Origin: Azolla caroliniana
Lineage: Eukaryota; Plantae; Polypodiophyta
Direction of reading: 5' to 3'
DNA: 64,000 nt
Assembly (NCBI GenBank): GCA_043228905.1
Contig: JBHGNT010000020.1
Span: 5,890,001-5,954,000 of the forward strand
Below are positions 1 to 64,000 of this stretch, in pieces (the stretch's first letter is position 1; every line of letters begins with the position of its first letter). The notes under the pieces are model-generated. The model worked only from the letters and a program-made list of their open reading frames with translations. It had not been told where the DNA came from and did not search any database. The position numbers were made by a program, and so were the translations under genes.

Positions 1-66
1 CTCTCTTAGTACTAATCCTCATCTTTTAGTACTAATTCCTTCTCTGTCTTAGTACTGATCCTGACA
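1..66 (+). mobile_element. Right end of a Tcn1-like LTR inserted into the 3' LTR of copia A
   Basis: ...TTTTAGTACTAATTCCTTCTCTGTCTTAGTACTGATCCTGACA matches the reverse complement of 28287-28335. It ends in CA and copia-A LTR sequence follows directly. Confidence 0.75.
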
Positions 67-1552
67 GTTACAATAGAAACTGATTCATTTTCTCTCTATC
101 TCGCTCTCACACACTCTGTACAACGATAATGATGATCAATGACATAATTAACATTGTTTCCCTAGTTATATTTATACTTATATAACTTTAGGACTATTTA
201 CAAATATGACCTCAACGGTCATGTCTAAACATATTTACTAATATGTTCTTATTCGTTGGTTCATATCGGATCCGGTTGGACTCCATCCGGATCCCATCCA
301 AAGGGACCTATTTCCCAACAAACTCCCCCTTCACTCTGGCATGGGATGTCTCGTTAGTTTGATCCGTCTCTGACACGCGTCCAGCTTGTTGGCTGATAGC
401 ATCTTCGTCAGCATGTCTGACCCGTTCTCCTCCGTATGGATCTTTGTCAGTGAAAACTCTTTATCTTCTACCTTCTCCTAGAGCCAATGATATCTCCTAT
501 GGATGTGCTTAGTCCGGGAGTGGTATGTTGCATTCTTCGCAAGGTGGATGACACTTTGACTATCGCAGTGGAGTTGGTATTCCTCCTACCGGATACCTAG
601 CTCTACGATGAAGTCCTTCATCCAGATTACTACCTTGCCAGCTTCCACGGCTACCATGTACTCTGCTTCCGTTGTCGATAGTGCAATGGATTTCTACAGC
701 TTCGACTGCCACGATACGGCTCCCCCTGCATATGTCATGACGTATCCGGATGTACATCGGTTGGTATCTACATCAACCGACATGTCCAAATCGATGAAGC
801 CTTCCAATAGGGGTTTACCAAAGCCAAACCGGAGGCACATACTCGAGGTGCCTTTCAAGTACCAGATTATCCACTTGATCGCGGCCCAGTGTTCTCTTCC
901 CAGATTGCTCATGAACAAGCTGACCACTCCGACGGCATATCCGATATCCGACCGGGTACACACCAGTGCATAGATCAAGCTTCCAACGAGAGAGGCATGT
1001 GGTATCTTCATCATCTCCGACTTCTCTGCCTTTGTCTTCGGGCTCTGCTTCCCGAACAGCTTGTAGTTTGTCAGAAGTGTCGACCCCACCGGCTTAGCAT
1101 CCGACGTCCTGGGGGCTTCACTGTCAAAACTTGTATGATAGCACGTGAGTTCATCAAAGGGGGTTTTAATTAGTTGTTGAGATACAGAATGTATATATAT
1201 AAGGGTATTAATAAATATTTTGAAAATATATTTACATAAGGGTATTTATCAATTATGTTGGAAAAAATAAATTATATAAGCCCATGAAATATTAGATATT
1301 TCAATGAGATAGTAAAGAATATATTATGCATGCATATATGTTACATTCAAACGTTACATCCGTGAATATGTATATACATACATTGCACCCATTTATACAT
1401 GTATTTTGACTAAACATAAATATATGTACAAATATATCTTACCATATGTAAATATGTACATACACATACGTACATACATTACATACTACATACATATTAG
1501 AATCAGCCATATATATTGACATACATATATACATAATACATACATAAAAATG

Positions 1553-2006
1553 GGTTTTACACTAAAAATGGAAGTGTTCGTACATTATCACTGATGTCAT
1601 TACAGTTTTCAGGAGTAAGGAAGGAAGTTCAGCCAATATGGGAGATATTGAGTAGTACCACTGTCTATCACATTTGGAAAGCTCGGTGTTCTCTCGTTTT
1701 CCATAATCTGAAAACACCACCTGCTGAAGTGATTTCAAATATTTGGTTAGAGATAGTTCATGCTTTGAAGGGTCAATGGGATGGTATAGTGGGAGATTCT
1801 GATGCTAAAATTGCTCAACGGCATGAGTTTCTTATTATCTGGACAGCTACTCCATTTGTGACATCCAGGTACACTACTCCTTATTGGCATTTTCAGCCAC
1901 CGAAATGGTTGTTTCCCCCGCCGATTACATAGAGGTTTAAAATCTTGTAATTTGTTTATACTAATGACAGGATATCTTCTTAAAAAAAAAAAAAAAAAAA
2001 AAAAAA
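1553..2006 (+). mobile_element. 5'-truncated L1-type LINE 3' end with poly(A)
   Basis: ORF 1594-1932 with an L1 ORF2 C-terminal-like motif (W..L....YHIWKARC..VF), A25 tail at 1982-2006, TSD TACATACATAAAAATG at 1537-1552 and 2007-2022. Confidence 0.85.
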
Positions 2007-2022
2007 TACATACATAAAAATG

Positions 2023-2725
2023 ACATATTAGATATATACATACACATTCTTACAAGCATATTTTATATATTACATATTACACACATATATTGTTATACAC
2101 ACAATTTTATACAAATGCATACATATATACATTCCAAACACAAAAAAATAAATATTATATGTATACAAATCTTCATACATACATACAAACAAGTTACATA
2201 TATATATATATATATATATACATACATGCACACACGCACGCACGCATAAATAAAATAGATATTGCGTATCATATATGATATAACCATAGTTATTACACAA
2301 TATACAAATTTACATACACATACATACATAAATTACATGTATAAATATATAGATATATTACAGATTTACATATATACATACATACACACACATTAGATAT
2401 ATCATATATGTATACTTACATATACATCGGATATATATACATGCATATTATGTACATATTACAAACATATATCCATATATGAGCCATATACATACTAAAC
2501 ATGAAAAATATCCCAAAAATATACATACAGATATACACATCTATACATTCATACACGTACATACATATCACCATACACACACACACATACACATATATAC
2601 ATACATTAGATATATAGATACATATTATGCACATATTACAAACACGTCCATACACATTGAATCGTGAATATTGACATATACATATATGCATACACATATA
2701 TACATTACATATTCCACATATCACC

Positions 2726-2756
<31 letters not shown>

Positions 2757-4009
2757 TATGTCTATAACGATGTTATAAGTTTTACAAACATACATCTATA
2801 CACATATATACATACATTCCATACATGCATACACATACTTATGTTACATTTGTATATTACATACACATATATATCATCACAAACTACAATACGTACATAT
2901 ATACACACATACATATAAAAATACATTACATATGCATATATTACATCACATATACATTGAATCATGTACATTGACATATGCATACATGCATACACATATG
3001 TACATTCGTGCACGGACATACATGTGTTCATTTATACATTGCTACATATACATACACATACATACATTATATGTAGAGATATTATGCACATATTACAATC
3101 ACACATTCATACACATTGAATCATGTACATTTAAATATGGATATATACATAGACATACATACATACATTACATATGCATATACATATGTACATTCGTACA
3201 TGGACATACATATATTCATTTATACATTGCTACATGTACATAAACATACATACATTAGATATACATGCAAATACATGCATGCATGCATGCATACATTAGA
3301 TATATACATACATATTACAAACAAACATCCACACACACATGTATGCATATATGCATACACATACAAACATGCATACATTGCATATTACATACATACATAT
3401 ATTCATTCACATGTGCACATGCATAAATATAGCTAAAACATCCTATTACATTCTATCATCCATTTACCTAAAACATCTCCGAGAATCTTATCCTTGATTG
3501 TTTCAATTGGAGATGTATCTTTACAATTGTCCTTGGCTTCACACTTGTACGTATTGTGTTGTATATATGTGCATGTGGATGATCGAATGTAATATTCCTA
3601 TACATTTGCACATGTATAGAACATACGCACACAGATAGCACGTACACACATACACACATGTGATACATACAGACATACATACATACATATGCACATATAA
3701 TAAATACCCACATACATGTGCACATATATAGAACATACACACACATACCACATAGACACATTATACATACTCACATGCCATACATACAATATATACAACA
3801 CATGCAATTCAATACATACATACATACAATGAATATATACAATAATGCATTTAATACAATATGGTACAATGCAATACAATATGTACATAGATGCATACAC
3901 ACAACACATACATATATATGCATGCAATACAATACATATGCATATATATATAGAACACAGACACACGTGCTATACATATAATACATGCTTAAGCACATGT
4001 ATAGAACAT

Positions 4010-4046
<37 letters not shown>

Positions 4047-4440
4047 ACACATATATATACATACATACACACATGCCATACATACAACCATGCAATACAA
4101 AACATACATATGCACATAATAGGACAAACACACAAGCACATAACATATAACCTACATACTCACATGCCATACAATATGTACATACATACACACATGCCAT
4201 ACATACAATATATACAATACACTATGCACTTATATACAACATACACACATGCCATACATACAATATATACAATACAATATGTACATATATACAACATACA
4301 CACATGCCATACATACATATGCAATTGTATAGAGCATACACACACACACACACACACACACACAATATACATACATATCCACATGCATAAACACACACAC
4401 GTGTATAGAACATACATAAATAGTACATACACAAGCTATA
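2023..4440. repeat. Degenerate TA/CA/TACA low-complexity tract
   Basis: Continuous imperfect (TA)n, (CA)n and (TACA)n; similar sequence at about 1320-1550 and 6430-6720. Confidence 0.95.
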
Positions 4441-4820
4441 ATGCTCTTTTGAAAATCCTAATTGTTTCAAAAAATGAGGGAAGAAAGGGGGGAGATTACA
4501 TATGTATTGCGTTTTAGCAAAAAAAAGTGGGGGGAAAAAGAAGAAACCGGGGGAGGGAGAGAGAGAGAGAGAGAGAGAAGCATGCAAAAGAAAGAGAAGA
4601 AGAAGAAGAAGAGGGTAAGTCTACATAGAAGGATCAGAGTAAGTCATGTCCAAAAGAGGTACAAAAGAGGCAAAGGATTAGTAAAGGGCAGGGTTTAGGG
4701 TTTAGGGTTTACGGAGAGAGAGAGAGAGAGAGAGAGAGATGCAGGGATGAAATAACCATAGCCAGATCTAGTAACATACATACACATTGATATATATTGT
4801 GTGTCTCAGAGATCGCTATC

Positions 4821-5277
4821 ATGAATCCTTTCTCGCACGCAGTACGACTCCCTTTCACTACCTTGCGCTCGCCCCGGATGCGATTGAAGCTCCCCAACAA
4901 GATAACATATTGTCTCCCATGTTCGTGTTTGTGCTCATCCTTATCACATATTTCATGGTGGTGTCGGGCATAGTGTGTGACGTGATTGTGGAGCCACCGG
5001 GGATTGGTAGGCGGCAATTTCCCATACTAGTGTAGTATGACCTGTCGTCTTCTTGCCTAGATGTGTCAATGGACAATACATCATTGAGGGCCTCTCCTCC
5101 AACTTCATGTTTCTCCTTTGAGTGCCCAGATTTATACTTCTGGACCTCGGTATGAACAAGAACATCATCAGGTCAAATTGAATGGCTTCCATCGATGCCG
5201 CCACCTCCCTCATCTTTGTCTCCAACATCATGTCCATGCTCTTCGTACACATCAAAGTCTACAGGTGCCTTTGGTAG
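4821..5277 (+). pseudogene. OSTC: Oligosaccharyltransferase subunit OSTC/DC2 pseudogene inside the TIR element
   Basis: Across frames: LRSPRMRLKLP..SPMFVFVLILITYFMVVSGIVCDVIVEPPGIG..PVVFLPRCVNGQYIIEGLSSNFMFLL..MSMLFVHIK, recognisable as plant OSTC; frameshifts and stops. Confidence 0.85.
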
Positions 5278-5629
5278 TTCTTATTTTTAGGGCTTTTGTT
5301 TCGAGAGAATTGGATTATAGTGATGAGTTATACAGGAGGACGATGGTGATGCAATCGATTTTTTTCTTCATTTTATGCAATACTAGATTCCTTCTACTTA
5401 GTTTGATTCATTTTAATGCATATACTAAACTAAAAGGACATATTTTTATGGATCTTTTTATTCCTATTGAAACTTAACATTAACATTCTTATTATTGTTT
5501 CACAATGAGATAATCTCATGTCAACCATTGATCATCAAGAGAGAGAGAGAAGGCTCCAAGAGGTGATTTACCTCTTCAAAATGGCCTCCCACTGGCAAAC
5601 AAGGATGTGCAAGATGAGTTACAAGAAAG

Positions 5630-5918
5630 CGGGAGTTTGTTGCCATCCAGATCTAGACCACTTTCTGATGGTTATTGGTTAAGTACCATATGTATAATTA
5701 TCAGTTTTTAATCTTATTCATATGTGTGTATGTATATTTTCATATGCATGATTGTGTTGTATGCCTCTATGAATGATGCACACATGCATTTGCAACATTC
5801 CGTCATAATTTGTGTTTTTGCTATTGTCATATCACAGGCAAGAAAAGCTCTTTTGGTCTTGAGAAGCCTCATGCGGCTTCAAGATGTAATTTACAATAGA
5901 GGGCGGAGATTCCAATGA
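5630..5918 (+). pseudogene. IQ67-domain (IQD) gene fragment with retained intron
   Basis: REFVAIQI*TTF*.. resembles (E)EWAAIKIQTAFRGYL; GT..AG intron 5678-5837; ARKALLVLRSLMRLQDVI resembles ARRALRALKGLVRLQALV. Confidence 0.65.
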
Positions 5919-7789
5919 CAATCGAACAAGAGTTTGTTGTGATCTTTTGTTTGCTACTATCATTTTGATATTGTTATTTTATTCACACAATAGGTTAATC
6001 TTTGGTTTCATATTGTTATTGTATAGGTTTTCAACTCATTGAATGAATGTGGTCGACAAAGAAGTGGTAGAAAATGTATTTTCAAAGTGTGTAGGTTTGC
6101 AAATTTCAGACTAGATGTTCTTGAATAGCAACGTAGGGAGTTAAATACCCAATTTTTCTTAGAGAAAAACTCAGTGTGTTGTTTTTGGGATTGCAATAAC
6201 TTTATGCAGCGAAGTTCTTACTCAAGTTGAATGTTGTGAATTATTCTTGGATATCACATAATATTGTTGTTGTGATATATGCTCTTTTAGATATATCGTT
6301 TTGCACTTACATGAAGCCAAAATATATGCATTGCTACATAGGCATGTTATAGAAGATGGAATGTAATGAAGATCACCTTTAATGCTTAGTGATTTGATGG
6401 TGATCATTCTTTGGTATGAAGACACATGCTCCACACCAACATACATGCAAACAAACATACAAACAAATATTTTAAAACGGAAATAAGGAATAAAATGTAT
6501 TAAAAAGGTGCAAGCAAAAATTAATGTGTTGTAATTCAACTCATACATAAATAAACATGAAATACAATATAGCACATATACTATTATTATATACATACAT
6601 ACATTATTCGCATGCAATACAATACATACAACCCATGCATAAAATATATATAAGTTTACAACATATACAATATAATACAATACAATACATATATAAAACA
6701 TACGTGTGTTTTCTATGCAAGGGCATTTAAAATGAGTAGTTATAAAAATATATATTTACATTAAGGGGTATTTTTATGAACTGTTTTTTTATAAAAGGGT
6801 ATCTAAAATAGTGAAAAATATATGTATAAGGGGTTTATAAAAGATGTCATGAATGCATGTGATATAACCTCTTTAAATATAGTGGAGCCCTCGGGTCCGA
6901 CGTGCTTAATCATTGGAGCACCTTCATCACATACTTCTCCTGTGATAGCCACAATAGCTCCTTCATCCAGTCCCAGACTATGTGCATCCCCAATATCTGT
7001 CTCAACCCAGATCTTTCATCGAGAAGGTTCGGTTCAAGGCCTTCTTCAAATTCCCGATTTTGATTCAGTCTGGTCCGACGATCAGCATGTCATCCACATA
7101 TAGTAAGAGTATCAGGAAGTCGCCTCCGTCAAATTTCTTCATGAACAGTAGTTGGCCTACGTCTTGTGGTATCCCTGATCGGTCATGAAAGAGTTGAACT
7201 TCCGGTACCATTGTCAGGGAGCTTACTTCAGTCCATATAAGCTCTTCTTCAACCGGCACACCAGGTGCTCCTTCCCTTTCTTGACAAATCCTTCCGGTTG
7301 TTGCATGTAGATCTCTTCTTCAAGGTCGCCATGTAGGAACATCTTCGTGACGTCTAATTGCTCTACCTCGAGGTCCATGCTTACCACTATGCTCAACATC
7401 ATCCGGATGGATGTCATATTCACTACCGAGGCAAAGATCTCGTCGAAATCCACTTCTTTCTTCTGCTGGAAACCCTTCACCACAATGCGGGCCTTGTATC
7501 TCGGTGGATTTCCAGCGTCTCCTAGTTTTCTCTTGTACACCCACTTGTTCCGGAGTGCTCTCTTCCCTTTTGACAGCTCCGTCAATTCGTATGTGTGGTT
7601 CTCATGCAGGGAATCCATCTCATCCTGCATGACACTTAACCACTTGCGGCAGTGGGTGTCTTTATTTGCTTCTTCAAAGCTTTCCGGCTCCCCCTCGTCG
7701 GTCAGTAAAACATGCTCTACATCCCGAAATCTCCGAGGGGCCCTTCTCTCTCTTAGAGGGTATCTTCGTCCTTGGTTTTCGACTACCGG

Positions 7790-7965
7790 TTCCTCTGTCT
7801 GTTCTTCATCCGAATCCAATTCGGGATCTTGTCCAGTTCCGGTGTCCGATTCTTCTTCTTCGGTCGATTCAGACGGTTCCTCTGTCTGTTCTTCATCTAA
7901 ATCTGATTCAGTATCTTGTCTGGTTCTAGTGTCCGATTCTTCTTTTTCGGTCGATTCGGTTCTCT
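7790..7965 (-). repeat. About 87-bp tandem duplication in the copia-A integrase-RT linker
   Basis: TTCCTCTGTCTGTTCTTCATC..GTGTCCGATTCTTCT occurs twice and encodes acidic DSDEEQTEEP-like repeats. Confidence 0.7.
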
Positions 7966-9767
7966 GTCCGAATCCAGTCGATTCATCATGATCTTTGGTC
8001 TACATCCGGCTTCCAACCGGATGTGTCCCAACATCTTCCAACCGATTTCTATCGGTCGACCTGGCATCCACTATCTTCTTCTCCAACTCCCAATCGGCAA
8101 TGGTCTTGTCTTCCATGAAGAGTATATCTCGACTCCGGAAAACCTTTCTGTCGACCAAGTCCCGCACTCGGTAGCCGAACTCATCATCGTCGTATCCAAG
8201 GAATATGCATGCTTGGGACTTCGGATCCAATTTCACTCTCTTGTCCTTTGCTACATGCACGTAGACGACACAACCGAACACCTTCAGATGCCGGTAAGAC
8301 ACGTCTTTACCGGCCCATACTCTCTATGGTGTGTCTCCGTCGAAGGGAGTCGAGGGTGATATGTTTATCACATACGTCACCGTCATCAGCGCCTTGGCCA
8401 AAAACATCTTGGAAAACTTAGCATGAGCAAGCATGCTCCAAACTCTCTCCATTACGATCCGGTTCATTCTTTCGGCCAGTCCGTTCAGTTCCGGTGTCAT
8501 TGGCATGGTGAATTCGAGCCGGATTCCCATCAACCAGAATTACTCCTCGAACTACCCCTAGTATTCTCCACTGTTGTCGGCTCCAACTGCCTTCAGCTTC
8601 CGACCAGATTCCTTTTCCACTCTCACATGGAATTCCTTGAAGACGGATAATACATGGTCCTTTGTCTTTAGCGGTGAAACCCACAACTTACAGTTGTGGT
8701 CATCTATGAACGTCACGAAGTACTGCGACCCAGCATGTGACTTCGTGTCCACTTGGTATACATCGATATGCACAGGTTCCAGTGTTGCATTCCGTCTCGA
8801 CGGTGGTCTGGTTCGGAAAGAGGTTCAGTTTTGCTTGCTGGCCAAACAGTCGGTGCACTTCTCAAGTTGCACATCTTTCACCTCTAGAATGAGGTTATCT
8901 TTGGCAAGTCTCTGCATTCCCTTCTGGCTCATGTGACACAACCTCTTGTGCCACAACTCACTGGCAGTGTCGGATGCCACGTTCACTTCTTCCCGGCATA
9001 TATGGGTATGCATCAGATACAGTGTGTTGATTTTCCGAGCTCAAGCCATGATCAAACTCCCTTTGCTGAACTTCATGACTCCGTTCCGGATGCTACCCAT
9101 GTAGCCTTCATCATCCAGCCGACCGGCTCATATCAGGTTCAACCGAACCTCCGGAATGTGTCGGACATCTTTCAACAGCAACTCTCGAACGTTGTCAACC
9201 ACACGTCTCCTATGCCGACAATCTGGCATGCACCTTCATTCCCCATCTGGACACAACCGTGATCTCCGGCTTTGTAGGATGAGAAACACTTTCGGTCAGG
9301 GGTAAGATGGAACGACGCACCGAAGTCGACTACCCGCATCGTTTCGTCGCTAACAAGATGCAACTGAATCTCCTTGGTGATCAGCAACAGGTCTTCTTCA
9401 CTTGTTGCGATTGTCGATGTTCCTCTCCTTTCCGAAATCTTCTTTGGTTCCGGAATATCGGTTCCCCCTTTGGCTTTCCGGAAGTGTTAGCAATTCTTCT
9501 GGAAGTGCCCGGGCTTTCCGCATTAAAAGCAAGTGGGCCTCCCCCTTGACTTCGACCTCGTCCCTGATTTGTCCTGGTTCAGAGGACCTGATTCCGGCCT
9601 CTTCCCTGATTATGGTCGTCTTCCATAACCAAGGCCTTCGGATCGGTTCCGGACTCCCGGTCCTTCCGGAGAGCTTCTTCGTTTAGCAAACATGACTTCA
9701 CTCTCGCTAGGGATAAGTTTTTTCCTTCCAATCTGGCATTGCAAAGAGCAACAACCAATGTCTCCCA

Positions 9768-9852
9768 TGTTGGAAGCAATGTCGTCTGTGCGGAAGATCT
9801 TGAAGCACTCGATTCCTGTTTATTCCCTGTGTATGACAGAATGTAGGTCGTT

Positions 9853-9887
<35 letters not shown>

Positions 9888-12800
9888 AGAGTTTCTATTT
9901 CACAAAGCAATAATACAACAACCAACCTCACAAAGAGGTTACAAGGTCACTATATATAGTGACCGACTTAGGGCAACTACCCTTTATGCTAATTACAAGA
10001 ATGGCCAAATACGAGATAGTGTGAATACGTCCATTATACACATGTATTCGACACTCCCCCGTAATGGGCGTATACATGGGTTATCTAAGATTACAGGTAT
10101 AGACTTAGGTTCTCGGACATATCAGCTTTGTTCGAGTCGGCAGGGTCCGAAGGCAGAAGACCGAACTGGTCGGGTCGGAACAGTTGAAGCCGATCATTAA
10201 GGAACTGATGTCGGTTGTCGGGAACCATCCTGCTCTGTGTCCGGCTCTAACCGGACTGGTTTGTCGTTACGCCCATCTGATGCCGAAGAGACCGAAAACG
10301 GTCTGCCGAGAGACATTTGGTCATTCCATCTGCGACATTATCGGTTGTGGATATTTTCTCTAGACCGATTTTCCCTGAAATGACGCAGTCCCGAACGAAG
10401 TGATATCGAACGTCGATATGTTTGGAGGCGTTGTGGTGAACCGGATTTTTCGACAAGGCAACAGCACCTTGACTGTCGCTGTAGACAACTGGAGCCGAGT
10501 CATGTTCGACTTGTCGAAACGTGTGCGCCAGCCGACCGAGCCACAAAGCTTCTTTTGCTGCGTCGGACGCGGCTACATATTCTGCTTCGGTCGTTGAGGT
10601 CGCTGTGCACTCCTGAAGTTTCGACTTCCACGAGATTGCTCCATTGCCGAATTTGAAGCAGTATCCGGTTGTTGATTTCCGACTGTCTATACAGCCGGCG
10701 AAGTCCGAGTCGGTGTAACCGACTACGCCTGAGGTTCGGTTCGGACCGAAAAGAATGCCATGGTCTTTTGTGCCAACCAGATATCTGAACACATGCTTGA
10801 CTGCGTTCCAATGCGATCGGCCAGGATTGTGCATAAATCTGCTAACGACTCCTACGGCATGAGAGATATCAGGCCGTGTCGCGACCATCAGGTACATAAG
10901 GGAGCCGACTGCCGGTGCATACGGTACCGACTTCATATCTTCCCCCTCCGGACCGGATGTCGGGCAGTCTCGCTGAGAGAGCCGAAGATTCATAGGGAGC
11001 GGGGTTGAAGCAGATTTGGCTGATTGCATGTTGAAGCGTTCCAAGACACGTCCGATATAGTCGGTCTGAGACAAAAAAAGGTATCGTTTGTCGCGATGCC
11101 GACTGATCTTCATGCCGAGTATGTGTCGTGCCGGACCGAGGTCCTTCATGGCAAACTTCAACCGCAGTTGCCGAATGAGATCGGCAAGTTCGCCCGCGTG
11201 GCGTCCAGAAATTAGCATGTCGTCCACGTAAATGATGAGGAAGATGGGTGAACCATCTTGAGCTGTGTTGGTGAAGAGACAATGGTCCTCATCGCTTTTG
11301 GAGAAGCCGATCGATTGGATGAAGTCGTCGAACTTCTTGTACCATTGTCGCGGTGCCTGTTTGAGGCCGTATAGACTCTTCCTGAGTCGGCAGACTAGAT
11401 GTTCTTGGCCGGTGGCCACGAAGCCTTTGGGCTGCTCCATATAAATTTCCTCCTCGAGATCACCATGGAGGAAGGCTGTTTTGACATCTAGCTGAATCAG
11501 CTCCAAGTTGTCGGCTGCCACGACGCCGAGCAGAAAACGAAGGGTTGTCATTTTCACCACTGGTGAAAAAATCTCGTCGAAGTCGACGCCATATTCTTGT
11601 CGGAAGCCCTTCGCAACTAATCTGGCCTTGTACTTTGGGGTGGTCGAATCAGACGTCTCTTTGAGTCGATAAACCCACTTGCAAGGAAGAGCACGTCGGT
11701 TCCTAGGTAATTCGACCAGATCCCAAGTCTTGTTTGCCCGAATGGAGTGCATTTCCGACTCCATCGCCAGATGCCATGTGGCCGAATCGACAGATGTCGA
11801 TGCTTCTTCGTAAGACGTCGGTTCGCCGGCGTCGGTGAAGAAGACTCCAGGAGAATACCTCTCCGGAGGTTGCGACAGTCTCTCGGATCGTCGAGGCATG
11901 ATTGGACTGGTCGCATCGGGTATCGTGGTCGGATGGTCCGAAAGCGGATTGGTCTGCTGTGCCGAGTCGGAGTTGTCCGAGTCGGTAGTGTAAGGTTCAG
12001 CTACCCGTGAAGCTGACCGTGTGTTGAGAGCGGGGCCTTCTTGAAGGGTCGGCACATCGGAAAATGTTACCCTTCGGACTTCGATCGGTTTTTCGACTGA
12101 TGGATTCATAGCCGACTCGTTGAACACAACGTCCGAACTTCGAACGATTTGTCTGCGTTCGGGGTCCCAGAGTCGGTATCCCATTTCGCCGTCAGATCCA
12201 TATCCAAGGAAAATGCATTTCCTGGACCGAGGTGCAAGTTTTCGGCGATCATCTTTCGGAATAAGGGCGTACGCCTCGCATCCGAAGATCCTCAGCTTGT
12301 CGTAATTCGGCTTACTGCCGATCCATAGTTCCTGAGGAATTTGAAGTCCTAGAGGTCTACTTGGCGACATATTGATTATGTGTACTGCCGTGAGTAGAGC
12401 CTCTGCCCAGAAGCCATCCGACAGTCCGGAGTGTTGGAGCATGGAAACTATCCGTTCTTGGATTGTCCGATTCATGCGTTCGGCAATCCCGTTTTGCTCC
12501 GGACTGTGTGGTGCCGTAAATTCACGTCGGATGCCGCGTTGTCGGCAGAATTTGACGAATTCTTCGGATTTGAACTCTCCCCCATTGTCTGTCCGAAGGC
12601 ATTTCAGCTTTCGGTCGGTTTGATTTTCTATCATAGCGAGCCAATCGGTGAAGATCGAGAAGACCCGATCTTTGGTGCGAATTGGATAAGCCCACACCTT
12701 TCGAGTCGAATCGTCAATAAAAGTGACGAAGTAAGAGGCACCACCGAGAGACTGATGCGGCATTGGGCCACAGACGTCCGAGTGGACCAAATCGAGAGGT

Positions 12801-15147
12801 CTCGATTCTCTTGGTGCTGATGTTGGGTGTGATGTGGCTGCTTGTTTGCCATACTGGCAATGCTCGCAGAATTGATGGTCGGAGAAGGAGAGTTTGGGGA
12901 TGTATCCGGCTCTAGATAGGTGCGTGATGCCGGCCTTGCTGAGGTGTCCTAATCTTCGGTGCCATAGTGATGACACAGGAATATCCACCAAGAACAGGTT
13001 ACCCTCTCTGAGCGTAACATGTAACGGATACAGGGAGTGTATCTTGGGTCCTCTAGCAAGTAGGAGGTTCCCCCTGTGGAGTGTCCACCCTCCCGAAGAA
13101 AAACCGGCACGAATGCCGTCTTCATCTAGTTGTCCGACTGAGATCAATGGCCTTGAGAGCTCGGGTACATGTCGGACATTGTGGAGTACAAGTGTAGAGC
13201 CACCTGCAAGGTTGAGCTCTACTGTGCCGATTCCGATGATGTCACAGTGTTGTGAGTTGCCGACCCGAACTGAGTCGGAGTGACGGATCGTATATTGCCG
13301 AAATTGGGACCGATGGGGAGTCACATGAAATGACGCGCCCGAGTCCAAGAGCCATGTGCTCGATTCTTCAGTCGTGAGCAGAATTTCTGAGCCGACTGGG
13401 TTTTCGATTGATAGTATGTTCGGGTCGTCCGGTAGCACATCAGCTGAGAAGCTGACGTAATTGATCTCCTCATGCCGGCCACTCTTCTTGTTGTTCTTGT
13501 TCTTGAGTGCGCGGCAGTCGGCTTTGATGTGTCCGGGTTTCTTGCAATAGTTGCAGATTCGGTTGTCCCGTGACTGGCTCCGTCTTCGCTGATTGTTCGG
13601 CGGTCGTGAGGAATCTCTTCCTCGTATGTTCGATCGGTCTGTCGAACCTTGTACTACGTAAGCGTCGTCTGTTGAGTCTTTGGCGAAAGACTTTCTCCGA
13701 GCTGCTTCGGTCAGGATTGCGCTCGTGACTTCGGAGTATTTAACAGCCGTGGTTGACGCGTTGCACACGGTTGTAACGAAAGTTTCCCATGATGAGGGAA
13801 GACTGCTCATGAGTATCATGGCTCTGAGTTCATCCTCGATTGCCGTCCCCTGTGACGAGATTTGGGAGCTTATGCTTTCGTACTCATTGAGGTGTGCTTG
13901 AACCGAATCGGATTCTTTCATCCGCAAGTTGTAGAGGCGCCGGATCAGAAACATCTTCGTTGCGGCGACCTTCTTTTCGTAAGTGTCCGACAGGGTTTTC
14001 CACAGTTCGAATGCTGTCGTACACGATTGCACCGTAAAGTATACCGATTCCGATAGGTGCATCCGAATCGTGGCGCGGACGATTCTGTCCAGCTTCTGCC
14101 ACTCAATTGGTTTGTATCCTTCTGGAGGTTCTTCATTTTCGATGGGATCGATTTGCCCCTTGACTATGAGATAGTCCTGCATTTGTTCCTTCCAGAAGTT
14201 GAAGTTCGATCCATCGAACTTTCGTAGACTCATTTCTGACGAGCCGGATGTTGATGCCATCAAATTTGGTTTCGGTTGACGAAGCTCGGTTCGGAGTTGA
14301 CTACGAATCTTGTTGGAGTGCAGCCTGTTGGCTCACCCGATATCGTTCTAGTCGGATTTGAACCCGAGTCGGTTCGGCTTCGGATATATATATTGTTGAA
14401 CTTGCTCGAATTGACTCCGGTAACTTGAGGGACAGAACCGACTGGTCTTCCCGAATGTTGCCGAGTCGGAGTGAGCCCGGTTCGCTTCGGATATATGTGC
14501 CGAATACCGATTATTGAAACCGATTATCTTGACCGATTCTGCTTCGGTTGACTGCAGCGATGAGAGAGACGGATCCGACTGATCCTCCCGAATGTCGATC
14601 AGCTAGATGAAGCACGAATTTGGGTTGTTGTCAAAGTTGCACAAGGGGATTTCACCTCGAGCGGTTACGATCACAAGGGACAGAGTACGACCTGCTGGCT
14701 TACTCCAAGCAAGAGGATCTAACGCAATGAGATGCAAACCTGGTTTTTTTTTTTTTTTTTCCTCTTCTCTCTTCTTCGAATGACGCAGGAAACCGAATGC
14801 AGAGACGACGGCCGACAGCGGATTGAAGGACCGACTACTGTGCAGGCTCTGATACCAGATGTTGGAAGCAATGTCGTCTGTGCGGAAGATCTTGAAGCAC
14901 TCGATTCCTGTTTATTCCCTGTGTATGACAGAATGTAGGTCGTTGCACAGAGAGAGAGAGAGAGAGAGAGAGACACACAGAAGAGTTTCTATTTCACAAA
15001 GCAATAATACAACAACCAACCTCACAAAGAGGTTACAAGGTCACTATATATAGTGACCGACTTAGGGCAACTACCCTTTATGCTAATTACAAGAATGGCC
15101 AAATACGAGATAGTGTAAATACGTCCATTATACACATGTATTCGACA
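9768..15147 (-). mobile_element. Intact, young Ty1/copia element B
   Basis: LTRs 9768-10053 and 14860-15147 (TG..CA; one substitution plus a microsatellite change), TSD TCCCA (9763-9767, 15148-15152), PBS TGGTATCAGAGC at 14846-14857, PPT from 10054. Confidence 0.97.
10247..14263 (-). CDS. Gag-Pol polyprotein of copia B (1338 aa)
   Basis: Uninterrupted ORF: CCHC knuckle (CNYCKKPGHIKADC), protease WLLDSGASFH, integrase HSDVCGP..RTDNGGEF..AERMNRT, RT LYGLKQ/YVDD, RNase H YTDSDFAG..KHIDVRYHF, in copia domain order. Confidence 0.97.
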   Translation of the reverse strand: MMASTSGSSEMSLRKFDGSNFNFWKEQMQDYLIVKGQIDPIENEEPPEGYKPIEWQKLDRIVRATIRMHLSESVYFTVQSCTTAFELWKTLSDTYEKKVAATKMFLIRRLYNLRMKESDSVQAHLNEYESISSQISSQGTAIEDELRAMILMSSLPSSWETFVTTVCNASTTAVKYSEVTSAILTEAARRKSFAKDSTDDAYVVQGSTDRSNIRGRDSSRPPNNQRRRSQSRDNRICNYCKKPGHIKADCRALKNKNNKKSGRHEEINYVSFSADVLPDDPNILSIENPVGSEILLTTEESSTWLLDSGASFHVTPHRSQFRQYTIRHSDSVRVGNSQHCDIIGIGTVELNLAGGSTLVLHNVRHVPELSRPLISVGQLDEDGIRAGFSSGGWTLHRGNLLLARGPKIHSLYPLHVTLREGNLFLVDIPVSSLWHRRLGHLSKAGITHLSRAGYIPKLSFSDHQFCEHCQYGKQAATSHPTSAPRESRPLDLVHSDVCGPMPHQSLGGASYFVTFIDDSTRKVWAYPIRTKDRVFSIFTDWLAMIENQTDRKLKCLRTDNGGEFKSEEFVKFCRQRGIRREFTAPHSPEQNGIAERMNRTIQERIVSMLQHSGLSDGFWAEALLTAVHIINMSPSRPLGLQIPQELWIGSKPNYDKLRIFGCEAYALIPKDDRRKLAPRSRKCIFLGYGSDGEMGYRLWDPERRQIVRSSDVVFNESAMNPSVEKPIEVRRVTFSDVPTLQEGPALNTRSASRVAEPYTTDSDNSDSAQQTNPLSDHPTTIPDATSPIMPRRSERLSQPPERYSPGVFFTDAGEPTSYEEASTSVDSATWHLAMESEMHSIRANKTWDLVELPRNRRALPCKWVYRLKETSDSTTPKYKARLVAKGFRQEYGVDFDEIFSPVVKMTTLRFLLGVVAADNLELIQLDVKTAFLHGDLEEEIYMEQPKGFVATGQEHLVCRLRKSLYGLKQAPRQWYKKFDDFIQSIGFSKSDEDHCLFTNTAQDGSPIFLIIYVDDMLISGRHAGELADLIRQLRLKFAMKDLGPARHILGMKISRHRDKRYLFLSQTDYIGRVLERFNMQSAKSASTPLPMNLRLSQRDCPTSGPEGEDMKSVPYAPAVGSLMYLMVATRPDISHAVGVVSRFMHNPGRSHWNAVKHVFRYLVGTKDHGILFGPNRTSGVVGYTDSDFAGCIDSRKSTTGYCFKFGNGAISWKSKLQECTATSTTEAEYVAASDAAKEALWLGRLAHTFRQVEHDSAPVVYSDSQGAVALSKNPVHHNASKHIDVRYHFVRDCVISGKIGLEKISTTDNVADGMTKCLSADRFRSLRHQMGVTTNQSG

Positions 15148-15306
15148 TCCCAACTATCCGGAAGGGACCCAAGCAATAACAATTCCAATACCTCGTCGGC
15201 TAGCAGTACTTCGAGCGAGGTAGTCTGGTTTATCAGCCCCTAGAAGGCATTCATATGCTTTGCCATGATGGTGTCGTCTTGATACTGAAGCCTCACTATG
15301 TTCCAG

Positions 15307-16530
15307 TGTCGTGAAGATCCGTCACTACATGCGGATCGTGAGGCGGAACCGTTGGGGTTCTAGACCGGAAGGACTCAAAGTTTGCACTAGCTTTAGCGAG
15401 AAAGGAATTAAGATAGATTGAAAGAGATTGAGATTGAGATAAGATAGAATGCTTGACTTTAGATTGAGAGAGATTAAGATTGAACTCTTGACTTTAGATT
15501 TGAAGAACAAGATTGATACATCAATTAGATAACGAATTTCTTACTTTTTATTTCTTGATTAATACCTCGCTTTCGTTTTTCTTCTTCATCCACTCTTTTA
15601 TGACGCCCCATGCATATGATGCATGTGAGGGTACGAGACATGCATATAATGCATGTGATGCATGTTTGCCATTTGGCGCTCATGCATTACATGTGATGCA
15701 TGATATGTCACTCAATCAAGCTCTAATATGAGAATTTATATGTAAAAGTATAATGATAGAAAAAACATTTCTAAGGAAATGACTAAGCTTAGTGGTAAGT
15801 CTATTGCCTCCTATCTTGGGGGTGTAAGGTTCAAGCTTTGATTGCATCCCTTTATATACAAACTTTTACTAGGTTTTTTTTTTCTAGATATTTTGTTCGT
15901 TTCACACCGAAATCGTCGCGATCAACTTATCTTATCAATCCGTCTATCCAGTCCATCTGGTCCGCATCCAACCCGGTGATCCGGTTACGGTTCCGTCGTC
16001 GTTCGGTGCCGTCCGATTCTGGCTCCGTCGCCGTCGCCGTCTGGTGCCGGTGTCGGTTCCAGTTCTGGTTCCGTCGCCATCGCCGTCTAGTGCCGGTGTC
16101 GGTTCCAGTTCCGGTTCCATCGTCGTTCGTCCATCCGTCCAAAACACTATTTGAATAACTTTGCCGCATCCATTCATCCAAGTCATACAACCCAACCCTT
16201 CTATGCTCCTAGCACTTAGATAAAATATAAAGAGATATGGCTCTACTTATATACTCTTACATCCTGATGTTGTCCTATCTATGTGGGATATCTCACAATT
16301 TTGTTTTTCTCTTCTTCTTCTCAAACTTCACATTCACATAACTTGACACTAATTCGTCCATTTCACATGTAGTAAAATGCATTCGGAAGCTCTTGAAGAC
16401 ATCCTTCTTTTCATACCAAGATATAAAATAATATCTTCATTATTATTGTTCCATATTTTGTGAGAAGAACCACACTGGATTCCGTATGTTCCTCACAAGT
16501 TTCACAATATCGCCGAAAATCTTCACGACA
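15307..16530 (-). mobile_element. Probable solo LTR (1224 bp) with 12-bp terminal IR and 4-bp TSD
   Basis: TGTCGTGAAGAT...ATCTTCACGACA with flanks CCAG/CCGG. Removal restores copia-A gag (ISVLRNIVRLQ). The terminus is shared with the LTR at 61401-62145. Confidence 0.7.
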
Positions 16531-18054
16531 CCGGAGTACCGAGATCCGATTTACGGCGTTCTTGTTCTCCAGCATTGTGTCGATCTTCTCCCAAACCTCA
16601 TTGGCCTTATTCTCTTCATTAAAGTTATTGTACAAGCTCATCTTGATGAAGCACCGAATGCATGTCGTCATCTTCATGTGCATTACTTCCTTGGTTGTGG
16701 CATCGATCTTGTCCAGTCTTTGTCCCCAAACTGTATCGATAGCCAGAGATCTTTGACCACCAATATGTCCCTCATCGTTGACTTCCATACTAGGTAGTTG
16801 GAGCCGGTGAGCTTGAACATGTCGTTGAATGAGTCTTCCATTTTTTATTTTTTATTTTTATTTTGAAGTTTAGAACTTCTCTCTAATACCATATTGGGAG
16901 AAATAGTGCTTGGCTAGAACCGAGTCTCCTAATCACAATAGAAGAATTAGAACAGAGATAAAGATTTATGCACTTACACTCAAAAATGGGTCAACATAGG
17001 ATATTAACGTGGAAACCCTAATCAGGGAAAACCACAGGAGTTCTCTGACTCCGAACAGGATCCCTAAAGAGGGGTACAACAGAATGAGAGTAAGAGGCAA
17101 TGACCTCAAGCTCTGTGTCTTCACCTTCATGTGGTTACAACAGAAACTGATTCAGTTTCTCTCTATCTCGCTCTCACACACTTTGTACAACTATAATGAT
17201 GATCAACGACATAATGAACACTATTGCCCTAGTTATATTTATACTTATATAACTTTAGAACTATTTACAAATATGACCTCAACAGTCATGTCTGAATATA
17301 TTTACTAATATGGTACTATTTGTTGGTTCATACTGGATCCGGCCGAACTCCTTTCGGATCCATCCGATCCGGTTCCTTCCTTCGACTCGTCTCATTCGCA
17401 TCCAGATCCCATCCGGAGGGACCTGTTTCTGAACATATCTGGAGTTCGGTAGCTTTTGCGGACCAGTCATTCCAACCTCGTTATAGCCTGTCAAATATCA
17501 TCTAGAGGGCACTGTCTTTCATTGTTTCGAGTAGCATTCGGATCCTCTCCTCCAACATTTCTGTCTTTGCACACATATGCTCGATGGTTACTTGTGTTAT
17601 TTTGCTTGCGGCGCGTACCGGTCTTGGATGAGGGCCCATATTCGTTCGCGGGATGTCCAATTCCTTGGTGTACATCTCCTCCATCCGAGCCATTTCGTTC
17701 CGTATGTGGGATTGAATTTCCTCCACCAATTTATTCTCGACTGCCATCTGTTGTTCATACCACTCCTTTTGCTTTGACTTCGCCTCGCCAAGTTCTGCGA
17801 TCATTTGTTCGGCACGTGAGGTAGCCGTTTTTTGTTCGTCGAGGACTGTTATGGTCCGGTTGTGCGCTATCATGAATGCATTGGCCTTGTCCTTGAGAGT
17901 CTTCGCATTTTTTCGGGTCGTGGCCTCAACACCTTTCTCGTGATCCAAGGACTTTCAAAGTTCCGACTAGAACCATTCAATCTCCATTTCCGTCAATGCC
18001 ACTACATTCTTTGCTTTAGCTGCAATTGCTTGTTGGGCCTCTACCTCCTCGCGT

Positions 18055-18580
18055 TGTCGCATTGTTACGCGCGTGTGTGTAGAAGGGGCGGGACCACGGG
18101 GGTCTTGGACTAGGGAGAAGAGGAGAAAGAATAAGATATGAGAAATGGAAGCTTAACACCAGATGAGAAGATGAAGAGTAGCACATAAGCATCAACCAAA
18201 ATAGATGGAAGCAAGATCCACAACAAGATATATTAAAACGAACGATTGATTACAACGATGGTGGACGCATGGACCGCACCAAAACTATGAGAAAACCCTA
18301 ACCGGGGATGAACAAGGAGACCCTAAACGAAACCCTAACCCTAAAACGGTAAGAACTCTACACTAAGTGGTATACCTTTCATATGCAAAATAGGAAACCC
18401 TTCATAAGTGACCCCTCCCTTCCTTTTATAGCCCAAGGAGGGAGGGACCTTACAATGTGGGATAAATTTTCCCCTCTTATTTCTATACACCATTTCCTAG
18501 TATACGTGTGCACATGTTGCACACCACCGACTTGCCCTTTCCACCCCGGTTTCTGCCTATGGATGAAAATCTTCACGACA
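18055..18580 (-). mobile_element. Solo LTR (526 bp) with 4-bp TSD
   Basis: TGTCGC...CTTCACGACA with flanks GCGT/ACGT; homologous to 61401-62145 and 28712-28873. Confidence 0.85.
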
Positions 18581-19665
18581 ACGTAATACCCGGCTATCAT
18601 CCATGTGGGTCGCGGATGTGGCGCTTTGTAGTTGTAGTTGTAATTCGACCATACCTTCTTGCAGCTCCTGTACCTACTGCTTGTGCTCCATCTCCGTCCG
18701 TCTCCTTGTTTATTCTTGTATTCCATGTCCTTTGCTCCGAGTAGCACCTAAGACAACTATTGGTGCACTTCGACCAAGGCCATGTGTAGTGCGGTAGTTC
18801 AATTGTCATGTGGCCTCCGTCCGCATGCCGTTTCTAGCCGATCTTGCTCAAGGCATTCTCCTCTTCAAGTTCTATTAATCCAGCAATAGCGTATTGGATC
18901 ATTTGTCGCTCTGTGTGTTCTTCGGCCAAGTCCCTAGCCTCTACGACCTGTTGCATTGCAAGGAATTCAACCAGTTTAAACGTTGTGCCGAGGTGCAAGA
19001 TGGTCGTGAATTCGTGCATGACGGCCGGGATTTCTCGATAAGAGAGGACTTCTCTCTCTTGGATTAGGGACCCTTTCCCTCGTTTGAGCTTCCCAGTGAG
19101 TGTCGTTCCCTCGATCGTGTCCGGAACGATTGTTGTTGATGCCTCAATGGGTGCCTCCGTGGCCGGCTTCGAGGTTACGTCTTTAGGCAGGCCTTGGCTA
19201 TTTTTTCGATCCAAACAGCGGTGTTTTCGGCTTTGTTCTTCGAGGAGGCTCCTCTCTGTTATGTTTGCTCCTCTACTGGTTAGCCTATGCGGTTTCCATT
19301 TGTTGTTCCACGGAAATGGAGGTGTTGATTACCGATTTGATCGGCCGGGAGGGTGCGGTTTTTTTAGGCCACTCACTTTCTTCGTCTTGCCACTCCTTCA
19401 TCCAGAGTTCACCAAGTTGCTTCTTTTGGCCAGAGATTGGTGTCTGTGTTGCGGCTTGGCTACCTATATTGGGGGTTGGGAGTGTTGTGACAAGCGGAAA
19501 CAATATTGTCAAGTATGGTGCGATGATAGGAATCATTTTCTTCCCCACTTGTAGGGAGATCAGCCCAGCCCGTAAGGCCGCACTGGTGATGTATCCCCAA
19601 TTGATTGGGGCTACACCTGCTTTGTGTTTTGGCAACGCATGTGGCCTCCAACATGAATTTGGCAA

Positions 19666-21583
19666 TGTCAAGATTCGAACTCTTGACATAACCATGTTAT
19701 AATCGAGTGTTATGTGTTAACCAGACATCTAGCATATAATCATGTATATACTTCCTCATTGTAGGTTTTAGGTAGCATCATGTGCATAATTTCTCCCTTG
19801 TATTATTAACACTTGGCACATGCATGCGTACCTACTACCTACATGCTCTATTGTATCACATGCGTGCAATAGGTATGCATACCACTTAGTATAAATAGTT
19901 GAGTTCACCTTGAAGGAATTCAAGGTGAACAACGCCAATCATGGACATATCAATCTAGTATTCTCGTTTCGCCCATCTTCTCTCCTTAATCTTCATCTCT
20001 ATCTTTATGCTCTTGTGTCATTCCGTCATCGCTCCATCGTAGCCTCATCATTAGTGCTCCGTCTTAGTCTGCACTTGGTGTGTCCGTGACAGTTTGTTCA
20101 CCTTCCAACTAGAAGCATCACCCGTCTCCATCATCGCCCTTGCTTCCAAAGTTACCATCGTCAACATCCCTTCATTGTCTCTATTTTTTAGTTTCTCCTC
20201 ATCATTGTCTCTATTTTTTAGTTTCTTTCCCGTTCGTGTTCATGTTCTAGTTCCCAGTGAGGGCCGCACAAGGCCACTCACTCCCGTTGGTGTTCGTGTT
20301 CCAGTTCCCGGTGAGGTCCGCACAAGGCCGCTCACTCCCATTGGTGTTCGTGTTCCAGTTCCCGGTGAGGGCCGCATGGTCGCTCACACCCATTCGTGTT
20401 CGAGTTCCCGGTGAGGTCCGCACAAGGCCGCTCACTCCCTTTGGTGTTTGTGTTCGAGTTCCTAGTGAGGGCCGCATGGTCGCTCACGCCCGTTTGTGTT
20501 CCTGTTCCCAGTGAGGGCCTCACATGGCCGCTCACTCCCATTTGTGTTCCTGTTCCCGGTGAGGGCCGCACATGGCCACTCACTCCCGTTCGTGTTCGTG
20601 TTCCCGGTGAGGGCCGCATGGTCGCTCACTCCCGTTCGTGTTCCAATCTCTGGTGAGGACCGCACATGGCCGCTCACTCCAACTATTGTTCGTGTTCTAG
20701 ATCCCAGTGAGGACCAACATGGTCGCTCATGCCCGTTGTTGTTCATGTTCCAGTTCCCGGTGAGGACCACACATGATTGATTACTCCCGTTCGTGTTCCA
20801 TTTCTCAGTGAGAACAACATGGTTGCTCACGCCCGTTGGTGTTCGTGTTCCAACTCTCAACGAGGACCGTTCCAGTTCCCGGCAAGGACCCCACATGGTT
20901 ACTCATGCCCCTTGGTAATCATGCTCCCCGTGAGGACCGCACATGGTCGCTCACAACCGTTGATATTTGTGTTCCAGTTCTAGGCGAGGACCACACATGG
21001 TCGCTCATGCCCATTGGTGTTAAATACCTCGTCTTGTGGAAGGGTTACTCCTTGTCTAGGATTTACAAAATACTTTGGAGGTGATCTAAGATTTTCATCA
21101 ACAATATCCCCTTAAGCCGGCAAACGATTTGGGAAGGCATCGTTGGAGGGGGGATAATGTCAAGATTCGAACTCTTGACATAACCATGTTATAATCGAGT
21201 GTTATGTGTTAACCAGACATCTAGCATATAATCATGTATATACTTCCTCATTGTAGGTTTTAGGTAGCATCATGTGCATAATTTCTCCCTTGTATTATTA
21301 ACACTTGGCACATGCATGCGTACCTACTACCTACATGCTCTATTGTATCACATGCGTGCAATAGGTATGCATGCCACTTAGTATAAATAGTTGAGTTCAC
21401 CTTGAAGGAATTCAAGGTGAACAACGCCAGTCATGGACATATCAATCTAGTATTCTCGTTTTGCCCATCTTCTCTCCTTAATCTTCATCTCTATCTTTAT
21501 GCTCTTGTGTCATTCCGTCATCGCTCCATCGTAGCCTCATCATCCATGCTCCGTCTTAGTCTGCACTTGGTGTGTCCGTGACA
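19666..21583 (+). mobile_element. Non-autonomous LTR element (TRIM-like, 1918 bp) derived from a chromovirus
   Basis: Near-identical 426-bp LTRs 19666-20091 and 21158-21583, TSD GGCAA/GGCGA, PPT GGAGGGGGGA at 21145-21154. No gag/pol, but a chromodomain remnant KYLVLWKGY..DFHQQYPLKP at about 21020-21120. Confidence 0.92.
20230..21020 (+). repeat. Tandem array of about 16 units of 46-54 bp, each with an internal palindrome
   Basis: Consensus TTCGTGTTCCAGTTCCCG-GTGAGGGCC-GCACAT-GGCCGCTCAC-TCCCGTTGGTG; the units degrade towards the 3' end. Confidence 0.95.
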
Positions 21584-23000
21584 GGCGACATCCCGGAAAA
21601 AAATGTTTGGTGCCTACTGGATCGTATATGCCTTGGCAGAGGACGAGTATTCGCCGAAATATTTCTCCAGTTCATTGGTGGGAGGGATCTCCAAGCACCA
21701 GTCCCCAAGCGAGATGAGACCGAGCTTCTTTCGGACCATGGCATTTGTGATGGTGTCGATGTTCAGCTTGGTGCCATTGTCCTAAGCGTTGGGGTGGGGG
21801 TGAGCTTCGACAACACGGATGTAACCTGCCAAGCCGTGAGCGATGAGCCACTGGCGGAGGGTAGGTGGAATATCAATAGCCATGGGGATAGACAGATTGT
21901 GTGCTGAGTGCAAAGGGTGAGCCTGGGCTATACAGTGCGAGCGGAAAGATTGGGGAAATCATTATCACAACCCGCGGCATCCTCTCCATTCTTGATGCGG
22001 CTTAGGTAGTCTACTACTACATGTTGAGTTCCTAGCCTCTACTAAATTTTGAAGTAACAACATCCATCTACCCAGCTTCCCTGTGAGCGACTATTTGGAA
22101 ACAAGGTACGGGAGGGCCACATGATCCACGTGAAACACAAACTTTTGGCCCAGTAGGTAGTGTCGAAATTTGTTTATGTTGTAGATCATACCTAGGGCTT
22201 CCCATTTGATTGTGGAGTAGTTTCATTCGGAAGTCAAAAGTTTTTGGCTCAAATAATAGAACGGCCAATACCAGTTCGGCTCGGTCAATTGCATTAGAGC
22301 ATTGCCGATTGCGATGATCAATGTGTCAACAAACACGTGGAACGGGAGCGTCCAATCCAACGGTTGGATGATTGGTTCTTGTGTTAGCATGACCTTCAGA
22401 GCCATATATGCTTTCTCCTCTGTTTCCATCCATTGGAATGGTGTATAGTGCACTATCACGTGCAGAGGTGTAGCGAAGTCGGCTAGATAGAGCAACATCT
22501 GACTATGCCATTGGATCTGTCTGAGGACGCAATTTAGGGGCTTTGCATTTTTTGGGGCCGGTGCTTCGATGATCACCTTGATTTTCCCCGGATCGACCGC
22601 AATGCCTTCGCTACTTACTATATGGTTGTGGAACGCCATTTGTGACGCCGAACGCACGCTTAAGCCTCATTGATCAACATCAATCCAAACATAACCGCAA
22701 ATGCCGAAGATGTTCTCTTCTTGTGCTATAAACCGCGAAGTCGGTGAGGAAGACCTGCATAAAGGCAGGTATATATTTGTTGAAAATCTCCGTGATGATG
22801 TGTTGAAAGGTTGTTGATGCAGTTTTGAGCCCGATCATCATCACAATTACTACAAATACACCCCAATCTATTAGAACGTCTTCTTCTCCTGGTCAACCAG
22901 TGCATACGAATCTGATTGTAGCCATTGAAGCCATCTAAAAAACTACATACATTTTGTGGACGGCTACCGCGTCCAACACCCCATCCGCGAACGGTAAAGG

Positions 23001-26000
23001 TGTAAAGAATCAAATGTGATTCTGTGCAAAGGAAGAGATGTGTGTGTGTGTGTGTGTGAAGAGGAGAGGTGAGGAGAGAAACACAAGATAGTCAAGAGAA
23101 AAATGAAGTACCCAAGAAGAAGATGTATATTAACAAGGAGAATATTTAGTACAAAAATGTCGCATTACAAGGGAGGACAACCGACACTTTATGAAGTAGG
23201 AGGAGGGTGCTTTATATTAGGTCACCCTCTCTCTTCATTAACTCACTATAATGCCCACTCTCTCTTGGGGAATGTGGAGACTTGCGAGTCATGGGGAATA
23301 TGGAAATCATTAGTTATGTGTCATAGAATATGATTCTATGACACATAATTAATGTGTAGAGAGTAGTGGTGACTTTTGACCTTTGCGTGCTCATAGATTC
23401 TCAAAGGGTGTGTTCCACACTAGGCTAGGTTGAGCTTGATTCTCAACATGCCCCCTCCAGCTCAACTCGGGTCGTTTCCTTTCGGTTGATGTCTGCTTCG
23501 GTTGGTATCCAATTCGGACAATATCTAGTGTTTGCTTCAGTTGGTACCCGGTTCTCTCTTGTACTCCCCCTCAAGCTTGGCAAGTCAAGGATCGTCAATC
23601 TAAGGTTTGACATGAATTGCCGAAGCTTGTCGGCTCCTAGGGCTTTGGTGAAAATGTCGGTTTTCTGAAGATTCGTGTTGATATGTTGAAGGTCGACATC
23701 TCTAGCCTGAATGTGCTCTTTGATGAAGTGATAGTGCACCTCAATATGCTTCGTGCGCGCGTGGAACACCGGGTTCCGAGCCAGATAAATATTGTTCATG
23801 TTGTCACAGTAAAGGGGAGTCAAATCCTTGATGGGAATGCCCAAATCCTTCAAAATCCTCTTGAGCCATACGGCTTCCCATGCAGCCATAGTCCCGCCAC
23901 TGTATTCGCCCTCTGTGCTAAAAAATGCAACTGTTGGCTACTTCTTACTACTCCACGATATTGCTCCGTTGTCGAGCGAGAAGACGAATCCTAAGGTCAA
24001 TCGTCATTCAACTCTGTAGTCGACCCAGTGGGTGTCTGTGTACCCCTTGAGTCGAATTGGTGTAGCCGATTTGTAGAGAAGGTCACAATCCATTGTGCCG
24101 CTCATGTATCATAACACTCGCTTAGTGCAATCCAAGTGAATGTTACATGGCTTTTGCATGAATTGGCTAAGGAGACCGATGAGGTAGCTAAGGTCGGGTC
24201 AAGTGATTGTGAGATAGATGAGGCTCCCGATCAGTTGCCGATACACTTTAGGTTCTGATCGAGAGGGGTTGCCACAAACTTACATTCAGTCATCCCGAAC
24301 TTGTATAAAAAGTTAAGGATGTATTGTCATTGAGAGATCATAATACCGACTAGAGTCCAAATTACCTCAATGCCAAGGAAGTAATGGAGCTCCTTGTTGA
24401 TGTCTGTCATCTTGAATTTGCTGGAGAGGAGGGACTTGACCTTGTTGATGTCGACTAGATTTTCACCTCCAATGACTAGATTATCCACATATAGGATGAT
24501 GACAATCGGGCTTCTAGAATCGCTTCTAACATAGAGAGAGTTGTCGGATTTGGACATTCTGAAGCCGATTTGATGAAGATATTGTGTGATCTTCGAATGT
24601 CAAGCATGCGGTGGTTGCTTGAGGCCGTAGAGTGGCTTCTTTAGTCGACGGACTGCTTTCTGATGGATGTTGGATTCGAAGTCGGGTGGTTGGTCCATGT
24701 ACACCTCCTCTTCTAATTCGCCTTGGAGGAAGGAGTTCTTGACGTCCATATGGTGGAGGTGCCATCCTTTCGCCTTTGAAGGTCAGGAGCTTGATGACAA
24801 ATCCTCTCGATTGCATTGCCTTGAGTTTGTTGAGAGTGATGTGGCCAATCCTCTTGTGCCACAACTCTATCTCGGTGTTGGCTTTGAGGCCTTTTGCAAA
24901 TATGGCTGATTTTATCTCGTTCAACTCGAGCATAATCATTCGGCCTTCCCTTCAACCACGAGCGATAAGTTGGCCTTCCTTCTCGATGAAACAACCACCT
25001 TGGTTGAATCTAACTTGCATGCCTTGCTCAACAATTTGGCCGACTAAGACCAAATTCTTCGTTATGGTTGGTACATGCAAGATGTCTTTGATGCAAGTTT
25101 GTTCGCCTTCTTTCCTGAATGGGACATTGCCAATATGCCGAATCGGATGAGTACTGTCATCTCCAGTTTTGACATAGCCAAGTTGATCCGGCTCTCGTAA
25201 GTCTCAGAACCCTTTTTTATGAGACGTCATATCGTTCAAAGCACCGAAGTCGACGAACCATACATCTTCCAGACCGGAGGCACTAGTCGAAGTAGAGGCC
25301 AACATAGAATTTGCTCTATGTCTCATCACGAACATTCTGAAGAGAACAACATGGAATATTGCACGGCCATGACCGAGTAATGAATCACTTCAATGAGAAT
25401 GAAACACAGAAATGGGAAGTAGAGAGTACACTAAATGTTTACGTGGAAAACCCTAATGGGAAAAAACCACGGGAGCCCACAGACTCCAAGCTATCACTAT
25501 ATATAGGAAAGATACAATCAGAGACTCGGAGGCAACAACCTCGATCTCTATATCTTCGCCAACCGACAGTTACAACAGAGTATAACTCTGTATCTCCTCT
25601 CTCTCTATACAATAGTTATATCAACAACAATATGACAACAACTCTATCACAACCACACTTTAAGTGATTGCCCTAAGTCATATTTATACTTATATGAACT
25701 TAGGGCTATTTACAAATGTAGCTTCAATAGGCTTACTCAAAACATATTTACAAATATGTCTTCTCTTCTGGTTCTCACCAGGTCCATGCGATCCAGTTTC
25801 TGGAGCTCTTCCGGTTCTCACCGGGTCCTCTTCATTCATAACTAGATCCCATCTTGAGGGACCGATTTCCCAACACATTCTGCCATGATCATCATAGTTA
25901 GAGTTGGTGGCTTAATTGGTGAGTTGTCGGCTTGTGGAAGCCTACTCATGCTTCTTCTTCCGACACTCTTCTTCGTGGTGATCGATTTCGCCGCAATATC

Positions 26001-26996
26001 CGCACTCAATTGAGTTTTGTCAGCTTGGACCAGCATGGAAGCTCCCCCTTCTTCCAAATGTTCCTATATTGTTTCCATTTCCTTGCTGAAATTGGGAGTT
26101 ATTTTCATAGGTCGGACCTCGTCCCCCTCGTCCTTGACCGAATCGGCCTCTTTTTGTACAACCGCATCCTCTTCGTCCGTCCGAATGTGAGTAGAGCATG
26201 TGAACTTCCAAGGCATTGCTCCTTGTTCGAACATGGTTTTCTTCAACCAACAACATTGATTGAAGATCAAAGAAAGAGGGAGGATTCCCCCTTGCTAGAA
26301 TGGTGGTTCTCATTGTGCCGAATCGTGGTGCGAGGCCGCCTAGGCATATTGGCACCATCTCATCATCCTCCATGTTGACACTTATCGAGCCGAGCAAGTC
26401 ACAAAGCTCCTTGATCTTCAAGGTGTAGCTTGTGATGGACATGTCCCTTTATTGAATGTTATTATTCAACTCTTGGCAGAGTTGGAGCTTTCGTGCCGTC
26501 GTATTGGCAACGAATATCTTCTTGAGATCCTCCCAAGCTTCTTTCGGCTTCTTGGCTTCTCGAATGTAGCCAAGCATGTGGTCATGGACACATGTTGCGA
26601 ACCAATACATCACTCGCCTTGCCGCTTACTCCCATGTTGAGTAGTCTGCGTCCCTCAGGTCAAGTTTGTTTTCTTTTGCTCCTTGAATGTCGCCCCAATA
26701 GGTTTGGCCAACAAGGTATTGGTGCATCTTGTACTCCCAAGATGCAAAGTTGTTTCCATCCAACTTCTCGCTAGGGAGAGTGCTCCACATTTGAGTATTC
26801 ATTATCTCGATGTAGAATTCTTTCTTCTTTTCCTTCTCTCTCAAACACAAGCTATGTAGTTGCACTATGATAGCAATGAGCCGGTTCTTCTTGAAAGTCA
26901 GCATAGAAAACAACACACACAGATGCGCTAGATTGAGCTGCCAAATCACTCTGATACCATGTAAAGAATTGGATATGATTTTGTGCAACGGAAGAG

Positions 26997-27061
<65 letters not shown>

Positions 27062-27311
27062 GAGGAGAGGAGAGGAGAGAAACACAAGATAGAAAAGAGA
27101 AAAATGAAGTACCCAAGAAGAAGATGTATATTAACAAGGGGAATATTTAGTATAAAAATGTAGCATTACAAGGGAGGAGAACCAACACTTTATGAAGTAG
27201 GAGGGTGCTTTATATAAGGTCACCCTCTGTCTTCATTAACTCACTATAACGCCCACTCTTTCTGGGGGAATGTGGAGACTCACTAGTCATGGGGAATATG
27301 GAACTCATTAG
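23001..27311 (-). mobile_element. Internally deleted Ty1/copia element C (related to D)
   Basis: 3' LTR 23001-23448, PPT 23449-23458, RNase H/RT, GAG-pre-integrase fused directly to RT at about 24770, gag SEKLDGNNFASWEYKM, PBS 26949-26959, 5' LTR from 26960 truncated at about 27311. Confidence 0.9.
25338..25875 (-). mobile_element. Solo LTR related to copia A
   Basis: TG..CA, TSD CATTC (25333-25337, 25876-25880); shares GGGACC.ATTTCCCAACA and ACGTGGAAA.CCCTAAT with copia-A LTRs. Confidence 0.88.
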
Positions 27312-28711
27312 ACGATGACGTGTGGTGTCAATTTCCATCGGAGTTGGAGTACTTATTGGAGGCGCATTATATGACTCCCTCGGAAAAGGTTTCGCTACCA
27401 CTGAGGCGTAGGTAGGCTCTGATCTTGCCCTCGAAATTTGGAATTGTCATTCCGAACGTCGTTCGAAGAGGCGGTTGTCGCATCTCACCGCACGACTGAT
27501 TGCTTCTGTTAATGACTTTGGCTCTTCGGGGAAGGTCAAGAGTAAATCCTTGACATCGTTGCATAAACCATAACGAAATTGCTCCATCAATGCGTGATCA
27601 TCCCAAGGGATATCGGCAGTGAGTAAGTGGAAATTTGCAGCGTATGCAGAGGCTGGACGGTCACCTTGGCGTAATCGCCGGATTTTGTTGATTGTAGTCC
27701 TTATGCTATCAGTATCTCCAAAACAGGCCTTAAACTCACTTATAAATTCTTCAAAACTGTTTAGTAATGGATATTCCTTTTCCAACAATGGAGCAAACCA
27801 TGCTAACATTGAGCCACTAAGGAGAGTGCCTACTAGTCCCACTCGTGATGCATCGGTGGGATATCGAGAAGGATGCATTTGTATCACTAAACGTACCTGA
27901 TTCAAAAACCCTCTAAACTGTGATCGGGTCCCATCAAATTTTGCAGGAAGTCCGATCTTGGGTTCTTTGTGAATCCCTTGAGTGCGTGATCCTTATTGTT
28001 GTAATGATACGATAGTCTCTTCGAGTTGTTGTACACGTAACGTCAGCTCCCCATGTTGTTGTTTTTCTAGCGCTATTTGTTGAAGATCCCCCAACAAACG
28101 ATGATTTTCTTGTTCTAGTGCTACAAATTTCTCTTTTAAGCACTGGAGCTCCGAGAAAACAAATTGGTATTCCTGAGCGCTAACAGTTTCCATTTTACTA
28201 GGGAGGATAAGAGGATTAATAAGAAGATAAAAGGAAGAGGAGGAAAGGAAGATATGAAAGGAAGAACGAGCAAAATCGGTTCAAACTGTCAGGAACAGTA
28301 CTAAGATAGAGAAGGAATTAGTACTAAAAGAAGTATTAGGAGAGGTAAAGAACTCTCGAGAGAAGGAAAGAGTGAGTGAGAGGGAGGGAGAGAGAGAGAG
28401 AGAGAGAGAGAGTGATGATAAGAAAAGATATATATTATGTGAAGAGAATGTACAGTAGTAGCTAGGAGGCTTAAGACTGGCGTTGAACCAATTTGGTTCG
28501 AAATAATGCCTTGTGCCTCCTTTTATAGTGTTCTCAGGAATACTCCTAAAATTTCTAGAATGTTCCAGAGAAATCTGGAATATACATCAATTTTCTATAA
28601 TAAAACATAAATGAAAATAATATTATATGTATTATAATGTATGGTTTAATAGTTAAGAGCTTGACCCATGTAGCACAAGGTCATGGGTTTGAGTCTTGCC
28701 ATATCATGACA
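27312..28711 (-). mobile_element. 5' part of a Tcn1/sushi-like chromovirus (5' LTR plus gag)
   Basis: LTR 28287-28711 (425 bp); gag KEPKIGLPAKFDGTRSQFRGFLNQVRL..FRYGL..PTPMEID is of the sushi/Tcn1 type; the PBS does not begin with TGG. Confidence 0.8.
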
Positions 28712-28873
28712 CTCTTTTTCTTTTATAGCCCGAGGGAGGTACGTTACAATGTGGGATAAATTCTCCCCCTTATTCTATACACCATTTTCCTATTATACAT
28801 GTGCACATATTGCACATTGCCGACTTGCCCATTCCATCTTGGTTTCACACCAAAGCCGGAAATCTTCACGACA
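28712..28873 (-). mobile_element. LTR fragment of the TGTCGTGAAGA group
   Basis: Homologous to 18415-18580; ends ATCTTCACGACA with flank GCGG. Confidence 0.8.
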
Positions 28874-31469
28874 GCGGGGGGTCATTGTTTTTGTTGGTGG
28901 CGCGGTTTCTTGAGTCAGCACCCGAATTTTTGCTCGGTCTTGGTAAAAGCTAATGTTGTTGTATTGCCAAATCAGCTTAATGCTCACTGAGCGCAACCAT
29001 GGTCGTCCCAAAAGTAGGGGTTATGCTCCCGGAGTGTCAAGAGCCAATACTACCGCCAATATTTCGAACGTATGACCATCTACGACGATTCCCAGTTTTC
29101 GCAACAGCCCCAACGGTTTGACGGATCAGGGACGGATCTTGTGTCCGCCATGTGAAGCCAGAATGGGCACGATTCCCAATTTACGATGCCAAGGCAATTG
29201 CAGGTAGCTTTGTTGATGACATTGACTCCGGAGGCGCCATCAATAATACATCCCGAGATTTCTTCCCTTTGTAGTATGATTTTAATAGCAAGGTTGTGGT
29301 GATCAACCACTGTCGGCCCTATTCTGGATTCCGTAAAATTGGCCAGAATAGTTAATGTGTCCGCTTACGCATTCGCGCTTCCATCATCTGCTAAAATTTG
29401 GGGATTAAGTTTAAGCGTTTATTCATGGTCATTGCAATTTGAGAGTCAGCCAAGGCTTGCCAAATCGGGTCCTCCTCCGCAATCGCTTCATCCGTTCGCA
29501 TTGTCGGCGTCGACGCTTCGGCTGCACTTTCGTGCCGCATGCATTCGACGTTCGCCTCATTTGCCTTTTCAACCCATGTTTTCACAGCGTTGCAGATTTC
29601 GCCCTGAACCTCCCAATCATATTCCTTGACTTGGCTACGAGTGGTTACTTGTTGGACTCCCACAGTGATCATGTTGACCGTTGGTAGCGTAATGCCCAAG
29701 CTGCTAGCAAATGAAGCAATGTAGGCTAGATTCACCCCTTTCGGCTATTGGTGGAGACACTAGCTACGGTTGCGGCTCGGGCTCGTCCCGAGGTCGTGGT
29801 TGGTACTTGTAGTGATGTGTATTGTGGGGTTTCTGTCATTAGTCGCAACGATTGTTATTCGGGGGTTGTCGTCGATCCTCGTCCGGACTGTCATCTCATG
29901 GGCGAGGGTTGCGAGGTTGTCGGTTCCCTCCGAAGTCCCGTGGTTTGGCTTGTCCACCATTATTGTTCATAGGACGCCGATTATCGTAACGTGGTCCGTT
30001 TCTATTGTCGTACTGATCATTTTGACGATAGTCATCTTCTTGACGATCCTCTTCGTCCCAATAGCGTTCATCATCTTGCCAAGAACGCTCGTTGTAGAGG
30101 GGATGCTCCATATTTCGGTAACCCTCATCTTGCCGGATCCGATCATTTAGTTGCATGTCGTTGCATTGTGGTTCGATTCTTCGAACCGGCGTTGTGGGTC
30201 AATTCAAGAGGTTATACTCAAACCGCTCCACCGTATGTGCCCTAGAATGGCAAATTGAGCAGCTCACCTGCATGTTGCAACCGATGGCCGAGTGCCCCGA
30301 GTTGAGGCAGATGGTGCACTGAATAGCCTGCCGAAACTTGAGCTCATCGTCTCATTGTAGGGCTTGCCGTAAGGAAATCCTCATCATGCTTCTGTCTGTT
30401 TCTTCCGTGTCGAACCGAAGTACTCGGTCGATCACCAAATCAGCCGTTTGGCATGTAAAGTCAAGCATGCCTAGAGTCGTTCACATGGGTCCACGCAAGG
30501 CCGCAAGAAAAGTGTCCTTGGCCTCATCTTCAGTAGGTGGGTGCGTCAGCTAGCTTCGGAGATACTTGCAGTGGATTACAAAGTCGGCAATGGGTTCTTG
30601 GCTACATTGTTTAATCGAGTAGAATTGGCCAATGATCTTGCGTTGTGGGACGCTTTGATGGAACAAGAGAAGGAACATCATTCATAGTTGTTCGAAGGTC
30701 GTGAACGTGGCCAAATCGAGTTGTGATTGCCATCGAGTCGTCCGGTCGTCAAGGGTGAGCCTGAACTCCACGATTTTTGATGCGTTGGTGTTTGCTTCTA
30801 CCAATCTTTGCAACACGTGGTTGGCTTGCCACATGTTGAGGAAGGACCTCACGTGTGCCTCTGTGTCAGGTTCACCATTGTAGCGTGGATATGGGAACAT
30901 CATGGTATCGGAGTTGTAAATATTGATGCTTTCATGAGCGCGATCTGTCGTAAGCGGTGTGTGGTTACCACTATGGTTTGCCTCAAAACTACTTCCGTCG
31001 TTGCCTTCAATGTCTGGGTGGAGTGGGAAGAGGACCACCTATCCTGTGGAACTTTGCTTGGTGAGCGTGGACTCGATCACGCTTTTGTTGAGATCCGGTA
31101 AGAGCGTGTCGTGCCGCGACTTTGCCAATGCAAGCTCTGCCGCACGTCGAGATTCTGCCCGAGTTCGAGGTTTACCTGGTCATGCTGTCTTTTGCTACCT
31201 CTTCTACTAGACAACATCCATTCCTCAATGTTCTTTTGTGTGCTCACAGATCGACCAAGCGTGCCAAAGGTGTTATCGGCCTAGGATAACACGGTGTCGA
31301 ATATTCGGTCCTTTGGCTATCTGACTCAAGGTCTTGTGTTCAGGGAAGTGAGTGTGTTTCACTTCGAACTCGTTCGGGATTCCGAACTGTAAGGGTTTAC
31401 GTATGAATCGAACTGAGGTTGTGCGACTGTGGAGATGAACAAGCTGACTACAACTGACTTAATACACAA

Positions 31470-32247
31470 TGTTTACACAGAATGTGGAGACTCAACACAG
31501 GGAAATTATGACATAGTTTTAGACTCAGAGTATCAGAAGTAAATAGAAATCTCCAAGTGACTAATGCATATAAGTGGACAACATCGACTGACCTGTCTGA
31601 GTCTTGTTCAATTTGATGGAGCACAGATGATGCCAATCTGATGAAGGTTTCAATCCGAGTGGCTACAATCAAGAGACCAAAGTACATTTGGTTGGCTTAC
31701 TTTAGGAGTGATTTAGCTCAATGGAGTGCAAGCCTTTTGATGTCTCTTCTCATGAAATACGATCTTGAAAAAGTTGCCGATCCAAAGCTTTCAATTCAAC
31801 TGAAATCTAGATTTTTTTTCAAGACTTGGATCAACTTGGTGTGTTCAAGGGTTTGAGGGCATGGATGTTGTCGGAGACAAGGGACGGCCAACAACAGTTC
31901 AAGGAACTTCGCTCTAATACAAGATGTTATAGATGAGGCCATCAAATCGGAACCTAAAACAACATCTCAGTACGAAGAACACATTAGATGACAGAAGTAA
32001 ACAAAGACAACTTGAACAAGGATCAAGGATCAAGGCAAAGTGAGAGAGAGACAATGGGGCACACAATGTAACAATCTTATTCTGAAATGTTACAGTACAA
32101 GAATAACACTTCGAACTAGGTTACAAAGCTGGTTATATGATAACTAGGCTAGGGCAACTACCCTTCAACATATTTACAGATTTGTCCTAAACTTAGTCTG
32201 TCCAAATGGGACAGTGTGAATACGTCCATTATACCCCATATTCAACA
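31470..32247 (-). mobile_element. Truncated copia 5' end related to element B
   Basis: LTR 31925-32247 shares TAGGGCAACTACCCTT and GTGTGAATACGTCCATTATAC with B LTRs; decayed iMet PBS at about 31911-31922. Confidence 0.75.
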
Positions 32248-32256
32248 ACTGAGAGC

Positions 32257-32545
32257 ATAGATAAGGACCAAATTTCATGCCATTGCAAGATCACCTTGCT
32301 CTAGTTTGTTGAGAGACAAGCTATAAATAATATATGTTACAATTGGAGCATCTATAATGAAGATTGAAGACGTAGATTGACCAACATTGTTACTCCAATT
32401 AAATTTCAAGTGTTGACTTCGAGCACTCATGGCCAAGAGGATAGATAAGGACTAAATTTCATGCCATTGCAAGATCACATTGTTCTAGTTTGTTCAGAGA
32501 CAAGCTATAAATAATATATGTTACAATTGGAGCATCTATAATGAA
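32257..32545. repeat. About 105-bp direct repeat, two copies
   Basis: ATAGATAAGGAC..GCATCTATAATGAA at about 32257 and 32441. Confidence 0.85.
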
Positions 32546-33711
32546 AACTATCTTATTCGCCAACTTACATTTGATTTTATGATGCATCCGTTGGTAAATT
32601 CCAACTCAAAACCTTTGATAATCACATCGACCCAAAGAAGATCCACCTCAAGTATTAACCACCAATCCTTATCACCAACCCATTTCAAATCAACTTGGTT
32701 TAGTAATAGAAAAAAGGCCACCATATGAGAGCTTCAAATTCTTGTCATGCTTATAATATGGTAGTCGCACTCTTATAGAATTAGGGTTTCTTAAAGCAAG
32801 TAAGGTGTTCATTTATTGCTTGAGAAGAATTGTCATTGGACAAAAGCCCTAATTTAGAGCTTTCGATTTCTTGTAATACGGTAACTTAATTATCCCTCGT
32901 CAGAAAAGTTAAGTTTTTTTTTTCAACTGAGCACCAACAATATGGAAAAGGTGACAAGTCGAATATGTTTTGCACATTTTTTCAGTACCATTGCTTGAAT
33001 GTGAAATGTCGAAAGACAACAACCTTTCTTGTGTGTGGTAGTTAGTGGTAAAAAGGTTCCACCCCATTATTAAACATCCCCAATTTAGTAAAGATTAAAA
33101 TTTAATAAAAGTTAATCATCCCATAAAGTGCTAGATAGAGTAAAATATGCAAAAAGAAGGCAGGGAAACATCGAGAGTGGATACACACGCGCACATACAC
33201 ATATGTATGTATGCATGTACATATGTAAAGAATGATATTAATGGAACAACCAAAGGAAGGACGTCTATCGTTAACCCCCCCATCCGTAGAATGTGGACGA
33301 GATTTCTCCCTAATAAAAGAGGAGGAACGGGCAACGGAAAATCTTGGGGCCGGCCAACGATTCATCATCTCATGAGTCATGTCTCTTCTAATGTTTCATC
33401 TCATCTCATATCATCTCATCTCATATACATACATACATACATACATACATAGATGTAAAGAAAGCAAAAAGCAAACACATTCACAAATGCTAATTTTTGA
33501 AAATACCCCCCCGAAACCAGAAGATGTTCGTTTTAAAAAAACACATAAAACGGAGAGGACAAGATCCAAGCCGTCCATCCTTTTCAGTCAGAGAGATGTT
33601 GGCCGCCCGATTTACCCTCCACCTCCTAGGGCTTTTGTTTACTCAAGCTTTTCCTTTGTCCGACTTTAAACCTCACCCTCCCCCCTCTCTCTTCACTCTG
33701 TCTGTGTGCTA

Positions 33712-33743
33712 TTAGGTTAGGGTTAGGGTTAGGGTTGGGGTTT
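33712..33743. promoter_or_regulatory. Short TTAGGG (telo-box-like) repeats upstream of importin beta
   Basis: TTAGGTTAGGGTTAGGGTTAGGGTTGGGG near the presumed 5' UTR exon; a regulatory role is inferred. Confidence 0.4.
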
Positions 33744-34904
33744 CGCTACTTCTGCTTCACAGAGCTTCACTTTCCCCTTCTCCTTCTTCTGCAGAATCTC
33801 TCTTCAGATTCTTATCTCAATCTCGAGAAAGAGATAGCTCTCACTCTCTGCATGCTCTCTTTCAATTACTGGAAACACTAAATTTGCTGGCAAGTTATCT
33901 TCTCCACTCTCAACAGGAGAAGAAGGGAATTTTGACAAGGAGGAGACTGCATCTTCGTTGTCAATCTCTGTCAGGTATCTCTCTTTCATCCCCCTCACCT
34001 CCCCTTCATCTAACTTGTTTGTTATCTTTGTATCCGTTTTTTCGTAACATTTTCTTTTTACGATTCCACTGCTAGCTCATCTGCTCATTCTGTGACTCTT
34101 CTTTTGTTTCGAATGTCTTTTTTTTTTATCTCAGTTTATTCATCTATTTCCCTGCTGACGCTTCCCTTTACAGTCTTATGAATCGTGATTTTTTTCTCTT
34201 CTCTTCTAAATTGCCGAAGACTTAGGTATGCCATTCCTCTGAAGAGGTGCACGGAAAAACCGAGTTGTGTTAAATGCTTTAGGTTGTATAAGAAACAAAA
34301 TATGCGTAAAATGCAGGGACACATTAGTGAGGGTAACAGATCACTTTAATTTGTAAAAATGATGAGAATAATAACCCAGTTTAGCGGGCTTAAAATGCGG
34401 AATAAGACAATCAGTTGGAACAGATAAAACGGTCTATGGATCATTCTCGAATGAAGAGAAACAGCGAGTTTAAAGATTAGTGTGATGTGTCCGAAATGTA
34501 GATAAACGATGATTATAAACAAAACGGTTTGTCCACCATATAAGTAATATCTGATCTTATTTAAAATGTTTTAAACTGTGAAGTATCGAACCTTCGGATG
34601 GATAAGTTTTGCTTAAAATTCTTATATTTCACGATTTACTTAGTGAAAAAGATATGTTAAAAGAAGCAACTAAAATCTCTTGCATTATCAATCCATACGA
34701 TATTGGGTGGGACATTCTCAATAAATGCGTTGCTGATTTGACCTTAATACCTGTCATTTATTTAACTTCATCCATCTAGTTATTCAGAGAACCAACAAGA
34801 TCTAATTTGTCTTCTCATCAAGTTATTTGTTTATTTGTGCATGGTCATGTCTATGAGATTATTTTATTATTTTATCCTAACACAGACTCATTCGTCACTT
34901 CAGT

Positions 34905-37900
34905 ATGGCATGGGAAGTCACTCAAATCCTTCTCAATGCACAGTCTCCTGATGGTTCGGTTAGAAAAGTCGCGGAAGATAGCCTGAAGCAATTTCAAGAA
35001 CAAAATTTGCCATCTTTTCTTTTATCACTAGCACATGAGCTTGCTAACAATGAAAAGCCACCTGAGACTCGAAAACTTGCGGGACTTATCTTGAAAAACT
35101 CGCTAGATGCTAAAGATGTGACAAGAAAAGCTGAACTAGTCCAAGCATGGGTCTCTCTTAATGATTCACTCAGGGAACAAATCAAGAAATCTCTTTTGAA
35201 TACATTATCTTCCACTGTCGTTGATGCTCGCCACACATCATCACAAGTTATTGCAAAAGTTGCTGCAATAGAGATACCACAAGGTCAATGGCCAGAGCTT
35301 GTAGGCATTCTATTGAGCAATATGGGATCTTCGCAGTCAGAGCAAGGTGCGGTGCTAAGACAGTCTACCTTAGAAACACTAGGTTATGTATGTGAAGAAA
35401 TATCGGCGAATGTCTTGGCACAAGAGCAAGTCAATGCAATCCTTACGGCAGTTGTTCAGGGTATGAATACATCTGAGACCAATAATGATGTTAGGTTGGC
35501 AGCCACCAAAGCTCTATATAATGCTCTTGATTTTGCCCAGAGTAACTTTGAGAATACGATGGAGAGAGATTATATCATGCGAGTGGTTTGTCAGGCAACA
35601 CTCTCTCCAGACAAAAGGGTCAGATTGGCAGCTTTTGAATGCCTTGTGTCGATTTCTTCCACTTACTATGAAAAGCTAGCTCCATATATGCAAGATCTGT
35701 TCTCTATTACGTCAAAAGCAGTTCGAGAGGATGAAGAACCTATTGCCTTGCAAGCAATTGAGTTTTGGAGCTCAATTTGTGATGAAGAGATTGAGATTCA
35801 AGATGAATATGGGGTTGATTTTTCAGGTGATTCTGAGGTTCCATATTTTAAGTTTGTGAAGCAAGCTCTTGCTGCTCTTGTACCAATGCTGTTAGAAACA
35901 CTGACAAAGCAAAACGAAGATCCAGATCAAGAAGAAGAAACATGGAATTTGGCTATGGCAGGTGGTACTTGCTTAGGTCTTGTGGCAAGGACTGTTTGTG
36001 ATGATATCGTTCCTCTTGTTATGCCTTATGTTCAAGAGAACATCGCGAAGCCTGATTGGCGATGTAGAGAAGCTGCCACTTATGCATTTGGATCAATTCT
36101 AGAAGGTCCTTCTCTTGAACAATTAACTCCGTTGGTAAATCATGCTCTTTCTTTTATGCTAAATGCAATGAAAGATGAAAACAACCAAGTGAAAGATACT
36201 ACAGCATGGACATTGGGTAGGATTTTTGAGTTTCTACATGGCCCAAACATTGAGGCACCTGTTATAACTCCATCCAACCTACCTCAAATCCTTGGGGTTT
36301 TGTTAGAAAGAATCTCAGATGTGCCAAATGTTGCGGAAAAGGTGTGTGGTGCTATTTATCTACTTGCCCAAGGTTATGAGGATTTGGATCAAACAACTTC
36401 TCCCTTATCACCATTCTTCCAGAGTATTATCCAAGCGCTTCTAGTGACAACAGATAGAGAAGATGCTGGTGATTCTCGTTTGAGAGCTTCAGCATATGAA
36501 ACATTGAATGAAATAGTTCGATGTTCTAGTGAAGACACGGCCCCTATTGTTGTTCAGCTGATACCTGTTGTGATGCAAAAGCTGAGTAATACGCTTGATA
36601 TGCATGTGGTTTCGACCGATGACAGGGAAAAACAAACTGAGGTTCAAGCTTTACTATGTGGTGTATTACAGGTTATAGTACAGAAATTAGGTGCTTCCGA
36701 ATCTACGAAATTTGGTATAATGCAATATGCCGATCAAATGATGTCACTATTTCTTAGAGTATTTGCTTGTAGGAGTGCTACGGTTCATGAAGAAGCAATG
36801 CTGGCTATTGGTGCATTGGCATATGTTACAGGTACAGATTTTGTGAAGTATATGCCGGAATTTTATAAGTATCTGGAGATGGGTCTTCAGAACTTTGAGG
36901 AATACCAAGTGTGCGCAATTACAGTCGGTGTTGTGGGTGATATTTGTCGAGCTCTAGATGAGAAAGTTCTACCATTTTGCGATGGTATAATGACACATCT
37001 ATTGAAGAATTTGTCTAGTAGTCAGCTTCATCGCTCAGTAAAACCCCCCATCTTTTCCTGCTTCGGTGACATTGCTCTTGCTATTGGAGAAAATTTTGAG
37101 AAATATCTCATGTATGCTATGCCTATGCTGCAAGGAGCTGCTGAGCTTTCTGCACAATCTGCAAATCAGGACGACGAAGTGATTGAGTACTATAATCAAC
37201 TTCGTATTGGCATCTTAGAAGCATATTCTGGGATTTTTCAAGGTTTCAAGAACAAGAAATCTGATTTGATGGTTCCCTATGCTAGTCATATACTGCAATT
37301 CCTCGAGAGCGTATGTGCAGACATGTACAGGTACTGCTTCAAAATTCACTCTTTATGTAGGATATGTTTAACATAATATATATGCATACATATGTAGATA
37401 TGTCTGTTCTTCTTAAGCTGTATCCTATCCTTACTTTTTAATGTAATATATTTATACATTTTGGATTCCATGAAAGGGAATTTTTTCATGTAAATGAAAT
37501 CTATTTGGTGACATGGGTTTTCTTGATTTGATATATCTGATTGTCTCAATATGATTACATCCCATGAGTATATAATGATAAGCACCTTCTTCTTTAGTAT
37601 ATGTTGAATATCCTACCTTGCTGATTATATTCATGTTTATTCTGTAATTAAAAACCGATTTCATTCATTCCTTTTTTTATATGACACGTATCTTATGTGA
37701 ATGAATTTGTGTATTCAGACATATGCACATGTACATTATTTTGTTAATATGTAATCTATCTTATGTGAATGAACTTTTGATGTTTGTTTTCAGGGATGAG
37801 GCTGTTACCAAAGCAGCTGTAGGTGTATTGGGTGACTTAGCTGACACATTAGGTCCTAATGTATCATCGTTCTTCCAGAGTTCGACGTTTTATAAGAACT

Positions 37901-37992
37901 TTTTGGAGGAATGCCAAAATTCTGATGATCGTTCACTAAAAGAAACATCAGATTGGGCTTTAGCTACAATCAACCGCATCACCTCTGGTTGA
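34905..37992 (+). CDS. KPNB1: Importin subunit beta-1, 874 aa; exons 34905-37330 and 37794-37992
   Basis: IBN_N motif RKLAGLILKNSL, QAIEFWSSICDEE, DWRCREAATYAFGSILEGP and HEAT repeats. A phase-2 GT-AG intron (37331-37793) joins the exons in frame. Probable 5' UTR intron from 33975 to 34885 or 34903. Confidence 0.96.
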
Positions 37993-40480
37993 AAGAAGTA
38001 ACACTCTATGGCTTTTATGTAAAAGTGTTCCTTCAAATTTTCCCTTGTATTGCGGATGAATGAATTGCATTTAATGCCCGAATATCTGGATTTTGTAGGT
38101 TTTGCATTTTACCATTTTGAATCGCTAGTTTTTTATGTAAAAGCAGATGATACCACTTTCATGAAGTTTTATTATTATTTATGGTGAACAACAAATACTT
38201 AATGTTCTCATCAAAGACTGTCCCATGTAATAGGGACATGGTGATATTGGTGCATCTGTGCGCCATTTTGGATAGCTTGATTTTGAAAGGAAATTCTACC
38301 ATTTCATCTGTAGTCATCTCATTTGTCCTCCGTTTTTTTATTTAACAACAATATTCTTTTCTCCAATATCTAGTCCTTCCATGAAATTGTTTCTTTTGTC
38401 ATTCAATTTTATAACAATATTTTGTCACTATAGCTGTGCATGTGTATAACTAACATACCTATGTTTATGTGCTAGACAGTGGCAAAATCAGTTATTAAAG
38501 CCCGAGTATTTGGGAAACCAGTTCATTTTCTTTTTCTTTTTACCTCTAGTTATTTCCCCATCCGCTTCACAGTTGGCTGCATTGTAGATGATTAAAAATC
38601 TATTCTGCTCCTTATGTTGTATTCAACTGATAAGTCGATCATCTTGGTTTGGTTTACATGTGAAGTGACTATGTAAAATGAAGTGATTAGGCTTCGTTCA
38701 AAGTGATTTGGCCTCGTTTTAAGACGGAACCATCTGGTCTCATAAGCCATTTTGGCCTGTAATATTTTGTATAATACGCAGTAAGAGTTGAAATATAAAT
38801 ATTGAAAGTACTGGTCTTTAATTTAAATGGATGTTCAAATGGAAACTAGAATGTCCTTGAAAAGTGTAGGTTCAAAAATTGGTAAAGTTGGACTAATAAT
38901 AGCTTGCTATAATATGCATGGAATTAGGTAGTTTCTTGAATGCTTACCAATTTCATCAATTGTTAGTGATTGACATTAATTGTGAAATTGAATGAATTAA
39001 TCTTTAAAAATCAGAGGGTATACTATGAATATATTACGTAGATAAATTGTGATCATTGTGCACAATATTAACTAGTATTATTAATGCTATTTCCTTGATC
39101 ATAATTGTCAATGTATGAGTCAAGGTGGTTATTGATAACAATGTCATACTTGAAATTCTGTGTGCTTCTTCTAACGGAGTGCAGCATGATTGGTCACTTT
39201 CATATTATAATATATGTATTAACAACATTTAAAATGATAAAACCTATAATTTCATGCCATTTCTCCAACTAAGAGGAAAGGATATTTTAGATAGTTTTAC
39301 CCCAACAAGCAAAAGTTTGTAAAATTCGGACCAACTTGATAAAGTGAACCAACCAAAGTGTTTTGGTTCACATCTTATCCTCTTTTCTTCCCTTGCATCT
39401 ATAGTAAACCCACTTGCACACACTATCTCACAAGCTTGTGGTCACTACCTTAGATGTGGATAATTTGTAAACCACAGTGGATAGGGATACCTCGAAAGCC
39501 GCATTGAATGTGCATATCGTGCATACCAAATTTTAGTTATGTACTTGAACTACGACTCATGCTTTCATGATTTCCAATTGAAGTATCTCGATGCTCGCAC
39601 TAGTCTACTTTCCAACAAGTGGTCATAGTACTGGAAACCACTACACCATGTAATGAATGGGGATTTACTGAAAGGCCATCATCCGACTTTCGAAATATGC
39701 TCGATCTACTACTTTTTTACAAAATCTAACAAATCCACAATGAGACATGTGGATATGGTTCACACAAAAAGCATACGAGAATCCCAAAAGTTTGTGCTGG
39801 TGGAGGAATAGACAAGACAAGAAACACAAGACCATCATCTCCACAACCTTGCATATAGGACACTGCTCGCTATGCAACAAGCTAATAACGCGCACATGCG
39901 TGCACACACTCATGGCGTGGAACTTTGAGAGCAACAGGGTATCGGTACATACTTTTAACCACCGTCACCAACCACCCCAGCCCATGGGATGGAGTGGGTG
40001 GGATATGCAAAATATGAGGAAACAAAGTGTGTGTGAAAATATTAGAGAGGAAGCAAAGCAAACCCCCCATTTTGCATGATGAGGATGTTATCTACTACTA
40101 CTACTACTACTAAGAGTCTACTGCTACAACAATCTACTACTACTAGTACAACTACTGATAAGAGTATGTTTGGTACTACTACTACACTCTAGTAAGTGAG
40201 TGAGTGAGTGTCTATCACAACTATCAACTATGTATATCATATGTATGCATGCATGTATATGTATGTGAGTCCTTCTAAGTTCTCAACCCCCCACAACTTT
40301 CACTCCTCTCTCTCTCTCTCTCTCTCACTTCCCATCTTCTCTCAGTCTCTTTTTATCATTATCTGTGTAGGTAAGGTAGCTGCATTGAAATTTGACATAC
40401 ATACATACATACTGATACATATACCGGTCGTTGCGTTGGTTACTCATCATTATCACCATCGCGGCTACGTTCATTCATTA

Positions 40481-40496
40481 CCACCACCACCAGCAC

Positions 40497-40536
<40 letters not shown>
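40481..40536 (+). repeat. (CAC)n/(CAT)n microsatellite abutting the SDH start codon
   Basis: About 14 CAT units run directly into the ATG at 40537. Confidence 0.95.
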
Positions 40537-40538
<2 letters not shown>

Positions 40539-43500
40539 GGGCAAGGGCTCTGCGATCAGTGGATCCTCCTCCTCTGTCATCTCTGCTACCGATCCCTCAG
40601 CTCCCAACCTCGCGGCATGGCTCATGGCAGCAAATACCCTCCACATCAAGCCGTTGGATCTCCCCTCTCTCGGTATGTATGCCATCATCCGTCCGTGCAT
40701 GTACTACATATTCTATGCGCGTTCTGTATGTTGTCCGTGAGCAGCAGTAAGTGTGTCACCACTTTATTCATCACCATTCCCCTACCTAGTATCTGATCTT
40801 CACTCTTCTTCTATGCACAGGACCTGGCGATGCTAAGATCAGGATGAAAGCTGTGGGCATTTGTGGGAGTGATGTTCATTACCTCAAGGTTCGTAGTGGG
40901 TCACTCATACTGACCACCTAAGCTTTTCAATAATAATATCAAGGAATAAAGAAATTCGACAACTTTCCGAAATGGAAGGATACATGGACTCAAATTACAA
41001 ATCAATTAATTTGCATTTAATTAAGAATCAGATGATTGAAACATAAGTTCCTATGTCATGGAAAGCTCAACTTGTTTGTGTGCCCTGAAATTCAGCATAT
41101 GCGGTGTGCTGATTTCATAGTGAAGGAACCGATGGTGATAGGGCATGAGTGTGCCGGGATAGTGGAGGAGATTGGGAGCCAAGTGAAGCACTTGAGTGTG
41201 GGCGATCGTGTGGCACTTGAGCCTGGGGTCTTCTGCGGACATTGCTCCCAGTGCAAAGAAGGGCGTTACAACTTATGCGATGACATGAAGTTTTTCGCTA
41301 CACCTCCTGTCCATGGGTCCTTGGCCCATTATGTGTGCACCCATCTTACTACTATCTCCCCTCTTTGTCTTGTTTTTCTAGCATTTTGACTTGCTTTGCT
41401 TTTGCTTCTCTCTAGTTTTCGAAATTTTTCGTCTGTGTGCCTTTCCTAGTTTCTTTTGGCTCCTAGGTTTTGGTACTTCTAAAGACAAAATGGAAGGATG
41501 CTCAGAATCTACCATTGGATTTTTAATCTAATGCCTTCTAAGCCCTCCTTTCATTTTGCTAGGGCCAAAAGTAGTAAAGAAAATTAGGATATATCTCATC
41601 GGAATTTCATTTTGTTTTTGAGAGATAGGTTGTACATCCGGCATCCCTATGCTTCAAATTACCCGACAATATGAGCCTTGAAGAAGGGGCCTTGTGTGAA
41701 CCTCTAAGTGTGGGTGTTCATGCATGTAGGCGTGCGGGCACTGGGCCTCATACCAAAGTGCTCGTGCTTGGGGCGGGTCCCATTGGCCTAGTCACCTTGA
41801 TGGCCTCAAAAGCTTTCGGATCTCCTCGAGTTGTTATAATCGATGTTGATGAGAGTAGACTGCAAATGGCAAAGAGACTTGGGGCTGATGCAACCATTCG
41901 TGTCTCGACGTCAGCGAAGGTAAGCACGTTTTGCTTTTGTGAAGGTAGCTATATTAAACTGATTTAAATCAAGGAAAATATGGAAGTGTAAGGTCTTGAT
42001 GATATCATATGCATATTGTGATAGGGTATTTTATCAAGTATTATTTCATGTGGTTACAAAGTTCATCAACCTGTCAAATAAAAGTTCATGTGATGTTTCA
42101 CACTTTCACTATTTTTCATTTGAAACATAATGTTGGTTACATGGTCATAATAGTGTGTATGGGTGGGTAAATGATTGGATGGGTACAGAAATTGATTATT
42201 TGGGAGATCATAATCGTCAAGCTTGTGAGCATCATTTGAACTTTGGGAATGGAACGGACTTGGGTGGATGTAGGTGTGTAATTGATGATGAGGATTGGAA
42301 CATTGCTATTTGTTTCTTCAGTGAGCTCCTTTAAGTAAAACTATATATAGTGGACGTGTGTTTCGGTATTTTATTCATGCTTTACTGTGTTGATAACAGT
42401 AATGCAAGACTAGTTATCAATGTTAAGTTCAAACCTTGGGAGGGTTTCTTTAAACTTCTACTTCATGGACAAGTGGTAGCCATACTTCTTTAGCAGCTTG
42501 ACCAGCTGATATATATAAATTCTGCTTCTGTGGAGGACCGTGCATTGTTTCTTAGAATGCCATGAAAATGATCTGCCAGCAGGTAAACCCAAAACCTGTG
42601 GTTTACTGTCTCGTGTCTAAGTCTCCATTGTAATCTCAGTTGTATCATCCTTGTACACCGAACCTTTGTCGTGATAATGTGAATCTGGATCATAGACGTG
42701 TTTAAGATACCCATAAGTTATCTTTAGGCACTCCAATGATCATGTCCTGGATTTCGCCAAATGTTGAAATGTAGCCTGTGATGAAACATAGATCTGGTGT
42801 GGTGCAAGAAACTAAGTAGGCTAGGGTGCATTGTATCTCTCTATAGGGGATTGCCTTCATTTGTTCTATTTCTTCAATTTCTGTTGGGGATTGATCTGAG
42901 CTAAACGTTAGACTAGGCTCAGATGGAATTAGTGCTGGCTTACACTCAAACATATAGTGCTTTGTAAGTACATCCTTTATAAATGATCTTATAGACCGAG
43001 ACAAATGCTGTATGGAGATTATATGAATGTAACTTCCATGCCTATGAGGTAACGTACTTGTCTTCCATCTGTAATGGTGATTGTGCTTGAAACTTCTATT
43101 TTGACCTGTTTTATAGCTTAGAGTTACTTAATACCATTATGTCATCGACATAGATCACTAGAAATGAGAATATGATTTTCAAGATGTCTAGTGTACACAT
43201 TTGAATCTGATCTGAGCCTCTTAAATCCTTGTTGGATAAGGAATTTGTGGAGTTGGTAATACCATAACCTAGGGGATAATGTAAGATCATATAATGTCTT
43301 TTCTAAAATACATACATAGTCCGGGTGAAAGGATCTTGGAAGTATGGAAGCTGCACCATATAACTATCGGTATCTAAATTAAATTTTTTTTGAAAAGCTT
43401 TTTGAAAATCTATTTGCTATATTATGAGGTCTAAGAGGATAGTTTAGCTAAAAGAACCCAAACAATTGTGAGTGAAGGTACCGGGGCTAGAAGGGATTCT

Positions 43501-46500
43501 TCATCGAAGATACGACTCTGGCTGAAGGAGAATTGATGAGTGGTGGTGGTGTATAATCTGTACCCTTTTACACTAAAACTGTCTCCATAGCCTACAAATA
43601 TGATTTTCTGTGCAGGGTTCTGAAGTATGTTTCTTCTTTCTAATGGGACATAGGAATATGCCATACTGCCAAATACTTTGAGGTGAGATAGTGGTGGTTT
43701 CATTCCTGTGTATAATTCCAAATATGTTCCCGTGGAGTCGTTGAGGATGGGAGCCTGTTTTGAAGGTAACAGGCTGTTGCAACTGCTTCTTCTCAAAATC
43801 TGTTCGGAAGTTTGACTATCTTTAGCTTTGATCTGCATGCCTCCATGAGCTGATGATTTTTGCTTTCTGCCTTCCCATTTCCCTAAGGGTTGCAAGGGAT
43901 TGTAGGTTGACTCTGAATGCCTTGGTTTTGTAGGTGTTTTTGGAACTCGTTGGAGGTGTATTCACTACTGTTATCACTTCAGAGTGTCTTGATAGTGCAG
44001 TTGAGCTATGTTTTGTAAAATGGGCAGTGAGTTAATCCGTCTGTTTTGTGTTTAAGGAAAGAGGCTATTATACAGTGTGAGTAGTCATCAATTAACTCAG
44101 GGACATTGGGCATGGGTGTACATAGAATTGGAATTTTAAGTGGTTCAGAAATACCTTGGCAAAGCTTGTATTGTCTTACCTCTCTTGTAGTGCTAGCTTT
44201 TGAGGATGTCCTTAGTGATAGTGCCACGTTAGGGTGTTGTACTCAACATCGTTGGAGAGGGTATACCAGATATTTGTAGGATTTGGAGGGCGAGTGGTTA
44301 TGGCAAGTGATTGTGATTATATAGCCATTCGTCCATGTTCATGTTAACATACAGGAGGATCCTTGGAAAATGATTGAGATGCCTTTAGCCGTGGCTCCGC
44401 TGACTGATATGAGGTGCTTGGTGAGACCTTGGACGAAATACACATACAGGAGGGTCCTCTATTGGTAGGGGTTTATGTCCTGAAACTTGCGAGTTTCAAT
44501 GTTCCATATCCAATTACATGCTTGGTACTGTTGTCAACCAAATGAATATCTAGAGGTATTGATAATCTTCCACATTGTGAAAGAAGGCGCTTGTTGAAGG
44601 TCTTGTAGTGCATTGTACTGGTGTTCAAGTGCTATGAGTTACTTGAACTTTGAGAATGGTCCGTAACCATTGTATTGAATAGACACATTTGTCTTTATCA
44701 CGTAAGTTTTCTTGGAGATCGGCTATTCAAGCTTGAGGTCCATGGTTTTGTTGGTGTGCATTTGTTCTTCATGTGAATTTCGTAGTGTCCTTGTCTTTTG
44801 CAGAAGTGACCATGAAGATTCCTTCTTTGTTGGACTCTGTTATAATTATATTGGTGGGTTTGTTTGTGGAGCATGTTAGTGCTTTGATTATATTGGCTTG
44901 GTTTGTAATGATGAGCTTTGCTGATTTGGGTTGCCATAGCTGTGGGGTTGATTTGTTATTTATTGAGGGACTCACACGTAGTTAAGGGTCTGCTCCTGAT
45001 TTTTTTTTCTGATGACAATGTCAATTTCGTGTAGTTAAAGCCGAATTGTAGTTACAAATGATCTCCAACTCGGGGACAGTGCACCTAGAAATATTAGTTT
45101 CTGCTGATTAAAATTGAAGTTTGAACTCATTGTGGTGGCTTCGTCTAGGTGACTGCATTATCTCCAGGAATTGATTTAACATTTTCTCCTTCTTAAGAGC
45201 TGAGTTTGATTCAGTGTTTGATGAGAATAACTTGTGTTGCTGTATGTGTTTATTGATCTTTTAAGAACTCCCACATATTGTATAGAGGCCTTATTGTTCA
45301 ACAAGCGAACTTATTTTCCAGGGTGTTGACGCAATGTCTCATAGTTTAAGACAACAAAGGTAGTCATATTTGTACTTGCTATCCGGATAGTTGATGCTTG
45401 TGAGTTTCTCTAGGTGAACCTATCTTGAGACACACTTGAATGTGTTGGGGTGTGTGAAGTGGGATAGGTTGGTGGATCACATGGTTAGGGTTATGGTTGG
45501 GAGACAATAGGACTTTTTATGGTGATATTCTTGGTCTAGTTTTCTGAATTACTGAGCAAAAGTAATGGTGAGTAGAGGAGGGTGGTTAGCAATGGGAAAT
45601 CACAGGTGTCAACAACTTTGCAACATGGCAAGTACAACTGTGAGTATGATGTGTCCTTGTTCCACATCAGGAAGTTTATGCTGATGTGAATGTGATGCGT
45701 CTTACACTTTCATAGAAGTCTTGATTTTAATTAGTTTAATATAGTTACCTCCACAAATCCCAATTGCTTTTCATTCTCAAGACTCTCCATATGCTAGAGA
45801 AAACGTTTCATACTGGGCTTTGTTCTTATACTGATTTTCCCTATTTTTCTCTGACAATGTTCCAACAATATGAGTCTCTATAGATAGCTAGATATGCTCT
45901 TTGCCGCCTATGGAAGATCATAATGGGAGGGGCCAGGGCTAAATCTGCAATGTTGGAATCATAGTGGAAAATCTTTCTAGCCTTCTAAAGCTCAAAATCG
46001 TTTAGGTTAAAATCTATGATGCACAAATTTACCATAAAGGAAACATAAGCCCATAATGCTAGGTCTGAATCTGCAATTTGGAAATGAATTGTAAAAGCAA
46101 ATATGTACTCTTAATGAATGGTATGTCTGAATCTACAATATTGGGGGACCGGGGTGATAAGAAAATCGACTAACCATAAGAATCTCTTCTATCATGGTCG
46201 AATCCCTGCAATGTGGTTGAAAATAATCAGGATGGGCCAAAAATGTCAAAGCCTATATATATGTGTATGTATGTAGTTAGGAACTAATCCAACACGTGAT
46301 AATGAAAATTGTAGTGGAAAATAATATGTAGCCTACTAGAATGTCACAATGTTTTGGTCATTGTCCATGCTATATGTTGAATAGTAAAAGTGGAAAAGAT
46401 TTGTGTTAAAACCTCTTCTTATGGGGTAGATAGACACAGACAGATAAATATATTACTAACGCCCATATGTGACTGAATACAACAGACGAGACTGGGCAAA

Positions 46501-48063
46501 GACACCATGGCAAGGAATGAACTTGGGTTCTCCCATTTTATGATTTGTTATTCTATGATTAAACAAACTGCCAAACCAACCTTTAGTGAAGATCTGATGA
46601 TATATTAATGGGCATAGAAGCCCAACATAACGAGCGAGGTGAACAATTGGTACAAACACTCTACCCAGCTATGTAGATGAGGAATTTTAAAGTGGTAGAG
46701 CAAAAAAAGAAGGTTAAAGCTGAAACGAAAACCAAGATTGTTTTCTCATTTCAGAGTTTGGATCTTCCAGGATTTTTGTTGTGATCAAGTAGATGAGCAA
46801 AGATCATTCTGAGTGTTGTTGGCAATGCGATGGTTCTGTCTTTGTTAGGAGTTCTTGGAAGGCTAGTACAACCTTGAATCATGGCTGATTATGCGCATAT
46901 GTGAGGCATCCCAAAGGGACATAGGCTCTCTTTCAACGTGTGAGCATGTATGTGTATGTACATGAGTGTGATGGATGTGAGCTTGAGCATCATCCAGCCA
47001 ATCAATCTCCAGTTTCTATTTTCATGGCTGATTATGCGCATATGTGAGGTATCCCAAAGGGACATAGGCTCTCTTTCAAAGTGTGAGCATGTATGTGTAT
47101 GTACATGAGTGTGATGGATGTGAGCTTGAGCATCATCCAGCCAATCAACCTCCAGTTTCTATGTACACTTTGTCGAGACTAATATTTATTTGTATTTGTA
47201 TTGCCTCTATATTTCATTTCATGAGCCTCTAAGGTATTTGAAACTATGGACGACTTCAATTGCCTCTTCATTGGATGTTGACAGTGCTGACATACTACCA
47301 TGACGACTTCTGTCATAGCATGTTGACTTCTAAGACACTATACGACGTTCACAGAAAATATGGCTCTGTATCTAAAAGCTTTTGCAGTCTCAGTTGAGAA
47401 ATATGCCAAAAAGTACAACATCATCTGCATAACTCAGAACAAAGATTATGAAGCTTCCAATGGCAGGCTTTTCCTCATGTTTCTCCTAAAGATCCTTGAT
47501 TGAACTCTTCTAGCTGGTCAATACGTAGACCAAATGCATGGCATCCTTTTTTGGGAACCTTTTCTCCAACTTCAAAATTTTGTACCAAATCATATGTTTC
47601 ACTAATTCATATGTAGTGGATGACAGTAACTACCTTGCTTGTAGGATGGCATGTGTATATATATATATATTTGAGGTAGGGGAAGTTTCTGTTCCATTGA
47701 GAGCTAAAAAGGAAGAAATATATGTAGATAGAGAGAGAGAGAGAGAGAGAGAGAAAGAAAATGGGACAGGATACGGAAGAAGAGGTGGTGCTCATCCAGA
47801 AGGCAATGGGGGGAGACATAGACGTGTCATTCGATTGTGTGGGATTTGAGAAGACAATGACCACTGCTTTGAAGGCCACTAAAGCTGGAGGACAAGTTTG
47901 CTTGGTGGGCATGGGTCACACAGACATGCGTGTCCCCTTAACACCGGCCGCCGCCAGGTGTGAACCCTTTTTTATTTAATCTTTGGTTTTTATAAAAAGA
48001 AAATGTTCTAAGATAACCCCCCCTTGGGATTGACATTTTAACATATGTAATCTCTATTTGTGA

Positions 48064-48130
<67 letters not shown>

Positions 48131-48327
48131 ATAGGGAGGTTGATGTGGTAGGTGTGTTTCGATACCGCAACACATACAAACTTTGCATCGACATGATATC
48201 AAGCGGTCGGATAGATGTGAAGCCTCTCATCACACATAGATTTGGGTTCTCACAGAAAGAAGTCGAGGATGCATTTGAGACGAGTGCTAAAGGTGGGAGT
48301 GCTATTAAGGTCATGTTCAATATCTAA
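40537..48327 (+). CDS. SDH: Sorbitol (L-iditol) dehydrogenase, 370 aa; exons 40537-40672, 40821-40888, 41096-41332, 41629-41919, 47770-47957, 48135-48327
   Basis: Zn-dependent MDR motifs [19 protein letters not shown]...[37 protein letters not shown]. All introns are GT-AG and exon phases are consistent (1113 nt in total). Confidence 0.95.
42400..45450 (-). mobile_element. Highly decayed Ty1/copia inside SDH intron 4
   Basis: Remnants [38 protein letters not shown] (about 43140-43160) and IPYRE..TLAYL..TTPDL. Boundaries are approximate. Confidence 0.75.
46879..47162. repeat. About 143-bp tandem duplication in SDH intron 4
   Basis: TCATGGCTGATTATGCGC..CTCCAGTTTCTAT at 46879 and 47022. Confidence 0.9.
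48066..48128. repeat. (TA)n microsatellite, about 31 units, in SDH intron 5
   Basis: Pure TA run ending a few bases before the acceptor AG at 48133-48134. Confidence 0.95.
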
Positions 48328-49786
48328 TGGGATCATGTATTTGATAAACAGAAGGATGGCTTTCAGAGAAACAGCTGCTAAACCACCCTTTATTTAGCTT
48401 ATAAAACTCACCTATGGATGTAAAACTTTGTTATTTTTCTTCTTGTAAAAGTTTGCAGGATCTTAGATAAGCAGTTTGTGAAACTATTTTCAATGTGGAA
48501 GTTAGTTTTTGTCCCATATTTCGAGTTGCCTTAGTTGTAGAGGGTGTGATCCTCAACAAAACAAAGTAAAATATCTATGGCCGAAAAAACTCTCTTAACT
48601 CCAGTTTGATTATTATTAGGTTATGCATATGCACTACATTATTGGCCTATTATTATTCCCTTCTCCAACTTCGAAGAATCTAATAATTAAATAAATAGCT
48701 AGCTTTTTGTCTCAAGATTTAGCTTATTGCTTGTTAAATACTTTTTGAATAAACACAACCTTCAAAATGATATATTTGACACTTTAACAATAATGTATTT
48801 ATGGAGCATAAAAGCCAAAGGTTGGAAAATAATTGTCAATGTACAACATTTTGATACATACCGGCACGTGTAAATATTGCTAATTTTGCATGGTGGCATT
48901 GTTAGTCCAATAAAGTAAACTATCCATCTTGTTACAAACATACATAGGCACCCCATGTAATGTAGTTGAGGATTTCATCCTTATCTTGTTATAAGCTTCA
49001 TAGGATTATCAAGAGTTTGGTAAATTTCTTATCTTAAATTATGCTTATTCGGAAAGGATTTTGATTGTGTTTTATGAGTTTGTGATCAAGTGAGGATTGT
49101 GATGGATTCCTCAGATAAAGAATTGAGTCATCAAGCATTTATCTAAACATGAATGTGTAAGTTCATAAGAGGTGATGTTCGTTTCCAACACATTCAATTC
49201 TCGTTGTGCGAGTGTTTAAGAATTTTTATGGGAATTTTAATGAAAATTTCACCCAACCCCACCTGCTTTGAGATATGCAAAGACAAAAACATGCACACAA
49301 GCTCATATTCTCATATATATTGACTCACATAGTTGCGAATCTAATGTCAAATATCGTATTCAACAACTTCGCCATCTAATCCATCTTTTGTGGTTTAGGT
49401 CCTCAATGGTTGAGCTCACATTCATAGACACGTGCATAACATCACAACAATGTTGATTGTGATAGTGGGTCAACCTCCATATCCCTAGATGCTTGTGGTG
49501 GAGTCCACCTAAAGGCTTAGCCTACTTTTTAATGTGGTTAAAAGTGGGGAACCTACACACAAAATATGCCTCTTTTTCAATCTCTCCTTCACATAATTTG
49601 AAAAATCAATGAGCTATAAGTATGAAAAATGTTCACTCAACTTTATTCTCTAGTTGGTGGGAGGAAACTTTGAGTTTGTCTTGTTGCTTTGCAAGCATCA
49701 TGGGGCATGTACACATTCATGTATCATGGTCTTTATATGAATCCAACATCTAAGAAGTTCAAGAAATAAAATTTATTGTAAACCAT

Positions 49787-52291
49787 TGTTGAGCGAGCAA
49801 GCTCAACTTAGGTTTGGATCGGGTGAAGAAGCCGAGGCGGATTGGGAACCGGTTCAGATGGAAACCGATCGGTTAGGCTCGATTGGTAGGAGCTGGAAGG
49901 CCGTTAGGACCAATATCCCTCGTAGGAATATTTTAGAGGACTTCTCAGTAGCTCAATTATGAGCATTGAAGTACTTGTTAGTCCTTTTGAGGACTTGTAT
50001 AAATAGTGCTCACTGAGCACATTGCATATACACAGAGTATTTTTGCCAATAGAAGTTGTTGTTGTTTGCTCTTACTGTGTCTTTCTCTCTCACACTGTGT
50101 ATCTCCATTCTTTGCGTATACCTAACTATTGCTTTCTAGATAATCTATTGTACTCTGTGTCATGCACAATGTTTCCACACGTAATCTTTTACATGGTATC
50201 AGAGCACAAGGGTTATAAGAATCCTCTATTGCCGACAAAGCGAACAAGATAGAGACAAGCTTTGGTCTTCCAGAGAAGAAAAGACAGGAACTTGGACAGA
50301 GGTTTGGGAAGCTCACTTCAGACAGAAAAGCTCGATAGGATCAACTACGCATCTTGGTCATACAAGATGCACCAGTACCTACTTGGTCACGAATACTGGA
50401 GTTACGTTGAAGGAGCTAATGATGCATCACCGGATGCAACACACAGGGACTTTCCGGCTTGGGAACAGGCGGCAAGCAGAGCAATGTACTACTTCGCGTA
50501 CAGTGTTGGAGATAAGCTACTTAGCTACATCCGGGATGCCAAGACGCCAAAAGATGTGTGGGCGAATCTCAAAAGGATTTTCACTGCTAGGAAGTTGTAG
50601 TTGAGGTAGGAGCTCAACGATGTCAGATAGAAAGATCTGTTTGTGGCCGATCACACAACCCAGATCAAGGAGATCTGCAACTCTCCGCCTCCATCAACAT
50701 GACCGTCGAGGAGGACGAAATGGTGTAGGTTTGCCTCGAGGGCTTGCATCTAGATTCGGATCATTCTGAACGACGGTCAGTATGGTGGAGAATATGCATT
50801 CATTTTTCGAGCTACAATCGATGTTGCTTGTTGAAGAAAACCACATGGGTGCATCGAGGAGCACGCATGTCGACAACAAGATGTTGTACACGGAGGCGGA
50901 TCAACACGCAATGGAAGCGGCCGACAAGAGTAGAATCAGAGGCATAATAGAAATGCTGACAACAGTTTCAAACCCTCCATGAGCAGGGGAGTCAAGGCGG
51001 TGCTAGAAGCTGACAAGGAAAGGCCATGACGAAATGCTGGTACTATGGCCGGAAGGGCCATAGAGGGAGCCAGTGCTAGAAAAAGCGCTTCGATTCGGAT
51101 AGAACTAGATCGAACTGAGGTGATGCAGATAGGCATCACCGATCACACTTCGCCGAAGGCCCAAGGCGAGTCAAAACAAGTTCAACAGTTGTGATGAAGC
51201 ACAAGGCAAACCAGATGGGAGTACGTACCACAAAACCGGAAGAGGTCTAGTACGTTGATTCTAGAGCGTCAAATCATATGACGAACCATGTTGAATGGTT
51301 CTCAAGCTTGGAAAAACCGGAAAACCCGGGAGTTGTCGAGACTGGTGAGAACATCGTGCACCCCATCACACTTCGCCGAAGGCCCAAGGCGAGCCGAAAC
51401 AAGTCCAATAGTTGTGACGAAGCACACGGCAAACAAGATGGGAGTATGTACCACAAAACCGGAAGAGGTCTAGTACGTTGATTCTAGAGTGTCAAATAAT
51501 ATGACGAACCATGTTGAAAGGTTCTCGAGCTTGGAAAAACCAGAACAGTCGGGAGTTGTCGAGACTGGTGAGAACACCGTGCACCCCATCAAACATGTGG
51601 GTGATGTCCCGCTCAACCATGTCGGACAAAAAGGCCTAATGCAGAACGTGCTGCCTGTCTCGACAATTGTGAAGAACTTAGTATCTGTAGGACAAATTGT
51701 CGATCAAGGCATGCAGGTTCGATTTAATCACCATGGTTGCTTCATCGAGGACGAGGTCGGCTGATCGTGCGTGGGCGCAGAGATGAGAGGATTTTTAAAC
51801 CCTAAACCAATGATGTTGCCGCCACAATGTTTGCAAAAGGATAGAAGGTCGAATCCAACATCGACCTGTGGCACAAGCGGATCGGCCACATCACATTTAG
51901 AAAGCTTCAAGAATTGCACTCGAAACGAGTAGTTTCCGGATTGCTGAAATTCAACGGCCGGAAAGGTTGGACTAGTATGTGAAACTTGCTAGCTCGGGAA
52001 GCAACATAGGCTTTCATTCCCAAATGAGAAGAATCAGAGCTGGAATCAGCTCGATATAATCCACACGGATGTATGGGGACCGACAAGTTGTGTGAGCATT
52101 GGCGGGAGCCGATACTTCGTCTCCTTCATCGATACCTTTAGTTAGCACACTTGGGTGTACCTCGTCAAGAAGAAAAGTGAAGTCTTCTCCCTGTTTCTGG
52201 AACTTGAAAAGTCTAATTGAGAGGGAAATAGAGAGGAAGATCAAGAGTCTAAGGTTGGATGGCGGAAAAGAATACTTTTCCAATCAATTCA
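49787..52291 (+). mobile_element. Degenerate Ty1/copia F, 5' part
   Basis: LTR 49787-50193, PBS TGGTATCAGAGC at 50194-50205, gag QTEKLDRINYASWSYKM, integrase start (IHTDVWGP, RLDGGKEY); cut by element E. Confidence 0.88.
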
Positions 52292-54756
52292 TGTAATAAC
52301 CAAGATCATTAATCCTAAAATAAAGACATAAATGACACAATCATACTGAAAATATGCGTTACCACCCATCCGCCCCCGTGCTAGAGTTGACAACACAGAC
52401 GAGGAATCCCGATCTATCCCATACCAGCCAAGATCTCCACATCAGGACCTTGGTATATGACTAGTTCTCATCAAAGAGAGCTTCGTCGGAACCACTCATG
52501 GTGCTCCCCCTGACAAAGGAGAGTATCCCCTATTTATAGGACCTAGGCCATGTAATGACATCTACCTGACCAATCATGTGTGGGGTACCCAATGACACAC
52601 ATTAGGCCACTCCAATAAAGCCGACGGTCACTAAGATATTACAGTATGATAGCCCCCAAATAAGCACGTCTAAACCAATGAACATTACATACTCCCCCCC
52701 TGGTTTAATTGCACTCTTGCAATGAGAAGTTAGGAAAATGTTTGCGTAATGTCTCTTAGTTTCCCACGTACTGTCTTCTTCCAATCTATCCTTATACTTA
52801 ATCTTATAGCGATGAACAAGCTTTGACCTTAGGTTTCTAGACCTATGGTTAAGGATTTTCTCAGGTTCATGTGGAGCAAAATGATCATCCTCCAATGTTG
52901 ATAAATTAGACGGCGATACAACATTATCATCATAACCAATCGCCTCCTTTAATCGACTCACGTGGAATACGGGACGAACCATAAATTTGGAAGGCAAATC
53001 CAAATGATAAGCATTGGAACCTATACATTTTAAAACTTTATATGGTCCACAATACCATGGGGCTAATTTTGCACATCGTCTCAATGTTTCTGAGTCCTTA
53101 GGAACCCGTAGAAAAACCTGTTGTCCTACGTGAAATTCCCTTGGTTTCCTATCATGATTTGCATAAAAGACATTTTTGTCCCGTACCATCCTAAGGTTTT
53201 CTTTTGCTAATTTACGTGCTTCAAGCATATCAGAGATAAAATCCTTTGTACTATCCAAAGTATGTGAATCAAACGAAACATCAATAGGAAGACACGATGT
53301 ATAACCATACATAACATGAATAGACTATATTTTGTTGATGTATGCTTAACACTGTTGTAGACAAATTCCACCATAGGAAGATAAGTCTCCCATAATGAAG
53401 GTTTTTGCGCTACATATGCTCTCAACATATCCTCTAATATCTGATTCACTCTCTCAGTTTGCCCATCTGACTGAGGATGATCGGAAGAACTGAGACTCAA
53501 ACTTGTTTGCAGTTTCTACATAACTTCTGACCAAAATGTACTTGTAAACTTGGAGTCTCGATCACTTACAATTTCCATCGACATACCATATAAGTTATAA
53601 ATATGTTTAATAAACTTAATAGCCAATTTCTTTGTAGTAATTATGGATTTTGTTGGAATAAATCTTGCCATCTTGGTAAGCTGATCAACAACCACCCAAA
53701 TGGCATTATTTCCCTCAACAGAATGAGGTAATCCAACTATGAAATCCATGGATATACTTGGCCACTTTTTTGCTGGAATATTGAGAGGTTGCAATAAGCC
53801 AACTTTTTTCTGTCGCTCGGCCTTAATGACTTGACAATGTGGATAACGAATAACATAGGACTCTACCTCAAGTTTCATTTTTGGCTAGAAAAACCTAGCT
53901 TTAATCAAAGCCAATGTTCTTTGGTCACCTAGATGTCCAGCAGAAGGGGCATCATGACATTCATAAAGAATTTTATTCTTGATGTACTATTGCGGTAAAT
54001 TAATCCATTCGCAACATAGTAAAGGTTCTTAGGGGTAGATGTGGTTCCATAATCGACGTGAATACCTGTTTCAGCTCTCTTCTAGAACTTGGAAAATGTT
54101 CTGTCATCAAGGTATTTTTGTTTACCCCGGATCAAATCAAAGAAGTTGTTAAATTCTACGAAACTTAGGGCATTAATTTCTAGAGTATGACTCAGAGCAT
54201 CTGCAATGGAATTCAAAGCCCGTTTTTGATATCTAATTTCAAAATCGAAGTTTTGCATCAACTCCACCCATCTTGCCTTTCGACCCTCAAAATTCTTTTG
54301 AGAGAGGACGTATTGCAAGGATTTGTGGTCCGTTAAAACAGTAAATTTACTACCATACAAATAATGTCGCCATTTCTTTAAGGCATAAATGATAGAAAAT
54401 AATTCTTTTTCTTGACCCGAATAATTTCTTTGGGCCGAATCCAATTTTTTGCTTTCAAAAGTGTTGAGAATCAAGCTCAACTTGGTCTAGTGTGTGAACT
54501 CACCTTGAGAGTGAAGAGACACTCCAACGGTCAAGAGTCACCATTATGTCACCACTTTGTATTCTAGCATTTAGTATGAGTCATAGAATCATATTCTATG
54601 ACACATAACTTATGAGCTTTCACATTCCCCATGCTCCATGAGGCTTGTAGTTAATGAAGAGAGAGGGTGACTACATAAAGCACCCTCCTCCCACCTTGTA
54701 TAACGTCGAATCTTTCTCCTTTGTCAATATACTTTTACCTTGCGTATTCTCTGTGT

Positions 54757-54805
<49 letters not shown>

Positions 54806-56343
54806 ACACACACACATAACTCACATCTCTTCCGCTTCATAAGAATTCATCTCTTGATTCTTTACATGGTATTGGAGCGATTTGGTAGCTGGATCTAGCC
54901 CATTTGCCTCATCGTGATCGTGTGTTGTGCTCTACGCTGACGACCAAGAACCGGCTCATAGCTATTGTAGCTTCGCTACATAGCTCGCATTCAAAGAGAG
55001 AAGAAGAAGAAGAAGAATCGACATAATGAATACTCAAATGGGGAGCGCTCTCCCTACCGAGAAGTTGGATCGAAACAACTTCGCATCTTGGGAGTACAAG
55101 ATGCACCAATACCTTGTCGGACAAGGCTATTGGAGCTACATCAAAGGAGCGCATGAAGACCGACCCGCCGAAGCGGCTCCCGGATACGCGACATGGGAGC
55201 AAGCCGCAAGCCGCGTGATGTATTGTTTGGCGACATGTGTTCACGACCACATGCTCGGTTACATTCGAGAAGCCAAGACGCCAAAGGAAGCGTGGGAAAA
55301 TCTACGAAAGATTTTCGCCGCCAACACGACCGCGAGGAAGATTCAACTCCGCCAAGAGTTGAACAACATTCAACAAAGGGACATGTCTATCATGACATAC
55401 ACCTTGAAGATCAAGGAGCTTTGTGACTCGCTCGGCTCAATAAGCATAAGTATAGATGATGATGAAATGGTGCAAATATGCCTCGGCGGCCTCGCACGAC
55501 GGTTCGGCGCGATGCAAACCGCAGTTCTAGCACGAGAGAAATCTCCCTCCTTCTTCGAGCTCCAATCAATGCTATTGGTCAAAGAAAACCACGTGCGTAC
55601 AAGGAGTAGTGAGTCGGAAGGCCACATGCTCTACACACACTCTAATGGAGGAAGAGGACGCAGACGAGCGAGAGGCCGATTCGGCCAAGGACAAGGCGGA
55701 CGAGGTCCGACCTACGACAACAACTCCCAATTTCGGCCACAAAACGGAAGCCAACGAGGAACCTTCGCAAGAAGGGGGAGCTTCGACTCCGGCTCGAGCC
55801 GTCAAAACGCAACCGAATGTGGATACTGCAGAAAGCTCGGCCACCACGAAGAAGAGTGCCGAAAGAAGATGCGTGAATCGGCTTCCACAAGCCGAAAACT
55901 CACGAATTACGCACACAACTCCGACTACGAAGATTGTGGCGGAATGTATGCGCACAACTCCGACCGTGGCGGAATGTTCATGATGAAACATAGAGCAAAC
56001 TCTATGTCGGCCGCTACCTCAACTAGTGCCTCCGGTTCGGAAGACACATGGTTCGTCGATTCCGGTGCCTCGAACCATATGACATCGCATCAAGAATGGT
56101 TCCGAGAACTTTGAGAGCCGGACCGACCCAGCTATGTCGAAACCGGAGACAACACTACGCACCCGATTCGGCACATTGGCAATGTTCCATTTGGAAAAGA
56201 AAGTAAGCAAAATTACATTAAAAATGTCTTGCATGTACTGACCATTACGAAGAATTTGGTCTCTGTCGGCCAAATTGTAGAGCAAGGGATGCAAGTTCGA
56301 TTTAATCAAGGTGGTTGCTTCATCGAAAAAGAGGGCCGACTCA

Positions 56344-57310
56344 TCGCACGCGGATGAAGAGAGGGCCGGATGTTCATTCTCAATTCACGCGAGATGAAAT
56401 CCACCATGTTCGCGAAAAACACGAAAGCCGACTCCGACATAGAGCTATGGCACAAGCGAATCGGCCACATCAATCTCAACAAACTCAAAGCAATGAAATC
56501 GAAAGGAGTCGTCATCGGACTCCAGGCATTCAAAGAGAAGGAGATTGAAGGTGTATGCGAAGCGTGCCAATTCGGCAAGCATGCGGTCGCACGCGGACGA
56601 AGAGAGGGCCGGATGTTCATTCTCAATTCACGCGAGATGAAATCCACCATGTTCGCGAAAAACACGAAAGCCGACTCCGACATAGAGCTATGGCACAAGC
56701 GAATCGGCCACATCAATCTCAACAAACTCAAAGCAATGAAATCGAAAGGAGTCGTCATCGGACTCCAGGCATTCAAAGAGAAGGAGATTGAAGGTGTATG
56801 CGAAGCGTGCCAATTCGGCAAGCATGCGGTCGCACGCAGACGAAGAGAGGGCCGGATGTTCATTCTCAATTCACGCGAGATGAAATCCACCATGTTCGCG
56901 AAAAACACGAAAGCCGACTCCGACATAGAGCTATGGCACAAGCGAATCGGCCACATCAATCTCAACAAACTCAAAGCAATGAAATCGAAAGGAGTCGTCA
57001 TCGGACTCCAGGCATTCAAAGAGAAGGAGATTGAAGGTGTATGCGAAGCGTGCCAATTCGGCAAGCATGCGGTCGCACGCAGACGAAGAGAGGGCCGGAT
57101 GTTCATTCTCAATTCACGCGAGATGAAATCCACCATGTTCGCGAAAAACACGAAAGCCGACTCCGACATAGAGCTATGGCACAAGCGAATCGGCCACATC
57201 AATCTCAACAAACTCAAAGCAATGAAATCGAAAGGAGTCGTCATCGGACTCCAGGCATTCAAAGAGAAGGAGATTGAAGGTGTATGCGAAGCGTGCCAAT
57301 TCGGCAAGCA
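56344..57310 (+). repeat. Four in-frame 243-bp tandem copies of the GAG-pre-integrase region
   Basis: Units start at 56344, 56587, 56830 and 57073; junction filler TGCGG; the 81-aa repeat is visible in ORF 56370-57644. Confidence 0.97.
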
Positions 57311-59592
57311 ACACCGACACCCATTCCCGAAAGAGCAGAACGTGAGCAAAGGTCTACTCGACGTAGTCCATTCCAACGTATGGGGATCGGCGCAGACGGC
57401 TATATTCGGCGGATGTCGATATTACGTGCTCTTCATCGACGACTTCTCTAGGCACACTTGGATCTACCCGATGCGGCAAAAGAGCGAAGTGTTCGGACAC
57501 TTCCAAAATTTCAAGAATGAAGTCGAGAAAGCCACGGGCCGACATGTACGATGCCTTCGATCGGATGGCGGCAAGGAGTACTTCTCGGATGATTTCACAA
57601 CGTATCTCCGAAAGGAAGGAATTCAGCGAGAATTCACTTGCTGACACACTCCGCAACAAAACGGAGTAGTCGAGCACAAAAATCGGCACATCCTCGAAGT
57701 AGCGTGGGCCATGATGAACGAGAAGCATATGCCCAAGTCATATTGGGCTGAAGCTGCAAATACGGCCGTCTACCTAATGAACCGGTGCACAACATCCGGC
57801 GTGCACGAGGTCACTCCGCACGAAAAATACTTCGGAAAGAAGCCGGACTTATCGCACATCCGGATATTCGGCGCGATAGCGTACGTGCACATCCCTGACG
57901 AGAAGCGTCAAAAGCTTGACCCGAAGTCGGAGAAATGTATCCTCGTAGGATACTCACTCGAACAAAAGGGGTACAAGTGCTACAACCCCTCAACTCGAAA
58001 ATCTCGAGTAAGTCGAGATGTCGTTTTTGACGAGTCCGCATCCTGGTACGCACCAGAGACAACTTCGCCTCCGACTCCGCTCAACCCGGAATCTGCCGAA
58101 CAAGAGATCGAGGATGAAGATCGCCCTATGCGCATGATCGAAGAAAGTCCGATCACGACCCGACTGAGCGGACCACAAGAGCCTTTGAGCGATCAAAGCA
58201 CATCATGGCCTAGCCCGAAGATGGACAAAGGCAAGGCGAAAATGGCGGAATATGAAGACGATCGCTTCAACGATGATGAATCGACTCACTCACTCGACAG
58301 TGAGTTTGGCGGTTTCGAGGTACCAATCGGAGCCAAGAAAGCCCTCATCTCTGCAAATGAAAAGCTCCGCCGATCCACTCGTGAAAAGAACCCCGTAAGC
58401 CGATTCGGCTACAACGATTATATGGCGTACCATTACGCCTTTATGATGAAGGTAGCGACAATACGGTAGCCGGAAACTTTTCGGAAGCCGCGAAGGACCC
58501 GCGATGGATCGAAGCAATGAAGGAGGAGATGCAGGCACTACGGAAGAACGAGACGTGGGATCTCGTTCCCACCTCACCACACAAAAAGGTGATTGGATGC
58601 AGATGGATCTACCAGGTGAAGTATAACGTTGATGGCTCCGTAAACCGCTACAAAGCTCGACTCGTAGCGAAAGGATACGCTCAGACACATGGCGTCGACT
58701 ACGAAGAGACCTTTGCCCCAGTGGCAAAGATGACGACGGTGTGCACTATAATTGTGATTGCCGCGGCGAAAGGGTGGCACCTCCATCAAATGGACGTCAA
58801 GAACTCCTTTCTACAAGGCGAATTAGAAGAGGAGGTGTACATGATCCAACCACCCGGCTTCAACTCGAGCACTCATCCAAAAGCCGTATACCGACTCAAG
58901 AAGCCACTCTACGGCCTCAAGCAAGCACCGCGTGCTTGACATTCGAAGATAACGCAATATCTTCATCAAATCGGCTTCCGTATGTCAAAATCGGACAACT
59001 CCCTCTACATACGAAGCGATTCCGCAAGTCCGATCGTCATCATCTTATATGTGGATGACCTAGTCATTGGAGGTGAGCATCTCGTCGAAATCACTAAGGT
59101 CAAATCCTTCCTTTCTGACAAGTTCGAGATGATGGACATGAAGGAGCTCCACTACTTCCTCGGCATCGAGGTAATTCGGACTCCGGCCGGAATCATGATC
59201 TCTCAACGGCACTACATCCTCAACTTGTTATACAAGTTCGGGATGGCTGAGTGCAAATCCGTGGCAACCCCGCTCGATCGTAATCTCAAACTAGATGCGA
59301 ACTCCGGCACCAAAGCGTGTGAGCCGACTCAGTATCGGCAACTCATCGGGAGTCTCATCTACCTCACGATCACACGACCCGATCTTAGTTATCCGGTTGG
59401 TCTCCTTAGCCAATTCATGCAAACACCGCGTGATACTCACTTGGACTGCGCTAAGCGAGTTCTACGCTACGTGAGCGGCACAATGGATTGCGGCATCCTC
59501 TACAAGACCGCGATGCCAATACGACTCGAGGGGTACACAGACGCCGATTGGGCCGACTACAAAGCTGATAGAAGATCAACCTCCGGATTTGT

Positions 59593-60035
59593 TGTTATTG
59601 CTAGGGCCGGACAACAACCTAACATAGGGTGTCCACTTAAGACACGTCACCAAAGGGTGGTACGATAGAATGACTTACGACATAACGCTTAATTAGACCT
59701 CAATCGATTACATAACCATCCATAATTAACACGCGTAAGATATAACTATGAATACAGAATGGTAATCAACACTGGAAGATTAAGACAATAAGCTTTATTA
59801 ATTATCCGTCACTGATTACATTGTAACCGGGCCTTTATATAGGTCTCCGGTGCGAAATACAAAACGGTGCCAACTAGCACCTTTACGGGATCGTTCCGGA
59901 TCCGGATCGGCATACTGATTCCGGTCCGTCCGTCCACATCTTCTTAGATAATAATATATATATATTATGACTACTAATTACAACAGTTCCCGAATAACTA
60001 TTCCTTTCACACTCTGGTTTTGACCTCCTTAAGCC
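59593..60035 (-). mobile_element. Foreign LTR fragment inserted in copia-D RNase H
   Basis: TGTTATT...AATAAC(T)A plus about 35 bp of PPT-like flank interrupts STSGFV|FSLGSGAISW; no TSD survives. Confidence 0.65.
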
Positions 60036-61020
60036 TTTCTCCCTCGGCAGCGGAGCAATATCCTGGAGTAGCAAGAAGCAACCTACCGTCGCTCTTTCGA
60101 GTACGGAGGCGGAATACAGGGGCGCAACCGTAGCTGTGTGTGAAGCCGTATGGCTCAAGAGGATTTTGAAGGATCTGGGCGTACCCATCAAGGATCCGAC
60201 TTCCCTTTACTGCGACAACATGAGCAGTATCTATCTGGCTTGGAACCCGGTGTTCCACCCACGGACAAAGCACATCGAAGTGCACTATCACTTCATCCGA
60301 GAGCGCGTTCTGGCTGGCGATGTCGACCTACAACACATTAGCACCAATCTTCAAATGGCCGACATCTTGACTAAAGCCTTAGGAGCCGACAAGCTATGGC
60401 AATTCATGACCGATCTCGGATTGACGATTCTTGACCTGCCAAGCTTGAGGGGGAGTACTAAAGACACTACGCAAGAACGTGTGGATTCCGCAACCACGCA
60501 ACGAAGCAGCGAAGAGCCGAGCTACTACGCAAAGCCGCGAAGAAAGACGCAAGCCGAAGCATAGACTTCACAACTACGCACGCAAGCCGAAGCACAAACT
60601 TCGCACAACGCAAGCTAGAGCACAGATTCCGCAACTCCGCATAAAGTGAGCCGACGCGGACTCCGAAACGCGAGTTAAAGCGGATTTCGGATACCGTATG
60701 AAACCGACCCGACTTTTGCTTTCAAAAGTGTTGAGAATCAAGCTCAACTTGGTCTAGTGTGTGAACTCACCTTGAGAGTGAAGAGACACTCCAACGGTCA
60801 AGAGTCACCATTATGTCACCACTTTGTATTCTAGCATTTAGTATGAGTCATAGAATCATATTCTATGACACATAACTTATGAGCTTTCACATTCCCCATG
60901 CTCCATGAGGCTTGTAGTTAATGAAGAGAGAGGGTGACTACATAAAGCACCCTTCTCCCACCTTGTATAATGTCGAGTCTTTCTCCTTTGTCAATATACT
61001 TTTACCTTGCGTATTCTTTG

Positions 61021-61055
<35 letters not shown>

Positions 61056-61400
61056 CACACACATAACTCACATCTCTTCCGCTTCACAAGAATCCATCTC
61101 TTGATTCTTTACAAAAAGCAATTGGTTTCCCAATTTGCAATAATGCAGCCCCAATAGCATAATCACTTGCATTCGTCTCAAACTTCAAATGTTTGATTAA
61201 GATCACGTATAGCTAAAGTAGGCACATTCACAATTAATGACTTCAACTTATTGAAGGTTTCTTCAAGAGAGGCATTCCACTCAATAGGTTTAGTGAACTT
61301 TCTTGTAATACCCTTCAATAGGTTCAGAAATGGTGCAATGTAGGATGAATAGTTTTGAAGACATCTTCTTAGGAATCCAACAAATCCTAAGAAAGATCGT

Positions 61401-64000
61401 TGTCGCGTTGTTACGCGCGTGTGTGGAGAAAGGCGGGACCACGAGGGTCTTGGACTAGGGAGCGCCGGAGTGTAGGAAGTTGCACTTCACCATTTTCTGG
61501 GGCACCCCTGAAACGCACCGGAAGCAGCCGACGAGAGAGAGGGAGTGAGAGAGCGTGCTTGACACCGACTCACGTGCGCACACACACACACACCCTCTTG
61601 TACAGGAAAGCAGGGAAGGAGGGGAGCACTCGACACCAACGAGACGCCAATATACACAGATAGACGCAAACGTATATGTATATATATATAAGAAGAATAC
61701 ACTCCCGGCTTTGAGCCGGACCAGGATAGTTTACAACAGTCGTCTACTGTCAAGCCGCCGTCGGGGACCTCTCGGGCTCGTCGCGCCGAGCGGGGTCTTG
61801 CACAGGAGATAAGCTGCAGCTAACCCTAAACGAACACGAAGGGGAAGAAGAAGAAGCAGAAGAAACCTAACCCTAAACCTACCGGTATACCCTCTAATCC
61901 AAAATGGGCAACCCTTTTACAAAGGGCGTTCCCTCCCTTTTATAGAACAAGGAGAGGGATGCGTTACAATGTGGGACAAATCTCGACTTTCATGGGATCG
62001 TCTGTCCCGACTTGACTACTCTTCGGCGCCATAAAGGCGCCCTCGATATTCACACCAAATGTACATGGGTGCGTACACACGTTGCACCCCACCGATGTAG
62101 ACAATGTTTCCCGGTTTTCGCCTATGGCCGAAATTCTTCACGACATCCGCCCCCACCTAACTGCACGTCCACCGGTACGTGCCAATCTGGTTGAAGGGTG
62201 AGAGATTTCGGCCGGTGAGAAACCGGTCTGCCGTGATCCGCATCTCGGCTCGCTGCCGGTTTGATCCGGCGGCTTCGAGTCTTCCTTCGCGCTCGCCTCC
62301 CCGTAGGCTCGTTCAACCCGTCGATGGGTCCTCTGCGGCGATCTCCATAGCACGCGTTCATCCGTTGGCCCTTGTTCGGCCGTACGAACGCCCCGCTTCC
62401 CGCCGTATGCCCGATGTCCTCCGCTAGAGGAATGCCCGTGGCAGCCCGCTTGGCCTCCGTTGTCGAATGATGATGTCCCGATGGTGTCTCGCGTCGCCTT
62501 CGTCCTTCCGCCACCACCTTCCTTCTCCATGGTCTTACATCGCCGCGTCGGCTCGAACCGCCATGGTCTCCGGAACGGTGTGGAAGATCCCTTTCCGGCC
62601 TTCTCCGCGCTCGCCTTTCCGCTCCGGCACCTCCGTGTGTTACCTACCCTCGTCTGTTGTTTGGTACTGCCCGTGTTGCACTCCTCGTTGGCCCCTTTCC
62701 GGCCTGATCGTGCATCGCTGTTCACCCGCATACCGGTGTCCTTGCATCCGAGGAACACCCCGTAGTAGCCCGCTTGGCCCTTCCCGTCGTCGTGCTGCTG
62801 AAACAGGTTCTGGGTCTTTCGCTTGCCGTCGTCCCCTCGCCCCCACCAGCTTGTCACCCCGACTTGCCGTGTCAGTCTTTGTTACTTCGACGGAGTTACC
62901 GAGATCTATGAAGCGAGTGTGGAGGATCCTCCTCCGGCCTCTCTTGCCGTCCTGGTTCTGACCCTGTGCAGTCCACTAGGCACTTGTCCCTTCGTTCTCG
63001 GCACCTCCCTTGTGCCGTCTTCCGCTTCCTTCATTCGGCCTCGCTCGCGCCGAGCACCCTCCCGTAGTCACGCTTCGATCCGGCCCGTGATGGCCACTCG
63101 CGAGACTCTTGTTCTGTCCAAGGTGTGCCTTTCCAGCCTGACACACCTCCCCGTGTTCACCCCTATCGGCTCCTTCCGATACCTCGTGTCGTCGGGTCCC
63201 GTTCCCTGCCGCCACCGTCCTTCTCCCCCGGTCTCATGTTGCCACGTTGGCCGAACTGCCGGAGTCTCCGGATTAGTGTGAGGGTCCCATAGGGCCGGAC
63301 TCCGTTTCTATGCTTGCTGAAAGTCGGGTGTCTTTTGTTTGAGTCCCTCCCGGACTCTCCTCGTGCCTTCCGCGTAGCCGGGTCCCGTTTCCCGCCGCCA
63401 CCAACTTTCTCTGTCGGTCTCACAATGCCATGTTGGCCGAACTGCCGGAGTCTCTGGCTAAGTGTGGGGATCCCGTAGGACTGGACTTCCTTATGCCCAT
63501 TGTCTTTGTCACCTCGCCGCCACCGTCAGTATCTTGGTCTTACGTCGACCGTGTTGCTGACTGCCGAAGTCTCTAGAACCGGTGTGAAGGATCCTCTGTA
63601 GACCGGCCTTCCGTAGCCCTTGCCTTCGTCACCTCGCCGCCACCGTTAGTATCTTGGTCTTATGTCGACCGCGTTGCCGACTGCCGAAGTCTCTAGAACC
63701 GGTGTGAAGGATCCTCCGTAGGCCGCCGATTTGTCTTCCTGACCCTGTCCTGGGTCGTCCTTCTCCGTATGCCGAGAGGGCGTTTTGTTCCGCACCCTCT
63801 CCCGTGGTACCGACGTATCGTGTCCTCGGCCTCTTTGTAGGCCAGCTCTCTTCCTCCCTCCTGGAATGGTCATCCGGGAGTCCGCTCCGCCCGGTTCTCG
63901 CTCGGGTTCGTTCGTCTTTCTCCGGATTGCCGAGTCCCGTTCTCCTGTCGCCACCGATCTCTCTTGTCGGACTCACGCCGGCACTCGGGCCTGCAGCCGG
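61401..64000 (-). mobile_element. 3' end of an LTR element: LTR 61401-62145 plus a GC-rich repeat-bearing internal region
   Basis: TGTCGC..TTCACGACA, PPT AGGTGGGGGCGGA (reverse complement of 62146-62158), LTR homologous to 18055-18580, flank TCGT. The element continues beyond the window. Confidence 0.88.

What the first reader, a model, noticed from the sequence alone, without database searches (positions are those of the whole stretch)
19890..20104. Non-autonomous LTR element with a Tf1-type self-priming structure
Seen: the PBS position (20094-20104, 2 nt after the LTR) reads TTGTTCACCTT, not TGG.., and is the exact complement of AAGGTGAACAA at 19922-19932, 32 nt after TATAAATA (19890), where transcription should start. 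The next bases CGCCAA can pair with U5 TTGGTG (20075-20080), and TGTC-CGT-GACA forms a U5 hairpin. Established: fission-yeast Tf1 primes reverse transcription with the first 11 nt of its own RNA through such a fold, while described plant TRIMs generally use tRNA. Inference: a tRNA-independent, non-coding parasite of Tcn1-type chromoviruses; near-identical LTRs show it moved in this form.
Basis: partly seen in the sequence, partly recalled or inferred. Interest (0 to 1): 0.8.

Follow-up and report, generated by a model that had tools for sequence, protein, structure and literature searches.

The report
Gene-less fern retrotransposon, likely self-priming
A 1.9-kb jumping gene in a fern-type genome has lost its protein genes and has no tRNA landing site; the site pairs with its own predicted 5' end and relatives keep that pairing with four different sequences, so it likely starts its DNA copy with its own RNA, a trick proven in yeast Tf1 and already predicted for its parent group.

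Summary
Observation confirmed. The element (19666-21583; 426-bp LTRs, 98.6% identical; 5-bp target duplication with one mismatch) has an 11-nt PBS that is the exact complement of 19922-19932, 32 nt after TATA; 0 of 20,000 LTR shuffles match that. Relatives show four different primer/PBS 11-mers, each paired with its own LTR (12 of 16 leaders 11/11; one 9/11; three chimeric ones 7/11). One was found blind, by Pol similarity. A broken chromodomain before the PPT identifies the parent: an intact Pol (P0334) whose frame runs into the same LTR start and whose RT falls with Tf1/sushi-like, not seed-plant, chromoviruses. So this is a high-copy deletion derivative of a Tcn1-like element that likely inherited self-priming. 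Start site and cleavage are untested; host tRNAs could not be searched. The mechanism is known (predicted for 83% of plant Tcn1); I found no paper on a gene-less self-primed plant element or on Tcn1 in ferns. An extra U3 hairpin over the primer may gate priming. This scan noted similar elements on other DNA before.

The parts
19661..19665 (+). left target-site duplication (GGCAA)
   Evidence: 4 of 5 bases match the right copy
19666..20091 (+). 5' LTR, 426 bp, TGTCA...TGACA
19890..19897 (+). TATA box, 32 nt before the predicted primer
   Evidence: same spacing (30-35 nt) in relatives of all four primer types that have the box
19903..19930 (+). 12-bp U3/R hairpin covering 9 of the 11 primer bases
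   Evidence: 0 of 1000 shuffles as stable
19922..19932 (+). predicted self-primer, predicted first 11 nt of the RNA
   Evidence: exact complement of the PBS; covaries with it; start site not measured
19938..19953 (+). R arm of the predicted R-U5 stem
20075..20090 (+). U5 arm of the predicted R-U5 stem (overlaps the alternative TGTC-CGT-GACA hairpin, 20081-20091)
20094..20104 (+). primer-binding site, non-tRNA type, after a 2-nt GT spacer
20228..21021 (+). array of 46-54-nt tandem repeats, non-coding
21019..21191 (+). broken end of the parent's Pol: chromodomain remnant in two frames, with an internal deletion and a stop, running through the PPT into the 3' LTR
21145..21154 (+). polypurine tract, 3 nt before the 3' LTR
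21158..21583 (+). 3' LTR
21584..21588 (+). right target-site duplication (GGCGA)
28274..28711 (-). comparator, not part of the element: LTR (28711-28287), predicted primer (28493-28483) and PBS (28284-28274) of a separate gag-bearing Ty3 element with the same layout and a different 11-mer

Best explanation
This is a high-copy, gene-less deletion derivative of a chromodomain-bearing, likely Tcn1-type Ty3/gypsy retrotransposon of a fern-type host, and it likely primes reverse transcription with the first 11 bases of its own RNA. Steps: (1, predicted) Pol II starts at about 19922, 32 nt after TATA. (2, predicted by folding and supported by covariation) bases 1-11 pair with the PBS, held by an adjacent 15-16 bp R-U5 stem. 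(3, inferred from Tf1) the RNase H of a helper RT cuts between bases 11 and 12 and the 11-mer primes minus-strand DNA across the GT spacer into U5. (4, inferred) Gag, RT and integrase come in trans from the autonomous family that encodes Pol P0334 and shares the LTR start. (5, shown by anatomy) the PPT and TG..CA ends are kept and the copy is flanked by a 5-bp duplication.
For: Exact 11-nt complement, 0 of 20,000 shuffles. Four different 11-mers each paired with their own LTR: 12 of 16 leaders 11/11, with changes on both sides at 4-6 positions between types. In the pattern scan the 8 bases not fixed by the pattern were all Watson-Crick paired in 8 of 14 matches from 11 element-type contigs, against 0 of 69 distinct unrelated matches (best 6 of 8). 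L101, found by Pol similarity alone, shows a fourth 11-mer paired 11/11. TATA-to-primer spacing 30-35 nt in 7 of 8 leaders tested. No PBS begins with TGG. Chromodomain remnant: profile scores 14.2 and 8.5 bits against a best of 4.1 in 200 shuffles; P0334 matches 70% over 44 aa and ends in the translated LTR start; it has protease, RT, RNase H, integrase and chromodomain and a cluster of 42 members. Its RT lies outside a 99-supported clade of green-algal and seed-plant chromoviruses. Tf1 mechanism: PMC7175516, PMC10085805 (passages). Tcn1 self-priming predicted for 83% of 1,500 elements: PMC6317226, supplement MOESM5.
Against: No start site, cleavage or cDNA data; the one RNA contig laid cannot show a start or even transcription. 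Three of 16 leaders (four of 14 scan matches) carry a type-B primer with a type-A PBS, 7/11 paired, and L089 pairs 9/11. The third duplex of the Tf1 'pretzel' (downstream of the PBS) was not better than shuffles in any of 16 leaders. The long R-U5 stem is clear only in types A and B. The 5' LTR and PBS of the P0334 element were not seen. The RT tree is a quick tree with weak backbone (75-89) and no labelled Tcn1 sequence. Host tRNAs were not available.
Confidence: 0.8

Rival explanations
1. The pairing is real but works differently: the primer comes from the 3' copy of the 11-mer or from a second co-packaged RNA, or transcription starts a little upstream and a longer 5' piece is cut to make the primer.
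For: The same 11-mer lies in the 3' LTR; in a two-strand folding model the 3' copy takes the PBS if its U3 arm is removed; starts from 19909 to 19926 all give the primer-PBS helix; contig L048 joins 15 nt of U3 plus the type-C primer to the antisense U5.
Against: With its U3 arm present the 3' copy is masked in the model; constant TATA spacing puts the start at or near base 1; Tf1 uses the 5' end in cis (PMC7175516, passages).
Confidence: 0.1
2. The PBS is bound by a host tRNA half or another small RNA, and the match to the LTR is a by-product of fold-back copying.
For: Half-tRNA priming exists in plant copia lineages (PMC6317226, passages); the PBS also repeats 9 nt of the U3 hairpin arm, so local inverted copying occurs here; host tRNAs could not be searched.
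Against: Four unrelated PBS cores would need four different tRNA fragments, each also copied into the LTR at the same distance from TATA; no Rfam match in 19500-21700 at E <= 1; half-tRNA use is reported only for copia.
Confidence: 0.05
3. The structure is inherited from the parent but this shortened form is not mobile by reverse transcription; copies arose by deletion in place or by tandem amplification.
For: Several relatives sit in tandem arrays (L018, L024, L071); the target duplication has one mismatch.
Against: Two LTRs 98.6% identical with a target duplication; the same shortened interior in three other assemblies and bridged by contigs of three other runs under other organism labels (table 8, records 14, 21, 29); dozens of different flanks behind the LTR end (table 7; these include solo LTRs and autonomous copies).
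Confidence: 0.05

Closest known systems
Tf1/Tf2 of Schizosaccharomyces pombe and the Tf1/sushi group (Tj1, Tosmo, Tcry1, sushi-ichi, fungal Tcn1)
   Same: 11-nt PBS complementary to the predicted RNA 5' end; adjacent R-U5 duplex; TG..CA ends fitting the Sushi motifs TGTYANR/CNTNACA (PMC3601003, passages); chromodomain integrase in the parent.
   Different: No coding capacity; plant host; the duplex downstream of the PBS was not found; an extra U3 hairpin covers the primer; nothing tested by experiment.
Plant Tcn1 chromoviruses of mosses and Selaginella (PMC6317226; PMC2864245; PMC3350952)
   Same: Predicted self-priming (83% of 1,500 elements), 5-bp target duplication, group I chromodomain in the parent Pol, separate gag and pol frames in relative L101.
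   Different: Those are 5.5-9.4 kb autonomous elements reported only from mosses and club-mosses; a PCR survey of 26 ferns and horsetails found none. This one is 1.9 kb, gene-less and in a fern-type host.
Plant non-autonomous LTR elements (TRIMs, LARDs, Cassandra; PMC13570524, PMC4717578, PMC6934838)
   Same: LTR-PBS-non-coding interior-PPT-LTR, coding remnant of a progenitor, tandem arrays and chimeric copies.
   Different: Size between TRIM (<1 kb) and LARD (>4 kb); PBS is not tRNA-derived, whereas all six PBS motifs of 115 sugar beet families were (that search used a tRNA list to call the PBS).
TAR lineage of Ty1/copia (Houba, Osr-1)
   Same: Predicted self-priming in plants (89% of 203 elements, PMC6317226 supplement).
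   Different: Copia; the chromodomain remnant and P0334 place this element in Ty3/gypsy.

Membership tests
Self-primed LTR elements (Tf1 type) | PBS position complementary to an 11-nt LTR segment and not to a tRNA CCA end | tested here: met
   no TGG start in any of four types
Self-primed LTR elements (Tf1 type) | Complementarity kept through changes on both sides | tested here: met
   12 of 16 leaders 11/11 over four sequence types; 3 chimeric 7/11; 1 at 9/11
Self-primed LTR elements (Tf1 type) | The primer segment is the 5' end of the RNA | not testable with these tools
   only contigs available; TATA spacing 30-35 nt is indirect
Self-primed LTR elements (Tf1 type) | Duplex between R and the U5 end next to the PBS | tested here: met
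   14-16 of 16 pairs in 9 concordant A/B leaders; short or unclear in types C and D
Self-primed LTR elements (Tf1 type) | Third duplex between sequence after the PBS and the LTR ('pretzel') | tested here: inconclusive
   best duplex no better than shuffles in 16 of 16 leaders; the primary Tf1 paper was not held
Self-primed LTR elements (Tf1 type) | RNase H cleavage after base 11 yields the primer | not testable with these tools
   needs cDNA or in vitro work
tRNA-primed elements | PBS matches a host tRNA 3' end or half | tested here: inconclusive
   full-length CCA end excluded by sequence; host tRNA set not available, no tRNA in the window, no Rfam hit
Tcn1 clade of chromoviruses | Group I chromodomain on the integrase (parent) | tested here: met
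   Pfam Chromo E 1.6e-16 in P0334; remnant in the element; reading of the aromatic residues as group I is from recalled motif knowledge
Tcn1 clade of chromoviruses | RT groups with Tf1/sushi elements, not with seed-plant chromoviruses | tested here: met
   quick tree; outside the 99-supported green-plant clade; deeper support weak
Tcn1 clade of chromoviruses | RT falls inside the clade defined by labelled Tcn1 references | not tested
   no labelled Tcn1 sequence was at hand
Tcn1 clade of chromoviruses | 5-bp target duplication | tested here: met
   GGCAA/GGCGA
Non-autonomous LTR element | No intact gag or pol; LTRs, PBS and PPT kept; multiple copies of the short form | tested here: met
TRIM in the strict sense | Under 1 kb with tRNA-type PBS | tested here: not met
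   1,918 bp, non-tRNA PBS

The most novel reading that the evidence does not exclude
Tcn1-type elements carry an 'anti-primer' hairpin across the U3/R border that gates self-priming: it hides the second copy of the primer at the RNA's 3' end and disables read-through or upstream-started RNAs, so only RNA begun at the right base primes. Because the primer is self-encoded, gene-less parasites can change primer and PBS together and still use one helper RT, and a strand transfer between subfamilies leaves LTRs with one family's primer and the other's PBS.
Probability: 0.25. Interest if true: 0.62.

Novelty: new variant of a known kind. Interest (0 to 1): 0.42.

Why it matters
It extends Tf1-type priming, so far only predicted in plants, to a gene-less, high-copy element and gives natural compensatory variants (four primer types) that make the prediction directly testable. 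It implies that a helper RT can cut and prime a passenger RNA. Pipelines that call the PBS from a tRNA list would miss such families. It also puts Tcn1-like elements in a fern-type genome, where a PCR survey found none. The mechanism itself is not new, and a deletion derivative is expected to keep its parent's priming signals.

Tried and rejected
No whole genome is held, so copies came from public contigs. A 17-nt U5 pattern in viral contigs gave 6 chance hits with no similarity to the element; the layout pattern there gave 4 chance hits. Gag and P0334 found no relatives in viral contigs. The window's own chromodomain ORF (52602-53324) does not match the remnant and is not the partner. TAR copia as parent: rejected by the chromodomain remnant. 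The gag-element control had a misplaced LTR end and is disregarded; one search has it right. One of 120 Gag-type proteins matched 20119-20181 (21 aa, Pro/Ser-rich, E 8e-4): unresolved, probably low complexity. RNA runs: one 153-nt contig in X20 over 19889-20041; X15 is probably DNA: no evidence on expression or start. No Rfam family, no tRNA gene in the window. The U3 hairpin was significant in only 2 of 8 leaders, types A and D. Summed contig depth is hundreds of times that of the flanks, but the tool warns it is no copy number.

Full report
Observation. The element runs 19666-21583 with 426-bp LTRs that differ at 6 places, a GGCAA/GGCGA target duplication and a purine tract 3 nt before the 3' LTR. 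The PBS position, after a GT spacer, is the exact complement of 19922-19932. None of 20,000 dinucleotide shuffles of the LTR gave an 11-nt complement; two copia elements of the window with TGG-type PBS gave 4 and 5. The leader folds at z = -4.25.

Host and context. The window's importin-beta groups with fern proteins, sister (support 100) to six rows that include Adiantum and Ceratopteris, in a quick tree of 33 rows; the genus was not determined. The element sits among nested retroelements. Twenty of 23 listed runs hold part of it, under several organism labels; in four DNA runs thousands of contigs lay on it and 25-29 contigs per run (X7, X11) leave the LTR end into different flanks. It is a high-copy family; no copy number can be given.

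Interior and parent. The 1,066-bp interior is a short leader, an array of 46-54-nt repeats and about 140 bp that translate, in two frames and through a stop, as the end of a chromodomain. A profile of 77 chromodomain ends scored these pieces 14.2 and 8.5 bits against a best of 4.1 in 200 shuffles; 79 of 120 Pol-type C-termini hit this spot at E < 0.05. The best, P0334, is 70% identical over 44 residues (E 2e-16) and its frame ends in the translated start of the same LTR; eight further full-length cluster members printed end alike (cluster of 42). P0334 has protease, RT, RNase H, integrase and chromodomain. In a quick RT tree of 27 rows it lies outside a clade of green-algal and seed-plant chromoviruses (support 99) and among fungal and vertebrate Tf1/sushi-like proteins, with weak deeper support and no labelled Tcn1 reference. 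The element is therefore a deletion derivative of a Tcn1-like chromovirus whose intact Pol still exists in related assemblies. Its own 5' LTR and PBS were not seen. The same shortened 3' interior occurs in L014, L018 and L024 and is bridged by contigs in X2, X7 and X11.

Covariation. A second, gag-bearing Ty3 element of the window (minus strand, LTR 28711-28287) has the same layout with another 11-mer, paired 11/11 with one G-U. I scanned public contigs with a pattern that fixes CAACGCCA and TGACAGTTTG...TT but leaves the 8 bases before CAA and the PBS core free. Of 94 loci, 11 were of this element type (10 by BLAST to the window's LTRs; L029 by its primer and a nearby gag fragment, which is partly circular). 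Their 14 matches had 8 of 8 free bases paired in 8 cases, 6 of 8 in one, 4 of 8 in four and 3 of 8 in one; 69 distinct matches in the other 83 loci reached at most 6 of 8, mode 2. L101, fetched only by similarity to P0334 (56%), has a gag frame, the same LTR end and spacer, and a fourth 11-mer paired 11/11, 30-32 nt after TATA. Over 16 leaders (two repeat-unit duplicates of L024 and the rearranged L048 left out): 12 pair 11/11, one 9/11, three 7/11. The types are AAGGTGAACAA (A), AAGGGATTCAA (B), AATTGGTTCAA (C), AGTCTCGACAA (D). Raw contig data show both the B primer and the B PBS independently (B PBS about 4-13% of depth). The leaders are few and related, so the counts are of sequences, not events; the four types are the independent part.

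The discordant copies. L014, L024 (twice) and L071 have B-type U3 and primer followed by A-type R, U5 and PBS. In L024 and L071 they are inner LTRs of tandem arrays; the reciprocal was not seen. They may be one recombinant, or short-read assembly chimeras. Their switch lies after base 8 and before the first R differences at about bases 20-29, which is where a self-primed strong-stop transfer, lacking bases 1-11, would put it (inference, one event at most). They count against strict covariation until long reads settle them.

The fold. The minimum-energy and centroid folds pair 19939-19953 with 20075-20089 next to the primer helix; most copies have G at 19938 and a 16th pair. In nine concordant A/B leaders the long stem keeps 14-16 of 16 pairs, with one two-sided and several one-sided conserving changes, while CGCCAA/TTGGTG loses a pair in five. 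A common variant at 19943 (7-46% of depth) breaks one pair of the long stem. Tf1 needs three duplexes (PMC10085805, passages); the one downstream of the PBS was not better than shuffles here.

The U3 hairpin. A 12-bp hairpin at 19903-19930 covers nine primer bases. In the folding model, RNAs starting at 19903 or earlier lose the primer-PBS helix (probability 0.01-0.24), those starting at 19909-19926 keep it (1.0), and the hairpin masks the 3' copy of the primer (a two-strand model, suggestive only). A 13-bp hairpin with other letters lies at the same place in L101. Both beat 1,000 of 1,000 shuffles, but the 6-7 bp versions in types B and C do not (fractions 0.06-0.53). It may be a gate or a by-product of fold-back copying.

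Mechanism. Shown: anatomy, complementarity, covariation, parentage. Predicted: start at 19922 and the fold. Inferred from Tf1 (PMC7175516, PMC5341516, PMC4600332, passages): RNase H cut after base 11 and priming, here by a helper RT. Confidence 0.8.

What is known. PMC6317226 (passages; supplement MOESM5 read whole; Additional files 1 and 3 too large to see and may bear on the hairpin and on host range) predicts self-priming for 83% of 1,500 Tcn1 and 89% of 203 TAR elements and reports Tcn1 only in mosses and club-mosses. PMC2864245 (passages) found no Tcn1 by PCR in 26 ferns and horsetails. PMC13570524 (passages) found six tRNA-type PBS motifs in 115 non-autonomous sugar beet families, using a tRNA list. 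PMC4717578, PMC6934838, PMC3601003, PMC3350952: passages. The Lin and Levin 1998 paper was not held (title only). Ten searches showed no description of a self-primed non-autonomous plant element, of Tcn1 in ferns or of a U3 hairpin over the self-primer; the library lacks most subscription papers, including the original Tf1 and sushi work. Ceratopteris Gag proteins at 55% identity to the window's second element suggest such elements are wider in ferns. This scan has noted similar small self-priming elements in other genomes.

Verdict. Real, well supported, and a variant of a known system: interest 0.42.

Noticed in passing
window 27447-28711 (-): Gag-bearing Ty3 element with the same self-priming layout and a different 11-mer; cut off downstream by a copia insertion and inserted in another LTR (28876-28717 resembles 18583-18420).
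   Followed up: partly
L048:4196-4392: 15 nt of U3 plus the type-C primer are joined through the 2-nt spacer to the antisense U5-R, next to a full LTR: the layout of a primer extended on the PBS. One low-coverage contig; could be an artefact.
   Followed up: partly
L024:1122-7764; L018; L071: Tandem arrays alternating two subfamilies (A and B) with different U3, primer, PPT and interior; L024 repeats a 3,283-bp unit, possibly an assembly loop.
   Followed up: partly
L101 (CADCWO010000091.1): A plant-type Tcn1-like retrotransposon contig sits in a cyanobacterial genome bin, probably contamination.
   Followed up: partly
window 34881-37376 (+): Importin-beta gene in one long open frame of 831 aa; used to place the host among ferns.
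   Followed up: partly
window 9767-15151 (-), 54462-61113 (+), 23039-27311 (-): Three copia elements; the first has a 1,361-aa open frame and 98% identical LTRs, the second carries a 243-bp unit repeated about four times at 56344-57310.
   Followed up: no
window 52602-54459 (-): Fragment of another chromovirus (RNase H, integrase, chromodomain) with a different chromodomain type; not the partner.
   Followed up: partly
window 21584-23040 and 28876-29400 (-): Degenerate pol pieces of a non-chromovirus-like Ty3 element flank the insertions (lineage label from recalled motifs).
   Followed up: no
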